Assembly: GCA_050084515.1 (NCBI GenBank) | Contig: CM114271.1 | Coordinates: 7,006,001-7,070,000 of the forward strand | DNA from: Blasia pusilla | Taxonomy: Eukaryota | Direction of reading: 5' to 3' | Length of the DNA stretch: 64,000 bases | In this document: piece after piece, positions 1 to 64,000 of the stretch | Numbering within the stretch: position 1 is the first letter of the stretch | Layout: the number at the start of each line of letters is the position of its first letter | Translations under genes and position numbers: made by a program | The notes under the pieces: model-generated | Seen by the model: the letters and a program-made list of their open reading frames with translations, nothing else | Told to the model about the DNA's origin: nothing | Database searches by the model: none

Positions 1-749
1 AAGGGAAGGAGAAGAGTGTGTCTAAGGCAACTTCATCCAAAAAGCATTATGGTGTAAAGTCACTTGATGTTGAACCATTGGAAAGCTCCAAGTGGTCCTC
101 CATATTTGGAAAGGAAGTCATGCGCTTGAGTAAGTGGAAAAAGTCTCACTTTCCTAGCAGTCATTGGGGAGAGAGATTCACTCCCAAACATGCTCCAGGC
201 TTCGAAGGTGGGGTAAAGGATTTCTTTCCTGCTGGAGCACACCTTGTGTTGTCAGACAAAGGGTATTATCCTGAACCAATTGAAGGTTTGGGAAACGACA
301 TTTTTATTGAAGTCCAAGGGACGCCCCCATATCAACTTAGAAGGACTAGTAACGAGAGGGTCAACATGAATGAGAGGGGATCTGCAAAGAAACGGCAGAG
401 ATCTCCGAACCTCAATGTAAAACAACATCACTTGCAATCTCATAGGACATCCCCTATTCAGGTAGATAGACCTACTACATGCCTCTTAGAACCACAGGAG
501 ATGAACAAGTCACCTCACAGAGCACCAACTGGAAAGAGTGTGGTAGTTAATATATAGATTTGGAGATGAGCTTCGTAGCTAGGAGAGAAAGAGTTTGCAG
601 ATGAATCATCTATAGCAAATGACACATGTAATGCTATCTTTGAGAAGCGAGCAATTTATGGAAGTTGTGGTATCCCGTGTATGAATTTCTGTTACAAGAC
701 TCTCCCTCCCTTGCTATCTCTCCTAAACTCAAGTACTATTGACTATGAC

Positions 750-1917
750 AAATGTCTCTAACGGAGACATTTTTGAAGGGTGGCCGGATTGGTAGAAGTA
801 AAACTGGATCCAACAAGGAAACGATGGCGCTGCCCGAGATGCAGCGCCACCAACGGGGGTGGAATGAACCAGCACATGTTATCCCACAAAGGTTGTCCCG
901 CAATGGCATATTAGCCGCAATAGCGGAGCACGGTACACCATCGTGGCCGCCCCCAACATCGTACTCGACACATGCTCCTCTTGAGCATCAGCAATAGGAA
1001 TCGTCGCACTTGTTTCTCCCATTACCCTGCGTGCTTGCACACCAATAACATCACCAACTTTGCGGAACTCTGATTAGGACCCATCGATGGGGTCCTCATC
1101 GCCTCGGACAACGTGAAATTCTGAGGAAGCATGGCATGTTTCCTGGCTTCCTCTCGTTGTGGATCCAACTTTGCGGCTGCTCCACGCGTCACAACTGTGG
1201 CTGCCTCCATCTAGGCAATCCTGCACATCCAACCAGGATCCTCCATATCTTTGGCTGCTCCATATGATGTCGATGCCACAGATCCAGCATCGGGTAACCT
1301 CAATGCCATAGCGGCAATCTGCTCCTGTAGCTGTTGTATCTGAGTAGCCATCCCAACCTCACGCCCCGTGTCTCCCTCAATGTGTCTAGGTGGTGGGACT
1401 CTACCTCCTCCACGGGCAGCTCCAACACCCTGTCCGGAAACTCCAGCTCCTCGTCTCCCAACGAGACCACTTGGTGCATGATCTCTAGGCCCACCCAGAC
1501 CGGCTACTCGCTTTGATGCCCTCTCTGGCCCTCGATCCGGACATAACTCACGGTGTAAACTAAAACAATTGGCGCGTGTGTGACCATACCTTGTGCGTGC
1601 TCGAGCGCACGGGTACGCCCTTGATTGATCGCTCATCCCTCTGCCACCTCTTACCTTCATGCAAAAGCTATGTAGACGCGTCTGGTTGCGCATTTGCTTG
1701 TTGGTGCCTCCTTGCACCTGCTCTGCATCATCCTTGTTGTCAAAAGAGGCTGAGCTATCTTTGTGTTCTTGGCTTGGTGTTGTGATTTTTCCTTGTAACC
1801 TGATTGGGGCCTACATTTCTGATGCACTAAGTCCACGGCTCCTTGGGTGCAATAAAGTGTATAGGCGATGGAATAGTTCTTTGGTCTGAGTTCGGGTCTA
1901 TGGGTTGGCGGTTGCAC
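750..1917 (-). pseudogene. Decayed gag C-terminal fragment of a relative of the DNMT-Gypsy family
   Basis: Minus-strand ORFs match the gag region at 4900-5600: RYGHTRANCF vs RYGHTRDRCF (zinc knuckle), QIQQLQEQIAAM vs RIDQLEQRIAAM, EAATVVTRGAA vs EAAEVVTRGAA. Boundaries approximate. Confidence 0.7.
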
Positions 1918-1989
1918 TAAAAGCTGCCCTTGGAGCGGATGATCAGGCCCTCCACATCAGATTCATGGCAAGCTGCGGCTGCTAGGATG

Positions 1990-2187
1990 GCGGAGATGCC
2001 CGCTAGACCCGCTATAGAGTGTGCCATGGCTTCTCCTGGGGTAGTGTTGCTGGATAACCGGGGAGAGGTCTTCTAGTTGGTGAGTCTTGGAGGTAGAGCT
2101 TTTAGTTTGCAGTGCGTCTTGTTGGATTCATGAGCAGAGTTGATGTGGAGCGTTGTCCATTCCGGATACAGACATCCTTGGATGGAG
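1990..2187 (+). pseudogene. Older DNMT-Gypsy copy, left part (protease N-terminus), interrupted by the complete element
   Basis: Translates VLLDS...VERCPFRIQTSLDG, homologous to VLLDSGAQ...IEPCPFQIQTSIGG at 6070-6190. The homology resumes at 11940. Confidence 0.8.
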
Positions 2188-2666
2188 TGTCACATCTGAG
2201 TAGCCGATAGGCCGAGATCTATCGTGGATAGGGCGTAGGAGCCAGCGGACTATCTTGAGTGTAACTTTGTCCCACAGTGTCGGATAAGGTTGAGGATAGG
2301 TCCAATGTGTCAGGAACGTCGTTTCTGACGACTTTCATGTTGAGGTCTTTTACAGCCGGGTGACTTGTTGACCAGGTCACGTGCCCCAGGTAACCTGTGC
2401 GCGCAAGTTACCAAGGGAAGGGCTACTCTTAGGGGAAGAGCCTTTTGGCTCTTCCCAACCTATATAAGAGAGGAAGATGGCTTTCCTAAGCCATCTTTCT
2501 CATGTTGGGCCGTTGGAGCACCTCCCTTGTATGTGTGTGAGCTAGGACTAGGGTGCTAGCGTCCGGATTCCTTGATAGCACAGGGTGGACGAGGCTCGAT
2601 ATGCCGATGTAGATTGAGGAGTGGAATTTTAGGCCAAGTGTGCCGTTTTTACTACTCTTTATTTTT
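2188..2666 (+). repeat. Terminal repeat A1 (479 bp)
   Basis: Direct repeat of 11323-11801, about 17 mismatches by eye (~96% identity), mostly transitions. Confidence 0.95.
2459..2468 (+). promoter_or_regulatory. TATA box in repeat A, flanked by two hairpins
   Basis: CCTATATAAG. Upstream GGGAAGAGCC-TTTT-GGCTCTTCCC and downstream AAGATGGCTT-TCCT-AAGCCATCTT. Also present in A2. Confidence 0.65.
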
Positions 2667-2680
2667 ACATGAGAAAGATG
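2667..2680 (+). promoter_or_regulatory. Putative self-priming primer-binding site
   Basis: ACATGAGAAAGATG directly after A1 is the exact reverse complement of CATCTTTCTCATGT (2492-2505), ~30 nt downstream of the TATA box. No TGG-type tRNA PBS is present. Confidence 0.7.
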
Positions 2681-3862
2681 TCAGGGGGCTGCTGGGAATT
2701 TGTTGTTTGCAGGTAGGCAAGCGAGTTGCCTTGGTCGGGAGCCCTGGAGACGTGTGTGTGACGTTTTGTGTCATTTTTTCTGTTCGGAAGGCCGTGGGCG
2801 GAAGCGCTGTCCATTTTTCTCAGATTTTGCTGGTGCGGATTGATGGGGGACAGCAGCCGAGTGTAGCGTTTGGTTGGGCGTCGGATGTACGCAAGTGAGG
2901 GTGTCGAGAGAGAAGGAAAGGGCAGGTTTGGGTCTTGCAGCCGCCGGGTGGCTGTCAAGTAAAGGCGGCTAGGTTAGGTCGCGAAGGCTAGAGTTAGGAC
3001 GCGGGCAGCAGACAGACGCAGACAGGCGCGGACGGGCAAACAGCGAACAGGCGAGGGGCGCGGACGGCGGATGGCAGACGGGCGTGGACAACAGACGGAG
3101 AGAACGGACGGGCGAGGGCCGCATAGGACCGCGGCCCCCCCCCCTTCTTTCCCGCACTTGGGGAGGGCCGCATAGGGCCGCGGGCCCTCCCCTCCCTTCG
3201 TTGTTCTCCCGCAGGTTGGGAGCACGGGCCAAGGGGGCGCGGATGGTGGACGGCAGACGGGCGTGGACGATAGACGGAGAGAACGGACGGCGAGACCGTG
3301 GGCCCCCCCCCATTTTTTCAGAGTGAGATTTTGCACGGAGATTATTTTTGGAAGACTGAACTGACTGTCGGCGAGGTGGGTGAGTTACATCGACAGTTTG
3401 CGGGGGAGAGTTGAAGATGGAGTATCTGTTGACGGGAGGATCGACATGCTGGTCGAGGAGAGTGTTGTGTTGCGGAGATTGTCATATCATGTGGAGGAGT
3501 GCATATTGACGGTGCAGCAGGTTGGAGGGCGTGATCAGTTAACCCATTTGAGTCCCTTTTCTTGCACTTGTCGTGTGTGATTGAGAGTGTTGGGTATCGG
3601 GTAGTAGCTGGTGCTAGATGGGTGCAGTGATGGTGACGAGTGTAGATTCTTTTCATGTGTAGCATGTTGGTGGATATACGGCGGTTTCCGAGTAGGGGTT
3701 GCGTGTATGACCCGAGAGAGTGTCGCTAGGTTAGGTGAGTCATTTGGGAGGCTCATGGTGAGCCCGAGTGTTGAGCATGGGTGAGGCCGGGTATGTCATC
3801 ACGGGATTGACGTTAGCACATGTGAGCTAGTGAGGCGTGTGGGAGATTCTCGATGAGTCTGA

Positions 3863-5413
3863 GTGCTTGAGTGGGTGAGACAAGGTTTGTCATCACGGCG
3901 TTCTTCGAGGGTTCGGAAGAACGGGGTAGCGCGAGCAGTGACACGGAGTGAAGTGAGATACCGAAGGGTTACCAGTGAGGAGCTCCCTCGACATCCATCC
4001 GTGACTGGATCGTCGTCATTGGACACTGGGTCTGGTGACGAGATCATCGACAAAGACAGTAGTACTTGGCAAGAGATGGACGACATGGGCCATTGGGGCA
4101 TGCGTCGTTTCTCGGGTGCAGTGGGCACCATCGACTTAGATAATTTCATCCAGGAGTTCGACATATGGTGCGACTTCCAAGAGATACGGACCCCGACACG
4201 GTTCAACCCTTTCATGGCATGGAAGGGGTTGTTCCAGCACTTGGAGGGTCCTCTGATGGATGACTACATGGAGTTTCGATCACTATATTCAGTAGAGATC
4301 GATGCCTGGAGGATGTATTGGGCTCCAGGGTATGTGTCCACTAGTGGTCGCGAGGCATATGATGGGATTGTGAGAGGAGAGAGACCCACACCATTAGCCC
4401 GGAGACTAGATGGAGAGGAGGGCAGTGAGACAGGCGATGTGGCAAAGACCTTTGGTGGTAGAGGGCCACCCAGCTTCATCCCCACAATGGAGTTCTTCCG
4501 ACATTTGGGGAAGAGCTACCAGGGCGTACGCACCGACAAGCTGAAGAGTCTACAGGATTTTCAGCGACGATCGGGTGAGAGTCTGAGAGAGGCCTTCACA
4601 CGCATGAGGAGGCTGATCATTGCTACGTTTGGAGGATCGAGGCGCGTCGGTCCAGTCAAGATTGGTCTGGGGTTACGGGACCGAGAACTACGGAGGAGAG
4701 TCGAGATGCGTGTCTTTGATTCACACAAATGGAAGCCCACATTGAAGGTGGTCTTTGAGTTGTCTGAGCGTATTGAGCTCAACATGAGTGAGGAGCAGGT
4801 AGTGACCGCTGGATTTTCTCGATAATCGACGGGTCCACGAGCGGCGGTGACCCCACAGGTGCCACAGCGAGCACCAGTACCACGAGAGCGGGCTAGTGTG
4901 CCTAGAGAGTAGGGCGGGTACCGTGAGCCTATGAGGCAACGACCCCCACCTACATATGTTGCCCAACAGGGACCGATGTGGTCTTGTTGGACGTGTGGAG
5001 GGGCCCATAGGCAGAGAGATTGCCCACAGCATGGGAGAGGACCACCAGCGCCTCCGATTGCTCAGGAGCCACAATGGATGGCCCCACCACATCACCAGTA
5101 TGACCATTGCCACAGATATGGTCACACTAGGGATAGATGTTTTGACCTTCGCCGAGGGGCACGTCCAGAGGTAGGCCGAGGGCCTAGGGGCGGTCGTCCT
5201 GGAGGAGGTCAGGGAGTTCTTCCTGGACGTGGTGGTAGAGGACCACCACCAGCCAGAGGAGATGGAGCAAGAGCACCAGAGCCGGCGCTTCTCTCACGCA
5301 TCGATCAGTTGGAGCAGAGGATTGCTGCCATGACGATGATGCAGCTTAGGGAAGACATGGAGCTGCGAGCAGCTAGTGTGACTCCAATCGCTACCTCTTA
5401 CCCGACGCGGTGA
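3863..5413 (+). pseudogene. gag: Gag (capsid-like region plus two zinc knuckles), disrupted
   Basis: ORF 3863-4825 (...FSGAVGTIDLDNFIQEF...FQRRSGESLREAFTRM) and ORF 4931-5413 with CWTCGGAHRQRDC and (Y)DHCHRYGHTRDRC knuckles plus RGG-rich segments. Confidence 0.8.
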
Positions 5414-6029
5414 GGATCTCTCCAGTATGGGATTCATGTGTAGTGCAGCCCAGGTTGAGGCAGCTGAAGTGGTGACTCGGGGTGCTGCGAGAGGCACCGA
5501 GCCATCGAGAGGTGGAGTTGAGACCCGACCCACGAGAGGGGACCGATGGGGCTGCAGCCAGGGTTCCCTGATCGTTCACATTGTCGGAGGCACTACACAC
5601 ACCATCGATGGTGCCTCGGCGACCAGCGGTGCCTCGATTCGAGGCACCTACATCGCGTCACAAGGAGTTGGAGTGACAACTCCTATGCCGGCTCAGTGGA
5701 GTCGAGTGTCGACTATAGTGTTGAGGTGGCCACTAGAGTGAGTCAGACTCCGCTATTTTCCGCCTTAGAGTTGGCGACGTGGGGAGTTGGACCAGGTGAG
5801 GTGTTCGGTTGGCCGCCACGTTGTGTGGCGTGGAGAGATGGCGCTTCTTGTTTAGAGGTAGTTAAGGAGGTGGTGGACTTGCCCTCGAGCGGTGCTTGGG
5901 ACGTTCCCCATAGAGTCGTGGCATGCGGCGGCAGCGAAGTTGGTAGATATGCCAGCTCGACCGGCCATAGAGCGAGCAGTGGTGACACCTGGAGTAGTGT
6001 TATTGGATAACTGAGCTGGAGTATTTCGC

Positions 6030-6420
6030 TTGGTTAGTCCAAAAAGGACGGTATACCACCCGCACCGCGTCCTACTTGATTCGGGAGCGCAACCCTTGAT
6101 GTTAGGGAAGGCGGCGTGTTTAGCGTTGGGGTTACGGAAGGCCAAAATTGAGCCTTGTCCCTTCCAGATACAGACCTCGATTGGGGGCGTATCACCCACT
6201 CAGTATATGACTCGACAGGAGATTGTTGTCAAAGTCCAGCCAGAGCATGCGACGGATAGTGCTATGGTGCGCACACGTGCGATTACGACACCAGCTGAGT
6301 CGTACGATGTGTTGGTGGGGAGTACAATGTTATATCCCCTAGGATTCATCCTTGACTTCTGGGAGGAGACCGTTGCTTATCGGCCAGGATGGCGGTCAGG
6401 TGACGGTCGGATGAGTCAAT
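6030..6420 (+). CDS. Retrotransposon aspartic protease domain
   Basis: VLLDSGAQ active site and SYDVLVG motif. Confidence 0.85.
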
Positions 6421-6794
6421 TACCCGTGCAGTTTGCAGGACGAGGTGGTCGATCACGAGGCGAGTCTGTGACCACGTTGGCGGCTTTCACAGGTAGTGTT
6501 AGCTGGCCAGGAGAGTTGTTGGAGGGGAACGCACATGCAGAGGATGTCCCAGTAGCGGATAGTCCCACGGAGAGACAGGCCATGGCGGGTGTCTCTTCCC
6601 ATGTTAGCGATACCTCTTCACCATTATGGGGTACGACTCGAGAGCTACAGAGGAGTGCCGACGACCTCGTGAGGCAGGCGTGGAGTCATGTTTTTATCCC
6701 TGAGCAGCAAGAGTCACGTGGCGATCGGGCTCTTGGAGTGGAGACGATGACCCCACTAGATACCACACCTGTTGTGTGGCAGTGCCCAGAGAAG

Positions 6795-7735
6795 GGTGTT
6801 AGATCTCTTCGGAGGGATTAGCACCGGATTGGCTGCCATATTGCGTGGCATACGGGTGCATCAGTACCTTTATGTGGAGAGAGATGAGACCGCGCGGCGA
6901 GTATCATTACGTCACGTGGCGAGATTGGTCCAGAGGTATCCTGAGTTGTTGTTGGTATCTGCAGTACGGGGATACCAGCATACGCTATCCGCCGACATCT
7001 CTTTGGTGGGGGTGCAGGATCTGGATAGAGTTGGCACCATTCATTTGGTGATTGTTGGATGGCCATGTCAGGGTCATTCATCAGCTGGCCGAGGATTTGG
7101 ATTGCAGGATCCGAGGTCAGGGGTATTTTGGGAGATGCTGCGAGTATTACGACACTTGCAGGAGAGTCAGATATGTTCTCCAGCATACATTTTGGAGAAC
7201 GTGCCATTGTTGGGAGACACTCGTGCACGTGTGATGATGAGTGTACATCAGGTGAGGTCCTGGTTGGGACCTACTATGTTGTTAGATGCAGCGAGAGTTG
7301 GGTCACGTGCCCATCGTCCACAACTGTGGTGGACGAACTTGATACCATCAGAGGTACTGAGTCAAGCCTACAGTGGAGTCCAGAGAGCACCACATCTCAC
7401 AGTGGATGTTATTTTGGGCTCAGGGCATCGATCTCAAGTGATGACACGCGATGATAGACCACCGTTGGCCACGGCCAATAGGGTGGGGGAGTTAAGGGTA
7501 GCCTTACCTACGTTGGTGAGCTTCCCAGCATCCCATGCCTTTCGTCAGGGAGGGCCAAGCATGATTTGGGATGAGGTGACCGGAGTATTGGAGGAGCCTA
7601 CAGTAGATGAGCGTGAGCGCGCCATGGGGTTCACTACCGGTACTACGGCGGTGCCAGGGATGACTGAAGCATCACGGAGATAGGTGTTGGGGCAGGGGAT
7701 GGACCTCAACTGTCTCACATGGATAGTCAGCCTAG
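6795..7735 (+). pseudogene. C5 DNA cytosine methyltransferase domain within Pol (frameshifted at its start; one nonsense change before motif X)
   Basis: Motif I VLDLFGGI, motif II YVERD, motif IV GWPCQG (7057-7074, catalytic Cys), motif VI ILENV, motif VIII HRPQLWWTN, motif IX ERERAMGF, motif X-like VLGQGMD after TAG 7681. Confidence 0.92.
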
Positions 7736-8099
7736 GTACGGCTTAGCAGAGACGGATGCGAGTGTCATCCATGCCGTCACGTCCACGAGTTGGACCACTG
7801 CCTACAGGGTATGTACAGGCATTGGCTGGGGGCGAGATGATAAGAGATGGACTTCCTGGGACGTCGTTCGAGCAGAGAGTGCGAAGGCGGCTAGAGTAGC
7901 ACATGTTCATTTTTCGGATGTGGAGCATGGTGTAGGCGATCAGAGTGGATTGGGTGTTGCGGAGGTGGCTAGGATTGCTACATAGCAACCAAAGCCAGAG
8001 GTTGCGTCCTCTCCGAGTGAGGTCACGATGGAGACTTGGGAGCCTGTGATAGGTCTCAAGTTGATAGGAGGAGAGCGATGGCGAGTTCATAGGTTTCTA

Positions 8100-9470
8100 A
8101 GAGGGCATGTTTGTTGTTTTGCCTTCAGTATGAGAGACTTGGGTACGCCAAAGGGTCCCGGGATACGGATTGAGTTGGCTAGTGATACGCCAATCTTTCG
8201 TCGACCCTACAGGTATTCTGATATGGAGCGAGCCTTGATTTGAGCGAGAGTCGGGACTTGTTGGAGGCAGGACTTGTGGAGTTATCACATGGGGAGTATG
8301 CATTTACCACAGTCATGCCGGCGAAGAAGGATATGTATGGCAATTGGACGGATAGGCGGATGTGTGGAGATTACCGTCCTATCAACCGACAGACGAGGTC
8401 AGATTGATATGCCATGCCTACTCCTAAGGAGATCTTTGATGCGGTAGGGCATACAAAGATCTTCAGTACTTTAGATCTCCGTGGTGACTATCATCAGCTT
8501 CCTATCAGGTTGGAGGACAGGGAGAAGACAACATTCTGGGGGATAGATCGGTCCGGGAGAGATTGCTTGTATCAGTGGCGGTTCTTACCATTTGGATTGA
8601 AGAACGCGCCTACGGAGTTTCAGAGAGTGATGGATAGGATTCAGGCTGGCTTGGATTTTGTACGATGTTACATAGATGATATTCTTATCTTCAGTTCCAC
8701 GGTTGAGGAGCATGAGCGACACTTGGAGGAGGTGTTTCGGCGATTGCGATTACATGGGGAAGTTACATCCAGGCAAGTGCAGATTCTTTCAGGAGCAGAT
8801 TGAGTACTTGGGACACACCATATACCCGAGTGGGTTAGGCGTTCAGAAAACGAAGGTAAAGGCTATTGCGCAGATTCCACGCCCTACAGATGTGAGTCGA
8901 GTCCGAGCATTTCTTGGACTGGCGAACTTCTATCGACGGTATGTCAAGGGTTTTAGTGCGATCGCAAAGTCTTTGACCTTGTTGACGAGACTTGATCAGG
9001 TGTGGTTGTGGGGAGATGATCAGGAGCGAGCATTTCAGGAGCTCAAGGACAAGTTGACGTCCTCACCCATTTTACAGAGACCGGTTAGGGGTCGCCCATT
9101 CCAGTTACATACGGATTGGAGCATGTTGGGTCTAGGAGCAGTGCTTACTCAGAGGGATGACGAGGAGAGGGAGTTCATCGTGGCTTACGCGAGCCAATCG
9201 AACAACATTGCAAAGGCAAAGTACAACTCCTATGAGGGAGAGTGCTTGGCTGCAGTGTGGGCCGTGGCATATTTTAGGTGCTATTTGTTCGGCAACCCTT
9301 TCACACTTATCACTGATCATCAGCCGTTGAGGTGGTTGATGGAGTCCGACAAGCTTACGGGAAAGCTTGCCAGGTGGGCTCTATTACTACAAGAGTATGA
9401 GTTTGAGGTGGTTCATAGGCCAGGTTGGCTGAACCAGGATGCGGATGGGTTGAGTCGTAACCCATGTCCG
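8100..9470 (+). pseudogene. pol: Reverse transcriptase and RNase H (Ty3/Gypsy type)
   Basis: RMCGDYR, FSTLDLR..YHQ, LPFGLKNAP, YIDD (8669-8680). RNase H TDWS...EGEC...TDH...ADGLSR. Confidence 0.95.
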
Positions 9471-9723
9471 AGTCAGAGAGACGACACAGGAGCTCGATGG
9501 CACGGAGAGAGTGATGAGGAGATGGTGCCCGGTTGGCATGCATCCGCCTATCTTTGTTGGTTGACTATGGCAGGTTAGCCACAGGTGATGACTCCAGTGG
9601 TGGGATTGGATGATGAGTCTTTGGATCCGGAGGTTAGTGAGGAGGCGACAGGTGGTCGTGATATCCATGACAACGTGGAGGTTGTGGAGTTATTGCGCAT
9701 TGGCGTCATTGTGAGTACAGTGA

Positions 9724-11106
9724 GTGCTAGGGAGCGGGATCGGATCCTTCCTTCAGAGAGCCAAGAGGTTCAGGTGGGAGGGGACACACATTTTACGGGT
9801 ATGGGAAGATGGTAGGATACGAGTGGTACCTCATCCTTCCCAGCAAGCACGTGTAGTGCGACATGCCCATGAGGAGTTGGGACATTTTGGAGTAAAGCGT
9901 ACGTTCAACTTACTCCAGGTTCAGTATAGGTGGCGCGGCATGCATACTGGGGTACAGCAGTTTGTGGCCAGATGTATGGTATGTGACAGAGTGCGAGCAT
10001 CCTTCAATGCTCCCACTCCACAGTTACATCCTTTGCTGATTATGGGTTTAGGTTATCGGTGGAGTTTAGACTTTGCGGGACCTTTGCCATTGACAGGGCG
10101 TCATCATAGGTACGTGTTGGTCATGGTGGAGCATTTCTCCAAGTGGATAGAGTTGGTGGCACTACCAGACAAGGCGAGCAAGGGAACAGCTTATGCGTTT
10201 CTAGATCGTGTGCTTAGTCACTTTGGTGCACCGGCGGAGGTGTTGACTGACCAGGGTACCGAGTTCAGGGGAGAGTTTCAGGCCTTGTGTGATCAGGCGC
10301 TGATAGATCACCGCACCACATCCAGGGATCATCTTGAGGCGGACGGGTTGGCGGAGAGAGTGGTACAGACGGTGAAGAGAGGATTGCGCAAGTATGGCTT
10401 GCAGCGGGGACAGTTGAGGGAGTGGGACCTACAGTTGCCATGGTTGGCTATGGGTTATCGCTTTAGTTGGCATGCATCCTTGACATCATTTTCACCGTAC
10501 TTTTTGCTCTTTGGGAGAGAGCCAGATTTACCTGCAGCGATTCGAGGTGACATGGCGGAGGTGTTAGATCTTGATGATCCAGATGTGTGGGTGCAAGCAT
10601 GTTCTCAGAGGGCAGAAGTTTTTCGTAGAGTTATGGCTATGGCCTTTGAGAACTTAGCTATTGCTCAGCATACAGATACATTGAGGTACGCGACCATTCA
10701 TGGAGGAGGTTATTGTCCAGGGATTAGGAGGTTTCATCTTGGAGATTACGTGTATTTACAGCAGGCGGCACCCACGACGCTAGATGTCACTGCAGGGCGC
10801 ACGATCCTACGTGTGCGCGAGGTATTACCGACCGGAGTCCTCATGTTGGAGGGACGGGATGGTATGGTTTGGAAGGATCATGTGCGCAATTGTGCGCCAT
10901 GTCATCTTCCAAACGTAGATGGGATGGTGGATCCAAGCTTGGCAGTGGTACTTGCAGGCTTGAGGTGTATGTTGTGCGGATCTGCGAGGGGTGCAGCCAC
11001 CATGTTGGTATGTGATGGTTGTTCTCGAGGGTGGCATATGTCATGTCTGACCCCCCCTCTTGATGTGGTTCCCACGGGACGATGGATGTGTCCGAGATGT
11101 GTATAG
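9724..11106 (+). CDS. DDE integrase with C-terminal PHD finger
   Basis: HHCC (HEELGHFG...CMVC); D (SLDF), D (TDQG), E (LAER). C-terminal C4HC3 CMLC...VCDGC...WHMSC...WMCPRC. Confidence 0.93.
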   Translation: MLGSGIGSFLQRAKRFRWEGTHILRVWEDGRIRVVPHPSQQARVVRHAHEELGHFGVKRTFNLLQVQYRWRGMHTGVQQFVARCMVCDRVRASFNAPTPQLHPLLIMGLGYRWSLDFAGPLPLTGRHHRYVLVMVEHFSKWIELVALPDKASKGTAYAFLDRVLSHFGAPAEVLTDQGTEFRGEFQALCDQALIDHRTTSRDHLEADGLAERVVQTVKRGLRKYGLQRGQLREWDLQLPWLAMGYRFSWHASLTSFSPYFLLFGREPDLPAAIRGDMAEVLDLDDPDVWVQACSQRAEVFRRVMAMAFENLAIAQHTDTLRYATIHGGGYCPGIRRFHLGDYVYLQQAAPTTLDVTAGRTILRVREVLPTGVLMLEGRDGMVWKDHVRNCAPCHLPNVDGMVDPSLAVVLAGLRCMLCGSARGAATMLVCDGCSRGWHMSCLTPPLDVVPTGRWMCPRCV

Positions 11107-11173
11107 GGTAGTAGGTCATGTCAGAGCGATGTGATATTTTCTATCTGGAGTTAGGGGGATCCAACTGCGAGCT

Positions 11174-11182
11174 AGGGGGGCG
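11174..11182 (+). promoter_or_regulatory. Polypurine tract
   Basis: AGGGGGGCG immediately 5' of B1. An equivalent TAGGGG tract precedes B1 in all four copies. Confidence 0.8.
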
Positions 11183-11320
11183 GTTGTGTGATCTCCATGT
11201 ATATGTATGAGTTGATTTTTGTACATGTGTGGATCGATCCGTGTGTGGGGAAGATCAGTGTTGTGTGGTGTAGATGTGACGAGCGATGTATGTTGTGTAG
11301 CGATATGTATGTGCACGACA
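11183..11320 (+). repeat. Terminal repeat B1 (138 bp)
   Basis: Direct repeat of 11802-11939; ends GTGCACGACA. Confidence 0.93.
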
Positions 11321-11322
11321 GC

Positions 11323-11801
11323 TGTCACATCTGAGTAGCCGATAGGCCGAGATCTGTCGTGGATAGGGCGTAGGAGCCAACGGACTATCTTGAGTGTTAC
11401 TTTGTCCCACAGTGTCGGATGAGGTTGAGGATAGGTCCATTGTGTCAGGAACGTTGTTTCTAACGACTTTCATGTTGAGGTCTTTTACAACCGGGTGACT
11501 TGTTGACCAGGTCACCTGCCCCTGGTAACATGTGCGCGCAGGTTACCAAGGGAAGGGCTACTCTTAGGGGAAGAGCCTTTTGGCTCTTCCCAACCTATAT
11601 AAGAGAGGAAGATGGCTTTCCTAAGCCATCTTTCTCATGTTGGGCCGTTGGAGCACCTCCCTTGTATGTGTGTGAACTAGGACTAGGGTGCTAGCATCCG
11701 GATTCCTTGATAGCACAGGGTGGACGAGGCTCGATATGCCGATGTAGATTGAGGAGTGGAGTTTTAGGCCGGGTGTGCCGTTTTTACTACTCTTTATTTT
11801 T
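11323..11801 (+). repeat. Terminal repeat A2
   Basis: Copy of A1, joined to B1 by a 2-nt spacer forming the palindrome GACAGCTGTC. Confidence 0.95.
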
Positions 11802-11939
11802 GTTGTGTGATTTCCATGTTTATGTATGAGTTGATTTTTGTACATGTGTGGATTGACCCGTGTGTGGGGAAGATCGGTGTTGTGTGGTGTAGATGTGACA
11901 AGCGATGTATGTTTTGTAGCGATATGTATGCGCATGACA
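11802..11939 (+). repeat. Terminal repeat B2
   Basis: Copy of B1; ends CGCATGACA, followed by TSD GGAG. Confidence 0.93.
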
Positions 11940-13417
11940 GGAGCGAGTACCACACAGTATATCACCTGACAAGAGGTTATGGTGAGGATTTTCCCGGGAC
12001 ATCCTACACATGATCCGTGGTGTGAGCCAAGGCGATAGTAATTGATGCACGGTCCTACGACATCTTGGTTGGAGGAGTAGAGTTATACCCGATGGGGTTT
12101 TTCTTAGATTACTGGGAAGAGTGAGCATCCTATAGACCAGGATGGCAGTCATGTGATGGGCGCCTTAGCTCATTACCCATTTGATTCACAAGTGCAGTGA
12201 TCGAGCGACGGCCAAGAGAGATGGCGACCTTCGCAACATTTAGCAGTGCCATCACTTGGCCTAGTGATTTGATTGAGGGACATGTCCATGCAGAGGATAC
12301 TCCCATTCCTAAAATTTCTATGGACATGAGTGCATTGGTAGTCGCATCAGTCCGTGGAGGAGAGGTTCCTCTTTGGAGCTTGAATGAGGAGCTTCGACGC
12401 TTAGCCATTGACCATGTGCAGACCGCGTGGAGCGAGACATTTCCACCAGAGTGTGATGGGTCAGAGGAACCCCACGTAGGCAGGAGTGTTGCTATGACCC
12501 CTTTGGATGCTACTCGGATTGTGTGGTACGTCCCAGAGGAGGGTATTTGGGTGTTGGATCTCTTTGGAGGGATTAGCACTCGGTTAGCTGTTGTTTTGCA
12601 CGCTGGAGTGCGCGTGCAGCAATACTTGTATGTGGAGATTGATGATGTTGTGAGGCGCGCTTCACTTTACCATGTGGTGCAGTTACGCCTGCGTTTTCCC
12701 AACTTGTTGTCTACGTCCGCCATTCAGGGTTCCCTACAGAGGGATATTTCATTGTTGGGATGCAGGACATGGAGCGCGTAGGGACCATAAACTTGGTCAT
12801 TGCTGGTTGGCCATATGAGGGCCAGTCGAGTGTTGGACGGGGTAATTGATTAGCTACCTCTCGTTCCATGTTATTTTGGGAGATGATGCGGATCTTGCGA
12901 CACTTCCAAGAGCATCAGTCTCGTCTTGCAACATACATCCTAGAGAATGTACCAATTTTGGGCGATTCGAGGTCCTGTGTGGTGATGATTGCATATCAGA
13001 TGCGCGTATGGATCGGCCTGAAAATTTTGTTGGATGCGGCGAGTATGGGTTCACAAGCACATTGCCCGCGTCTTTGATGGACTAACTTGGTACCACACGA
13101 GGTATTGCGAAGGTCATAGACGAGAGTGGAGCGCCCCTCCAATTTGTTGGTGGATTCTATATTGGATCCAGGCCGTCGATCATAGGCAGTGAGGCACGAT
13201 GATCGTCCATCGTTGAGTATGGTCAACAAGATTGGCATGCCACGTGTAGCCTTTCCCACATGGGTGAGTTTTCCCGATTCCTATGCATTCAAGGAGGTCG
13301 GAGCCGGCTTGCTTTGGGATGAACTGGTACAAAGGTTGGTGGAGCCCAACGCCGATGAGCAAGAGGGAGCAATGGGATTCCCCACATGAGTGACGGAAGT
13401 ACCATCACTATCAGAGG
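11940..13417 (+). pseudogene. Older DNMT-Gypsy copy, right part (protease C-terminus and decayed DNMT)
   Basis: GASTTQYIT continues the protease; VLDLFGGIST, GWPYEGQS (catalytic C>Y), YILENV, EQEGAMGF. Confidence 0.85.
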
Positions 13418-15030
13418 TGTCGCGAACCCCATAACCAAACAACACCAAATAGGCGCTAAGCAAAACATCAGAACTCAGGTGGACTCACGCTGCGATGATC
13501 GCGCTTTGGAGAGGCTTTTGGAAAGGTCTCTTGGAAAAGTCCAAGAGACAAAACGCGGAATAGAGTCATGCGTTTCATGCATATGTGGTCGCAACCAGGA
13601 AACCTAGACCAAACGCGAGCCAAGACTTGAGATGAGTTGAGTCTTGGAAGGCTGATTTCCAAAGAGGTGAGAACAAGTTTTGGAACCCGACTAGCGTTTG
13701 GGGAATTTGACTGTGTTTTGGATCATAACATTTAGGGACGTTAGCATTTGGGACAAGTAAGGGCTCATTGGAAAGCTTATCTTGAAACTCTTCCAACACA
13801 TAAATGATCTTAGCAAACGCATGAGTACAGATTAAGGTATTCGCCGAAAAAAACTGTGAGAGCAATTGGGTTGAGGGCCAATTGGAGAGGCGCGGGTGTC
13901 TTTCCCTAAATGTAGGGAACCCCGGAGATCCCCATAAGTACTAGTATGGGAGGAGTCTCTCCCAGATGTCTTGGAACACAAATCCCCGTTTTGAGCACCA
14001 AACGGTGTCTCAGAGGCATGGGATGGAACGTGAGTTTGGCGTTGGAACTCAAAACCCAAACCTCATCCAAGGGAGTGGACTTTGTACGCCACGCTTGGAT
14101 TTCGACCCGAGATTCACTTTTTGCGAGTCTTGGTTAGGGACTCATTGGATGTCCATCGAATAGTTGGAACCGCCAAGCGCGAAACGCCGTTTGAGGTTCT
14201 TGAACTGACCAAAAAGTCGGTCCCAAGTCTTTCGAGACTTGCCCGTGTTGTAAATCGCGAAACTAGGAAGGTTGAGCTTGATGAGAGACCGAGACGAGAA
14301 CTTGGAAAGCTAGCTTGCTGATTGATCCAAGACCCAACTAACCAGAGTGCGTGTTTGGATGCAAATCAGCGTTGAGAGCGTGACCTACTGAACGCACGCT
14401 TCCGCAACAACAAGATTAACGTTCAAGGAGAGTAGGCGCACAACACGTGGTATCACAGCAAATTCTTGGTGAGTGAGAACTTGGGATCATAGAAGATCAA
14501 GACATTTGAGAAGAATGCAAGGTAGTTGGAAGACCACAACGCTCGAGGAGGAACGCAAGAGACGGGGAGGAGATCTAAGAAAGCGAGGACTCGCAAATGG
14601 CGACCAAGGGCGAAGAACCAAGGAAGCCGCGAGTCAAAGCAAAAAAGCCGAGAGAAAAATCAATGACAAACCGTGAACCACAGGTGGAGATTGCAACTTC
14701 CGAAGTGCCGAGTCCCAGACATGAGGATATTCCAAACGCAAATCTTTCTGTGGGGCCTTCGGCTCCAAACTCAAACGATCCGGCCTATTATATCCAAATG
14801 ATGGATTTGATGAAGGTGATGGCGGACCAGATGGCTGAGCACAGCAAGGTGATCATAGAACTCAAGTCGAATGGAGCCTCTAGTTCCGGCAAGAAGCTTT
14901 GTTAGACAAATTTTCCAACGCCATTCACAGGAATGGGGCGTTCTCGAAAAGTGAGCGAATTTCTAACGGAACTCGAACTTTATTTCAAAGCACGAAAGGC
15001 ACATGAGCAAGACAAGGTGACTGTAGCGAT
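13418..15030 (+). mobile_element. Truncated conventional LTR retrotransposon: 5' LTR (13418-14445), Met-tRNA PBS (14448-14459), gag start
   Basis: TGT...ACA, then TGGTATCACAGC (one mismatch to the iMet PBS). Gag-like FTG...VSEFLTELELYFKAR...DKV at ~14920-15025. Confidence 0.75.
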
Positions 15031-18000
15031 AAAGCTAACCGATTAAAATTCAGAATGTATGATTCAATTTTAAAATTGCCTACCGAAACAAGACTAGATT
15101 TATATAGTTATTCTTCATAGAACGTATTTTAAAAACGATATGCATGAGACCCTAATCAGCCAGCCAAACAACAACACTCGAGAGCAAGTGCACTCTCGAA
15201 CCATCCGAGCAAGGCGCATTGCCAAGTGAGAGCAAACATTTCCGAGCAAGACGTAACCTGCAATGCTGCACAGCCAAGTGAGAGCGGAGCCCGTGAGGCT
15301 TAGAGCGAGGTTGAACCATCCAAGTAGGCCGCACTACCGAAGACCAAAGACTTAACCTACAGTGTAGCACAGCCGAGTGAGAGCGGAGCCCGTGAGGCTT
15401 AGAGCGAGGTCGTGAGATCGAGGTTGTGAGGGGCAAGTGGGCGCAAGTGAGGAAGTGAGCATTGCAGAGCAGCCGAACGGGGTAGGGAGGAAGGGAGAGG
15501 GTAGAGAGGGGCGGATGCGTCCCGTTAGAATCGGGGTAGGGGGGAAGGGGGTGGGGGCAGCCGCGTCTCAGAGGCTGGCCGTTGAATTTAAGATCAAACG
15601 GTCTAGATCATCTGGACCGTTAGAATCGCGGTAGGGGGGAAGGGGGTGAGGGGCGGCCGCGTCTCAAACGCAGGTCGTCCGATTGATAATCTAACGGTCC
15701 ACGAAAAGTGGACCGTTAGATGTGGGCCTTACGATTAGCAGAGACGGCGTCGACCACGAGTAGGGTTGGTAGTCAATGTTAGGTTCGGGATAGGTTCAGT
15801 ATTTATATTATTTTTAAAAAATACCATTTTTTAATATGAGTTTTTTAAATAAGATTTTTTTTCCAATTTTCTCTCTCGGATTTCCTTTTTCCTTTTTTTC
15901 CTCTTTTTTCATATTTTTTCAAATTTTCTTAAACATCCCAACTAAAATAGCTTTATATTTTTTTCTTCTTCTTTGTTTTTAAGAAAAAATATTAGTTTCT
16001 CTTTCTCTTTCTCTTAAAATTTTCTTTTAAACTCTTCCTCTAAAATTGGTTTATGTCTAGCTTGCAACTTTTTCATTCTCTTTCTCTCTTTTTTTCGCAC
16101 TTTATGTTTTTTCCTTATCTCATCTAATTTTTTCCTCATTTTTCCCATTTAATTTTCATCATTTTCTTTCTCTACTATTTTACATTTTTTTCAATTTTTA
16201 ATAAGTAGTTTTGTGGTGTGTAATGTAGATGGCGAGTGGAGGTGGATTATTATTGAACATGAAGAGACGGCTGCTAGGAGTTATCACAAATATACCGATT
16301 CTACAACAAAATTCACGGAGACAAATCGAAGAATTGTAGAACACCTCTCCGATGTAAGCACCTTTCTTTGGAAGAACAATGGAAGCAACGTATTTCCATT
16401 TCCACGATATGCCTTACATCCCATGTTTTGTATGTGTATACTAAAATGATGCAATCTTGGAATTTTTGCACAGACTTCCTATTCCATCAAATCCGACACA
16501 TTTGCGTGACTTCTGAAAATTGATGCGTGTGAACGCACCAAAAAAAAGGCGTGCACGTCGCAAGGAACTATTAGTTCAAAAGGCACATGTTGAAGATGAA
16601 TTCCTTCCCGAAACATCTCCAACGTAAGTTCGCAAAATTGACAATCATTTAGCATGTCCACATTTCCACCCTTCATAATCTTCACTTTTAATTTAAGTCC
16701 GTGCATTGCTCTTAATATTTATGTATTGTTTCAGACTTCCCATTCCATTGAATCCTATATATGGATGTACGTGATTTTCGAAAGGTTCTACGCGGCGAAG
16801 CCCAAAAATGAAAACGTGCTATTCGTGTTGACAGAATGGAAGCCTTGAAAGAAAAAAAAGATGTTATTATCGAGAGTATAGAAAAAGAAGGAAAGCGCTT
16901 CATGGTCAAGTTGAGATTGCGATGGTAGTTCAAAGTATTCCAACTACTCCAAATGAAGAGCTTATGGCTATTGGTAGTCAACCCATGAGGTACATATCTA
17001 ACTTTTTACATCCTCGTTGAAAATCTTTGATTGTTCATTTTTTATTTGTATGTATTATCTAATATATTGATATTTTCTCAGGCCTTTTAATGAGGATGGA
17101 GGAGTGGTAGGAGAAAATCAAGAAGTTCATCTTCCATCCACAGATCTCATACATGCATCACCAAAACGGGAGTTACGTGATAGTGCACTCCATGAAGTTA
17201 TCGAGAATATATCTACGACAAGACCAACTACTTATGTGATACCAGAAGTTAAGTTACCTATCACTCTTCCGATTTTGTTTCAACATGAAGTTGTTGAGAT
17301 TTCTTCGACTCTTTCCCATTCCGAGGATGAAGCAAGGTCAAGAGTAGATCCTTTGTCTTCTACCATTAATGGAGTTGTGTTATCTCCTGAAAGTGCAACT
17401 ATACCAAATGCTTCTAGGATTACTCCGTTGTCTGTTGTTGATGGGGTTGTAAGATTAAATACATTATTGAATCTTGCAAGAAGATCAAATTTCCAAGAAA
17501 ATGATATTAGAAATTTGAGATTACATAGGAGTTTGAATCGTGTCAGCGGTTGTCATATATCGGGTTATATGATAGAGATATGCCCATCATGTCATGCTTT
17601 ACATTGGAAATGTGAAAGGATGAAAGGCTTAAAGATTAGTGACTCACCATATGGCATGTGTTGTGGCCATGAGAGAATACATTTACCCCTCTTGAAATCG
17701 TCTCCTCAATTCCTGAAATCCTTGATTTCAGGTGTTGGTCTTAGAAGTCTTCATTTTCGTACACATGCTAGAGCTTACAATTGTGCGTTTCAACTTGCAT
17801 CTATTGGAGTGCACGTAAAAGAACAAATAGGTGGCACTTGACACTTTAGGGTCCAAGGCGGGATTTATCATTCTATTGGATCCTTACATCCTGATATGGG
17901 GGGTCATCCCCAATTTGCTCAACTCTACATCCATGATACCGAAAATGAATTGGAGAATCTTGAAAGAGTTATGTCTAGATCTTCTGATCTTAATGTAGAT

Positions 18001-21000
18001 ATTTTGGGAGGGCTACAAGACATGTTATATGAATGCAACCCATATGTGAAGATCTTTCGTCATATGGCATATGAAGCAACTGGCCTTAATATGCGGATCA
18101 TCCTCAAGGCAAGTAAGAGAGGTCTGGATGCTAAGCGTTATAATTTACTAATTACTTCTGAGGTTGCGGCTATATTTTCGGGTGATGGTAGTGAACATGT
18201 TGACCATCGTGATATAACTATACGACTACATGGAGGAGGAGTGAAGCGTATGTCATACCTAAATGAAGCATATATTCCACTACATTTTGTTCTACTATTT
18301 ATCTATGGTGAAGCAGGTTGGCATCCTAGAATACCCTTTGGGAGGATTGAAGGTCATAGAGAATCCCAACGATTGGGCCGGATTATTCATGAGGGACACA
18401 TGGAACCTTTAGAAGATTGGATGGATGAGGACTAATTTTTTACTATGACATGCAATCCAAAGTGGGAGGAGATTACATCAACCTTATTACCTAGTCAATC
18501 GGTTGTGGATCCACCGGATTTGGTCGTACGGGTTTTTTAGAAGAAAAAGAAAGAGTTATTAAGGCTTATCATCAAGAAGCAGATATTGGGACGAGTTGCA
18601 AGATGCATCCATGTGGTGGAATTCCAAAAAACAAGTTTGCCGCATGTACACATCCTTATTATATTAGGACAGGAGGATAAAGCACGTACCACTCATGATT
18701 ATGATCGTATTATTTCAGGAGAAATCCCTGATCAAACTACCCATCCAAGGTTGTATTCTACTGTTGCTAATTGCATGGTTCATGTGCCATATGAAACATT
18801 AAATCCAAATGCACCATGTATGGACAAGGAAACCAAAAAGTGCACAAAAGGCTATCCTAAGGCTTTTGCGACCAATACTACAGAGACGGAAGATGGCTAT
18901 CTAATCTATCGTAGGTAAGGATCCTTTAATTTTGGCTTATCTTTATTATTATAAGATATATGATGCCGTTGTAGTATTAGAAAGCATATTCATGATTTTT
19001 ATTTTTTTTGTAGATTGGAGAATGGGAGGGCGATAATCAACATTCATTGGATAATCGTTGGGTTGTGCCCTACAATCCTATATTATGCACCCTCTTCGAT
19101 TGTCACATTAATCTTGAAATCACAAGTAGTGTTTCTGCCATCAAGTACTTATACAAATATGTCTATAAGGGGTCGGATGCGGTGTCATTTAAGTTGTCAA
19201 AGGACACAGATATATCCAATGCAATTGACGTTAGTGACGAGACAACATCATATCTTGATGCGAGGTATGATTTTCTACTTCATTGATGTGATACATTACA
19301 TTCTATTTCTTATCCATCATGTTGATTCTCCTAATTTGAATACTTGGAATTCTTATTTTTCCAGACATATCTTCTTCATAAGCATGTTGGCGTCTCTTCA
19401 AGTTTTCTCTACATAATGAACTTCCAAGTATTGTGAGATTAGCAATTCATCTTCCAGAGCAACAAATAGTCTACTTCAATGATATTGACGTTCCTCAAAA
19501 TATTTTGCAAATAAATAAAGAGACAACTCTGACCCAATGGTTTGCAACCAATCTATCTGACTCTACTCCTTGACAATATCTATATATATAGATTTCCCTT
19601 CATATTATCGTTGGAGTAACAAGAGATGGATTCATAGGGTGAAAAAATTTAATGATTGTGGCCATCCCATTAGCCGCTTATACCTTACTCATTTAGGTAA
19701 AAACTTTAAAATTCTTTATATACATTTACTTTTTTTTATATACCAGCCTGACCCATTTTCTTTTATATATAGATAGATGAGCTCATTTTTCTCACTTTGT
19801 CATAGGTGAAGGAGAACGACATTGGTTGAGATTACTCCTCCATCATGTTCGAGGAGCAACTACATACAAATGTTTGAGAATGGTTCATGGGATATTATGT
19901 CCAACATTCAAAGAGGCTGCTATCCAATTAAGACTTCTTGAGGATGATAAGAAGGTGTTTACTTGATTTGAAGAAGCTTCCATAATCTGTACGGGTTATT
20001 CACTACGCCGTCTCTTTGCAATTATTTAGCTTACAATACACTTACTCAACCTGCAATATTATGGAGTCAGTTCTTGGTTCCGTTAGTCGAAGATCTCTTA
20101 TATGAACGACGTCAAGTAAGAATCCAATACTATAACTCCTACAAAAAAAATGTATTCCTAATAGTAGTAACGTTTTCCATCTCACTTATATTGAGAGTCC
20201 AACATACTAACCATAATTTTGACCTTTTTTGGAACTCTTCCATTACAGAAAACATGAATTCCTGATCTTGTTGTTGATGATGTTATCATCAATACCACAT
20301 TATTGGAAGTCCATTATTATTTACAAGATCAGGGAAAGAGACTATCTGACTTCCCAGACATGCCCCAAGCTAATTTCGAAACCCTTCATTCACACTCATA
20401 TTTGGAGGAACAAGAGTTATCATATGACACTGAAGAATTATTTGAGCAAGTGCCATTGGGAGAAGCGTGTCTAAACCAAAGACAACGCATGATATGGGAT
20501 GCTATACATCATGAGCTTGATCAAATATGCGGGAATGCTCCACCATCTCCAAAAGTTTTTTCGTCAATGGTCCAAGTGGAACTGGAAAAACATTTTTATC
20601 TAATCTTCTTCTTGCAAGTGTAAGGAGCGTTAGAAGTATAGCTTTGGCTGTAGCATCATTTGGTATAGTTGCCCTATCGTTAGACGGAGGACGTACTGCT
20701 CATTCGCGCTTCAAGATCCCCATTAATCTTCATGAAAGCTCTACTTGCAAGTTAGTACCATAAGTTGTCTGAATTAGCTTCAATTTTGTTAATACTCCAA
20801 ATATTTTGTTAATTACTCAAATTATTTCAGCTTCTAATTTTCTTCCCTTTTTTCTGGTAGTTTATCGGTCGATACTGATGGAGCGTGCTTAATCCGTGAG
20901 GCGATGCTCATTATATGGGACGAGGCACCTATGGCTCATCGTCATGCCTTTGAGGCCGTGAATCGAACCTTACGGGATATCATGGGAGTTGTTTCGGATG

Positions 21001-22560
21001 ATTTACAGAAATTACGGTTCGGTGGAAAACTTATGGTATTTGGTGGTGATTTTCGTCAAGTGTTGTCTGTTTTTCGTCATGGGGATCGGCCGCAAATCAT
21101 CCAAGCCACCATAAGGAGATCATCTCTTTGGTCTAATGTAAGGGTCATGAAGTTGAAAACAAACATGAGAGTTCAAAGGTTGGATGGTCATTTGCGTGAT
21201 GAACAACAAGCTTTTGTTGATTGGTTATTGAAAGTGGGAGAGGGTCGTGTACTTTTACACCCTCACTTGGGAGAAGACTTTATACGATTACCATCTGAAA
21301 TTGTTACTAATAGTAACAAAATATGTGATCTTATTGATTTGATCTATGGCAATTTTCTTAGCTGATTCCATGACATTGATTTCTTTGACTCTAAGGAATA
21401 ATGATTTTGACAACATAAATACAGACGTTATGTCTTGGTTCCCCGGAGAGGTAATCCTTTAGACTTATCTCATTTGTATCTCTATCAATATGGTTTTTGG
21501 AAGTTTGGATACTCATATTTCTTTTTCTCACTAATTCATTACATATTGTGTACAAGAGCATATTTATCTCAACGTGGACTCTATTCCAAATGAGGGAATG
21601 AGTCATATCTACCCAACTGAATTCTTGAACACATGCTTGCCTTCAAGACTTCCTCCGCATCGTTTGTGTTTGAAGATTGGTGCACCAATCATGCTCTTAC
21701 GAAACACGAATGGGTCACGTGGACAAGCAAATGAGACAAGATTTGTGATTCGTAGATTTATAAGACATTGCATCGACGCTGAAATTATCACTGGGAAGAA
21801 TGTTGGAGATCGCATTTTTATTCCACGTATTCCATTGATTGCATCAGATTTCCAAGTATTCCATCGATTGCATCAGATTTCCACATATTCCATCGATTGC
21901 ATCAATTCTGGTTTGCCATTTGATTTACGTAGGTTTCAATTCCCTGTTAGGCCGGCTTTTGCTATGACTATTAATAAGTCATAAGGTCAAACTTTACAAA
22001 AGGTTGGCATTTACTTGCCTACTCCTGTATTTTCTCATGGTCAATCGTACGTAATATTATCTAGAGTAGGAAAGAGAAATTCCATCCACATTACCATTGG
22101 AAGAGATGAACATTCAAATAACACGAAATGTGATATATATAAAAATATTAAAATAAAATAAATTTAATAAAATATATCTTCACTCTCTGTTACCTTATTT
22201 CATCCGACACCGTTGGACATTTTCATATTTTAAAATGAATATATTCAATAACAGAATTAGAAATTTTTTTAAACGTACAATCTAAAAAATGAGAAAACGT
22301 GGGAAATCTAGAACGCTCGATCTAACTGGTTAGTGTTAGTGAGCGTAGACCAGTTTTCTAACGGGTAGTGGTGGGCATCAATCTTTGATGGATAAGTATG
22401 CTTTTTTTAATTAAGTACTGTCGGGGTGGTGGGGCCCGCGTCTGTGCTTGCCTTGAAGTAGGCCAATGAGGACTGAGGCTAACGCAGCAGCAATTTCCGT
22501 GAAGCGGACAGGCGAAACGGCGCGCATTTTCGCTTTATTTATATATATATATATATATAT
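15030..22560 (+). mobile_element. Decayed autonomous-type Helitron (boundaries uncertain)
   Basis: RepHel pseudogene. Upstream GC-rich direct repeats (15268-15311 / 15367-15410) and hairpins (e.g. ATCTAACGGTCCAC-GAAAA-GTGGACCGTTAGAT) and a T-rich tract. Confidence 0.6.
17104..22070 (+). pseudogene. Helitron Rep/PIF1 helicase (RepHel) with introns, stops and frameshifts
   Basis: CxxC...CC zinc motif, PQFAQLYIHD. Rep motifs FTMTCNPKW, VEFQKTSLPHVH, KYLYKYVYKG. Helicase GPSGTGKT, WDEAPM, GGDFRQ, PAFAMTINKS*GQTL, FSHGQ. AT-rich GT-AG introns, e.g. ~18915-19013, ~19265-19363, ~19697-19805. Confidence 0.93.
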
Positions 22561-23565
22561 TCCGGACGTTCACAAAGCATTCGTTGATTGGTCGCGAGTC
22601 GCGACGCGCGTTGTGATTGGTGCGCCACGAGAAGTAAACTCGCGAGGGAAAAGGACTCCCGAAAGGATGGATATGTGTTGCGGACTCTTTCGTTCGTTGT
22701 CGGTATCACGTGCTGCTCGCCGGCGTCCTAATCGGAGTCCCGACGTTCTGACCTCTTCACTCACCGCTTCCGACGACTATTCGACCGATTCAGGCAACGG
22801 CGTCTGATTGGTGGTATTGGACTTGACTTGTGGGCCTTGCTTAGAAGTAGAAGGGACATGATGACATGGCGATCGCGAGGTGGGTCCCGGCAGCGAGCAT
22901 GACGAAGAGGGTTAGATAGAGAAGTGAGCGTCGTAATGGCGATGGGTGAGCCAATTGAAGTGACTCATATATGTTTAGTTTAACATCTCCGCTAAACGAA
23001 ACATACATGTTGTTGGATTGGGTTTACTTTGGTTTTTGGGGGCCGTTGTCGACATTTATGTTCATAGTGTATCATGACATTCGTATGATTTTAACATGGA
23101 GTTGATAACCTCCTACTAATTCCGTTCTATTCTTTTTCGGATATTCTCCAATGATTATGTGTATATACACACTAGTTGTGGTTTGTATATTGGGCATTTT
23201 CTCTCTCGCCTCTCCCTCGTATATGGCTATGTATATATACATGGTATACAAACTAGTGCTCCTCTTTCCTCGTATTTTCTCCTCGTATACACTAGTGGTG
23301 CCCCTCCCTCATATAACGAACTGCAAATTTTTTTCTCTCCCATCCTATTTATCGAAGGGCCGCATATTGGTTTACCCCTTACTATGATTCCAAAATGAAA
23401 TTTGCTCCATTTCCTATCTGCATTTTCCCCACCACCTCATCTAATTTAGTTAGATGAAACTAAGTTATTAGAGGGTACGAGTGTCAAAACCGGAGACAAG
23501 TGCAAAGGACATGTGTAGAGTAGAGAGATGTTTGTTAGAGAAACCCCGGTTGCTAATATTATTAT

Positions 23566-23990
23566 ACTAGTGTGAAGCCCGTGCCATGCACGCAAATGAA
23601 TAATGATAATATCATGTTGCACACAAATGTTTTTTCATGTTGCCCATGGAATAGAAATCATTTTCTTGTCGCCCATACAATAAGAAACATTTTCTTAATG
23701 TCCGGTTGCCACATCACGCAAAGGGGTGTTTGCAAATCAAGAAGGCACTCTCCAATAATAATATATATTATAGATTATTATTGGAGAGTGCTCTTTCATT
23801 TTGCAAACTCCTCTCCTTTCAACACTTGACGTTTTCAACCAATGGGATCACTTCCCTTCTGAACCAACGGGATCGCTCCATTTCTAAACCATTATGATCG
23901 TTCGAAATTAATTTAAAGTGACACGTGAGAATTGTGAGAGTTAATTATGGGAGGTGATATAAATCCTGCATCGCGCCGGCTTACACTAGT
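23566..23990. mobile_element. ~425-bp non-autonomous element with imperfect TIRs, each resembling a Helitron 3' end
   Basis: Left ACTAGTGTGAAGCCCGTGCCATGCA; right TGCATCGCGCCGGCTTACACTAGT. AT-rich flanks. Confidence 0.6.
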
Positions 23991-25379
23991 TATATATGGT
24001 TTGTGTGTTATATTCTCAAATCATGATTCCCTACTTTGTCTAGCCTCTTTCAAGATTTAAGGCAACATTTTCTCCTAACTCATTGCATAATTCAACTCCG
24101 GTGTTTCTAGTGCCCGCAAATCACAAGCGGATAATCCTTGTGAAGCAATGACCTCCAACATCTAAACCATTTCAAGTTTTTATATACCCAAGTGATTAAT
24201 GGATATAGATAAGGGACTTTTCCATCCATCACTTTGTTGGAGAGATGTTTCAACTTCTACATAAGATCTTATATGCATCAAAAAATCACAAAGCTAAAGA
24301 GAGACCGCACAAAGTGTTGCTGAAGAGCAAGTGTCAACCAAGAAGCTCTTTACAACACCATCTACCGGACCTGATTAGGATTCCTAATACACCTTATTTA
24401 TCTACCAGTGAATCAGCTTTGGGCATTTGGGCAATGAATCTAGGTTGCTGAATGTATTCAACAATGTAAGAATGTCCAACTAGCAATATCAACGCATTTT
24501 GTTGTTCTATATGTTATGAATTTTATGCCCAAGTCCATTTAGTCAACGGAGGTTCCATCCCCATCATGATCACAAGGTGTGTGAGTTTAGTTGTGTTCCC
24601 ATTCTGAATTTTTTGCGTTTTGAGGGATTTCTCCTAACTTGAACTTGAACTCAAGCCCAATTCCCCAGCAAGGGGTATCTCGACACTAGTTCTTCAATTT
24701 TTCTTGTTTAGGGTACATGATCAAGAGAGAGATTTGAAAATTATAAGACTTCCTCTGTTTTTTTTATGAGTGTTTTTCCACTAGTTCGGGTATGGTATCC
24801 ACAAGTGGTTTGTCCTCTTGATCATACAATTCAGGTCTTGTAGGGAGCTTTGTTGCTTTCCCGATCTCTTTCACCTTCTCTGTCCAAGATCTGAAGACTT
24901 CACTAGCGTCTTTGGGGCAAATTTTTCCCCATCAAAATTTGTAGGATAGTGGTAGGAATACATTTTCTCATTCTTACTAGCAACCTAGATGCCTATGCCA
25001 TTTCAGGTTGGAAATATCATGTCTAACCTCCATAAGTTCCAGTCCAACTTCCGATCTCACACCAATTTTGGGTCTTTGTAAGGAGGATGACATTATATCC
25101 CCAAAAGGCTTTCAACCGCACACAACCTCAAGCATGTCCCCTTTTTATGTTGGCATTCCATATTAATTGTAATGCAATATTCCAATGAGGAACGACTGGT
25201 ATGCAAAATGACAAAGCATTTTACTTGTGATGTAATCATTTTAAGGACTTGGTCGGTTTGTTCAAACCTTACTCTTTTGTGTTTGTGATGTGGGCATCTC
25301 ATATACCATCTTAGAAAAGTTCAATACCTAGATAGATGTCTATGTCTATGAGCACTCATGTCATCTTGGTCCTCCATTG

Positions 25380-25384
<5 letters not shown>

Positions 25385-25442
<58 letters not shown>

Positions 25443-25464
25443 TGTGTGTGTGTGTGTGTGTGTG
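25385..25464. repeat. Compound microsatellite (AG)n(TG)n
   Basis: Read directly from the sequence. Confidence 0.95.
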
Positions 25465-25852
25465 TTTTGATCCCTTGTTTGTGAATGTAATGTGTGGGCA
25501 TATGGATGTTCCCATCTATAGTGATTGAAAGCCACTCAAAATTTCATCCACCCACAAGATGGCATCTACAAATAAGCCATCCTCTCAATTTGAGAGATCT
25601 TGAATAAAAGTTTACAACATTTTCTCTATTTTGGATTTGCTCTAAATTAGTGTTGGAATTTGCTCTACTGCTACAATCCTCTTTTATTTCATTACTTCAC
25701 AATAGTTTGTATGAATGATTAAGGGCAAACGTCATCCAATTTGTCTATACAAGTGTAATGTAAGCACTTTCCTAAGAATCCCAACTTCAATCTAGTCCAC
25801 ATTAGACCACTCTAGTACTACATTGCCTACATGTGCCATGTAGTGCACTCGA

Positions 25853-25936
25853 TTTATAGGAAATCCCATTGCATAACCTTGTCTTCTTTCAGGATTCTGA
25901 AAGAAGACAAGGTTATGCAATGGGATTTCCTATAAA
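25853..25936. repeat. Perfect 40-bp inverted repeat with 4-nt loop
   Basis: TTTATAGGAAATCCCATTGCATAACCTTGTCTTCTTTCAG-GATT-reverse complement. Confidence 0.95.
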
Positions 25937-26069
25937 GAATTTCTTGTCAAGAATTCAAGAATTTTCATATAAATTGATAGCATAACCTTATCTTCTTTCA
26001 GAATTCTTCACTTCTTCTTTACAAGATTTCTTCTTCCGTTCCTATAAAGAGAGTTATAGTCTTGATAAT

Positions 26070-26480
26070 TTGGATGGATGTATTTGCAAATTATTTCTAC
26101 ATAGGATTGGAATGTAAGTGTGAACTTCCATTGAGAGGAACAACCTTACATTCTTAATACTATTAAGAATGTGCACATATGGATGTGCCAATTAAGTCTG
26201 TATAGGACTAGAATGTAAGCATGAATTTCAGTTCCAAGAGGAGCCTTAAGACCTTAATAGCATAGATGGGTGGATTTGCGAATTATTTTCATACAAAACT
26301 CAAATGTAAGTGTAAACTTCCATTCCCATAAAGACCTTTATGCTATTAATAATACCTATGCATAAATTTTGCAAATTATTTCCTCAAAGGTAAGTGTGAA
26401 CTTCCATTCACATGAAACTCCTTATGATCTTAATAGTATAGATGGACGGATTTGCAAACTATTTCCATGTGGGACCAGAA
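26070..26480. repeat. Degenerate ~95-bp tandem repeat (4-5 units)
   Basis: Recurring GTAAGTGTGAACTTCCA-like core at ~26110, 26211, 26303 and 26388, with TTTGCAAATTATTT. Confidence 0.65.
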
Positions 26481-28430
26481 ATTTTCTTAAAACTTTTTTA
26501 TGGGAGATGAAGATTATATATTTTGTTCAAACATGTCCCCAAGTTTTTAAATAAAAATGGAACTTAAAAAATTTTGATCAATTCTCTAGGAAAGTAAAGA
26601 GAGCCTCTCCCTTAAGGTTGGCATTTCTTGAAGCAAGATAGAAGAGAGAAGCTTGGAGAGAAAAAAATATCTTTGATATCTTCTATGTGATCCTAACTAT
26701 GTTGTGGCACCTTGAGATAATTTTATTTACCATGGATAAATTGATAGCACAAGTATGAACTTGGAAATATGAAAAAAAAGGGCAGTTCATGAACCTTGTA
26801 AAAAAATTGACAAGTCATGAGTTGTGTTAGTAATCATAATCACTTGAACCTATCCAAACATTCAATTCAAAACTTAGAAAACCTAATTGTTCATGAAGAA
26901 AATGGAGATTGGGTCATTGAGAAAGGTAAGCCTAGAAGAATTAAGTCTCGGTGCGTATTTACTATGAAACTTAAGGGAGTCCTTAAATTTAATTGCTCTA
27001 CATCTGAACGAACCAGAAAGCTCAAGTCTTCAGGCCCCGTTCTAACAATCCAACCATTTTCCAACTTGTAGGGCCCATTCTAACAATCCAACCTTTTTCC
27101 AACTTGTAGGGGTTAGGTTCATTATACATTGAAACGTCTTGTCCTCGCAAACTTCCTATGTATGTTAGGGATGACAGTTCCTATATCTCCTCAATCCTAA
27201 TCGGATTCCCACCTTCCACGCTCCGTTTGTCTACCAGATCATGGTTCTACCATTCTTGCCCAGCCAGCTTAAACCCTCCCCATCATGAAGACGTTTTCCC
27301 CTCCTGTCATAGTATTTTTCTCTTGGTGGGCGCATGGTACTACCATTCCTTGCCCAGCCGGCTTACGACCTCCCCATCATGATGACGTTTATCCCTCCTA
27401 TCATTAAATCTTCTTCTCCTGGTAAGTACAGCTTTCGTTTCCTCATAGCCAAACTCGTTTGAGTCGCTAATCCACAATACAATTCACAGTTGCTTGGGGG
27501 CGGCTTTGTTCCTGGGGTCGTTCAGGCTTCCTGTGGTGGTTAGTTAGACTATGAGCCTATGGGACCAAAGTTTTTATTAGATGAGAACCAAGAAACTGTG
27601 TCGCCAAACTGGATGAAGCTGAAATCATGTGCGAGATCTGCTCAATATTTTCAGGCTCTTTAAGGGCAGCTGTCTAGCAACTGTAGGAAACAGTAACTCA
27701 TCCGCTAGGTACACTACTCATCACCAAAAAAGTTCTGACATGTGGAAATCCACCCTTTAGAGATGTGCGGATCACGTTGGAATTGACTTTGTCTCACCCA
27801 GTCTTTACTCAGGACATTAGTAATGAAGTAGGTACTACTTTACTTCATAATCGAGGTTGAGGGTAAGAGCAAAAACCACCCTCAGGTAAGGTGCCGTACC
27901 TTGCTCATTTCCAAACTTGGACATGAGGTAGGGTTCACTGCGCAAGACTACGATAGCATAAACATCTCGCCCATCTACGAAGATATTAAACTTTCTGCGG
28001 GGCTTATAGCTATACCAAAGAACTCTCTACACAACATGCAATGGTCTATGAAACTTTTATCTACAAAATTCCGTTAACACTTCAGGGGAATTCCAAGTAG
28101 GATGAGACAGTACAGTCAGGCCATACATCATTTCCCTGGAGAAAGAGTTGGCCCCAAAAATTGTGGAAGTTGGTTCCAAGAATGGCAGCCACCACATTGA
28201 GGGAGTTCCTTTCTTAAGCCCAGTTCAGCCAGCATGAAAAGCTGCACTTGAAGATGTTAAATGTGTGTAATCATCTGTTTCTATTGCTCCTCAGTATAAG
28301 TACCAAAAATAAACGACCATGATCCACTCTTTGCATCTTGGAAACTCAAGGAAGTACCACAAATTGTAGGAGAATTTGGATATGACGTCCCCAAATTTGA
28401 ACATTAATCAGTGATCTTCGGCTGCATGAT

Positions 28431-30005
28431 TCACTCCAGGGGCAGCAATTCCGAGATGTCAACCAGATTATAATTTAAGGTCTTTATAGACCAACACTGT
28501 AGGATGTTAGCTTTTGCACACCGGTGAGGAGAATATCCACGCAACTCATAAACCCAACATCCACTTGTACTATCACCTTGGCCAGTGATATAGCCCAAAC
28601 TGTTTCTTTGACAAATCACTCAAGCAGTTCCCTAGTCAAAAACATATGCAAATCTGGAGGACCACTATCTTTATTATGAAAATGAATTGTGATTAGTCCT
28701 TCACCTATTTGAAGGCTAATCCATAAATTAGCTTTACCTTCCTCCTCACTTGTTGGACTTGAACCTGCATTGTGTCTTTGCTTGCTGAAAAACCCAACGT
28801 TTTCATGGCTTCAAAAACCCTCCGAACATGTATGGTTTCATGGTTGTAGCAAGAATTGTATCGGTCTGCAAGTTCAATACCTGTTGTGAAAAGCTCTTTA
28901 CCTATCCGGCAATCTTGGTGAACAATGGTGCGCATCCTATCTACCAGCACACAATCTGAAACTTTTTTGCAACTCTTAGTTGGAGCTTTAGCCACTTTCT
29001 CTGGGTTTGAAGTGACAGGCAATGGTTCAGCAATTGGTGTGAAAGGCAAATGCTCTAAATTTGGTGTGAAAACTGCAGGTTCTGAATTTGTAGTAAAATC
29101 TGAAGGCAATGAATCTGCTGTATAGTTGAAAGACTCCGAATTAGGTGGAAAAGCCGAGGACTCTGGAGTTGGACTAAAATCCAAAGACACTGAATTTCGT
29201 GCAAAACTCAAAGGCTCAGAAAGGGGTGTAAAATTCAGAGATGTTGGATTGGAACCGAATCCCTGAGGCACTGAATTTTGAGTATACAGCAATGGTTCTG
29301 AATTTGAGGTGAAAAGGACAGGCTCTGCGTTGGATGTAAACAGCACAGGCTCTGAACTTGACTTATAAAGCAGAGACTCTGAGTTTGATCTGTAAAGGAG
29401 TGATTCAGAAGAATGCCCTACAGGCAGTGGCTCTGAGGGTGATGATATAAGGAAAGGTCCAGAAGGAGAGAGCTGATCAAAACTGCATGCTTGATACTCT
29501 GAATTTGAGCATGAGGGTAACGCCACAGATGTTGGAATGGTGGCAAGACTGTTATCTTTGACATCTACTTCCAGTGGAGGCTCACCTGAAGTTGAGGGAC
29601 TGACAAAGCTATTTAAGGACCCTAAAAACATGACGAGACCTTCCCGAATGTAAACCTTCCAGGGGGTTTTCTTTTTATTTTTTTCAAGGCATTGTCCACA
29701 TAGCTCCAAACCTTCCGAGCTGTTTCAAAAAAAGACATACACCAACACACGTCCACACCCCATAGGTTAGCACTCAGTTGCGCAACTCCCACACAATTGT
29801 GCACAAAGTATAATGTCAGAACAGAAAAAATGTGAAACATGCACTTTACTTACTTGTACTGTAGAAGCTTGAAGAAGATCCATTCACATACATCGTGGCA
29901 CATTTCACACAGACGGATCTCATCATCTTTGAACTCCAGATATGCACCCAATTCAATCCACTTTGGCAACTGTGTCAAAATAGGACTGACGTTCCTCAAT
30001 ATGAC
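28431..30005 (-). CDS. Probable host gene (3 visible exons: 30005-29854, 29719-28750, 28496-28431); CxxC...CxxC motif and 9-aa repeats; 5' exons not resolved
   Basis: Phase-compatible GT-AG splicing gives ...IRLCEMCHDVCEWIFFKLLQYNSEGLELCGQCLEK...EPVLFTSNS repeats...CWSIKTLNYNLVDISELLPLE*. The 970-bp exon is open; the last exon is less certain. Confidence 0.7.
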
Positions 30006-32907
30006 CTGCGAAGAAAGATGCGACAGCATGTCACTAGGTAAAGATCTGTCCGACTCAATGGGGATTAAAGGAATCCTTGATCACAAACACCATCCATACA
30101 TCCTGATAACAAGGAACACGACAAAGATTTGCTAAAGTTTCAAAAGTTTACATTCTATGCCAATCATTTCTCCATGTTCTCCACCTCCAAGTGGTCTCAC
30201 TAACACAAGAAAACTACAAACACTTGTAAGCCTGATAAAACAGAGTGGTCAGAATGCCCATCTGCCAAAGAGGTCGGAGAAGCCCCCCTATGAGGTGGTT
30301 ATTACTTCTTGAAGAAGTGGAAAAATTTTAGCCCACTCTAACCTATATTTATCCAAGAACATTCTTGGTTTGACATACTCAACATGACTGTCCACAGAGG
30401 GAGTATTGATGAAGAAACAAGCTATTCACAGTTTGGATCAGAAGTAAATCCTCTATAATTTGATAAATGTAGCATCCGGTTTTGAAGTTGTGGGTTTGGA
30501 AAGCCTGGAATTCAGTGTTGATGTGACACTTTGTTACTCCAATGATCAAGACATATGCCTCGTCAACAATGAGATAATCATGGGGTTGCACTATGTGCAC
30601 ACAATAAATGTTATGGTATTAGTTGTCCATAAAACTTGTGAAGTAGTATGTCTAGGATGAAGCCCACCAGCACATTTTGAGACCATTGGAGCATTTCTAG
30701 GTCGTCTTCATTTGAGGATCTCTCCACTAACCCATCACCTTTCCAAGGATTTATGATTTAGACGCCCGATTACACAGCCTAACTGGTCGAAATGCCTTCA
30801 ATTGATCTCCAGGTCAATGAGTGTATCTGCCTGATATCATGTCAAGAATCTCGTAGCCGCTTCAGCTTGGTACTGTATAATGTAGCCTTAGCATAGCAGG
30901 CCCCACAAACCAGTCAGCCCTCACAACAGCACCTCTACTTTCTGTAAAAACCTGTGCTTCCCTAAGCTCCTCCAATTGCATGACCGCCAGCACCAAAAGA
31001 ACCGAATATCATGCAACAGAAAGACGGCTCCACAGTGGGTGCCATAGAACCTACAATGGTTAAACTCGCAAGTATTCCCTCTTCACGACACAATTTCCGC
31101 TCAGAAAAAGCAGTTATCAAAAGAAATAATGGGCAGGAAAGTGCAAGAGATAATCAAGAACCACTTTGTTTCTCTAACACCACTCTTGCTCCTTGTCCTC
31201 CATATTCTCATGACGATCCTGCTACACCACGAACTTTGACATTAATTAGCTCGCATTTACTCTCCCACCCAAGGATCGTGAGCAAAGCAATATGCATTTA
31301 TGCACGCTATTCTTAGGGGTTGGGATGTTTCGAAGAGTAGGCTAGGAAAGGATTCGATGATTCCGTTCCCGCTATCATCAAGTGTTTCCCCTGTCTTGGG
31401 CAGAAGCAAGACAATTTACACAACGTCAAGACGGAGATCTACCTCTTTACTTTCGGGCATAGATCAACCGCCTAAAACGAATGATCAAAATTAGAATCGT
31501 GGGAATCAATGAGGACGAATCGACTAGTCACGTAGGTCGAAAACTCGAGGGCTTCAGTGTAGGTTCATTCTAAATGAAGGAGTGATGGCCAGAAGCCCTC
31601 CGGGGGTGAGGATAGGGCTTCATACAGAACTCTTCGCGTGGAAACATCCACGCCCGACACCCACATTGCACCAATTGGCACTCTGATCCTGGGGAAACAA
31701 ACCAGAACTCTCGATTTTATGGCACGTACTCCGATGTACAAGGCCTCTTCAAACCAAACCAAATTCCTCTTCGCTCCGAAACAAATGATCAACAGGGCGG
31801 CCTTCAAGTGTGGCTAAATGAAATAAGCCACTAAAAGCCTTCAGGTTCTTCAGTACATAAAATCCATCATCTACTGCGCTGTCCAGCATACTTTCTTCAA
31901 ATAGGTATAAGGTATGCCAGCATTATCTAAAAGAACTTGATTGCTCAGGTGAAAGCTCCTGGACGAAGGAGAAATGATCCAGAATCCACTTTCGATGGGA
32001 GATTTCTACGTAACGCGAAAGCTTGAACGAAAGGGACAAGCTCAGAGATCCCTCTTAAGGTCCACTTGACTTGGCAAACATTCGAAAGAGTTGTGGCAAG
32101 TAGTGGCCCTATTAGTCGGGCAATTTATTACGGTTTCTCTCCATCAAGAAAGAGTACGAAGAGATGGTCGATGAATAACTCTCCAGTTAATCTAAGGTCA
32201 AGAAACGACCCAGAAACGGAGGTGGAAGAATCATCGCTAAAAAGTCTGGCACACGTGAAGATACGACTTGTTCCCAGTACAACAGTGCGGATAGATCCAT
32301 TACTTGACACCTCTCTCACCGTCGACGACACATTTTTCCGTCCCAGTTCTTGGACTGATTCATCCTCATCCGCACCAAACAGGAGTGTACACCAAGTCAA
32401 TAGCAAAGCCACAGCTAACCTGCCGGTCCATACGTGTTCCGCAGTGACAAGAATAGGCAATACATCCTCTTCTCCCCGACTACAAGCACCTTGGACTTCG
32501 TTCGTAACAGTGGGAGTCTGCTACACTCCAGGGATGGCTTCATGACTCACCTATTCTTGATCTGTTTTCAAGAATAGAGGGTTGACACTCACTTCCGCAA
32601 GTTATATGTAGATCCCTCACTCCCGACACGTGATTTGGCCTCAGTAAAACGCTGCCGCGATATCACAAGCAATGGGGAACAAGAAAGTAGCGACGGCAGG
32701 TAGTCTGGGGAACCGTAACCACTCGTTGCAAAGGCGGTGTTTTACATCTGGAACGAAATTTAGAATAACTGCGTGATCCAGTGACAGAGGGCGGACGGAG
32801 AAGCGACCAAGAAATCTGATGAGCTAGAGAGACTCAGGCCAATGTCGGGATAGCCATGAGAGAAGTACGATGCAGTTGAGCATTGTTCAGGGGACCTATT
32901 CCACACA

Positions 32908-32912
<5 letters not shown>

Positions 32913-32956
<44 letters not shown>
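32913..32956. repeat. (GA)n microsatellite
   Basis: Read directly from the sequence. Confidence 0.95.
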
Positions 32957-32962
<6 letters not shown>

Positions 32963-33259
32963 GTAGATTTTGATCAATGATATCATTCGGAGGATCACTT
33001 GCCATGCTTGCCAGTCCGCGCCTCACAAGAAATTATCATGCCTCATACCTAACCAGCACAGCACCAACACCACACACTTAACTTACGAACTCGTGCACTC
33101 TTCGACCCGACCCGACTAGACCCGGCACTATCACTTCAGTCAACACCCTTCCCAGAAAAGCCAACTCACACTACGTAATTACTTCTTCCCCCGCTCCGTT
33201 CCCACGCCGATGATCTAAACACCTCCATACCTTTCCTCCTCTCAGCTCCTCTACAACTC

Positions 33260-33760
33260 TTGCTTCAAACTTTCAAAAAACAAGCCGGCGGTCCGCCGTA
33301 GATGGCATCCAAAACAACCAGTAGTTCCGGCTCCTGCGCCAGATCATCACAAGGCTTCCATACTTCTATACCGTGAGACTGACAGGACGATCGCGGAGGC
33401 CGAGGCCGGGAGGGAGGAGCCGAGCAGAGCGGAGACCCACACTCGCACACACACACTCATTGACTGTCGGCAATCGCACACCAGCTTCAGCAGAAAGACG
33501 AGCAAACAGCGCTTCGCGCGAGCTCCTGCGAAGGGAGAGAACTCGCGAGAAAGAGGACACATGAGGCGACGCCGATGCCGAAGCGGGGATGGTCGTAGAG
33601 TGGGCGTGCGTGGTCGGGCAGACCCGACCCCGACGACGCAGGCCGGGCCGGGCCCTGAAGGAAGGAAGGACGGACGGACGGACGGATCATGAAGACGATT
33701 CTCTATCGCACGGAGGACGGCAAGCGCACAGCGGAGGATCTAAACAGTGCTCCCTCCCTC
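33260..33760 (-). promoter_or_regulatory. GC/CpG-rich probable promoter or first non-coding exon of the minus-strand gene
   Basis: CpG-retaining GC-rich island with (GGAC)n, unlike the CpG-depleted TE sequence that follows; lies upstream of the exons. Confidence 0.4.
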
Positions 33761-34997
33761 CGATTTAGTCATCACTATGAACTAGTTCGGGTCTTACTCA
33801 CGACATGATAACTAAATCATACAAAATGATGTTCAAGGTGTGTTAGTCGCAACATCTTTACTATTACACAACGATAATAAGATTTTCTAAATATTTTTAA
33901 AAAAAAGTGTATGGGGCATTAAAACACTTTCCTAGTGCCATGTGTCCATCATGTAATTCTTTACAAATAATAAGTCATTCTCTTCTAATAATGTAGATGG
34001 ATTTTGACTATTAATTCTCCTAGATCATTAATTGTCAGAATATATTAACTATGACGGTTGGACAATGATAGTTGTGGTGTCACAGCATAGGAACCTAACC
34101 TTAGGCCCTATGTTATTATAGTAGAAGCAAGTGAAGATCAATCAGTTAGGCCCTTCCCCAATCTTGATGATAGGTTTAAATTTTGCAAATGTTTTAGCAT
34201 AGAAATTTAGATTCATATTTGAGTTTCATTGTTATCAATTTTTGAATTTTAAATGAAGGTTTGAACTCCCATTGAGAAAGCTCACGAACAACACTCTTGA
34301 CCATTTTTCTTTCATCCCGGTCTTAATAAGGGTATCCCAAGCATGTACATAAAAACTCCCCGTAAGCTCGTCCACAATAAGTGAGTAGGTACCTCACTAA
34401 ATATCATACTATTGTAATATCCCCAACATCAAATGAGATATTTCTCTTGGATATTATTTCATATTACATGAAATCCGTAGGTTTTCATTAGTAGATCCAC
34501 AATCGGTGTGCAATTAGTGAGATGTAGTAATTGTCCATCCATCTACCTTGAGAATGGCACAACTTTCATGAAAAAAAATTTGATTATTTCCATTCTTGCC
34601 TTGGGTTGAGGTTGGTGACATACCGTAATGAATCATAATTTGAATGCGTCAACGTGTATGGAAAATGATAAGATGACATACAAGGAACATTGTCACATAA
34701 TTTTGTGCATTATTATGGGTGTGGTAAAGATGTAAACTAATGAAAAGTATGGGAGAATTCAGTAGTCCAAATAAAGCAAGTAACGAGGCCTTTCCTCTAT
34801 ACTATTTTATCCCATTATGCTCATGGTTGGGTGTTACAACCAATGGAATATCCTCATGTGGCCGTACATAAAGATCCTATTCAATATGGTTAGTTATATT
34901 GGTGAACTATACCATTTCACCTTGGCTCACTACGAAGAGGTCTTTCTAATTCTCAAGTTGATCATTCCAAAAGTAGATTCTATATATTTTTTAGTTT

Positions 34998-35438
34998 TGT
35001 AACATGAGACCTCTATTTCAACTCTATATGATATATTTGGTTAACTAACCACCAAACATTTTGCTCTTTGGTTAATGTCTAATATATAGTCTAGGGCCAA
35101 AGATGACTTGTCATCTATACACATACCTCAAGTCGCTTGAGGAGGAGTTATTCATTCTATGGGAGGAAGTTGGTGAAAAGTAAGATGAGGAGGAAATTGG
35201 GGGTAGATGTGATAGGATGAGATAGGGACATTAGAGTACAAAGAAGATCTTCTCATGTTATGAGAAGAGAACACGTGGTATAAGGATGGGTAGAGCTACT
35301 TTTTTTTCTTTGTACCTATATCTAAGTATATAAAGGAGGAGGAGAGGCCTTTAGAGGTATTATACCTTTTAACAACTCTATAATGGTTTTATGAGCTTAA
35401 GAGTTACAACAATATCAGAGCAAGGTGAGTGGATTACC

Positions 35439-35489
<51 letters not shown>

Positions 35490-38400
35490 AATGGGGAAAC
35501 TTTAAGGGCAAATGCATTAGAGGTCCAAGCAACACGAACAGTGATGGAGATGGACGCCCAAGCACGATTGATATATATTGAAAAGGAAATTGCATGCAAT
35601 GTAGAACCATACAAAGGAAATCGATTCATGGGGATATTACATGGTTGGATCATGGTTGGATCATTACCATTTTCAAAATCAATGATCATATTGTAGGGAC
35701 GTTCGTAAGATCTTGATTAATAGATCGGGTATTGACTTAATATCAAAGATGAAAGAGATCCTTGATTGAAATCAATCAACAAACCATATGGAGCGGAATG
35801 AAGCAAGGGTAACTGCAATATTTCTAAATTGTGGATCCCATCCTCATTGCTATAATGAAACTATAGCGATTGGAGTAGAAAGGTAATGTGGAGGACTACA
35901 TTGAGGAGTGTTGTGATTTTTAGATACACATTTGTGACACAAGTGGGGTAGAAGCCCTTGATCTATTCAAGAGAGCTTTGAAGAGGAAGGAGCGTCAAAA
36001 AATGATTCGAGATAACTCAAAGGATATTAATGAAGCAATCGGATGAGCCCAACATATGGAAAATATGAACGAAGGAGGAATAAAGGTGGTTACTTAAGCT
36101 TACATGAACAACCTCTATGGACCTAAACCCATAAAGTTGGGTAATCTTCAAGCACAAGATGATTTTGCACCAAGAAGGTTTTATGAAAGGGTGCGAATGG
36201 AGAGAGTTCAGAACCCCAACATACAAGGGATCGCTTGTTGATCCAATGGGCTTATGGTTCCTACAGAAGGAAGAGAATTTAGTCTGGAGAAATATACGCT
36301 AATCTCTTAAGTGTGGAAGATATGAGTATATAGTCATGAATTGTCGCTTTCATACCCTCGGAAATAGGTCATGTTGTCGCCCTCTAAATTAATCATCCTA
36401 AAGGGAAACACATGCGTAAAGATGATAAGGAAGGGAGGCCTCATGAAAAGGCCAACAACTAGTAATCTCACATCGTGGATATACTGGTTTAACAAAAAGG
36501 ATAAAATAAGAGGGTTGAAACAAACATGTGGAAATAAATGGTTTGAAGAGAGGAGAAACATGTCTCATTCTCACATATGGGGAAGTAGAAGGATCCCCAG
36601 TTAGTGTTTGGATTGATTCTATTGCAACATAAAATTTCCTTGCAAGAGTCATAATTATGAAGTCGGGCTTAGTTTTAGAGAGGGGTAAAAATAAAGAGGT
36701 GAAATTTCCAAATGAGCAAAGAGAAAGGATTAAGAAGTTTCCTTGAAATGTAGGGTTGATGATAGGAAAGTATCTCCAAAAGTTGAAGTTAAAGGTAATT
36801 CGATTAGCACGTTATGATATTATCTTGGGGATACATTGGATGGAACAATACAATCCAAAGCTAGATTGGAGAAAGAAAGATTGTAAAGGCTCGATAGTAG
36901 AAGGTTTCCAGAGATAGAGTTCGATTACGTCCTAAAATCCTACCCCTGTATGTAATAAGAAAGATTATCATCAAGATGTATGTTTCCTTAGTTTAATAAG
37001 AGATGTTAGTGGTTTGAAAAATATTCAAAGGTACCAAACAAGTCGAGAGAAATATTGGAGGAATATAAATATGTATTTCCAAAATACTTACTATTAGGGC
37101 TATCACCCAAATAGAGGGTAGACCACAAGATTGATGTTTTTCCAAGAAGCACATCACTATGTAAGGCTCCTTACTATGTAGCTATGAGGAAATTAGAAGA
37201 ATATAAAACCTAAATGAAGAAGATGTTGTAGAAAGGCTTCATCCAATTATAACCAAACATCTTACCACATGGAGCCCCTATTTTTTCTCCGAAAAAAAAA
37301 AAGATGGAAGCATACGATTGTATATCAACCATCGAGCACTAAATAAAAAATTAGTAAAGAACAAATATCCATTGTCATGAATAGATGATTTATTCAACTA
37401 GCTACAAGGAACAAAATACTTCATCAAACTCGACCTAAGCAACGGCTACAACCAAATTCCAATTGCGGATGAAGATGTACCCAAGACTACTTTTTACACT
37501 AGGTATGGAAACTTGTAGTACTTGGTCATGACATTTGGTATTACTAATGCACCTACAACCTTGATGGGCCTAGTGAATAATTTCTTTTGTCCATATTTAG
37601 AGAATTTTATCATCGTATTCTAAGATGATATTTTGGTCTAAAGTAAAACCATAGAGAAGTATATAGATCCTCTATGAGAAATCCTTGAAATCTTATGAGA
37701 TAACGAGTTGTATAATAAAGCTTAAAAATATGAGTTCGACAAGATAAAAGTTAATTATCTAAGGCATCGAATAAGCGTAGAAGGTATTCGAATGGTGAAT
37801 GAGAAAATAGAAAATTTCAAAAAATAGAGTGCAACTAAAGATCAAACTCAATTGAAGAGGTTACTAGAAGTAACAGATTCTATTAAAGATTTGTCAACGA
37901 TTTTACTCGAATCGTACAATCCTTACCAACTTTATTATGGAAAGGACAAAAATGGAATTTGGGTACATCACAAGAGATTTCTTTTGAGTCATTAAAGGGT
38001 GTCTTGATCAAAACCCCTATTTTGAAGTGCTATGATCGTGATCAAAGTATTAAGTTGGCCATAGAGATGCATCAAGCAATATCATTAGAGGAGTATTATA
38101 ACAAAAATGGAAGGATGGATGACATCCTATTGTCTTATTTTCTTGCAAGTTGTTGCAAGCAAAGCAAAATCCCCATACAATCAAGCGAGAAGAATATATG
38201 ATTGTATTGAAAACTAAGCATTGGAAATACTACTTGGATGATGAGGAGTTTGTGGTGGAGAGTGATTACAAGCCCTTTGTCTACTTAGAGTCCCCAAAGG
38301 ACCCCTCCAAATGCTAAACTCGATGGGCAGAATGATGGCAACAATTCACCATGAAAAAATTCTATATCAAAGGAAATAAGTAGTTGGCAGACGTCTTGAC

Positions 38401-40268
38401 TCATATGCCATAAATGAATAATATGTTTGAAGTGTAAATTCAGTCCGGTTGGTAGAAAACGTTGACCAAAGCAACACAAAAGGATGCAAAAATTATAGTT
38501 GCTATTCAGACCAAAAGAGCACAAAAGGCTCGAGGATTGGTTTCCCATAAAGGTTAAATATGGATCTCACAAGGTCCACATTACTCACTCAAGTATTGTT
38601 CGAGGCTCACGAGATAATCACTGCATATGAAATAGGAGTTCAAAAAAACCTGAGAGGGATTACAAAGCGAATATTATTGGCCCAAAATGATTGAAGATGT
38701 CGACGCATATATAAAGAGTTGTGTGGTTTTTCAACAATTCAAGGCTAGTAATACTAAACTAGTAGGATTGTCACAACCCATCCAATACCTAAAAAACGTT
38801 AGAAAAAAAAACTCTATGGATATTTTTTTTGAGCTACCATGTACGATCATGAGATGTGACTCTATTATAGTATTTGTGGATAGACTAAGCAATATAATAC
38901 ATCTTTGTTTGACCAAAAAGAGAGTCTCTGCTCCATAGTTTGTTGGGATCTACATCGAGACAATCTTTGTCTATCATGCTTTTTCCTAAAGTGCTTATCA
39001 TTGATAAAGGAATCCATTTCACGAGTTTTTTTTGGAAGGCTTTATTTGGATTGTTCCAAACTGAAGTAGGCATGTCTACAACTTATCACTCTTAACCTGA
39101 TCAATGGACTGAAAGGGCCAACCGTACTATTAATGATATGCTATGGGCCTTGACATTAAAGGATCAACAAGGAAACTCATTGCGACCACTAATATATTTC
39201 TCGTATAACAACTCCATGAACTATTCCGATTAGGCAACACCCTTCTTTTTAATGTATAGAGAGCATCCCTTTATCCCTCATGGTCTTACTGGAATAGGAA
39301 AACTTCATAGGGAATCTATAAAGATAACAGTAGTTAATGAATTTGGAGATCAAATTTAGAAAGGAGTTAAGCTATTACCAAAAAATAAATAAATAAATAT
39401 GTAGATGCTCATCGTTGAGATGTCGAGTTCTTTATAAGGGGAGAAGGTTTGGTTAGCAACAAACCAATTTATCATTAGTAGATATTTGTAAGCTCAGTCC
39501 TCCCTATATTGGGCATTTTATTATCCTATAGTAATTGGACATCGTGATATGTAAGCTAGACCTACAGATGTATATGAAAATTCATCAATTGTTTCATATC
39601 TTTTTTCTTTGACCGTTTATTCTAAGTCCTACAAGATTTGACGATAATATTCGTCCTCCACTACTTCTTAAATTGTAGGAGATCACGAAGAATTTGAAGT
39701 AGAACGTAAGTAACTCGAAGAATACATTCGAGGAGCTCGTGACCAACGAGTCAAATACTTGGTCCCATGGAAATAATATCCATTATTTGAGTTCATATGG
39801 AAGCCCTCATCCAACTTGGCCAATGCACCATTAACAGTGCAAGAATTTGAAAGTTCTCACAACAAGGACCTTGTGTTTTAAATGGGAGAGGTTTGTAACA
39901 ATCCTTTTTTAGTCATAGTTAAGTTGGAGTTTATGACATGTAGCGCATAAATGGGAAAGAAATAGCAATGAATAGGAATAGAAAAGACGAACAACGTGAG
40001 ATAAATATAAGAGTGGAGCCATAGATTGGTGAAAAACTAAGACAAGGATGAGATTGGGAATAGATGTGATAAGATAAGATAGGGATTTTAGAGTCCAAAG
40101 AAGATCCTCTCATGCTATGAGAAAAATGACACGTAGTACAAGGATGGATAGAGATAATTTGTCTTCATTGTACCTATCTCTAAGTATATAAAGGAAGAGA
40201 AGAGGCCTCAAGGGGCATTCTTCCCTTGAGCAACCCTAAAGTGGCCTTATGAGCATACGCGGATATAT
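34998..40268 (+). mobile_element. Heavily decayed chromovirus-type Ty3/Gypsy element
   Basis: LTRs 34998-35408 (TGTAACA...GTTACA, degenerate PBS ATATCAGAGC) and 39894-~40268 (after PPT GGGAGAGG). RT remnant FGITNAP...DDILV (~37530-37640), integrase remnants, chromodomain EEFEVE...KYLVPWK...WKPSSNL (~39685-39830). Confidence 0.85.
35442..35484. repeat. (GA)n microsatellite
   Basis: Read directly from the sequence. Confidence 0.95.
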
Positions 40269-42399
40269 AAATATATTTGGAGATGTGATTATTATGGAGG
40301 AAGGTGATTTGATGCATAGGCAAACTACACCACAGCTTTTGAGTAGTGTGGAGCAACAAATTTTGCACGAATGATGTGCCTCGACTTGGATGCCCACAGG
40401 GTATAGTGCATATTTTCGAACAATCTTCCTTTGTAATTACGCAACGAGTTGGGATAAGGCTTTAGGGTATTTTTTGGAGTGTTGCATGTGCCAATTGAAG
40501 GGCTTTGGTAGAAGTCATGTTCGAGCGGAGAGAATCTAATAAAAAGCCACATATCATGCAAGGCCACTTTCTACACATTCGATTTGTTGTGTCTCCGTTG
40601 TATTTCCCCACCAGTGGATAGTGGATGATGAGGATGGCAATAATGATAACAAGGAGATATCAAGCATATATGGCATGTCAAGCTAAGGTTACATTTTACT
40701 GAGACTCGTCGGTCTCAAGCATATGTTTATTCTTATGAGCAACTTGAACATAATTGAGATGTTAGGTTGGTATGACCAAGAGAGGGATGCCCGAGTGGAG
40801 ATGCATGAGTATGATTTATCGAGTTCATAACTTACATGATTGACAATATTCAACAACATTGCATGGGAGACAACATGGAAATTGCCCTATATTGGACCTA
40901 AAATTATGGAGGGATTCATCTAACCTCTTACCAATGCTTGGTCATTCATATAGTTACAAGGGAGTGGTCGGCATTTTTGGATCAAGGCAAACAATGTTTC
41001 TCGACGTAAGACACCAAAGTATATTTCTTTTTTTACCAAAAGGTGCAATTATCAAAAAAAATAAAAAATATTGTTGTAGGGGATCTCCCATGATTTGTTT
41101 GGAGTGTCAGAGGAGGTATTATTGTTGGTTTTCTTCATATTCTAAGTAATTTCCTTGTGGTGTTGATGGTATTGGATTGTCCTTTAGGGCGCGCCTTGTG
41201 CCCTCCATAAGTGAAGTAGTATTTTTTCATTAATAATCCATCCCTTCACTTGTGGAAGTATCTTGTGACACGTATCCCTAATAGTAAATAGGCTTTGCAA
41301 AAGGTGGATATTGTGTGTCGCAATGTAGAGTGACGGAACATAACATATTGTGTGAATATTACATGTTTTACTATAATCAAACAGATGATTAATGTTTGCA
41401 AATTACTAAGTACCTAACCTAACGCATATTCATATGAAGTTAATTTTATTTCATCATTGATGAATCGATCAAAGTACCTTCATTGCTATGCTTCTTCAAA
41501 GACTGAGTCTATTATCAACTCTCTTGGATGCTTTGAGCGTTGCTTAGCATAGTGCTCCTTGAAGGTCCGAGGCTCTTTGATATTAGGCACATATCCCTTC
41601 CTTTTCAAAATTTTCATGTGCTACTAGATTGAAAGTCTTCCCATCGTGTGCTCACTATCAAGAGCATCCCAATACTTGTAGCTGTAGGGATCCATTAATG
41701 TTTTAGGAGATATAACAACTTGAATTCATACTTCATTTGTTGTACGTATTGGTAAGTACAAGCCTCTCGCCAAAGGAACCAACAAAAATATAACCTCTTG
41801 CACCTCATTGCACTTTCAATCGTCCATATTCCCCTCTTGAATCTTTGAGACATTCCCTATCTCACTTACAACCAAGCACAAAATAAGGACCCACCCCTCT
41901 TGAAAATGCATTTTATAAGGAATAGAATATGTCTTATCATTTGTGACTCCCACCAATCCATTGCAACTCGATTGCAATTCCACTATAAGCTCTTGTAATT
42001 TCAGATTGGGAGTACCAAAACTAAAGCCAAGATTTATGGCTAGATTCTAAATCCAACTTGCAATCACTTTTACGATTTTAAGTCTAATTTGAGTTCTTGT
42101 AGTTGCAATAACAAAATGTTTGTTTGGACTAGAAAAACTAGCCATAACTCATAAATCAAAGTGAAGTCACACAAAGTGATGAACTTGAAAATCAACATCT
42201 TTTGGCCAAAATGGACTTCCAATGGAGTAGTCTTGCCAACTCTATCCCTATAGCTAGTAGTGTCTGTACCGCGTAGAATGTGTGGAATAGCCTATACCTT
42301 TGTGCATTAAACATCAAGTTCACCTAAGTCTAATATACAATCCAAGTACTCAATCATTCTAATCATTGAAGAACTTACACTTACCCAAATTTAGCTTAA

Positions 42400-44150
42400 G
42401 CCCATGTAACAGACTATAATCATCAAAACACTTTCTAATGCTCATGCTCCTGTACTGTGCTATTGAAGATTATGATGTCATCAATGTAATACCTAGCAAA
42501 ATCTAAACCTTCTAAGATGTGACTTATGAAACTAAATAAAGTATGTCGGGGTATTGTTCAACCCAAATAGTGAAAATTCCTCTAGGTACAAAATTTATTC
42601 CATGAGGATCGAAGCCCCAAAATATTTTCTTCTTCATATTTTCCATGTGATAGGCAAGTGATGGTAAGCGACTCTAAGATCTCATAAAGGGAAGACCTTT
42701 GTATGCCTAATAACATCAAATATTCCTCTAAGATAGGCATCGCATCCCTATTGGCCTTTGTATTGGGATTAATTGGTAGGTATTCTTCAAATAGTCGCCT
42801 ATCCATCTAATTTCCTGCACATATTTCTTCGAAGGTATGAGTGTGATAGATGCATGTTCTTTTTGTAGCATCTTCACTAGTTCTATATGAATCAAGTCTT
42901 GAATCTTACTCTAAATCAAATCCCTATCCAATGCATATTACGGTACATGTAGGATGGTTGAAAGATTAGCATCTCACTAGACAAGTCAATATGAATCTTT
43001 AAGGATTCATATTGACTTTGCTAGTGAGACGCTAGTTATACAAACCATGCATACTAAATGCAAAACAACCCCTCAAACTTCAAAGGAACTTGTGCAATCC
43101 ACATCACTCTCCTTTTGTTGACTTTTGTCTCATCTCTCACTCTTAAGTCTCCGTCATAAAAATGGTAAGACTTTCCAATACTAGGGTTGCTGGTTATTAC
43201 GTACACAAACATCTTAGTACCAATGATATTTGAAAACTCGCCAACATCCAACTTAGACATCTCCACTCTTTGCACTCCTTTGTGATCAACGATGTATATC
43301 ATACAAATTAAATTTGTTGTCATCTAGTAGGTCATCTACATCACGTTCCAATTAGTCCATTAAAACCATTGCTTGTCCTCCACAATGTTGAAGAACTGTC
43401 ATAGATAGTTATACACATTCTCCTCATCGCATGACATTCTTCAAGTCTATCCTCCATATGGGCTTACCACGAAGGATCATGCAGTTTGGAGGAGAATGTA
43501 TGATCATGCCAGTCGTTGCAACACATCTTCATTCAAATGGGAAATTATGGATGTTGGTTATTTAAAGATAGAGCAACAAAAATCAAATGTTGACTATGAA
43601 ATATGCTAATAGGTTGAATTCACTACAATTAGAATATATAGAGTAAACACATTACTTAAGCAAATATGATGAATACACTTATATGGTATCACACCAATGT
43701 AAAGATATCATTGAAGTAGCCTCAACAAGCAGAGCAAGTTTAGTCAATCAATATATTTTATAAGATTTAAGTGTTATCCTTGGTTGCTCAACGATTAAAG
43801 GTATTTTACACATCATCCAATTATTGTGGTAAAATACAAATATCCAAAAGAGTGAAGCTATTCTCTTCGAGACTCATAACAGAGTTATGAATATTGTGTG
43901 TAATTGATTGTATGCACGTTGTGTTTCATCTAATTTTTATGGAATTTAGATAAATATAATTAAATTTCATCATTTTACATCACATTTGCATGAGATATGC
44001 TAGTGTTGATACATGCCCAAACTTAAGATAACTCTTGTAGTTTGGTATAATGATAATTAGAGTGGCATGTTTAACAACAACATGCATAGATTTATCTATA
44101 TTCTCTATATCCAGCTCTGCATGCCATCGAGCCCCTCTCTCATCACATAT
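42400..44150 (-). pseudogene. Very old RT/RNase H remnants related to the DNMT-Gypsy family
   Basis: Minus strand GLDFARYYIDDI (~42475-42510), FAFSMH, and DERGARWHAE (cf. DDTGARWHGE). Confidence 0.55.
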
Positions 44151-44967
44151 GATATCCTTAAATACCTTCAAAATATAGGCGAATCAATCTCCCATCGATC
44201 GCACAAGTTGTGCTCCCAATAATTTGCACGAAATCAATACCCCTCTTAATCTCTTAGCAAAAAAATACATGCTCATGCTCACACCTTCCAATTCTTTGGT
44301 ACATTCCAATAAAAAATTCATATTCACGCAACTAGCAATTTCACTTTACAATTGTGTGGACATGTAAAGTGCAAGTGCAAACACGCACAACTAAGCTGCA
44401 AATGAGCTTGCAAACCACTCCATTTTATTTATTTCCGCTCAACTTTCCAAGATTCCTATCCTCACTTTGCAACCATTTTGTTCTTCCAAAGTGAAGCCAA
44501 CTCTAGGATTTTTTTGGGAGGAAGTTTTGTTCATATTGAGAGATTCTAGACGAGTGAAGTTCATTCTATTCCGTGATTTCTTTTAGGGTTGTTCTTGAAA
44601 TGAAGGAGAAAACAAATCCATCCCTAAGAAACAATTGGAAGAAGCCCAATCCTCCCCCCCTAAATAAAAATTTCATAGAGCAAAATGAGTGCAAAAAGAG
44701 GCCAAAGAAAGCAAAAAATGCCTAATGTGGATTTGTAGAAAACCATTACTTTGAGGCTACGTTGCAAGTGAGTTTGTGCAAGTTATTTGCGACTACTTAG
44801 ACTTGCAAGTCATATGTTTTTTGTGAGTGTGAGGCGATTAGGTTGCATTTTCTCTAATTTACAAGTGTATTGAGAGTGTAATACAAAGACACTTTAGAGT
44901 CGCGAAATATTCATAAAACACGACTCAAAATGATTGTCATGCGACTACCATAGTTGCAAATTGCATT

Positions 44968-47900
44968 TGTCGTACGAATACACATCGTTGCCAATATACA
45001 TCGGCTGCCATACACACATATGTCTAAGATCCATCTAGCTATGAATCCTAACATCTCTATACATAGACGATTGAACAACCCCAACATAAAGTTGAATCCG
45101 CACTATAAACTCTAATGAGATGTGCAATCAACCGTGCTTCATCCAAACAACCATATTCGTGAATGAGATACACACTATTGTAACAACATGAGAAAGTGTA
45201 TACAAGGACTCCCAAAATATGTGTGATCTTCCTTATTGATCGCTCCTAGCCCACTCTTCAAGAGAGAATCCAGGCTCAATACATGCAAACTGCATCGTAT
45301 CACGAATCCCAACACGAGTCTGCAATCCTAAGGAGATGAGCTCCAAATGAGCTTCATCCGAGGTGTATCCCACTAGACACCACCATGGGTGACATGTACA
45401 CATAGGTCACCTTCCTCCTAGTAGGTTACTACCAACCTGTAGTGTACACATATATACTAACTCCCTAACAACTACACATGTGGTTCCCTCATGAGACCAA
45501 CTATCAACTAACCAACGACCATATAGGTCCAAGTGGATCCATACATGGCTTGGAAGGTCAACCTCTCCAAGGTTGCCACTCGTCATAAAGGGAAGGATGA
45601 CCTACACTCGTAGGTCATCTCCTAAGAGCAAGCTACATATGACTTATCAAAATAGGAGAGTACAAGACCCCTATAGGGCCTCGATACTATTTCATCCTAT
45701 GCCTCATCTACCATAGCAGATGTCGTGCGAATACACATCGTTGCCAACATTCATCAGGTGTCATGCACACACATGTCTAAGATCCATCTAGCTATGAATC
45801 GTAACATCTTGTGATGCCCACAATTTTATACTTTTGAAGAAATAAATCTTTTTATTCAACAAAGACTTGTATATACATTATGATTTTGATTATTATGTAT
45901 TATTATGGGAAGGAATGAGTAAGATTAAAGAGAATCAAAAAGCTCCAAGGACAAGGCACAGAGATATAAAATCAAGGATTTTCCCAAGAGGAGAGGAGAA
46001 TAAAATAACCAAGTCTAAAGAACCAGCAAGAAGCTTCGGAAGGACAATGAAGATTTGTGAAGCTCTGTTAAGCTCTGTCTATGAAGTGCTTCGCTCTTGA
46101 ACGAAGCATGATGAAGAAGAAGAGAAAGAAGTACTTCGCTCTTGAACGAAAAACGAAGCACCTTGAACAAGAACAAAGAATGGAGCGCTTCGTCTTCAGA
46201 TCATGAGAAAGAGCTTCATCCTCAAGCAAAGAAAAAGAGGTCCAAACTTAGTAGCGAAGCGAAGCTAAGATTGACAATGATTTCAAGTGACACATAGTTA
46301 GAACACTCAGAATAGGAAACGACGTAACTCTTTGTATTAGATAGGTAGCTAAGATAGTTTTGTTTTCTGGATTCACAGGGATTGTAGGAAAAGAAAAGAA
46401 CACCATAGATCTAGGTAGTTACAAATATTGAAGAGACACTAGCTTCATCAAGAATGCTTCGAATCTTTGGATCACTCATACTTCAGAGAATATTTAAGAA
46501 GCAAAGAAGTAGCTATCATCATCATTCTCTTACGAAGTCCTTACGTTATAAGAATGGTCCGAGCAAGGGAGTAGTACCCGCTCGAGCTTGTATATACTTT
46601 TGAAGCTTTCTCATTCTTAATGGAGTAGTAAAGCACTCATTCATTCATTCTGATGTGCGATGCTTATGTATGAGTATTCTTTTTGGGTGTGTAGAGAGAA
46701 GAGTGAATCAGGCGAACCTTTCTTATCAATGGAATAATCAATATAGAGTTGTAGGAATTTTGTTTAACAAAGAGTAGCCTGCCGAGACGGATTGAGTTCC
46801 GAAAGTAGGATAAGCCAGCTTTCATGTAAAGGTCTTTGTGAGGTTTCTTGATATCGAGAGGAAATCTACCTAAGCGTGTTGTCAACTCCACTAGAGAGAA
46901 TAGAGGAAAGAAACCTTGGTACTAAGAAAGATCCAAAGATATTGATAAGACTTTGAATATAAATCACACACATTTAAATACAACTATTACAACATAATTA
47001 TAATTTCAAACTCTTTTTTCATCAAACAATGATCCTCTTGGGGATCGAACTCAGTAAACGATTGTAAAATTGAAACTCTTATACTTTACACATCTCTACA
47101 CATGAAAGACTAGATAACCCCTATGGTCCCCCTAGTTGGTGGTTAGGTCCCTCTAACTCAAGATAGCCTAAAAAATAAGTCTAAATGCTATGTACATTTT
47201 TTATGCTAAGATCATGAGGCTGGATGCTATGTTGCCCTATCGTTAGTCACCTTCATGCAATCCATAATATCAAGAGTCATCTTGTAATCTACCTATCACA
47301 TTATGTACATTTGGGACAAATCCAACGTCCTTGAGCAACCAAGTCAAGAGGTAGCGTCAAACATGACATATGCCATCCTTATAACACCCATCACAGACTA
47401 GCATTATGACTGGTCCTCTGGTAGACCCACACAACATGCATCTCAAGCCTGCAATAACGACTGCTAAGCTCGGATCAATCCTCCCATCTATATTTGGAAG
47501 ATGACATGGCGCACAATTACGCACATGATCTTTCCAAACGGTGCCATCATGACCCTCTAAAACAAGGACTCCATAAGGTAAAATCTCTTGCACTCACAAA
47601 ATAGTGCATTTGGTCATCATGTCCAATATCTTCGGTATTTTCTACTCTAGGTAGACATAATCACCATGATGGAATCGCTGAATCCCTTGTCGATTGCCTC
47701 CTCCACGCGTAGTCGCGTACCTCAAATTATTGCAATATTGAGCGATATCCAACTGGTTCTCAAACGCCATGGGCATGACTCTTCGAAAAAGCTCATCCCA
47801 TTGAGAACACGCTCGCACCCATACGTGTGGATTTTCGAGGTCAAGTAACTCAACCACATCTCCTCAAATCGACGATGATAACTTTGGCTCCCTCCCATAG

Positions 47901-49918
47901 AGCAAGAAATACGGTGAAAATGATGGCAGGGATACCTTTCAACTAAAGTGGTAATCCATCGCCAACCACGGCAACTGTAGGTCCCAATATTCCAAGTGTC
48001 CTCTCTATAGTCCATACTTGCATAATCCTCTCTTCATCGCGTGCACAACTCTCTCTTCCAAACCATCTATCTCACGATGATCTCGAGAAGTCATCCAATG
48101 ATCGATCTATTAGTGCCTGATCACACAAGGCCTGAAAGTCACCCCTAAACTCAGTACCCTGGTCTCTCAACACCTCCTCTAGTGCGCCGAAATGACTAAG
48201 CACTCTATTAAGAATGCATAAACCGCTCCCTCACTCGACCTATCCAACAATGTTACCAACTCAATCCACTTGGAGAAGTGCTCTCCCATGACCAACATGT
48301 ACCGACTATGGCGCCCCGTCAATGGTAAAGGCCTTGCAAAGTCTAAACTCCAACGATACCCTAATCCCATGATCGGTAAAGCATGCAAGTGTGGTGTCGG
48401 AGCATTGAACGATGCCCACACCCTATCACATATAATGCATATGGCTACAAACTGCTAAACATAAGTCTGCATACCATTCCACCAATACAGAATCTGAATC
48501 AAGCTATACGTACCCTTGACTACAAAATTCCCTAACTCCTCGTGAGCATGCATGCCTCACGACTCATGCTCATTGCAAATGATGCGAAACCATCTGCACT
48601 CATCCATCCTCCCAAAATCGAAGCACATGCACCCCCTCTCGCCTGAACCCCATGGCTTGCTGTAGGACTCGATCTCGCTCTCTAGCACCAACTGTGCTCG
48701 CTCAGACATCAGTGCGCAGGTACTCCAAGACCAGCTCATCGTCGTGGATGTCTCCTGTCCTTGTCGACTCATCACTAGCATCTTGATCTGAGGACTTACC
48801 ATCCAACTTCCCTCCTAGAGTGGATGCCTCATACTGACCTGACATAACCAATAGACACAAATAAGCAAATGTGTGCCAACCCGGCACCATCTCCTCATCA
48901 CTCTCACCATGCCACCGCGCTCCAATCGCATCGCTATAGCTCGTGCATGGGTTACGGCTCAACCCGTTTGCATCCTAGTTCAGATGTCCTAGGCGATGGA
49001 CAACCTGAAAATTGTACTCCTGCAACATAAGTGGCCATTTGGCAAGCTTACATGTAAGCTTGTCAGACTCCATCAACCATCTGAGTGGTTGATGAGCGTG
49101 AAAGGATTCTCGAACAAATAACATCTGAAATGGGCCACTACCCACACTGCAACTGAGCACTCCCCCTCATAGGAATTGTACTTTGCCTCCCCAGCGTTGT
49201 TCGAGCGGCTCGCATATGACTATGAACTCCTTCCCCTCATCATCTCTTTGAGTGAGCACCGCTCCTAACACCAACATACTCCAATCCGTATGTAACTGGA
49301 ACGGATGACCATGCATAGGTCTCCTCAAAATGGGCAAGGACATGAACCTATCCTTGAGCTCATGAAATACTCCCTCCTGATCATCTCCCCAAAACTACTC
49401 CTGGTCCAACCTAGTCAGCATTGTCAGTGCCTTGGCAATCGCATCAAAGCCCTTCACGTACCGTCGGTAGTAGTTCACCAATCCCATGAAAGCTCAAACT
49501 CAACCCACATCTGTAGGGCGGGGAATGCGCCCTATGGCCTCCACCTTTGTCTGCTGAACTCCAATACCGCTTGGATGAATGGTGTGTCCAAGGTACTCAA
49601 TCTGGTCATGGAAGAACTTGCACTTGCTTGGATGTAACTTCATCCCTTGTAATTGCAATTGTCGAAACACCTCCTCTAGATGTCTCTCATGCTCCTCAAC
49701 CGTGGCACTGAAGACGATGTAACATCTCGCATAATCCAAACTAGCTAAAATCCTATCCATAACTTGCTGAAAACCCGCAGGGCCGTTCTTCAACCCAAAT
49801 GGTAAGAACCGCCACTAGTACAAAAAATCCTTCCCCAAAGGATCTATCCCCCAAAATGTTAGCTTCTCCTTGTCCTCCACCTGGATGGGCAATTGATGAT
49901 AGCCAGCACGGAGATCCA
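44968..49918 (-). mobile_element. 5'-truncated diverged family member (RT-RH-IN-PHD) with B1-A-B2 end
   Basis: Pol fragments (FGLKNGP, WSLDF, PHD CMLC...CDGC). B2 44968-~45085, A ~45086-45718, B1 45721-~47122 (split by a solo LTR). B1/A junction reads GACA-TC-TG on the minus strand. Confidence 0.85.
45810..47090. mobile_element. Solo LTR (1281 bp) inserted in repeat B1
   Basis: TGTGA...TTACA ends, 5-bp TSD CATCT (45805-45809, 47091-47095); the B1 sequence resumes after it. Confidence 0.85.
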
Positions 49919-51572
49919 AACAACAAAAGATAACTTTCCAAATGGGTCGTGATCCTCATAATTAAATGTGCGCCAATGCAAAACATCATAGCTCTAATCC
50001 GCTCATACTAGAATGGAACCACATCAGAGTTTTAGAAGCGAGGCATAAGTTGTAGACGTGAGACATGAGCCTTGATGGATGTCTCAAATGATAGGATTGT
50101 GACCTAGCACTGTCTTATTTGGGAAGAGCTTAAGCCCCTCAAGAGTTGGGCTCAAATAGGATTGTAATCTCACTTGAAACATGACTAAACGTTTGGGAGT
50201 TCTCTGTGTTTTAGGTCATGCCGACTAGATCCAATTTGCGTTTGGGATGAATAAATTGAGAGTAGAAAGCTCGTAGGAAGCAATTTTCGGCCCAATGCAC
50301 TACATATGCAAAAAGAATGCATGGGCAAATATCTAAAAATCATCCCCAAACTATTGGAATGATAGTTCAATCGAGGTCCATAAGGAACGACCAAAAATCT
50401 CTCCCCTAAGTCTCGAATGACTTGCATGTGTTTGGTAGTAAGAGACCGCAGATAGATATGGTGAACTTGAAGGATGGCCCAAGAACAAGACTTGGAAGAT
50501 GCAAGGCTTATTTACCCAAACCATAGTACATGTGAGTGTGTCTGAGTGCAGTCATAAATCAACTCTCATGCATCAAATGTTGTAGAGTTGTGTAGGAAAG
50601 ATATTGATAGAAGTAATCACGCAAATCCCGTTGGATTAGCAAATAAATTCATTAGAACGATCTCTAATTTTTGCCTCTCCAAATTTACCATCACGTCCAA
50701 AATAGGCATGAAGAAACCCCTATGGTTATTATATATGAAAATATAGTTTTTACTAGTGGTTACATGTGCAAATAATCATTGGATATAAAGTGAAGGGAAA
50801 CTATTTTGGTGCAACAAACACATGAATGGTCATCATATATGGACTTTAAGATAAAAGCGAAGAAAGCTACTATATACTCGTGTGTATAGCTCACCATCAC
50901 TTCTTGTACCAGCTCAATACCTCTTGAGAATCTATGTGATCATGAGAATCCTTGTAGAATATAAGTTTTACTTCTAGTCGTGTTTTGACCAATTGACCAA
51001 ATGTCTTGAGCCGCTTATTTAATGAACTTATCCTTCAATGTAAGTATTGTTTGATTTCTCCATGATCCTTTTCCCCTTCTTACCAATTTTACGTCTATCT
51101 ACATCTAGTTTTGTTTGAAAAAATATTTAAAATAAATCTTCCAATAAAGCGTCAATAAATTACCCATGCATTTGTTGATTTTTCCCATCAAGCATGTCAT
51201 GATTGACACTAAATCATCACCACATTTCTCTTTGCAATCCCTTACCCATCAATCAAATGATTGGCATTGATTTATCATCGCATTTATTTTTTGTATTCCT
51301 TACCCATCAATCAAACTTTAAATGCTCCTCTCTATAGCAATCTGTTTGGGAAATTGAGAGGCCTTCCCTTTTCAATTCTTTTTCACATTTGATTCACTTC
51401 AAGATTATTACGAAATTTGTTATAGATTTCATGATTTTATTTCCCCCCATTTAAATCATACAACAATGCATTATTCTATAAATTGATGCTAAAATTTCTA
51501 TAAGTATTAAGAATAGCATGCCTTATCTTTAAATATAAAATAAGATCTATAAAGGGGACCTTCTAATGGGAT

Positions 51573-54500
51573 ATTGAGCCTTGTCCCTTCCAGATACATA
51601 CCTCGATTAGGGGCGTGTCACCCACGCAGTATATGACTCAACAAGAGATAGTTGTCAGAGTTAAGCCAGAGCATGCAACGGATAGTGCTATGGTGCGCAT
51701 CCGTGCGATTTCGACACGAGCTGAGTCGTACGATGTGTTGGTGGGGAGTACAATGCTATATCCCCTAGGATTCATCCTTGACTTATGGGAGGAGACCGTT
51801 GCTCATCGACCAGGGTGGAGGTTAGGTGACGGCCAGATGAGTCAGTTATCCATGCAGTTTACGGGACGAGGTGGTCGACCACGAGACGAGTCTGTGATCA
51901 TATTGGCAGCTTTCATAGGTAGTGTTAGCTGGCTGGGAGAGTTGTTGGAGGGGAACGCACATGCGGAGGATGTCCCAGTAGCGGATAGTCCCACTGAGAG
52001 ACAGGCCATGGTAGGTGTCTCTTCCCATGTTGGCGAGACCTCTCCACCATTGTGGGGTACGACTCGAGAGTTACAGAGGAGTGCCGACAACCTCGTGAGG
52101 CAGGCCTGGAGCCATGTTTTTATTTCGGAGCAGAGCGATTTGAGTGGCGATTGGGCTCTTAGAGTGGAGGCGTTGACACCACTGATTACCATACACGTTG
52201 TGTGGAAGTGTCCAGAGGAGGGTATTAGATCTCTTCAGAGGGATTACCACGTGATTGGCTGCGGTATTATAGGCGGGCATACGAGTACATCATTACCTTT
52301 ATGTGGAGAGAGATGAGACGCGGCAAGTATCATTATGTCACGTGGCGAGATTGGTCCAGAGGTATCATGAGTTGTTTTCGGTATGTGCAGCACGAGGGTA
52401 TCAACATACACTACCTGCCAACATCTCTTTGGTGGGTGTGTAGGATCTGGATAGAGTTGGCACCATGCATTTGGTGATTTCTGGATGGGCATGTTAGGGT
52501 CATTCATCAGCTGGCCGAGGGTTTGGATTGCAAGATCCGAGGTCAGAGAAGTTTTGGGAGATGCTATGAGTAGTGCGCCACTTGCAAGAGAGCCAGACAT
52601 GTTCTCTGGCGTACATTTTTTAGAACGTGTCGTTGTTGGGAGACACTCATGCACGTGTGATGACGAGTGTGCATCAAGTGATGTCCTCGTTAGGACCTGC
52701 TGTGTTGTTAGACACAGCAAAAGTTGGATCACGTGCCCATTGTCCATGATTATGGTGGACGAACATGATACCATCAAAGGTATTGAGTCAAGCATACGAT
52801 GGAGTCCAGAGAGCACCACATCTCACAATAGATGCTATTTTTGGCTCAAGGCGTCGATCTCAAGTGGTGACGTGGGATGATAGACCACCGTTGGCGATAG
52901 CCAATAGGATGGGGGAGTTGAGGGCAGCCTTACCTACGTTGGTGAGCTTCCCAGCATCCCATGCCTTTCGTCAAGGAAGGCCACGCATGATTTGGGATGA
53001 GGTGACCTGAGCATTGGAGGAGCCTACAGTACATGAGCACGAGCGCGCCATGGGGTTTGCTATGGGTACAACGGCGGTGCCAGGTATGACCAAGGCATCA
53101 TAGAGACAGATGTTGGGGCAGACGATGGATCTCAACTATCTCACATGGATAGTCAGCCTAGGTATGGCTGAGTAGAGATGGATGCGAGTGTCATCCATAT
53201 CGTCACGTCCACGAGTTGGAGCATTGCCTACAGGGTCTGTACAAGCATTGGATGGGGGCAGGACAAGGAGAGTTAGGCATCCATGGACTTCTTGGGACGT
53301 TGTATGAGTAGAGAGTGCAAAGGCGACCAGGGCAACACATGTTCTTTTTTGCATATAGAGCATGGTGTAGGAGGTCACACCGGAGTGGCTGTTGCGGAGG
53401 TGGCTAAGGTTGCTACACAGCAACATAAGCCAGAGGTTGGGTCCTCTCTTAGTGAGGTCACGATGGAGACTTAGGAGCCTGTGATAGGTCTCAAGTTAAC
53501 AAGAGGAGACCAACGGAGGATTCATAGGTTTTTGAGAGGGCATGTCAATTGTTTTGCCTTCAGTATGAGAGATTTGGGTATAGTGAAGGGTCCCGAGATA
53601 CAGATTGAGTTGGCTAGTGATACGCCAATCTTTCGTCAACCCTACAAGTATTTCCATATGGAGCAAGCCTTGATTCAGAGCACGAGTCAAGACTTGTTGG
53701 AGGTAGGACTTGTGTACTTACCGCATGGGGAGTATGCATGTGCCACAGTCATGCTAGCGAAGAAGTATATGTATGGCAATTGGATGGATAGGTAGATGTG
53801 TGGAGATTACCGTCTTATCAACCGATAGACGAGGTCAGATTGGTACGCCATGCCTACTCTTAAAAATATCTTTGATGCGATAGGGCATGCAAAAATCTTC
53901 AGTATTTTAGATCTCCGTGTTGGCTATCATCAGCTTCCTATCAGGTTGGAGGACAAGGAGAAGACAACATTATGGGGGATAGATCGGATCGGGAGATATT
54001 ATTTGTATTAATGGCGGTTCTTACCATTTGGGTTGAAGAACGCGCATGTGGAGTATTAGAGAGTGATGGATAGGATTTTGGCTCGCTTGGATTTTGTACG
54101 GTGTTACATAGATGATATTCTTATTTTTAGTTCCACTGTTGAGGAGCATGAGGAACACCTAGAGGAGGTGTTTCGGCGATTGTAGTTACATGGACTGAAG
54201 TTACATCCAGATAAGTGCAGATTCTTTATTTGGAACACAGCGGATACCCGAGTGGGTTAGGTGTTCAATACACAAAGGTGGAGGCTATTGCACAGATTCC
54301 ACGCCCTACAGATGTGAGTCGAGTCTGAGCATTTGTGGGACTGGCGAACTTCTATCGACGGTAGGTCAAGGGTTTTAGTACGATTGTGAAGTCTTTGACC
54401 TTATTTACCAGACTTGATGAGGTTTGGTTGTGGGGAGATGATTAGGAGCGAGCATTTCAAGAGCTCAAGGATAAGTTGACATCCTTACCCATTTTAGAGA

Positions 54501-57355
54501 GACCGATTAGGGGTCGCCCATTCCTGCTACATACAGATTGGACCATGTTCGGTCTAGGAGTAGTGCTTACTCAGAGGGATGACGAGGAAAGGGAGTTCCT
54601 TTTGGATTATGCGAGCCGATCGAACAACATTGGAGAGGCAAAGTACAACTCCTACAAGGGAGATTGCCTAGCTGCAGTGTGGGCCGTGGCACACTTCAGG
54701 TGCTATCTATTCAGAAACCCTTTCATACTTGTCATTGATCATCTGCCATTTAGATGGTTGATGGAGTCCGACAAGCGTACGGGAAAGCTTGCCAGGTCGG
54801 CTCTATTACTACAAGAGTATGAGTTCGAGATGGTTCATAGGCCAGGTCGGCTAAACTAGGATGGAGATGGGCTGAGTCGTAACCCATATGCGAGTTAGAG
54901 AGACGACACAAGAGCTCGATGGCTCGGAGAGAGTGATGAGGAGATGGTGTCTGGTTAGCATACATCAACATATCTTTGTTGGTTGACTATTGTAGGTCAA
55001 TCACTTTTGGTGATTCTAGTGGTGGGATTGGATGATGAGTCCTTGGATTTGGAGGTCACTGAGGAGGTGACACGTGGTCGTGATATCCATGACGACATGG
55101 AGATTGTGGAGTTCTTGCGTACTGGCGTCATAGCGAGCATAGTGAGTGTTAGGGAGCGGGATCAGATCCTATAGAGAGCCAAAAGGTTCAGGTGGGAGGG
55201 GATTGGATCATATTTTGCGGGTATGGGGAGATGGTAGGATACAAGTGGTACCTCATCCTTCCCAACAAGCATGTGTAGTGCGATATACCCAAGAGGATTT
55301 GGGGCATTTTGGAGTAGAGCGTACTTACAACTTACTCCAGGTTCAATATTGGTGGCACGGCATGCATATTGGGTGCAGGAGTTTGTGGCCCGATGTATGG
55401 TATGTGACCAAGTGCGAGCATCCTTCAATGGTCCCACTACGCAGTTACATCCTTTACTGATTATGGGTTTAGGTTATCGGTATAGTTTAGACTTTGCGGG
55501 ACCTTTACCATTAATGGGGCGTCATCACATGTACGTGTTGGTCATGGTGGAGCATTTTTCCAAGTGGATAGAGTTGGTAGCACTACCAGAAAAGAAAGCG
55601 AGGGAATAGCCTATGCATTTCTAAATCGTGTGCTTAGTCACTCTGATAAATCGGCGGAGGTGTTGATTGACCAGGGTACCAAGTTCAGGGGAGAGTTTCA
55701 GGCCTTGTGTGATGAGGTGCTAATAGATCACCACACCACGTTTGGAGATCATCCAGAGGCGGATGGGTTGGCGTAGAGAGTAGCACATACGGTGAAGAGA
55801 GGATTATGCAAGTATAGCTTGCAGCGGGGACATTTGAGGGAGTGGGACCTACAGTTGCGATGGTTGGCTATGGATTATCGCTTGAGTCGCCAAGCATCCT
55901 TGGCGTCATTTTTTCTGTAGTTTTTTCTCTTTGGGAGAGGGCAACATTTACCTGCAGCTATTTGACGTGACATGGTAGAGGTGTTAGATCTTGATGATCC
56001 AGATGTGTGGGTACAAGCATGTTCTCAAAGGATAGAATTTTTTCGTAGAGTTATGCTTATGGCCTTTGAGAACTTAGCTATATTTAGCATAGGGATATAT
56101 TGAGGTACACGACCATTCATGGAGGAGATTATCGTTCAAGGATTATGAGGTTTCATCTTGGAGATTACATGTTTTTACAGTAGACGGCACCCACGACGCT
56201 AGATGTCACTGCAGGAAGGACGATTCTACGTGTGCGCGAGGTGTTATCGATCGAAGTCCTCATGTTGGAGAGACATAATGGTATGGTTTGGAAGGATCAT
56301 GTGCGTAACTGTGTGCGATGTCATCTTCCAAATATGGAGGGGACAGTAGCTCCGAGCTTGGCAGTGGTACTTGCAGGCTTGAGGTGTATGTTGTGCGGAT
56401 CTGTAAGGGGTGCAGCCACCATGTTAGTATGTGATGGTTGTTCTCGAGGATGGCATATGTCATGTCTGACCCCCCCTCTTGATGTAGTTCCCATAGGAGG
56501 ATGGATATGTTCGAGATGTATATAGGGTAGTAGATCATGTCAGAGAGATGTGATATCTGCTATCTAGAGTTGGGGGGATCCAATTACCAATTAGGGGGGC
56601 GTTTGTGTGATCTCCATGTATATGTATGAGTTGAATTCTTTACATGTGTGGATCTACCCGTGTATGAGAAAGATTGGTATTGTGTTGTGTGGATATGACC
56701 AACAATATATGTTATGTAGCGATGTGTATGCGCACCACAACTATCACATCTTAGTAGCTGTTAGGTAGAGATCTATCGTGGGGAGGATATACAGAGCCAG
56801 CGGACTTTGTCGAGTGTAAATTTGTCCCGAGATGTCGAATGAGGTTGAGAATAGGTCCGTTGTGTCAAGAACGTTGTTTCAAACAACTTTCTTCTTGGGA
56901 TCTTTCACAACCAAGTGACTTGTTCAACAAGTCACCCACCCTTGATAACCTGTGCGCGCATGTTACGAGGGGGGTTGCTATTTTTAGGGGAAGAGCCTTT
57001 TGGCTCTTCCTACATCTATATAAGGGAGGAAGATGGCTTTCTCAAGCCATTTTTCTCATGTTGGGCCCTTGGAGTAACATTCGTGCTCGGATGTGTGAGT
57101 TAGGATTGGGTACTAACGTCTGGATTCCTTAATAGCACAGGGTGGACGAGGCTCGATATACCGATGTAGATTGAGGAGTGGAGTTTTAGGCCGGGTATGT
57201 CATTTTTACTCTAATTTTTTTTATGATCTCCATGTATATGTATGAGTTGATTTCTGTACATGTGTGGATCTACCCGTGTGTGGGGAAGATTGGTGTTGTG
57301 TGGTGTGGATGTGACCAGCGATGGATGTTGTGTAACGATATGTATGTGCACGAAA
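51573..57355 (+). mobile_element. 5'-truncated close copy of the DNMT-Gypsy (PR-DNMT-RT-RH-IN-PHD) with B1-A-B2 end
   Basis: Colinear with 6147-11939. DNMT ~52220-53140 with motif IV reading GWAC*. PHD ends at 56525. B1 56604-56739, A 56742-~57221, B2 ~57222-57355. Confidence 0.92.
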
Positions 57356-57456
57356 ACCTTGTCGAATAGATCTATCTACACCCAATTGAGGTTATACACA
57401 ATAAGTGACTCAAGTTTGTGTGCATAGAATTGAGTAGTGGTATCTTGCTCTTTGTG

Positions 57457-58510
57457 TCAAGCAAGAAAGAAGAATGATGATGAGATATCAAAGTTCATGT
57501 AAGGATTAACAATATCTATTATTTTTCTTACAATCTTGCTTGCGTGCACTTCACTCCAAAGGTTGTTGATTGTATGTTTCCTAATTTCATAAAAAATTGA
57601 ACAAGGATAAGTGAATATACATATGTCCAATTTGCTAATACTGGCTATTGTGAGAATCTCAATTTCAGACATGAAGGATATATAGCCAACTAAGGTATTA
57701 TAGAAAAACTTGTTCCAATGGTGTACTTGGTGGTACTCATTAAAGCATACTAACCAATTACTCTTAAACACAAGGTTGCCATTTTTCAACAAGGTCGGGG
57801 CCAACAAGATTGTGAGGTTGTTTTGTATCGATTGTAAGCACTTCATAGTTACTTAAAAATTGCATGAAAGTCGGTGAAGACAATCACTCAAGTTTGTGTG
57901 AGTAAAATATGGTTGGATGGATGCATAATGTTATGGTGTTTCTATTTAAGGTAATTCTTCTATGTGGGGGACTGTAATCAATGTATTCCACACTCTAAGA
58001 CGTAGAGATGAGGTGGATTTCAATGATGTCATGGCTGCCTAAGTTGACAACATACATTTTTTGAGGACAAGTTCAATCGCAGTGTAATTTCATCTAACCT
58101 TTCTAGGCCAAGGCACGTAGCACACTCTTTTGTGATTTTGAATACACCTTGTAGCTCAAATTTAAGAGCACACTTCAAGAGGTAAAATGACAATTGCATA
58201 TTTGTAACAGGCTGTAGGTTCATATGGGCCTCGTAGAGCAACAATATGGATCGGTGATATGGGATAATGTTTTTAGTGTTCCTCACTAGGCCTATAATAG
58301 TTATACCTACAAGTGACATGATCAATCACAAGGTTCATATTAAGGCTCACAACAAAGGGAAATCGTAATCGACAACAGGGTCCATAATCTTTGTTACCTT
58401 TCATGATGCAAATGATTTCTTTACATAACTGCAATTGTTTTGTTGTGACATATTTATGGAATTTGGTAACAACATCAGTTATTTGACTTGTGGAATTTGG
58501 TAACAACATC
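57457..58510 (-). pseudogene. Rolling-circle (Helentron/Helitron2-like) Rep remnant
   Basis: CRLRFPF...YNYYRP, IIPYHRSILLLYEAHMNLQPV...YLLKCALKFE (YxxKYxxK-like motif 3), FFYNTLV...F..E. Confidence 0.55.
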
Positions 58511-58536
58511 AGTTATTTGACTTACTATCACTACTT

Positions 58537-61500
58537 TGTCGTGCGCATACACATCGTTACACTACTTACATCACTGTCACCGAGTACACACACAAACACG
58601 CACAATCCCATGCTAACTCATGACATCCAAATAGCGAGACAAGAAGTACGAAAATATCTCCAATAAAATAAGATCCAATTTCTCTCACAACACCATAGTT
58701 CTCACATGTGTGCACTCTCACATGTCTCTCTCAATGTCAAACCAAACCCACTCTCCTTATGAGACGCTTAGATTACACACACAAGGCAAGCAAGACCATA
58801 ACTCCACCGCCTCATGCCAAGAGGTTCAACAAAGATAGAATGAGCTCTCAAGCTCTCTCTCCTTGAGGTATATCCCTCCCCTCTCCCAAGCTCTCTCCAT
58901 GGTAACCTATGCTCCAAAGTCACCTCCTTGGCTCTTGACCTGATGTACGTGGTCAAGGGATACTTGCCAAAAATAGAAAGTTGTCAATATACTCAAAACG
59001 TCTCCTACCTAAAATAGCAAGTTCCTCAATATGGCTCCAAATGAGCCGAAACGAAGGCCTCAGTAGGTCATCCTCAACCTCATGAGTATATCCTCCACTA
59101 CTTGCAAAGGCGCTCTACTAGATCTCACCTATCTATCTTAATTGATGTGATAGTTGTCGTGCGTATATACATCATTACACAACCTACATTGCTGTCATCA
59201 AACACGCACACAAACACACACGATCCCATGCTAACTCATGGCATCCAAACAACGAGATAAGAAGTACCAAAATATCTCCTATCGCTCCCCTAGTTGGTGG
59301 TTAGGTCCTTCTAACACAAATAGTCATCTATCCCTACCTACCATGACATACATCTCTCGGACGCTAAGAGCAAGAAGGCCGGATGCTCATGTGGCCCCAT
59401 CGTTAGTCGTCTTCTTGTCATCCTTGTCACAGATATAAGTCAGAATGTAGAACTACCTATTGTATGTACATCTGGGACACATCCATCATCCATGAGGAAC
59501 CCTAGTGAGAGGTGGTGTCAAACATGCCATATGCCATCCTCTCGAACATCCATCACAGACTAGCATAGTGGCTGCACCACGACCAGAACCACACAACATA
59601 CATCGCAAGCCTGCAGAAACTACTGCTAAGCTCGGATCAACTATATCGTTAATGTTCGAAAGGTGAGACAAAGTACAAAAATGCACATGGTCCTTCCAAA
59701 CCATACCATCGCGTCCCTTTAATAAGAGAATACGTAATGGAAAAACCTCACGCACTCTCAAGAGGGTGTGCATTCCAGTCACATCCAACGTTGTGGGTGC
59801 CGTCTGATGCAAGTAGACATAGTCTCCTTGATGAAACCTATGGATAGTATGTGGATAACCATCCCCCCCAGAATAGTCGCATACCTCAATGTATCTTAAT
59901 GTTGTGCAATCACCAAGTTCTCAAATGCCACATGCATTACTCTCCGAAACAATTCACCCTCTGAGAATATGCTCACATCCATACATCAAGGTCATCAAGT
60001 TTCAATACCTTACCAACATCTTGACGAATGGCTGCAGGTAAATTTGGCTCTTAGCCATAAAAAAGCAAGTACGGTGAGAAAGACGCCAAAGACGCATGCT
60101 TGCTGAATCGTTATCGCATCGCCAACCTCGGCAACTGAAGGTCCCAATCTCGTATGTGACCTCTCTACAAGCCATACTTGCGTAGTCCTATCTTCACCGT
60201 CTGCACAGCCCACTTCGCTAGTCCATCCGCCTCATGATGATCTCGCGAATAGTGCGGTGGTCGATCAGTGCCTCATCACACAAGTCCTGAATCCCCGTGG
60301 AACTCTGTACCCTAGTTTGTCAACACCTCTACATGTGCGCCGTAATGACTCATCACTTGATCTAGGAAGGTATACACTACTCCCTCACTCGCTTTGTCAA
60401 GCAATGCAACCAACTCTATCCACTTCGAGAAGTGCTCGACTATCACCAACATATAACGACTATGGCACTCCGTCAAAGGCAAAGGTCTTGAAAAATCCAA
60501 ACTCCATCTATAACCTAAACCCATGATCAAAAGTGGATGCAACTGTGGAGTCGGAGCATTGAACGATGCTTGAACTCGATCACATACCATGCATCTGGCA
60601 ACAAACTGCTAAACGTCAGTCTGGATGCCTCGCCATCAATACTGAATATCGAGCAAGTTGTACGTCCGCTTCATTCCAAAATGATCCAACTCCTCGTAGG
60701 CATGACGCACCAAACGTACTCTCTACAAAGGATGAGGCACTACACGCACTCTACCATCCTCCCACACGCGGAACACATGTGTGCCCTCCCTGCAGAATTG
60801 TGTGGCTCGTTGTAGGATCCGATCTCGCTCTCTAGCACCCACTGTGCTCACGGTGCTGTCAATATGCATGTACTCCAAGACCACTCCATCCTCATGAATG
60901 TCTCGGCCATCTTTCGTCTCCTCACCGACCTCTGGATCTAAGGACTATCCATCAGACCTCGCCATCGAAGTCTCGAAAATATGGCTCTCCATAGCCAACA
61001 CGTCCAAATAGGCTGATGCATGCCTTCCTAGCACCTACTCCTTATCACCCTCACCATGCCAACGAGATCCAGTCGCATCTCGTTGACTCGCGCATGGGTT
61101 ACGACTCAAACCATCTGCGTCCTGGTTGAGCGTCCCAGGTCTATGCACCATGTGGAAGTCATACTCTTGCAACAAAAGAGCCCACCTCGCAAGCTTCCTT
61201 GTAAGCTTGTTGGACTCCATCAACCACTTAAGTGGCTGATGATCAATAATGATGGTAAAGGGATTTCCAAATAGATCACATAAAAAATGTACGACAGCCC
61301 ACACTACAGCCAAGCACTCACTCTCATACGAGCTTTACTCCGCCTCTGCAGCGTTGTTCGAGCAACTAGCGTAAGCCACCATGAACTCTCTACCATCATC
61401 ATCATGCTGGGTGAGCAAGACTCCAAGCCCAACATGCTCCAATATGTATGCAATTGGAAAGGACGCCCCCTGATCGGTCTCCTCATTATGGGCACGGATG

Positions 61501-62440
61501 TGAATCTATCCTTGAGCATGTGAAATGCTCTCTCATACTTGTCCCCCCACTACCACTCCTGATCCACCTTGGTTAGCAAGGCTAGCTGCTTCACAATCGA
61601 ACTAAAACCCTTGACGTACCATCGATAGAAGTTCGCCAATCCCATGAATGCACGAACTTGACTCACATCTGTAGGGCGTGGAATGCATGAAATAGCCTCT
61701 ACCTTTGTCTGTTGCATACCAAGGCCCCCTGGGTATATCGTATGACCCAAGTACTCAATCTGGTCGAAGAAGAACTTGCACTTGTCTAGATGTAGCTTCA
61801 GCCCATGTAACTATAATCGTCAAAATATCTCCTCTAGATGTCGCTTATGCTCCTCAAGTGTGGCGCTAAAGACTACGATGTCATAAATATAACACCTAGC
61901 AAAATCCATATCTGCCAAGATCCTATCCATGACCCTTTGAAACCCAAATTGTAAGAACCGCCATTGATATAAACAATCCTTCCCATAAGGATTGATGCCC
62001 CAAATGCCTTCTTATGCCAGTCCTCCAATTTGATAGGCAACTGATGGTATATGGCTCGTAAATCCAATGAATTGAAGACCTTTGCATGTCCAATCGCATC
62101 AAAGCTCTCCTCACAGGTGGGCATGGCATACCTATCAGATTTCGTCTCCCGATTGATACGTTGGTAATCTCCACACATCCACCTATCAGTCCTGTTGCCA
62201 TGCACATCCTTCTTGGTAGGCATGACAGTGGCAGATGCATATTCTCCATGCCACATCTCCACTAGTCTTGCTCCAACCAAGTCCTCGTTCCTACTCTAAA
62301 TCATAGCTCTCTCCATGTCACTAAACGTGTAGGGTCGTCGGAAGATCAGCGTGTCACTTGAAAACTCAATGCGGACCCTTCAACTTACCCAAATCATGCA
62401 TACTAAATGCAAAACATCTTTGTCATGACCATACGAATTA
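58537..62440 (-). mobile_element. 5'-truncated diverged family member (RT-RH-IN-PHD) with B1-A-B2 end
   Basis: Pol fragments and PHD (CMLC...CDGC...WHMAC). B2 58537-~58661, A ~58662-59152, B1 59155-~59281, PPT 59283-59292. Junction GACA-AC-TATCACATC on the minus strand. Confidence 0.88.
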
Positions 62441-62767
62441 TGTCGTAGAGTATAGTGTGCTAGTAGAGGCCATACCTTATGTAGGGCCGTAGTGTCTAGG
62501 TAGAGATGCGATTTCATATATAGGCTTGGGGGTTACTCAGTTGAGGGTGACTTTTCTAATAGGGCCCGCTCTTAGGTTGGAGGATATAAGGTGGAGTGCA
62601 CTCAAAGAACAGTTAGTTCTTTCAGTTGAGCCTGTTGCGTTGGGAGTTAGCCTTGGTAGTAAGTAGAGCTCTTGGCTATGGTGTTTCCCGCAAGCTTCGA
62701 CCTATATTCTCCCATCGTCGAGTGGGTTTGGCTCGATTGTATGTGATTCTATATGTGTTTTATGACA
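62441..62767 (+). mobile_element. Possible 5' LTR of another element truncating the preceding copy and continuing to the window end
   Basis: TGTCGTAGA...TTTATGACA inverted ends and TATA-like GATATAAG at ~62583; RT homology stops abruptly at 62440. Confidence 0.4.
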
Positions 62768-64000
62768 ATAGGCCTTTCACGGATTTCACTCAAAGAATTG
62801 ACGTAGATCCATGGTAGCTTCGATTGTGGATCAGTAGGATATGGTTAGGGCTGATTGTGTACTCAGACGTGGATGTTTGTGGCTTGTGGCCTATGTTGGA
62901 GGTGTGAATCTGGTGCGTGGTTGGCTGGAAAAGAAGCGCCTTGCTGAGAGCTTTCCAACGTGCTTTAGATCGCCGGATTTCGTCAAGGGAGTTGGAAGTT
63001 ATCAAGGATTGAAGATTCTAGTTCGTGTTCGACGGTTTTCTGATGTGGAGAGCTTGGAGTGCGGAAGCTCTGTTGAAGTTCATCCAGATTGGGTGAGAGG
63101 TTCCTGTTGCTACTTGTATTGTGATCTCATGTGAAGCTATCTGCTCGAGTGTGTGGAGCGTTGCGAATTTCTGCGTGCATGGCGGGAAGCGGCATTTGTT
63201 GGATTTGCGATTCTTGAGGTGTATGGACAGTAAGTTTGTCTGATTTTTAGCCCGGAGTGCAGAGCTTGGTTGTAGCTGATTTTTTGTGTAGAGATAGCTA
63301 TAGTGATTAATTGAATTCTGGTTGAAAGAGATTCAATTTTCGTTAAGGATTTGTGAAGTAATTGTTGATCGAAATTTTGCGGACTAGTTGAAGGTCTGGC
63401 TATGGTGGATAGCGGATCGGAGGGGCTGGTTGGTTGGTGACTCGTTCATTGTTGGAGACACCTATCCTGTTGGGGGAGCCTTGGTTGGGCCTCACTCCAT
63501 AGCGAAGCATGGCGAAGCGTACCGAAGTGTGGCGATAAGGGCGATAGGGGCATGTCTCCGCGTTTTGAAGCTTCGAGGCAACTTGTGGTAGCTCGGGGCG
63601 AGTGGGCGTGAGAGGCGGAGTAAGGAGCAAGGAGCAAGGAGAAAGCTTGCTTGCTTGGGCGTGAGGCAGTTTTTGCAGGATTTGTGATTTGAGTGTTGCA
63701 TAACTGGTCACCCATCTTTGGGCTATTTTGCCTGGAAGACGCTTAACTGCTGAGTTCTTAACTATGTCAGTGTACACACTGTTGTAGCTCATTTGGTGCT
63801 GTTCGGAGAGGTGTTAGGTGCTTTATGCATCTCAGGTTTTTGGTTGATGGACCTCTAGCGCATTGTACGGTGTAGCCTCTCCATGCATGTGATATTTTCA
63901 GGTGCTGCGAGTTCGACTAGCACGTCATCGACCTGCGACGGAGTAGCTATTGCGTTAGAATTGTGTGGTGGGTTTTGTGGATTCAGGGGGCGCCACGTTT

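Follow-up and report, generated by a model that had tools for sequence, protein, structure and literature searches.

Split direct repeats in the order A1-internal-B1-A2-B2, from which a circle with the B-A junction present twice is implied, are shared by the Ngaro/PAT-type elements, which encode a tyrosine recombinase and leave no target site duplication (TSD). Among Gypsy elements the split layout has been noted once before, without explanation: de Mendoza et al. (2018) describe the repeats of Klebsormidium Gypsy-Dnmt3 as 'the same as that of a DIRS retrotransposon' (Fig. 4c legend) and state an A-coding-B-A-B order for DIRS-type elements (PMC5890265). The main text of that paper is silent on TSDs, primer site, polypurine tract (PPT), internal palindrome, junction heterogeneity and A-int-B copies, and its supplementary figures may hold more. 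KnitGypsy-Dnmt3 resembles the element described here in having DIRS-like repeats and a Gypsy pol that includes a Dnmt3-like methyltransferase (PMC5890265). Its host is Klebsormidium nitens, whereas the best named matches of the present integrase are from liverworts; identity to K. nitens proteins with rve and PHD domains is 53%. A preliminary description of the locus knew of no Gypsy element for which this had been described, which holds for the mechanism behind the split layout, no account of which was found in the literature, but not for the layout, already reported in PMC5890265.

The window, i.e. the whole 64,000-nucleotide stretch of Blasia pusilla DNA that was analysed, contains a bryophyte-type Gypsy retrotransposon (Table 1), best read as a degenerate Ty3/Gypsy copy that belongs to the streptophyte 'Gypsy-Dnmt3' kind and is predicted to be self-priming. 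By repeat search, direct reading, pairwise alignments and blastn, its order is A1-internal-B1-GC-A2-B2, with 96.45% identity between A1 and A2 over 479 bp and 93.5% between B1 and B2 over 138 bp (alignment and blastn). The element begins with TGTCA at 2188 and ends with TGACA at 11939, and no copy of B was found upstream of A1 in the window copy by blastn and sequence comparison. It is nested within another element, whose protease lies at 12014-12556 and is 43% identical to that of the inserted element. The translation of the left flank ends ...CPFRIQTSLDG at 2186 and that of the right flank starts GASTTQYIT.QEVMV at 11940; joined, they correspond to CPFQIQTSIGGVSPTQYMTRQEIVV in the inserted element's own protease, and therefore restore one protease frame after removal of one GGAG. 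RNA reads from paralogous, uninterrupted copies of the host element join 2183 to 11940 with 4 letters shared (13 reads in run X21, 4 in X22), providing an independent fix of the insertion boundaries and of the 4-bp duplication. The preliminary description had given A only at the left end and B1-A2-B2 at the right, ends of TGTCA...TGACA with a GGAG TSD, and flanks that restore a single protease sequence; alignment and blastn recover the same coordinates, and direct reading, the empty-site RNA and the CPFQIQTSIGGVSPTQYMTRQEIVV match bear out the rest.

Table 1. Coordinates of the split-repeat element and of its relatives in the window
Feature	Position	Strand	Remarks
TSD GGAG, left copy	2184..2187	+	direct reading; RNA empty-site joint
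A1	2188..2666	+	479 bp; 3' part of U3 including TATA box, then R-U5; first letters TGTCA
TATA box	2461-2468	+	within A1; 31 nt upstream of self-primer 2492-2505
Predicted transcript 5' end / self-primer CATCTTTCTCATGT	2492..2505	+	perfect reverse complement of 2667-2680
Internal region	2667-11182	+	
Putative self-priming primer binding site ACATGAGAAAGATG	2667..2680	+	adjoins end of A1
Leader and presumed gag region	2681..6014	+	degenerate
Protease region	6015..6821	+	LLDSGA motif in ORF translation
Dnmt3-like C5 cytosine methyltransferase domain	6760..7683	+	PF00145, E = 5e-9
Reverse transcriptase and RNase H	8408..9578	+	PF00078, PF17917, PF17919; two overlapping frames
Integrase	9724..11106	+	open 460-aa frame; HHCC zinc domain, DDE core, C-terminal PHD finger; PF17921, PF00665, PF00628
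Polypurine tract GCTAGGGGGGCG	11171..11182	+	adjoins B1
B1	11183..11320	+	138 bp; 5' part of U3; last letters CGACA
Internal attachment site (putative)	11316..11327	+	palindrome GACA-GC-TGTC at 11317-11326 spanning B1/A2 boundary
B1/A2 spacer GC	11321-11322	+	2 nt
A2	11323..11801	+	479 bp
A2/B2 joint	11796..11808	+	predicted U5 terminus fused to predicted U3 terminus
B2	11802..11939	+	138 bp; last letters TGACA
TSD GGAG, right copy	11940..11943	+	direct reading; RNA empty-site joint
Second family copy	51573..57353	+	86% identical, 5'-truncated
Second copy 3' end		+	PPT-B(56603-56739)-AC-A(56742-57222)-B(57224-57353)
Related family copy	58537..62416	-	74% identical over RT-IN
Related family 3' end		-	PPT-B(59282-59155)-AC-A(59152-58665)-B(58664-58537)

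The pol region encodes, in order, a protease, a Dnmt3-like methyltransferase, reverse transcriptase, RNase H and a PHD-finger DDE integrase. No Pfam match was obtained for the protease region or for the leader/gag region, the latter carrying a 57-nt direct repeat (3055-3111 and 3234-3290, 179 bp apart). DNMT3 is the best match of the methyltransferase, and the homologue in L040, whose domain set is the same, matches DNMT3A/3B/3C chains. Reverse transcriptase and RNase H are split over two overlapping frames, which therefore indicates a frameshift in the window copy. The integrase is of the DDE type, as had been stated beforehand: HHCC and rve domains were found, D116, D176 and E211 are invariant in an alignment of 14 sequences, and its closest solved structures are the Ty3 and prototype foamy virus (PFV) integrases, with PFV as second-best. 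A scan for a tyrosine recombinase gave no match in any of the 44 ORFs of at least 70 aa.

Across families, the site adjoining A1 can pair with a complementary stretch located 30-32 nt downstream of the TATA box; the paired length is 13-14 nt in the window copy, 16 nt in L009 and 11-12 nt in L040, L058 and L060. The same arrangement in different letters in L009, L040, L058 and L060 reads as covariation. RNA folds close on the primer stem in the window copy (z = -2.65) and in a second fold (z = -3.95); against the prediction, the RNA reads gave no start at 2492. At the other end, a G-run adjoins B1 in 21 of 21 rows of the junction alignment. Since the primer site adjoins A1 and the PPT adjoins B1, the predicted cDNA is BA-internal-BA, of which the integrated copy is a circular permutation opened at GACA-GC-TGTC; here too the earlier reading is upheld.

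Judging from the copies collected, the split layout is common to the whole clade and extends beyond the window copy. All six full-length split-repeat copies, from the window and from metagenome contigs, have the order A-int-B-NN-A-B, and none of the 10 independent 5' ends shows B upstream of A. Of the 10 copies for which both ends are present, eight have a perfect 4-bp TSD, one matches at three of four positions, and one (L071) has no TSD. Roughly half of the independent 3' ends (~20 of ~38) carry B only, giving A-int-B; both ends are present in four of these copies, and three of the four have a TSD. A-B-A-int-B, the mirror permutation, was not encountered at 10 independent 5' ends, and full-length copies number 6 BAB to 0 ABA. 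Neither the A-int-B 3' ends nor the missing mirror product had been foreseen.

The B/A spacer is 2 nt long in 21 of 21 rows, within a region free of gap columns over 120 aligned columns from 9 copies, whereas length differences in the A/B joint fall precisely at the predicted cDNA termini. The joint states of the L040 family are 0, -1, -2 (AT microhomology), about -8 (L059/60/61) and a large deletion (L080); the L009 family shows +A, and -1 plus a filler of about 21 nt (L011). These states are dispersed over a family tree that is star-like and carries no support values, and many length variants are found among the genome's own short contigs. Most A/B joints differ by only 0-2 nt, and such small differences may be due to inheritance and slippage. 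In L062 and L064 the break in the element falls precisely where A ends, as expected if the end of A were a real DNA terminus. The A2/B2 joint behaves like an end-joined pair of cDNA termini.

On sequence grounds, then, the integrated ends are the two halves of the LTR-internal palindrome GACA/GC/TGTC, and not the predicted cDNA termini, which lie within the element, fused head to tail, at A2/B2. The explanation that probably fits the whole is a self-priming Gypsy-Dnmt3 element whose integrase would cut the palindrome inside the LTR, GACAGCTGTC, in end-joined cDNA. Transcription would begin within A, ~31 nt downstream of its TATA box; the leading ~14 nt of the RNA would fold back onto the site adjoining A1 to prime the minus strand, and plus-strand synthesis would proceed from the G-run adjoining B1. 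The cDNA LTR would then be B-GC-A and the cDNA BA-internal-BA, whose termini could be joined into a 2-LTR circle or its equivalent. Integrase may nick after each CA of the palindrome copy beside the primer site, yielding two CA-3'OH ends with 2-nt GC overhangs, and transfer of both to the target with a 4-bp stagger would lose the GC spacer and make the 4-bp duplication. For A-int-B copies, the source could be a 1-LTR circle, cleavage of both palindromes, or later recombination between B1 and B2.

The case for this mechanism is drawn entirely from integrated copies. That the integrase acts on an LTR-internal site is very probable, while the chances that its substrate is a closed circle are about even. 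A head-to-tail concatemer, or a linear cDNA cut at one palindrome and followed by host end-joining, gives the same product as a circle. The earlier proposal of an internal palindromic att site used in a circle is supported in part: very probably as to the site, whereas the sequence fits a circle, a concatemer or repaired linear cDNA equally. Because the two palindromes of a symmetric 2-LTR circle are identical, A-B-A-int-B copies are expected, and that they are missing counts against the symmetric-circle model. The B-only 3' ends also count against it, as they are explained only with an added second route or frequent deletion.

An unlikely but serviceable alternative is that a single intasome cuts the 5'-LTR palindrome of linear BA-int-BA cDNA and inserts both CA ends, leaving host end-joining to seal the natural termini into A2/B2. 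The TSD, an attachment site inside the LTR and an A/B joint that varies and is of the microhomology type are all accounted for equally, and its integrated copies would be the same as those of the circle route. In the textbook model of reverse transcription, the left LTR is the earlier of the two to become double-stranded, which, if applied here, could explain the sole use of the 5' palindrome and the missing A-B-A-int-B copies. However, each insertion would leave a chromosome break to repair, and we know of no retroviral-type integrase reported to work by this route. Quite improbable is a joining of the termini by reverse transcriptase itself, in which end-to-end template switching produces concatemers or over-long cDNA that are cut at two successive palindromes. 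The +A and 0 to -2 joints do look like non-templated addition and microhomology-guided switching, and palindromes one unit plus one LTR apart enclose A-int-B-A-B, but the 21-nt filler, the -8 joint and the large deletion are more like end-joining, and A-B-A-int-B would be expected here too.

The age and degeneracy of the window copy (A1/A2 96.5% identical, frameshifted pol) and its position inside another element might suggest a conventional BA...BA or AB...AB element rearranged after insertion, an assembly artefact or a nested insertion, yet this is highly improbable: the order, 2-nt spacer and 4-bp TSDs recur in three window elements and in independent metagenome contigs, across families only 46-75% identical in integrase, RNA of paralogues shows an empty site with a single GGAG, and B1 and A2 are not separated by a TSD. 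An assembly artefact in particular was rejected on finding the same architecture in two further window elements (56603-57353, +; 59282-58537, -) and in independent metagenome contigs. Just as remote is integration of a circle by a DIRS/Ngaro-type tyrosine recombinase acting in trans, with the DDE integrase irrelevant, for although the repeats are arranged as in Ngaro/PAT elements, the TG...CA termini and the 4-bp TSDs in 8 of 10 copies typify DDE strand transfer, the integrase frame and D,D35E residues are kept across the clade, and no recombinase was found in the element (44 ORFs scanned; L040 domain set).

With its DDE integrase, TG...CA ends and 4-bp TSDs, the window element is alike in topology to the Ngaro/PAT-type elements and not a member of them. 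A DDE enzyme acting on abutted ends a few bp apart in a circle, with the spacer lost on insertion, is familiar from IS3, IS30 and IS256; these copy-out-paste-in elements are bacterial DNA transposons without reverse transcription, and the likeness is one of mechanism only. In Tf1/Sushi and plant Tcn1 elements, as here, the primer site is the complement of the nucleotides predicted to begin the transcript, and self-priming has been predicted for the Tcn1 elements of moss and club-moss (PMC6317226), but these have ordinary LTRs and a chromodomain in place of split repeats and a PHD-finger integrase. The PFV and HIV-1 integrases are reported to cut the palindrome at which the LTRs of a 2-LTR circle meet (PMC1180852, PMC1905944, PMC4372172), and so offer a retroviral-type DDE integrase cutting a CA...TG palindrome in circular DNA, as proposed here. 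In the retroviruses of these reports the palindrome coincides with the circle junction, and integration by way of it is at most a side path, whereas in the window element the palindrome lies within the LTR, the circle junction would be elsewhere, and the route appears to be the one that yields replication-competent copies. The split order implies that an ordinary DDE integrase inserts at an LTR-internal palindrome and not by the termini of the DNA copy.

The 5' end of the window element, the Gypsy copy at 2188-11939, consists of repeat unit A only, with no B upstream of A1, and its 3' end reads B-GC-A-B. This A1-internal-B1-GC-A2-B2 layout, as proposed in the preliminary description, is borne out by repeat finding, direct reading, pairwise alignment and blastn. 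The 479-bp A units are 96.45% identical and the 138-bp B units are 93.5% identical. The element opens with TGTCA and closes with TGACA, and has the TG...CA termini and the short target site duplication (TSD) of Ty3/Gypsy elements. Two complete identical terminal LTRs, a canonical trait of the same group, are found in none of the six full-length split-repeat copies, this one included. The leader contains a GC-rich 57-nt direct repeat (3055-3111 and 3234-3290, 179 bp apart), and the segment 2764-3427, almost without coverage in RNA or other genome contigs, appears specific to this copy. Sense transcripts of the family occur in the RNA data. Across 2100-12050, the copy differs from family reads and contigs mostly by transitions (G>A 157, C>T 130, A>G 107 and T>C 84 in the RNA sequencing run X21, and 13-28 per transversion), an excess expected for methylated, deaminating repeats.

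Features of the window element and of related copies in the window
Feature	Position	Basis or remark
GGAG, two flanking copies	2184-2187 and 11940-11943	
A1	2188-2666	repeat finding, direct reading, pairwise alignment, blastn
Protease, LLDSGA motif	6015-6821	matches the host element's protease
C5 cytosine methyltransferase (PF00145)	6760-7683	Pfam
Reverse transcriptase	8408-8803	Pfam
RNase H	8676-9578	Pfam
Integrase: HHCC zinc domain (PF17921), rve core (PF00665), C-terminal PHD finger (PF00628)	9724-11106	Pfam
B1	11183-11320	repeat finding, direct reading, pairwise alignment, blastn
GC dinucleotide spacer, B1/A2	11321-11322	
A2	11323-11801	repeat finding, direct reading, pairwise alignment, blastn
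B2	11802-11939	repeat finding, direct reading, pairwise alignment, blastn
Second copy, 86% identical, 5'-truncated	51573-57353	3' end PPT-B-AC-A-B
74%-identical family, 3' end of split-repeat form	59282-58537	minus strand

The left flank of the insertion translates to ...CPFRIQTSLDG and the right flank to GASTTQYIT.QEVMV; when joined, they match CPFQIQTSIGGVSPTQYMTRQEIVV of the inserted element's own protease. Since the flanks rejoin as a protease, the element inserted into the protease of a related one, and truncation does not account for the lack of a 5' B, as had been argued from the outset. In RNA-seq runs labelled as the same species, position 2183 is directly followed by 11940, with an overlap of four letters, in 13 reads of X21 and in 4 of a second run, X22. 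These reads are transcripts from uninterrupted paralogues of the host element, the one interrupted by the window copy, and therefore supply an independent empty site with a single GGAG in support of the proposed TSD. The host element (window 1-2187 and 11940-13425) is a distinct but related Gypsy-Dnmt3 element with 43-59% protein identity in PR and DNMT, and is itself degenerate: its protease carries a stop and frameshifts. Farther downstream, a G-rich stretch (15248-15720) holds two short tandem-like duplications with units of 64 and 86 nt, about 96-99 bp apart. The stretch 16000-47000 is AT-rich (35-42% GC) relative to the retroelement blocks (47-57% GC). The minus strand carries one more related RT-IN segment at 47291-49931; about 1.5 kb downstream of it, two 97-nt direct repeats spaced by 753 bp (44960-45809) may be another B-A-B end.

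By Pfam, the Ty3/Gypsy pol order PR-RT-RNase H-IN is present in the window copy and in L040, a relative's locus on a metagenome contig, with a Dnmt3-like domain between PR and RT. The protease of the window copy has no Pfam match, and because its pol domains lie in different frames this copy is called degenerate. In the better preserved L040, a single long pol frame, broken by three in-frame stops, covers DNMT, RT, RNase H, HHCC, rve and PHD; the solved structures matching its methyltransferase best are DNMT3A/3B/3C. The integrase is of the DDE type, as the first reading held, and more precisely of the retroviral kind with an HHCC zinc domain that is usual in Ty3/Gypsy elements. In addition to the HHCC and rve domains, residues D116, D176 and E211 are invariant in 14 aligned integrases with spacings of 60 and 35, and the closest solved structures are the Ty3 (E = 6e-19) and PFV integrases. 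The profile search for a tyrosine recombinase that had been proposed covered all 44 stop-to-stop ORFs of at least 70 aa on both strands of the window element at E <= 0.1 (the first 10 at 0.01). None of the 44 gave a match; the sole sub-threshold matches were chance ones (YmgL, Toxin_4, UL97 and others) far under the cut-offs. The pol pieces of L040 gave none either. The PHD finger sits at the integrase end (window 9724-11106; L040 10202-11359), where chromoviruses have a chromodomain, which suggests targeting through histone-tail reading. The IN-PHD form is widespread, occurring in liverworts, Sphagnum, Klebsormidium, Haematococcus and Chromochloris among the 120 matches listed.

Turning to reverse transcription, the 14 nt after A1 (2667-2680) are the exact reverse complement of 2492-2505, a segment that starts 31 nt after TATATAAG (2461). 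The same arrangement is summarised for Tf1-type self-priming in PMC6317226. The pairing is kept with other sequences over 16 nt in L009 and over 11-12 nt in L040, L058 and L060, where a TATA box lies 30-32 nt upstream of the self-primer sequence. The same pairing with different sequences across families amounts to compensatory covariation. When folded as RNA, the predicted R-U5-primer-site segments are closed by the primer stem (z = -2.65 for the window element, z = -3.95 for L040), and a G-run polypurine tract (PPT) adjoins B1 in 21 of the 21 3' ends listed. Complementarity, folds and G-runs thus uphold the earlier placement of the primer site against A1 and of the PPT against B1. A primer site beside the 5' repeat and a PPT beside the 3' repeat are what Ty3/Gypsy elements have, but here the G-run adjoins B1 and not the terminal repeat unit. 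Under the standard model, the LTR produced by reverse transcription would be B-GC-A, and the predicted cDNA would be BA-internal-BA with its termini at the B start and the A end. A further PPT where B meets A, which would reduce the LTR to A, was considered and rejected: the boundary is not purine-rich and B2 would be left unexplained. A primer site after B was likewise set aside, as B2 runs into unrelated flanks.

A scan of metagenome contigs with the integrase alignment gave 80 loci, 46-80% identical, and those with identical flanks were merged before counting; the end-structure counts rest on these contigs and the window. All six full-length split-repeat copies (window, L009, L040, L058, L060, L080) read A-int-B-NN-A-B, where int is the internal region and NN any 2-nt spacer. 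Every one of 10 independent 5' ends starts with TGTCA, without an upstream B or A-B. Perfect 4-bp TSDs flank eight of the ten copies with both ends (GGAG, AAGG, GGTC, ACCT, ATCA, TGTT, TACA, TCAT); the TSD of L060 matches at three of four positions and L071 has none. The tabulation of ends and TSDs over further copies, called for in the preliminary description, is largely in its favor. The B/A spacer is 2 nt long in 21 of 21 rows and is either GC or one of the transition derivatives AC, AT and GT, and an intact junction forms the 10-bp palindrome GACAGCTGTC. Given this constant spacer and the lack of a TSD between B1 and A2, the idea that the layout is of tandem or nested origin was rejected. 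The window element is real and its layout is family-wide; the possibility of an assembly artefact, raised at the outset, is ruled out by the recurrence of the layout across the family.

Among the matches listed, the closest named relatives of the integrase are from the liverworts Calypogeia, Marchantia and Riccia, and more distant ones are from Sphagnum, Klebsormidium and green algae. The last 35 or so nucleotides of B together with the start of A (11284-11328) form a core conserved among otherwise diverged families, and RNA reads of another family match this core alone and differ to either side of it. The integrase probably binds at this core.

Among nine independent copies of the L040 family, the surroundings of B1/A2 have no gaps in 120 aligned columns. 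Around PPT/B1 in the same family, gaps occur in the G-run and in one other internal column, ragged alignment ends aside. The A2/B2 boundary of this family has several length states exactly at the predicted cDNA termini: a complete A end with a complete B start (L040, L041), -1 (L045), -2 via AT microhomology (L033, L035, L058, L070, L075) and about -8 (L059 = L060 = L061). L080 has lost the A2 end together with the B2 start through a deletion at the joint. In the L009 group, another family among the relatives, the joint carries one additional A (L009, L019, L012) or, in L011, is at -1 with a filler of about 21 nt. In the window element's own family, short host-genome contigs, mostly of about 100-150 nt, add many variants, placing T, A, GC, GT, AT, ATTA or ATTTT between 11799-11804 and 11183-11189. 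The joint states are scattered over the L040-family tree, which is star-like and displayed without supports. If the A2/B2 joint were never copied to progeny, every insertion would make its own, and the observed variation looks like such insertion-by-insertion joining. In one further insertion represented on two contigs (L062 2284, L064 3985), the 3' B-A unit ends exactly at the predicted U5 terminus and is followed by an inverted internal segment. The break marks the A end as a real terminus, and the structure resembles an autointegration or snap-back product.

As read from sequence, the integrated ends are the two halves of an LTR-internal palindrome, with the predicted cDNA termini joined to each other in the element's interior; a 4-bp duplication accompanies insertion, and a conserved DDE integrase is encoded with a recombinase absent from the ORFs scanned. 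In the mechanism proposed, the integrase would nick 3' of each CA in GACA/GC/TGTC. Because the site is palindromic, the nicks would fall 2 nt apart and both CA-3'OH ends would be exposed together. These ends would then insert with a 4-bp stagger, and the GC overhangs would be lost in repair. For the product to read A-int-B-GC-A/B, the cDNA termini must be joined. Joining could precede integration, in a 2-LTR circle or a concatemer, or follow it through host repair of the break between the cDNA termini, and all three routes would be expected to yield integrated copies that look alike. The circle is favoured as the substrate by analogy, since the PFV and HIV-1 integrases are reported to cleave palindromic LTR-LTR junctions (PMC1180852, PMC1905944). 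The preliminary description had a DDE integrase acting on an internal palindromic att site of a 2-LTR circle and knew of no such description for a Gypsy element. Its logic is largely right; the circle is unproven, and the claim of novelty was too strong, the layout being in print for a relative. In its broadest form, the proposal is that a green-lineage Ty3/Gypsy clade obligatorily uses DDE cleavage of an LTR-internal palindrome in a 2-LTR circle, such that proviral ends never coincide with those of the reverse transcript; we would put this a little below an even chance.

Some observations sit less easily with the circle. B alone forms the 3' end in about 20 of about 38 independent cases, and A-int-B copies without A2-B2 (L001, L004, L044, L071 and about 16 more loci) are approximately as common as split-repeat copies. 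Three of the four with both ends visible have perfect 4-bp TSDs (TGTT, TACA, TCAT). Such copies could arise from 1-LTR circles, from cutting of both palindromes, whether the cDNA is linear or circular, or from later recombination between B1 and B2 of the inserted copy. Without a 3' R they should be dead, and without any terminal repeat they would escape LTR finders. Furthermore, as a 2-LTR circle has two identical palindromes, mirror copies of the form A-B-A-int-B are expected, yet none is seen among 10 5' ends and the full-length copies number six A-int-B-NN-A-B to zero. One may speculate that the 5' LTR is completed earlier in reverse transcription, that A-B-A is lost faster by A/A recombination, or that the intasome is assembled asymmetrically. 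Under the circle model B2 has no role in the next cycle; a hypothetical poly(A) signal across A2/B2 would give it one.

With respect to known systems, KnitGypsy-Dnmt3 of Klebsormidium nitens is described as having the repeat structure of a DIRS element and the domains of Gypsy (Fig. 4c legend, PMC5890265, de Mendoza et al. 2018). Like KnitGypsy-Dnmt3, the window element combines DIRS-like repeats with Gypsy domains, and both it and L040 have a Dnmt3-like C5 methyltransferase (PF00145) inside pol; the integrase of the window element is 49-53% identical to K. nitens proteins. The layout is thus already in print for a relative, to which the window copy adds a member from a host that is liverwort-like. 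A 2026 preprint mentions 'streptophytes (Gypsy-DNMT3)' without discussing structure. For a split-repeat or permuted-LTR Gypsy mechanism, the literature search returned only the 2018 figure legend (PMC5890265). It found no paper on an LTR retrotransposon of Marchantia whose integrase has a PHD finger, and term counts in the main text of the plant LTR classification paper PMC6317226 gave none for PHD, methyltransferase or Marchantia. Within the literature searched, which took in the main text of the 2018 paper, no description was found of the TSDs, the primer-site/PPT logic, the internal palindrome, the variable joint or the A-int-B copies. The proposed mechanistic reading appears to be new.

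In Tf1/Sushi-type elements the primer site is complementary to the first nucleotides of the element's own RNA. The window element may prime itself likewise, its candidate primer site being complementary, with covariation, to the predicted RNA start; unlike theirs, its integrase ends, as does that of L040, in a PHD finger (PF00628) and not in a chromodomain. In textbook LTR retrotransposition, both ends of a linear cDNA are used and circles are seen as dead ends; integration through a circle junction was once proposed for retroviruses and later abandoned. Here, the anatomy of many independent insertions places the DDE-used ends inside the LTR and the cDNA termini at a joint, which would make a circular or end-joined molecule the intermediate that is productive. 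If the proposal is true, the clade is a natural case of circle-junction integration; the element would make the old question of whether circular retroelement DNA integrates directly testable in a natural system, with GACAGCTGTC as a concrete, testable substrate for integrase biochemistry.

The split direct repeats A1-int-B1-A2-B2 are shared with the DIRS order (Ngaro/PAT type), from which the window element differs in having 4-bp TSDs and no tyrosine recombinase among the ORFs scanned; to our knowledge, DIRS-order elements of this type leave no TSD. The window element therefore departs from LTR retrotransposons in one defining feature, the two complete terminal LTRs, and from the DIRS order in two, the recombinase and the absence of TSDs. 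Split direct repeats accordingly do not by themselves identify a tyrosine-recombinase element. Copies of this kind would be misclassified or overlooked by annotation pipelines, since to an LTR-pair finder they present half an LTR at the 5' end and one and a half at the 3' end or, in the A-int-B form, no repeat at all. Ngaro/PAT elements are assumed to use a circle topologically equal to the one proposed here, and by this topology the element would work like Ngaro/PAT but with a DDE enzyme. A possible evolutionary link between Gypsy and DIRS-like elements follows, blurring the boundary between LTR and tyrosine-recombinase retrotransposons. Should the proposal hold, the clade would parallel Ngaro/PAT elements with an integrase of its own, and would be a plausible living link between the two groups.

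Follow-up and report, generated by a model that had tools for sequence, protein, structure and literature searches.

Probable self-priming and separate copying and integration ends in a split-repeat Ty3/gypsy retrotransposon of Blasia pusilla

A retroelement in the genome of Blasia pusilla raises the question of how DNA that is copied between one pair of ends comes to be inserted by another. The element occupies positions 2188-11939 (9,752 bp) of the 64,000-nt stretch of DNA that was analysed (here called the window; features lie on its plus strand unless otherwise stated), starts with TGTCAC, ends with TGACA and has GGAG on both flanks (2184-2187 and 11940-11943), the two copies of a 4-bp target-site duplication (TSD). 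Between these TG...CA ends its layout is A-internal-B-A-B, so that in place of two equal terminal LTRs it has A at one end and B-A-B at the other, with a polypurine tract (PPT) before the first B.

Repeat A1 (2188-2666; 479 nt), a U3-R-like sequence that forms the left end of the integrated element, opens with the terminal TGTCAC, ends in a T-tract rather than CA, and is 96.5% identical to its second copy, A2 (11323-11801). A2 stands between B1 (11183-11320; 138 nt), which ends in CACGACA, and B2 (11802-11939), which provides the right end of the integrated element with its final TGACA and is 93.5% identical to B1. The PPT (11170-11182) lies directly before B1, not before A2. Where B1 meets A2, the strand-symmetric palindrome GACA-GC-TGTC (11317-11326) forms an att junction of two integrase ends with a 2-nt spacer between them; where A2 meets B2 (11796-11807), an end defined by the priming site is fused to an end defined by the PPT.

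The internal region codes for a gag-like reading frame (3863-4825), broken downstream, which shares a 45% identical stretch with the related loci L146 and L139, matched no Pfam family and is called gag-like from its position. It is followed by part of a domain of the C5 cytosine DNA methyltransferase type (6760-7683; PF00145, E 5e-9), whose homologues are Marchantia, Calypogeia and Sphagnum proteins, some of them fused to reverse transcriptase (RT). Stops and frameshifts interrupt the reading frames of the window copy, that of the methyltransferase gene included. Downstream lie an RT piece (8408-8803; PF00078; best PDB match Ty3 RT, E 6e-23), an RT connection and RNase H piece (8676-9578; PF17917, PF17919) and a DDE integrase with an H2C2 zinc finger and a C-terminal PHD finger (9724-11106; PF00665, PF17921, PF00628). 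The integrase ends in the PHD finger followed by a stop, and no chromodomain family was matched at E up to 0.01. Nor did Pfam scans of eight plus-strand frames detect a tyrosine recombinase family; a sub-threshold match on an alternative frame (anemone neurotoxin, E 0.007, under its cut-off) was taken as noise. Homologues of the integrase were found in liverworts, mosses, Klebsormidium and chlorophytes (Calypogeia, Riccia, Marchantia, Sphagnum, Klebsormidium and Haematococcus among those named). With its Pol order RT-RNase H-integrase and its DDE core, the element belongs to Ty3/gypsy, with split terminal repeats.

Related sequences are found nearby. The element sits in a decayed relative (11940-13400) that also has a methyltransferase region, 64% identical to 6747-7632, and an older 3' part of the same family, with B-A-B, lies at 51573-57357 (plus strand). 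Older copies or fragments of other families, with 65-74% identity, lie on the minus strand at 47114-49931, where the copy is cut just past the PPT, and at 42263-42990. Beyond the window, the element's methyltransferase has many close homologues among annotated Marchantia genes that encode a DNA methylase domain, and these may be pieces of retrotransposons rather than host genes.

The putative primer-binding site (2667-2680) opens on the first base past A1. As an earlier note on this DNA had stated, these 14 nt are the exact reverse complement of 2492-2505 inside A1 (14/14, with no extension on either side); of 20,000 dinucleotide shuffles of A1, none gave 14 nt, and complements anchored at the site reached 11 nt at most. 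The 14-mer has a second copy inside A2 (11627-11640). We take 2492-2505 as a putative self-primer and as the probable 5' end of the genomic RNA, with transcription starting at about 2492. The earlier note had called 2492 the expected transcription start, and the spacing on which this rested holds, as 2492 lies 31 nt past the first base and 24 nt past the last base of a TATA box (TATATAA, 2461-2467). RNA reads, by contrast, do not pile up there. In three RNA-seq runs and one contig set under the same species label, coverage was low and mainly in the sense direction, made up of reads that were mostly 90-95% alike, from diverged copies. Within this shallow and mixed material there was no start pile at 2492; a single pile of 5 molecules was seen at 2466, in one of the three runs. 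In the leader, GC-rich direct repeats of 57 nt and 33 nt lie within 3055-3311, and RNA-seq depth was zero in the bin 3024-3331.

Predicted folds add a possible constraint on where the RNA begins. A hairpin at 2470-2501, overlooked in the earlier note, is formed by an inverted repeat in which an upstream (U3) arm, 2470-2483, pairs with 2488-2501 and so with primer sequence. RNA starting at 2492 is predicted to form the primer:site duplex (z -2.1), whereas in RNA starting at 2440 the predicted fold buries the 14-mer in the hairpin and the duplex is lost. A similar hairpin is predicted in three of the four families compared below. In these models, the hairpin would mask the primer in any RNA that contains U3, including the 3' copy, and priming would need an RNA start downstream of about 2484.

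If the pairing is used for priming, it should have been kept while the sequences themselves changed, and both covariation in diverged subfamilies and complementarity in other full-length copies had been named in the earlier note as points to check. Within the window family (family 1), 28 of 30 loci, picked by similarity to the priming region, retain 14/14 pairs; the changes in the other two (L018 and L023) are uncompensated. Four families, two of them from other organisms, have four different priming sites. In the window family, family 2 (L095), L146 and L169, the longest perfect complement of the site in its own A is 14, 18, 17 and 15 nt, a length reached in 0 of 5000 shuffles for each family, while against the A of other families no site finds more than 6 nt. 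The geometry is likewise shared: the site abuts the end of A to the base in every family, a TATA-like motif stands 31, 26, 26 and 32 nt before the complement, and the primer 3' end lies 161, 164, 158 and 128 nt before the end of A, in the same order of families, down to 49% integrase identity. In family 2, whose 3' part is also present in the window with its own B-A-B end (58536-62416, minus strand; 73% DNA identity in pol) and served in the covariation test, the pairing can be seen at 7 five-prime ends, with one mismatch in some of them, and two relatives of L169 (L164 and L177) keep 11 perfect pairs. A third subfamily (L107), in which the start of A has diverged (77% to family 1), retains the identical 14-nt site and primer.

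These comparisons bear on two other readings of the 14-nt match. Both 14-mers are skewed in purines and pyrimidines, and one might suppose the pairing to be a matter of chance or the relic of a local inverted duplication in a single family. This reading was rejected on the strength of the shuffles and of covariation in four families, where independent sequences occupy the same geometry, and we consider its probability negligible. A second reading is that a host tRNA, a tRNA fragment or another host RNA is the primer, in which case the match within A would be incidental or a by-product of copying. Osser, Bryco and Bianca use half-tRNA priming, as described in PMC6317226, and the last 7 nt of the 14-mer resemble, by eye, a Met anticodon loop, Met tRNAs being absent from the set that was compared. 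The site begins with AC, however, and the earlier note was right that there is no tRNA primer-binding site of the TGG type. In the comparison with host tRNAs that the same note had called for, the best 3'-anchored match of the 14-mer was 4 nt among 43 distinct tRNAs (an incomplete set, without Met, Leu, Ser, His, Val and Tyr), and a genome-wide pattern joining the primer's last 10 nt to a T-arm motif gave 5 matches, none of which was called as a tRNA. Since the four sites are unrelated in sequence and each finds its match in its own repeat and in no other, a host primer is highly improbable.

Self-priming has been described for Tf1/sushi elements, for plant Tcn1 and for TAR (PMC6317226, PMC4600332), while for SM-Tcn1 one report found no evidence of it (PMC2864245). 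As in Tf1/sushi, the primer-binding site of the window element lies directly past the 5' repeat and is complementary to what is probably the element's own RNA 5' end, with no tRNA involved. In elements of the Tf1 group the integrase carries a chromodomain, the site is preceded by CA and the RNA folds into a pretzel (as described in 10.1101/2022.12.06.519325); they are chromoviruses with ordinary LTRs, whereas the window element has a PHD finger in place of a chromodomain, split repeats, and a T-tract (across the families compared, a T-tract or TTC) where their LTRs end in CA. Of the three duplexes of the pretzel, the central duplex and a helix beside the site on its 5' side are predicted here, and the downstream side arm scored no better than shuffles in any of the four families, at the one window size used. 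The earlier note's appeal to the Tf1/sushi group thus stands as regards the manner of priming and is not supported as regards kinship, and we compare the element with Tf1 in how it works without filing it as a member of the group. TAR and Houba offer a further likeness, as plant elements with predicted self-priming (PMC6317226), but these are Ty1/copia elements with ordinary LTRs, as opposed to the gypsy order RT-RNase H-integrase found here.

We then consider what the copies in the genome say about ends. Family 1 is abundant, with 825 exact starts made up of A plus the priming site in the 390-Mb genome, and the B/A junction motif has 1250 exact-pattern matches across families. Among the 30 best-matching loci, 29 start at a TGTCAC-like A with no B upstream, the 30th having aligned to a neighbouring copy. 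The expected 3' ends were fetched for 20 loci, and comprised 10 with B-A-B, 1 with B1 deleted, 3 with a single B and 6 in which no end lay in the stretch; at the 10 B-A-B ends, 8 TSDs were perfect 4-bp duplications and 2 were imperfect. The 3 single-B cases among the 14 resolved 3' ends are A-internal-B elements with a perfect TSD (L013/L042, L015/L044 and L019/L048), which could be one-repeat products or B1/B2 recombinants and should be incompetent for replication. Under a stricter pattern, 5 A-plus-site matches had B upstream, as against 825, and all 5 follow integrase sequence and are 3' ends; the form A-B-A-internal-B was found at none of the 825 starts.

The joint between A2 and B2 provides a second kind of evidence. 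Across the genome, 503 joints are exact, and in a census whose counts exclude deletions and inserts starting with T, 16 imperfect joints carry an insert starting with A and 20 one starting with C or G. The latter are G in 13 cases, GGGGGCG in one (both being suffixes of the PPT), a single C in three and other inserts in three, and one further PPT suffix occurs among the inserts that start with A; the single-base A or G inserts could also be substitutions in the T-tract. When the start of B was left free, in a pattern able to match inserts of up to 24 nt, all 15 joints whose insert starts with AC carried a prefix of the priming site, with lengths of 2, 3, 3, 3, 3, 4-5, 6, 8, 8, 9, 13, 13, 13, 13-15 and 14 nt. 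One joint holds the whole 14-mer site and then passes directly into B, and a search for longer inserts, of 15-45 nt, turned up a single joint. If a 14-nt primer is copied into the plus strand, remnants should stop near 14 nt, as these do, and such a cap would place the RNA start without recourse to the TATA box. Self-priming is thus well supported by four different sites, each pairing only with its own repeat, together with remnants capped near 14 nt, and we conclude from these sequence comparisons that the element very probably uses its own RNA 5' end as a self-primer. The linear cDNA end that the earlier note had placed at the 3' end of A is upheld as well.

Deletion or gene conversion from A1 may explain some of the joints that retain part of the site, but not a cap at primer length. 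Remnants at least 3 nt long occur at 14 joints, which are divided among solo A-B units flanked by TSDs (9), complete 3' ends (2) and truncated contexts (3). Such remnants are therefore enriched in solo A-B units with 4-bp TSDs (9/14; L051, L052, L055, L062, L063, L275, L277, L278 and L280), while nearly all single-base inserts belong to complete 3' ends (L054-L065 and L097-L103; 1 solo among 13 fetched). Some solo units may thus have arisen when strong-stop DNA was inserted directly, and not by recombination. At two joints the site remnant is followed by a fold-back copy of the end of A, and short fold-back scars of this type are known from polymerase-theta end-joining. Three complete 3' ends continue 35, about 104 and about 135 nt past the end of A into the leader before reaching B (L104, L105 and L108, with 5' ends L249-L251; TSD match 3/4 in each), for which we propose either mispriming downstream or conversion from A1. 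In family 2, one strict pattern yielded 0 joints with retained site sequence. Covariation at joints within a family was considered and set aside, as the variant site remnant in L274 has no compensating change in the adjacent A.

The two copies of B were also compared. A private variant of B is present in both B1 and B2 of every element compared (30/30; 4 A/A, 26 T/T), and B1 and B2 diverge by 4.7% within elements as against 5.9% between them. Sharing of this kind would be expected if B2 is recopied from B1, and shared descent could also yield it.

Self-priming fixes one end of the cDNA, and the integrated element can therefore not be the direct product of reverse transcription. More specifically, the priming site and the PPT define a copied repeat B-A, while the ends of the insertion come from the internal palindrome, so that integrase must cut internally and the free ends must be joined. 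That the ends of reverse transcription are in this way uncoupled from those of integration, through cutting at an internal att site and end-joining, we hold to be likely. The full route, from a self-primed Ty3/gypsy RNA to an insertion with uncoupled ends, is also probable, if slightly less so.

By this route, the RNA would start at about 2492 and its first 14 nt or so would pair with 2667-2680, a pairing for which covariation is the evidence. The primer would be cut off after about 14 nt, presumably by the element's own RNase H, just as RNase H cleavage reportedly frees the self-primer of Tf1, and the released primer would start minus-strand DNA at 2666; the 14-mer in the 3' copy of A would be masked by the predicted hairpin. 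Judging from its position, the PPT before B1 would start the plus strand, giving a copied repeat B-spacer-A and a cDNA of the form B-A-internal-B-A. Integrase would then make a 2-nt staggered cut in the palindrome GACA-RY-TGTC of the 5' repeat, leaving CA-3' ends with 2-nt 5' overhangs, the same as in ordinary 3' processing. The start of A and the end of B, which are the ends observed, would be inserted with the observed 4-bp duplication, and the free ends left by reverse transcription, the end of A and the start of B, would be joined before or after strand transfer to give A-internal-B-A-B. The scars observed at the joint would record such a joining; the agent may be host end-joining or an end-to-end switch of RT. 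Cutting at an earlier stage could account for two minor forms, A-internal-B and solo A-B; if the jump also failed, such an early cut could leave a solo A-B with a copy of the primer, as would match the enrichment of remnants in solo units.

A rival version of the last steps has the self-primed B-A-internal-B-A ligated into a closed 2-LTR circle, which integrase then opens at the B/A junction. It would give the same product, the joint scars resemble circle junctions, and cleavage of palindromic 2-LTR junctions by integrase has been reported for foamy virus and HIV-1 (PMC1180852, PMC4372172). A closed circle, however, has two identical att sites and should also yield A-B-A-internal-B, which accounts for 0 of the 5 B-A-site loci, against 825 starts, and B is upstream of 0 of 29 five-prime ends; the circle would require an extra mark to tell the sites apart, such as methylation by the element's own enzyme. 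This makes the circle unlikely, though of the competing accounts it is the one with the largest share of probability. Because the other product of a circle is not seen, we prefer a version in which integrase cuts a nascent intermediate. The 5' repeat would be the first to become double-stranded once the second strand jump has taken place, while the 3' repeat is still displaced, and such timing is, tentatively, the best explanation for use of the 5' site, at somewhat less than even probability. The circular permutation proposed in the earlier note accordingly survives in that the integrated form permutes B-A-internal-B-A, and is not supported where it implies a simple closed 2-LTR circle (0 A-B-A-internal-B among 825).

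The order of the repeats suggests another comparison. PAT and Ngaro elements are tyrosine-recombinase retrotransposons with split direct repeats, and the order A-coding-B-A-B is common to them and the window element. One could therefore imagine a DIRS/PAT-like replication in which the B1-A2 junction serves as an internal template for rebuilding the ends, priming takes place at another site and the role of the 14-nt duplex is purely structural, in packaging of the RNA or control of its translation. The order is indeed that of split-repeat DIRS elements, SymbioDIRS-Dnmt3 being a described split-direct-repeat element of the tyrosine-recombinase type (PMC5890265), and sense RNA reads span the A/B joint (2, 1 and 6 in the three runs), with few reads across both junctions. 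This replication scheme is nevertheless improbable: the site abuts the end of A to the base in every family, the A/B joints show PPT tails as well as site prefixes capped near primer length, and the 4-bp TSDs and TG...CA ends point to a DDE integrase. PAT/Ngaro-type elements integrate by tyrosine recombinase, in contrast to the DDE integrase, PPT and primer-binding site found here.

If integrase does open an encoded junction, as in the route that we prefer, the nearest likeness is with retroviral 2-LTR circles, in that integrase would cut a duplex, palindromic end-to-end junction into processed ends. The retroviral junction, though, is made of ligated ends of reverse transcription and belongs to a side route, whereas here it is encoded in the repeat, inherited through the RNA and apparently the sole source of integration ends. 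Circle junctions of the IS3 family are a comparable case of an end-to-end junction that is cut to processed ends.

The layout extends well beyond the window family. In metagenomic assemblies, a B repeat at similar spacing was present in 23 of the 63 loci examined (80 were returned), several of which are overlapping assemblies; of the 40 loci without it, many are short or cut, and some are possibly ordinary or decayed elements. Four complete A-internal-B-A-B elements were recovered from metagenomes, with 49-74% integrase identity, and their TSDs are perfect in two and match at 3/4 positions in two; three of the four also have the methyltransferase domain. The att core GACA-RY-TGT is kept in metagenome relatives down to 42% integrase identity. 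At that identity, L218 (7550-8090) has a short 56-nt B repeat with an identical GACA-GC-TGT junction, which suggests that the split-repeat layout is old. The att spacer (11321-11322 in the window, together with the matches across the genome) is nearly always GC, AC, GT or AT, as expected of methylation-driven decay of CAGCTG on either strand. In three distant relatives, L181, L176 and L213, a methyltransferase-like region lies between RT and integrase, as compared with before RT in the window, and no split repeats were detected in these three. In L181 (11340-11850), the frame past the PHD finger seems by eye to enter a second methyltransferase-like stretch, as in DAM-bearing LTR elements.

This repeat layout has been noted once before, in KnitGypsy-Dnmt3 of Klebsormidium nitens, which combines Gypsy domains, a cytosine methyltransferase in Pol and a DIRS-like repeat structure (PMC5890265). 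Both a methyltransferase inside a Gypsy element and a DIRS-like repeat order are present here, and Klebsormidium proteins are among the homologues of the window element's integrase-PHD region, with 49-53% identity; no protein named as Klebsormidium appeared in the search for methyltransferase homologues, which covered long proteins only. The main text of the K. nitens report has no terms for primer binding, target site or PHD and ascribes the acquisition to the K. nitens lineage, and three of its supplementary texts add nothing (PMC5890265). The present element differs in that it occurs in many copies in land plants and that its priming site, PPT, att palindrome and TSD are all defined. The layout is not dealt with in the available portion of a 2026 preprint on LTR elements that carry a methyltransferase (10.64898/2026.05.21.726589), and in the open-licence literature we found no account of the priming or integration route of this clade.

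Self-priming by itself is already known. What these analyses would add, with a probability that we put clearly above even, is an old and abundant clade of DDE-integrase elements in the green lineage in which the copying ends, set by self-primer and PPT, are separate from an obligatory internal att substrate of integrase, the 5' site alone being used. If this is true, every insertion would need an internal double cut and end-joining, and use of the 5' site alone would come about through timing or possibly through a methyl mark left by the methyltransferase that the element encodes. It is an old question of retrovirology whether an integrase of the LTR type can normally use a joined, palindromic end-to-end junction; the clade would be a natural case of integration by junction cleavage, at most a side path in retroviruses, and makes the question testable, since its substrate is a natural one, its products in the genome number in the thousands and its scars are diagnostic. 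Furthermore, the route provides a replication model for the Klebsormidium Gypsy elements with DIRS-like repeats, extends these to land plants and adds a self-priming plant lineage without a chromodomain. Finally, such elements would for the most part escape LTR finders that look for two equal LTRs, which predicts a blind spot in the standard LTR annotation of bryophyte and algal genomes.

Follow-up and report, generated by a model that had tools for sequence, protein, structure and literature searches.

Retrotransposons that encode the silencing enzyme of their own hosts are rare. The closest described system comes from the charophyte alga Klebsormidium nitens, in which KnitGypsy-Dnmt3, according to the main text and one figure legend of de Mendoza et al. 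2018 (PMC5890265), is a Gypsy element whose Pol ORF contains a Dnmt3 that is not rearranged, with Ka/Ks below 0.2 and repeats described (legend of Fig. 4c) as 'the same as that of a DIRS retrotransposon'. The same text reports fewer such copies in K. nitens than in Symbiodinium, a dinoflagellate in which SymbioDIRS-DNMT3 and SymbioLINE-DNMT likewise bear a C5 DNA methyltransferase (DNMT) in the coding region of a retroelement; these, however, belong to the DIRS (tyrosine recombinase) and LINE orders and are called unrelated to the Gypsy case. The EpiLTRs of Cymbomonas and Euglena, as described in part of a preprint (bioRxiv 10.64898/2026.05.21.726589), are LTR elements combining a DNMT with a chromatin-reader domain, but their DNMT is sister to DNMT4 and lies in Cymbomonas at the 3' end of pol, an adenine methyltransferase (DAM) is present and the reader is a chromodomain, whereas the family described below has a DNMT3-type enzyme between protease (PR) and reverse transcriptase (RT), no DAM and a PHD finger as reader. 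The first-pass annotation of this DNA had correctly named the precedents from dinoflagellates and Klebsormidium. Two later papers citing de Mendoza et al. 2018 speak, in the passages concerned, of 'streptophytes'; the one streptophyte precedent that we found in print comes from an alga. The papers covered by our literature search include none that reports Gypsy elements with a DNMT from bryophytes or any further group of land plants, and supplementary DNMT trees (e.g. PMC12344493) may hold bryophyte sequences.

The window (the whole stretch of 64,000 nucleotides analysed here) contains at 2188-11939 a Ty3/Gypsy-like element, e1, in which a DNMT sits between protease and RT. The family to which e1 belongs shares with KnitGypsy-Dnmt3, as presented in PMC5890265, the Gypsy domain set, a DNMT3 that lies within the polyprotein and is not rearranged, an intronless coding region, Ka/Ks below 0.2 and DIRS-like repeats. 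The hosts differ, a charophyte alga in the one case and, to judge from the named relatives, land plants in the other, and set against the copy number given in that text the present family is large, with 525 clusters at 50% identity reaching E<=1e-30. In a comparison confined to architecture and the figure legend, we take the family to be the land-plant branch of the Klebsormidium-type Gypsy-DNMT3 elements. A candidate leaky stop after the DNMT, a PHD finger on the integrase, target site duplications (TSDs) and a palindromic inner junction are described here; the term 'PHD' is absent from the main text of PMC5890265 (its figures and supplements being outside the scope of this statement), and PHD fingers in retrotransposons are already known in general (PMC6673714, in the part that concerns them).

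The C5 cytosine methyltransferase domain of e1 occupies 6796-7740 (plus strand, frame 1), so that the span of 6795-7735 proposed in the first-pass annotation was accurate. The stop-free ORF 6760-7683 (plus strand, frame 1, 307 residues) matches PF00145 with an E-value of 5.2e-9 and 36.4 bits against a curated cut-off of 22 bits, the match spanning profile positions 49-120 of 324 only; the stop-free copies L038 (51.1 bits, profile positions 2-120) and L043 (46.2 bits) also exceed the cut-off. Most of the motifs named earlier can be read in frame 1 of e1: motif I as VLDLFGGISTGL, motif IV as GWPCQG with the catalytic Cys, motif VI as ENVP with the catalytic Glu, motif VIII as GSRAHRPQLWWTNL and motif IX as ERERAMGF. 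An X-like motif had been noticed as well, and VLGQGMDLNCLTW is indeed found in the same frame before a second TAG (7744-7746), however it lies behind a premature in-frame TAG (7681-7683) that separates motifs IX and X. When e1 is aligned with 15 natural relatives, rather than replaced by a consensus, no variation is seen in W-P-x-Q or in the N of ENV, and conservation of the catalytic Cys and Glu reaches at least 90%, bearing out the expectation that the catalytic residues are retained, and motifs I, IV, VI, VIII, IX and X are all kept across members that are only 35-68% identical.

Among PDB sequences, the family profile matched DNMT3A (7e-19) and DNMT3B (2e-16), followed by DRM (4e-11, partial), M.HhaI (6e-6) and DNMT2 (1e-4 to 2.5e-4), and no chain named DNMT1 or chromomethylase occurred among the 59 PDB rows with E up to 10. 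DNMT3A, the best solved relative of the e1 domain, is matched in three colinear stretches (motif I; motifs IV-VIII; motifs IX-X), which indicates that the domain is not rearranged and retains the canonical order, unlike DRM. An AlphaFold model of the domain (pLDDT 72.7) retrieved with Foldseek only DNMT3A/B/C among the top matches listed, at E-values of about 1e-13 and TM-scores of 0.6-0.68. By sequence profile and predicted fold, the e1 domain is a predicted DNMT3-type C5 DNA methyltransferase. It resembles the catalytic domain of host DNMT3A/B in best sequence and fold match, in motif order and in its short target-recognition region, however the identity is about 20-22%, the element has PCQ where the aligned DNMT3A has PCN, and the domain lies within a Gag-PR precursor and lacks PWWP, ADD or any other N-terminal reader. 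Host DNMT3 proteins carry N-terminally PWWP/ADD in animals and a DUF in land plants (PMC12344493, in the part treating domain architecture). For the e1 domain, Pfam detects none of the N-terminal reader domains of host-type DNMT3, its matches being confined to protease on the upstream side and RT on the downstream side, which points to a captured catalytic domain and not to a host-type gene.

The remaining parts of e1 all lie on the plus strand. Gag (3863-5413, frame 2, with one stop at 4826-4828 and a CX2CX4HX4C knuckle) is recognised from ORFs and from residues 10-412 of the Marchantia protein P0122, which align to 4097-5332. The aspartic protease region (6015-6795, frame 3, ORF 6015-6821), containing LLDSGAQ, is assigned by alignment to a database protein; its homologue in L038 gives a weak Asp_protease_2 match (E 2e-4) that is below the cut-off. 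Downstream of the DNMT, RT and RNase H are spread over frames 2 and 3 by frameshifting (8255-9746; RVT_1, E 1.3e-20, with RT at 8408-8803; RT_RNaseH, E 1.7e-33; alignment to the database protein P0142), and the integrase (9754-10965) comprises an H2C2 zinc domain (Integrase_H2C2, E 2.1e-14) and an rve core (E 5.1e-15). To its C-terminus is joined a PHD finger (10966-11103; PF00628, E 1.1e-10), for which the closest solved structures are CHD4, PHF12, DPF2/3, KDM5A/B and PHF21A. The position of the methyltransferase between the protease ORF and RT, as first proposed, is confirmed by these assignments, and the family order is Gag(CCHC) - aspartic protease - DNMT - conserved UAG/UAA - RT - RNase H - DDE integrase - PHD finger.

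The RT-RNase H-integrase order, the DDE integrase, the TG..CA ends and the short target duplication are those of Ty3/Gypsy elements. Although the repeat layout alone resembles DIRS-like elements, a DIRS/Ngaro identity is ruled out by the DDE integrase and the 4-bp TSDs; no recombinase family was matched in Pfam that would indicate a tyrosine recombinase, rve and Integrase_H2C2 being present instead. As in chromoviruses, a histone-reader module is fused to the C-terminus of the integrase, presumably for targeting, however the reader of chromoviruses is a chromodomain, and the PHD finger in its place rules out a chromovirus identity for e1.

Between the DNMT and RT of e1 lies a stop, TAG CAA CCA (TAG at 7983-7985, plus strand), which is conserved in the family and which we propose to be leaky. 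A homologous stop was found in 18 of 19 instances (TAG in 11, TAA in 7), followed by CAA CCC, CAG TTA, CAA TCA or CAA CCA, that is CAR-YYN; the presence of TAA in 7 copies may reflect decay. The Type I readthrough motif is UAG-CARYYA, and in tobamoviruses such a leaky UAG followed by CAR-YY borders an abundant upstream product and a readthrough product containing the polymerase (PMC5382211, in the part describing this motif). The present stop is alike in sequence context, but it occurs in a retrotransposon between DNMT and RT, is UAA in 7 of the 18 cases, and in its commonest context, CAA CCC, departs from CARYYA at the last base, which is C in most copies. L038 has a 1369-residue ORF with the aspartyl-protease match and the DNMT, a single TAG and then, in the same frame, a 1047-residue RT-RH-IN-PHD ORF, and the database ORF1 proteins end at the family stop. 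In some database proteins (e.g. P0142, 2358 residues) DNMT and RT share one ORF, hence the stop is not universal; a pattern for the RT N-terminus located no stop position in the 13 long proteins tried. From the conserved UAG/UAA behind the DNMT, the primary product would be Gag-PR-DNMT, with RT-RH-IN-PHD requiring readthrough. The domain had at first been placed in the Pol path, and this holds as far as its location between protease and RT is concerned; being upstream of the conserved stop, however, it would be a part of the Gag-PR product and not of the RT-containing readthrough part.

The terminal repeats of e1 are split, as the first-pass annotation had noticed along with the PHD finger. 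The element is flanked by the TSD GGAG (2184-2187 on the plus strand, with the same four bases at 11940-11943), and in RNA reads position 2183 is followed directly by 11946, the element being absent. At its 5' end is repeat B (2188-2666), which starts with TGTCA, contains a TATATAAG box and is 96.5% identical over 479 nt to a 3' copy at 11323-11801. The 3' copy is preceded by repeat A (11183-11321), joined to B via the palindrome GACAGCTGTC, and followed by repeat A' (11802-11939), the right end of e1, which ends in TGACA; A is 93.5% identical to 11802-11940. Just 5' of repeat A lies a G-rich polypurine-like run, AGGGGGGCGG (11174-11183), seen also in e3, L008 and L041. The layout is thus B...A-B-A' with TGTCA..TGACA ends and 4-bp TSDs. 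The TSD is GGAG for e1; L041, likewise full-length and independent of e1, is bordered by AAGG. In both full-length copies (2 of 2) two complete identical LTRs are absent, the 5' end consisting of B only while A flanks the 3' B on both sides, and the sequences following the 5' B, where a tRNA primer-binding site would be expected, differ between e1 and L041. A standard LTR model, with a complete LTR at either end and a deletion in the 5' LTR of e1, is ruled out by the same layout in L041. A-B-A' was also found at the 3' ends of e3, e5, L008, L029 and L062/L064, and of the 15 loci with enough 3' flank, five have an A/A' pair no more than 182 nt beyond the PHD, four have one further off and six have none.

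Exactly three DNMT copies were detected in the window by tblastn, the other two being e3 (52186-53106, 78% amino acid identity) and e2 (12551-12760 and 12751-13425, 54-59%). The domain is present in all three window copies in which this region is represented, so the earlier claim of three copies at the same position stands, but the catalytic residues have been lost in two of them. The DNMT of e3 (52222-53106) has nine in-frame stops, with PCQ changed to AC* and ENV to *NV, and that of e2 (12551-13425) keeps ENV but reads PYE for PCQ and contains stops and one frameshift; e1 alone has both the catalytic Cys and ENV. With two in-frame stops near motif X and frameshifts elsewhere in e1, no Cys in e2, and nine stops and neither PCQ nor ENV in e3, all three copies are, judging from their reading frames, dead and predicted to be unable to make the enzyme. 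On the plus strand, the fairly young though dead e1 sits within the older, likewise dead e2, into which it inserted. The left part of e2 (1948-2183) belongs to its protease region, residues 578-642 of P0122 aligning at 1948-2139 and RNA reads bridging 2183 and 11946; the right part of e2 (11946-13425; P0122 from residue 705 onwards aligning from 12029) contains protease and the decayed DNMT. The third copy, e3 (51510-57351, plus strand), is 5'-truncated, runs PR-DNMT-RT-RH-IN-PHD and then A-B-A', and reads Q at the family stop position. The window is generally TE-rich; ORFs of at least 110 residues between 13.5 and 47.3 kb showed Helitron and PIF1 domains only and no host gene.

Beyond the window, a relative is encoded by 224 of 288 metagenome candidates, and relatives extend down to 30-40% identity. 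Those with species names come from the liverworts and mosses Marchantia, Calypogeia, Riccia and Sphagnum, supporting the land-plant host that had been suggested; in Marchantia polymorpha at least 14 annotated proteins of 949-1333 residues match the DNMT profile. According to a quick tree with SH-aLRT support, the organism from which the window comes is distinct from Marchantia, Sphagnum and Calypogeia. Between the stop-free copies L036, L038 and L043, dN/dS is 0.117, 0.097 and 0.120, not near 1, as would have counted against the earlier interpretation, and in sliding windows it is about 0.07 in the DNMT core, 0.06-0.10 in the protease, 0.3-0.4 in the linkers and 0.01-0.09 in RT-IN. Decayed copies raise the values, and with a median of 0.55 over all 303 usable pairs and 0.35 for the pair e1-e3, the signal of selection rests on the three closely grouped stop-free copies and on the deep conservation of the motifs. 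Comparisons of e1 with metagenome copies were left out of dN/dS as synonymous sites are saturated (dS >3 or undefined), and 36 of the 41 full-length metagenome DNMT copies contain stops. The DNMT is, by these sequence comparisons, an integral and selected module of a large Ty3/Gypsy-like family in liverworts and mosses; that it is a family trait and no chance capture, as originally argued, agrees with its fixed position and with the L038 ORF running through protease match and DNMT.

All three RNA-seq runs of the source organism (3/3) place 623-674 reads on 2000-14000, with first mates mostly on the minus strand, an orientation that denotes sense RNA in most stranded libraries. The patch coding for GWPCQG (7043-7077) is contained in 19-26 reads per run, inside a diverged transcript, and the reads are mostly only 90-95% like e1. 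Family members are transcribed, most reads deriving from copies other than e1, and the reads are silent on translation.

Several other explanations for the domain have to be weighed against these data. A chance adjacency of a host DNMT3 gene or pseudogene to retrotransposon genes could draw on the general TE richness of the window and on nothing more; the position of the domain, however, is constant across the three window copies and hundreds of loci, the domain lies inside a TSD-bounded element, and the single L038 ORF, the alignment of P0122 to e1 across Gag, protease and DNMT and the 224 metagenome loci refute such an adjacency, to which we attach practically no probability. It is very improbable that the domain has ceased to methylate DNA and now either methylates RNA, as DNMT2 does, or contributes to the structure of the Gag-PR precursor. 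DNMT2 can be recognised as a distant relative at the E-values given above, but DNMT3A/B are far closer in both sequence and fold, and the SAM-binding, catalytic and DNA-contact motifs, all kept at 35-68% identity, would not be needed by pure structure.

Uptake of DNMTs by retroelements is recurrent, as the literature cited above shows for DIRS and LINE elements of dinoflagellates and for the EpiLTRs found in Cymbomonas and Euglena, and a Gypsy of the bryophyte lineage may have taken a host DNMT3 separately, its likeness to the Klebsormidium elements being convergent; consistent with this, no Klebsormidium name appears among the 50 'longer' matches listed, nor among the 120 'near' ones. The two groups nevertheless have four unusual traits in common (the Gypsy domains, a DNMT3 that is not rearranged and lies in the polyprotein, DIRS-like split repeats and strong purifying selection), and a family with relatives at 30-40% identity and 525 clusters is deep and diverse, which makes an independent capture unlikely. 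A Closterium match, P0170, was set aside (24% query coverage, no PF00145). The enzyme might instead act in trans on host chromatin, blurring or saturating host methylation or tuning the silencing of the family, as its location upstream of the stop would provide large Gag-like amounts, the ORF holds no reader domain of the DNMT's own, and PMC5890265, in the part discussing function, leaves the role open and considers accidental activity on the host genome. Nothing in the sequence indicates a host target, however, and the same source describes the K. nitens methylome as plant-like despite such elements; we see some chance of an action in trans but doubt it.

As a whole, the data are best explained by a DNMT3-type module of a bryophyte Gypsy-like family with a proposed two-product life cycle, a reading that we consider highly probable. 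Genomic RNA would be translated into Gag-PR-DNMT, ending at the UAG, while a small share of ribosomes may pass this codon in its tobamovirus-type context and so extend the product by RT-RH-IN-PHD. The protease would then free the parts, leaving the DNMT in Gag-like and not Pol-like amounts. The likeliest substrate, proposed tentatively, is the element's own new DNA, either cDNA or a fresh insertion, in which case new copies would arrive already marked. The PHD finger of the integrase may steer insertion to chromatin with unmethylated H3K4, the specificity being presumed.

A more far-reaching version, which we regard as quite unlikely, would make the family one ancient streptophyte-wide Gypsy-like lineage, kept vertically from charophyte algae to bryophytes, equipped with epigenetic tools of its own and replicating in an unorthodox way: a DNMT3 produced at Gag stoichiometry by means of the leaky stop and packaged with the cDNA, an H3K4me0-type PHD reader on the integrase that directs insertion, and a circular or concatemeric intermediate. 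The DDE integrase would open this circular or concatemeric DNA at the palindromic CA-GC-TG joint, and such an intermediate would explain the DIRS-like split repeats together with the target duplications. If this were true, new copies would be pre-methylated and placed in silent chromatin.

Elements of the Gypsy-DNMT3 type appear from these comparisons to be abundant and diverse in bryophytes, beyond one alga, and the Marchantia polymorpha proteins together with the family transcripts in the source organism of the window open the role of a transposon-borne DNMT3 to experiment in a tractable land plant. The conserved, putatively leaky stop groups the DNMT with Gag and not with Pol, and the PHD finger and the integrase-compatible split repeats offer concrete mechanistic hypotheses. 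For annotation, the labels 'DNA (cytosine-5)-methyltransferase' and 'site-specific DNA-cytosine methylase' on many bryophyte and moss-associated metagenome proteins denote transposon genes rather than host or bacterial enzymes; a Protein Atlas search with the domain returned generic PF00145 clusters only.

The copy e1, one of the related Ty3/Gypsy-like elements in the window, carries a methyltransferase domain inside a retrotransposon, and this observation is confirmed. Its 307-aa ORF (6760-7683, + strand, frame 1, stop-to-stop) contains motif I as VLDLFGGISTGL, motif IV as GWPCQGHSSAG, motif VI as ILENVP, motif VIII as GSRAHRPQLWWTNL and motif IX as ERERAMGF; motif X, VLGQGMDLNCLTW, follows in frame 1 after the TAG at 7681-7683, the next TAG lying at 7744-7746. 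The span of 6795-7735 proposed in the first-pass annotation is thus borne out by motifs I to X in frame 1, including the part after the TAG, and the C5 methyltransferase assignment by a PF00145 match above the Pfam cut-off of 22 bits (E 5.2e-9, 36.4 bits), which spans profile positions 49-120 of 324. The domain is preceded by Gag, which has a CCHC knuckle (3863-5413), and by an LLDSGAQ-bearing aspartic protease (6015-6821). It is followed by RT (RVT_1, E 1.3e-20) and RNase H (E 1.7e-33), then by integrase (rve, E 5.1e-15) with a PHD finger (E 1.1e-10).

As to the kind of METHYLTRANSFERASE, the best solved relative of the e1 ORF alone was DNMT3A (E 3.2e-5), in an alignment that reaches from motif I as far as VIII. 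When a family profile built from e1 and 15 natural relatives was run against PDB sequences, DNMT3A (E 7e-19) and DNMT3B (2e-16) were followed by DRM (4e-11), M.HhaI (6e-6) and DNMT2 (1e-4). DRM was matched only in part, which its rearranged motif order would predict. Among the 59 rows up to E 10, none of the chains bore the name DNMT1 or chromomethylase. The DNMT3A match falls into three stretches in colinear order (motifs I; IV-VIII; IX-X), and the domain is therefore not rearranged. An AlphaFold2 model on the 16-member alignment (mean pLDDT 72.7, pTM 0.72) was used in Foldseek, where the top matches listed were all DNMT3A, 3B or 3C (E ~1e-13, TM 0.6-0.68 across the whole domain).

Searching the window with the e1 ORF (tblastn, E<=1e-3) recovered three DNMT copies and none beyond these, the others being in e3 (52186-53106, 78% aa identity) and e2 (12551-12760 and 12751-13425, 54-59%). 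That the domain occupies one and the same position in three copies, as first annotated, therefore holds, with catalytic residues still visible in e1 only. At least five related elements have left fragments in the window. Element e1 (2188-11939) starts with TGTCA, ends with TGACA, stands between two copies of GGAG (2184-2187 and 11940-11943) and is inserted in the protease region of the older copy e2, whose halves align with the Marchantia protein P0122 at 1948-2139 (aa 578-642) and from 12029 onwards (aa 705 onwards). The corresponding 2183-to-11946 joint was found in 9, 14 and 4 RNA reads of uninterrupted relatives in three runs. A Gag fragment of the same superfamily (1076-1591, - strand; 39% identity to P0122 aa 339-490) adjoins e2 on the left. 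Element e3 (51510-57351) is truncated at the 5' side and shares 86% DNA identity with e1; e4 (47301-49931) and e5 (59465-62416), both on the - strand, retain RT, RNase H, integrase and PHD only, at ~74% DNA identity, and end short of the DNMT position, upstream of it.

Every copy in the window is dead. Several frame changes and in-frame stops occur in e1; the e3 domain has nine stops and reads SGWAC* and F*NV at the catalytic motifs, and that of e2 reads GWPYEG and retains ENV, with stops and one frameshift. The window copies have a CpG observed/expected of 0.64-0.76, and the metagenome locus L001 has one of 0.28. Differences between e1 and reads (2000-14000) are mostly transitions (per RNA run, G>A at 81-100 places, A>G 72-87, C>T 52-69, T>C 40-48), and both this excess and the CpG values fit methylated, decaying repeats, as expected.

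Relatives beyond the window show the domain to be a family trait under selection. Relatives of the domain were found in 181 proteins of a length class near the query (E<=1e-3), in 50 of a longer class and in 224 of 288 candidate metagenome stretches; clusters at 50% identity number 10585 (E up to 1e-3), 2172 (1e-10) and 525 (1e-30), the weaker tiers surely including other DNMTs. Marchantia polymorpha accounts for 14 of the 50 long matches (e.g. Mp_4g09160, 1278 aa, 68% identity), and other liverworts (M. paleacea, Riccia sorocarpa, Calypogeia fissa) and mosses (Sphagnum troendelagicum, S. tenellum, S. fallax, S. jensenii) are also named; in several named bryophyte proteins the DNMT is fused to Gag (CCHC) or protease. 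In a quick maximum-likelihood tree with arbitrary root, e1 falls within a clade of SH-aLRT 99 that also holds separate and well-supported Marchantia, Sphagnum and Calypogeia groups, and it branches outside these three. No host genes were found in the window; its element is of bryophyte type.

Across the 16-member alignment (35-68% identity to e1), motif IV W-P-x-Q and the N of ENV are invariant, and conservation of the catalytic Cys and Glu is at least 90%. Most genomic copies have decayed, with just 5 of 41 full-length DNMT matches in metagenome loci being stop-free. Among stop-free copies (L036, L038, L043) dN/dS is 0.117, 0.097 and 0.120, well under 1, and these values together with the conserved catalytic residues support the interpretation of the first-pass annotation. 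Between e1 and e3 it is 0.35, and the median over all 303 pairs (dS 0.1-1.2) is 0.55, as expected where decayed copies are mixed in. Along L038 versus L043, dN/dS is ~0.07 for the DNMT core, 0.06-0.10 for protease, 0.01-0.09 from RT to integrase and 0.3-0.4 for linkers.

The nearly intact L038 encodes an aspartyl-protease match and the DNMT (PF00145, 51.1 bits) in a 1369-aa ORF and, after one TAG in the same frame, RT, RNase H, integrase and PHD in a 1047-aa ORF. This TAG (5083-5085) has homologues in L043 (4661-4663) and at the border of the DNMT and RT parts of e1 (7983-7985). A pattern search for the RT N-terminus gave 19 instances (17 loci, e1 and e3), 18 of which have a stop 43-50 codons upstream (11 TAG, 7 TAA); e3 reads Q at that position, and independent database ORFs of 1248-1335 aa terminate there. 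The codons that follow are CAA CCC, CAG TTA, CAA TCA and, in e1, CAA CCA (a CAR-YYN context). In tobamoviruses, UAG-CARYYA is described as the Type I signal for readthrough (PMC5382211), and the conserved stop looks, in its sequence context, like such a leaky stop. The main product would then be Gag-PR-DNMT, with RT-RH-IN-PHD added in a minor readthrough product. Against this scheme, the sixth base after the stop is C in most copies. The TAA variants may reflect decay, and in some database proteins (e.g. P0142, 2358 aa) DNMT and RT share one ORF.

The terminal repeats are split. In e1 the 5' end carries repeat B (2188-2666), and at the 3' end stand A (11183-11321), a second B (11323-11801) and A' (11802-11939), with the G-run AGGGGGGCGG (11174-11183) directly ahead of A. 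The two B copies share 96.5% identity, and A and A' share 93.5%. The A-B-A' arrangement is also found at the 3' ends of e3 and e5 (A/A' at 58536-58664 and 59154-59282 in e5) and in the independent, full-length L041 (B 1676-2017, A-B-A' 10238-10805), which has its own AAGG duplication and TGTCA..TGACA ends. The inner A/B joint is the palindrome GACAGCTGTC, unaltered in e1, L008, L041 and L062 and altered once in L029; A' ends in GACA in every case, adjoining unrelated DNA. Out of 15 loci that extend 1091 nt or more beyond the PHD end, five have the A/A' pair within 68-182 nt of it, four have a pair further off, and six have none. The split layout, which co-occurs with a DDE integrase, 4-bp target duplications and TGTCA..TGACA ends, is not what ordinary LTR reverse transcription yields. 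Our guess is that circular or concatemeric DNA might be opened by the integrase at the CA-GC-TG joint, a cut that would produce recessed CA ends competent for strand transfer. Behind the 5' repeat, the G+C-rich stretch 2802-3202 has a word depth of 63 in DNA run X1 versus thousands in neighbouring bins, and seems peculiar to the e1 copy or hard to assemble.

Three RNA runs with the same species label as the best DNA run (6-12% of each sampled) gave 630, 623 and 674 reads that match 2000-14000 with a likeness of 92% or more. Most first mates map to the minus strand, the orientation expected of sense RNA in most stranded libraries. Most reads are 90-95% like e1 and so come from other copies. Depth is 2.6-3.7 across 6812-7212 and 0.03-1.25 across 7213-7613. 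In each run 19-26 reads match solely the GWPCQG-coding patch (7043-7077) and continue on both sides into diverged sequence, in frame and, by our own reading of unaligned ends against the family alignment, like the family's QDLERVGPV ... TRAGRGEGLH. Such reads show that a divergent family member whose catalytic motif is intact is transcribed. Runs labelled as air metagenome (X7, X10-X12) contain 12-35% of the element's sampled words.

The C-terminal 58 aa of the integrase ORF in e1 resemble solved PHD fingers (E 7e-16 to 6e-10), the best matches being those of CHD4, PHF12, DPF2, DPF3, KDM5A, KDM5B, PHF21A, ATXR5 and AIRE. Several of these are readers of H3 tails with unmethylated K4. By analogy with the chromovirus chromodomain, the finger could target insertion to chromatin with unmethylated H3K4. 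PHD fingers in retrotransposons are already known (PMC6673714).

The closest known system, going by its published description, is KnitGypsy-Dnmt3, the Klebsormidium nitens Gypsy elements with DNMT3 (de Mendoza et al. 2018, PMC5890265), which agree with the window family in architecture, DNMT class, selection and repeat layout; the odd layout, for which a figure legend of that paper likens the algal repeats to those of DIRS retrotransposons, is taken as the strongest hint of kinship. Two later papers citing that work speak of 'streptophytes', one of them calling the elements LTR Copia where the original has Gypsy. No DNMT-bearing Gypsy elements in bryophytes or any land plant are described in the literature searched; supplementary trees beyond it may include bryophyte sequences. 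New here are the large land-plant distribution, including a genetic model, the proposed leaky-stop layout that groups the DNMT with Gag, and details of the split repeats that are compatible with an integrase. As for putative function, our best guess, offered tentatively, is that the enzyme methylates the element's own new DNA; the main rival explanation is that it acts on host chromatin.

Other mobile sequences share the window. A Helitron-type element (17071-22807, + strand) shows Helitron_like_N (E 5e-8), PIF1 helicase (E 6e-38) and Pif1 2B (E 1e-12) domains spread over successive broken ORFs. RT fragments at 37288-38057 (+) and 42139-42723 (-), with 29-43% identity to the e1 RT, are on sequence grounds other retroelements.
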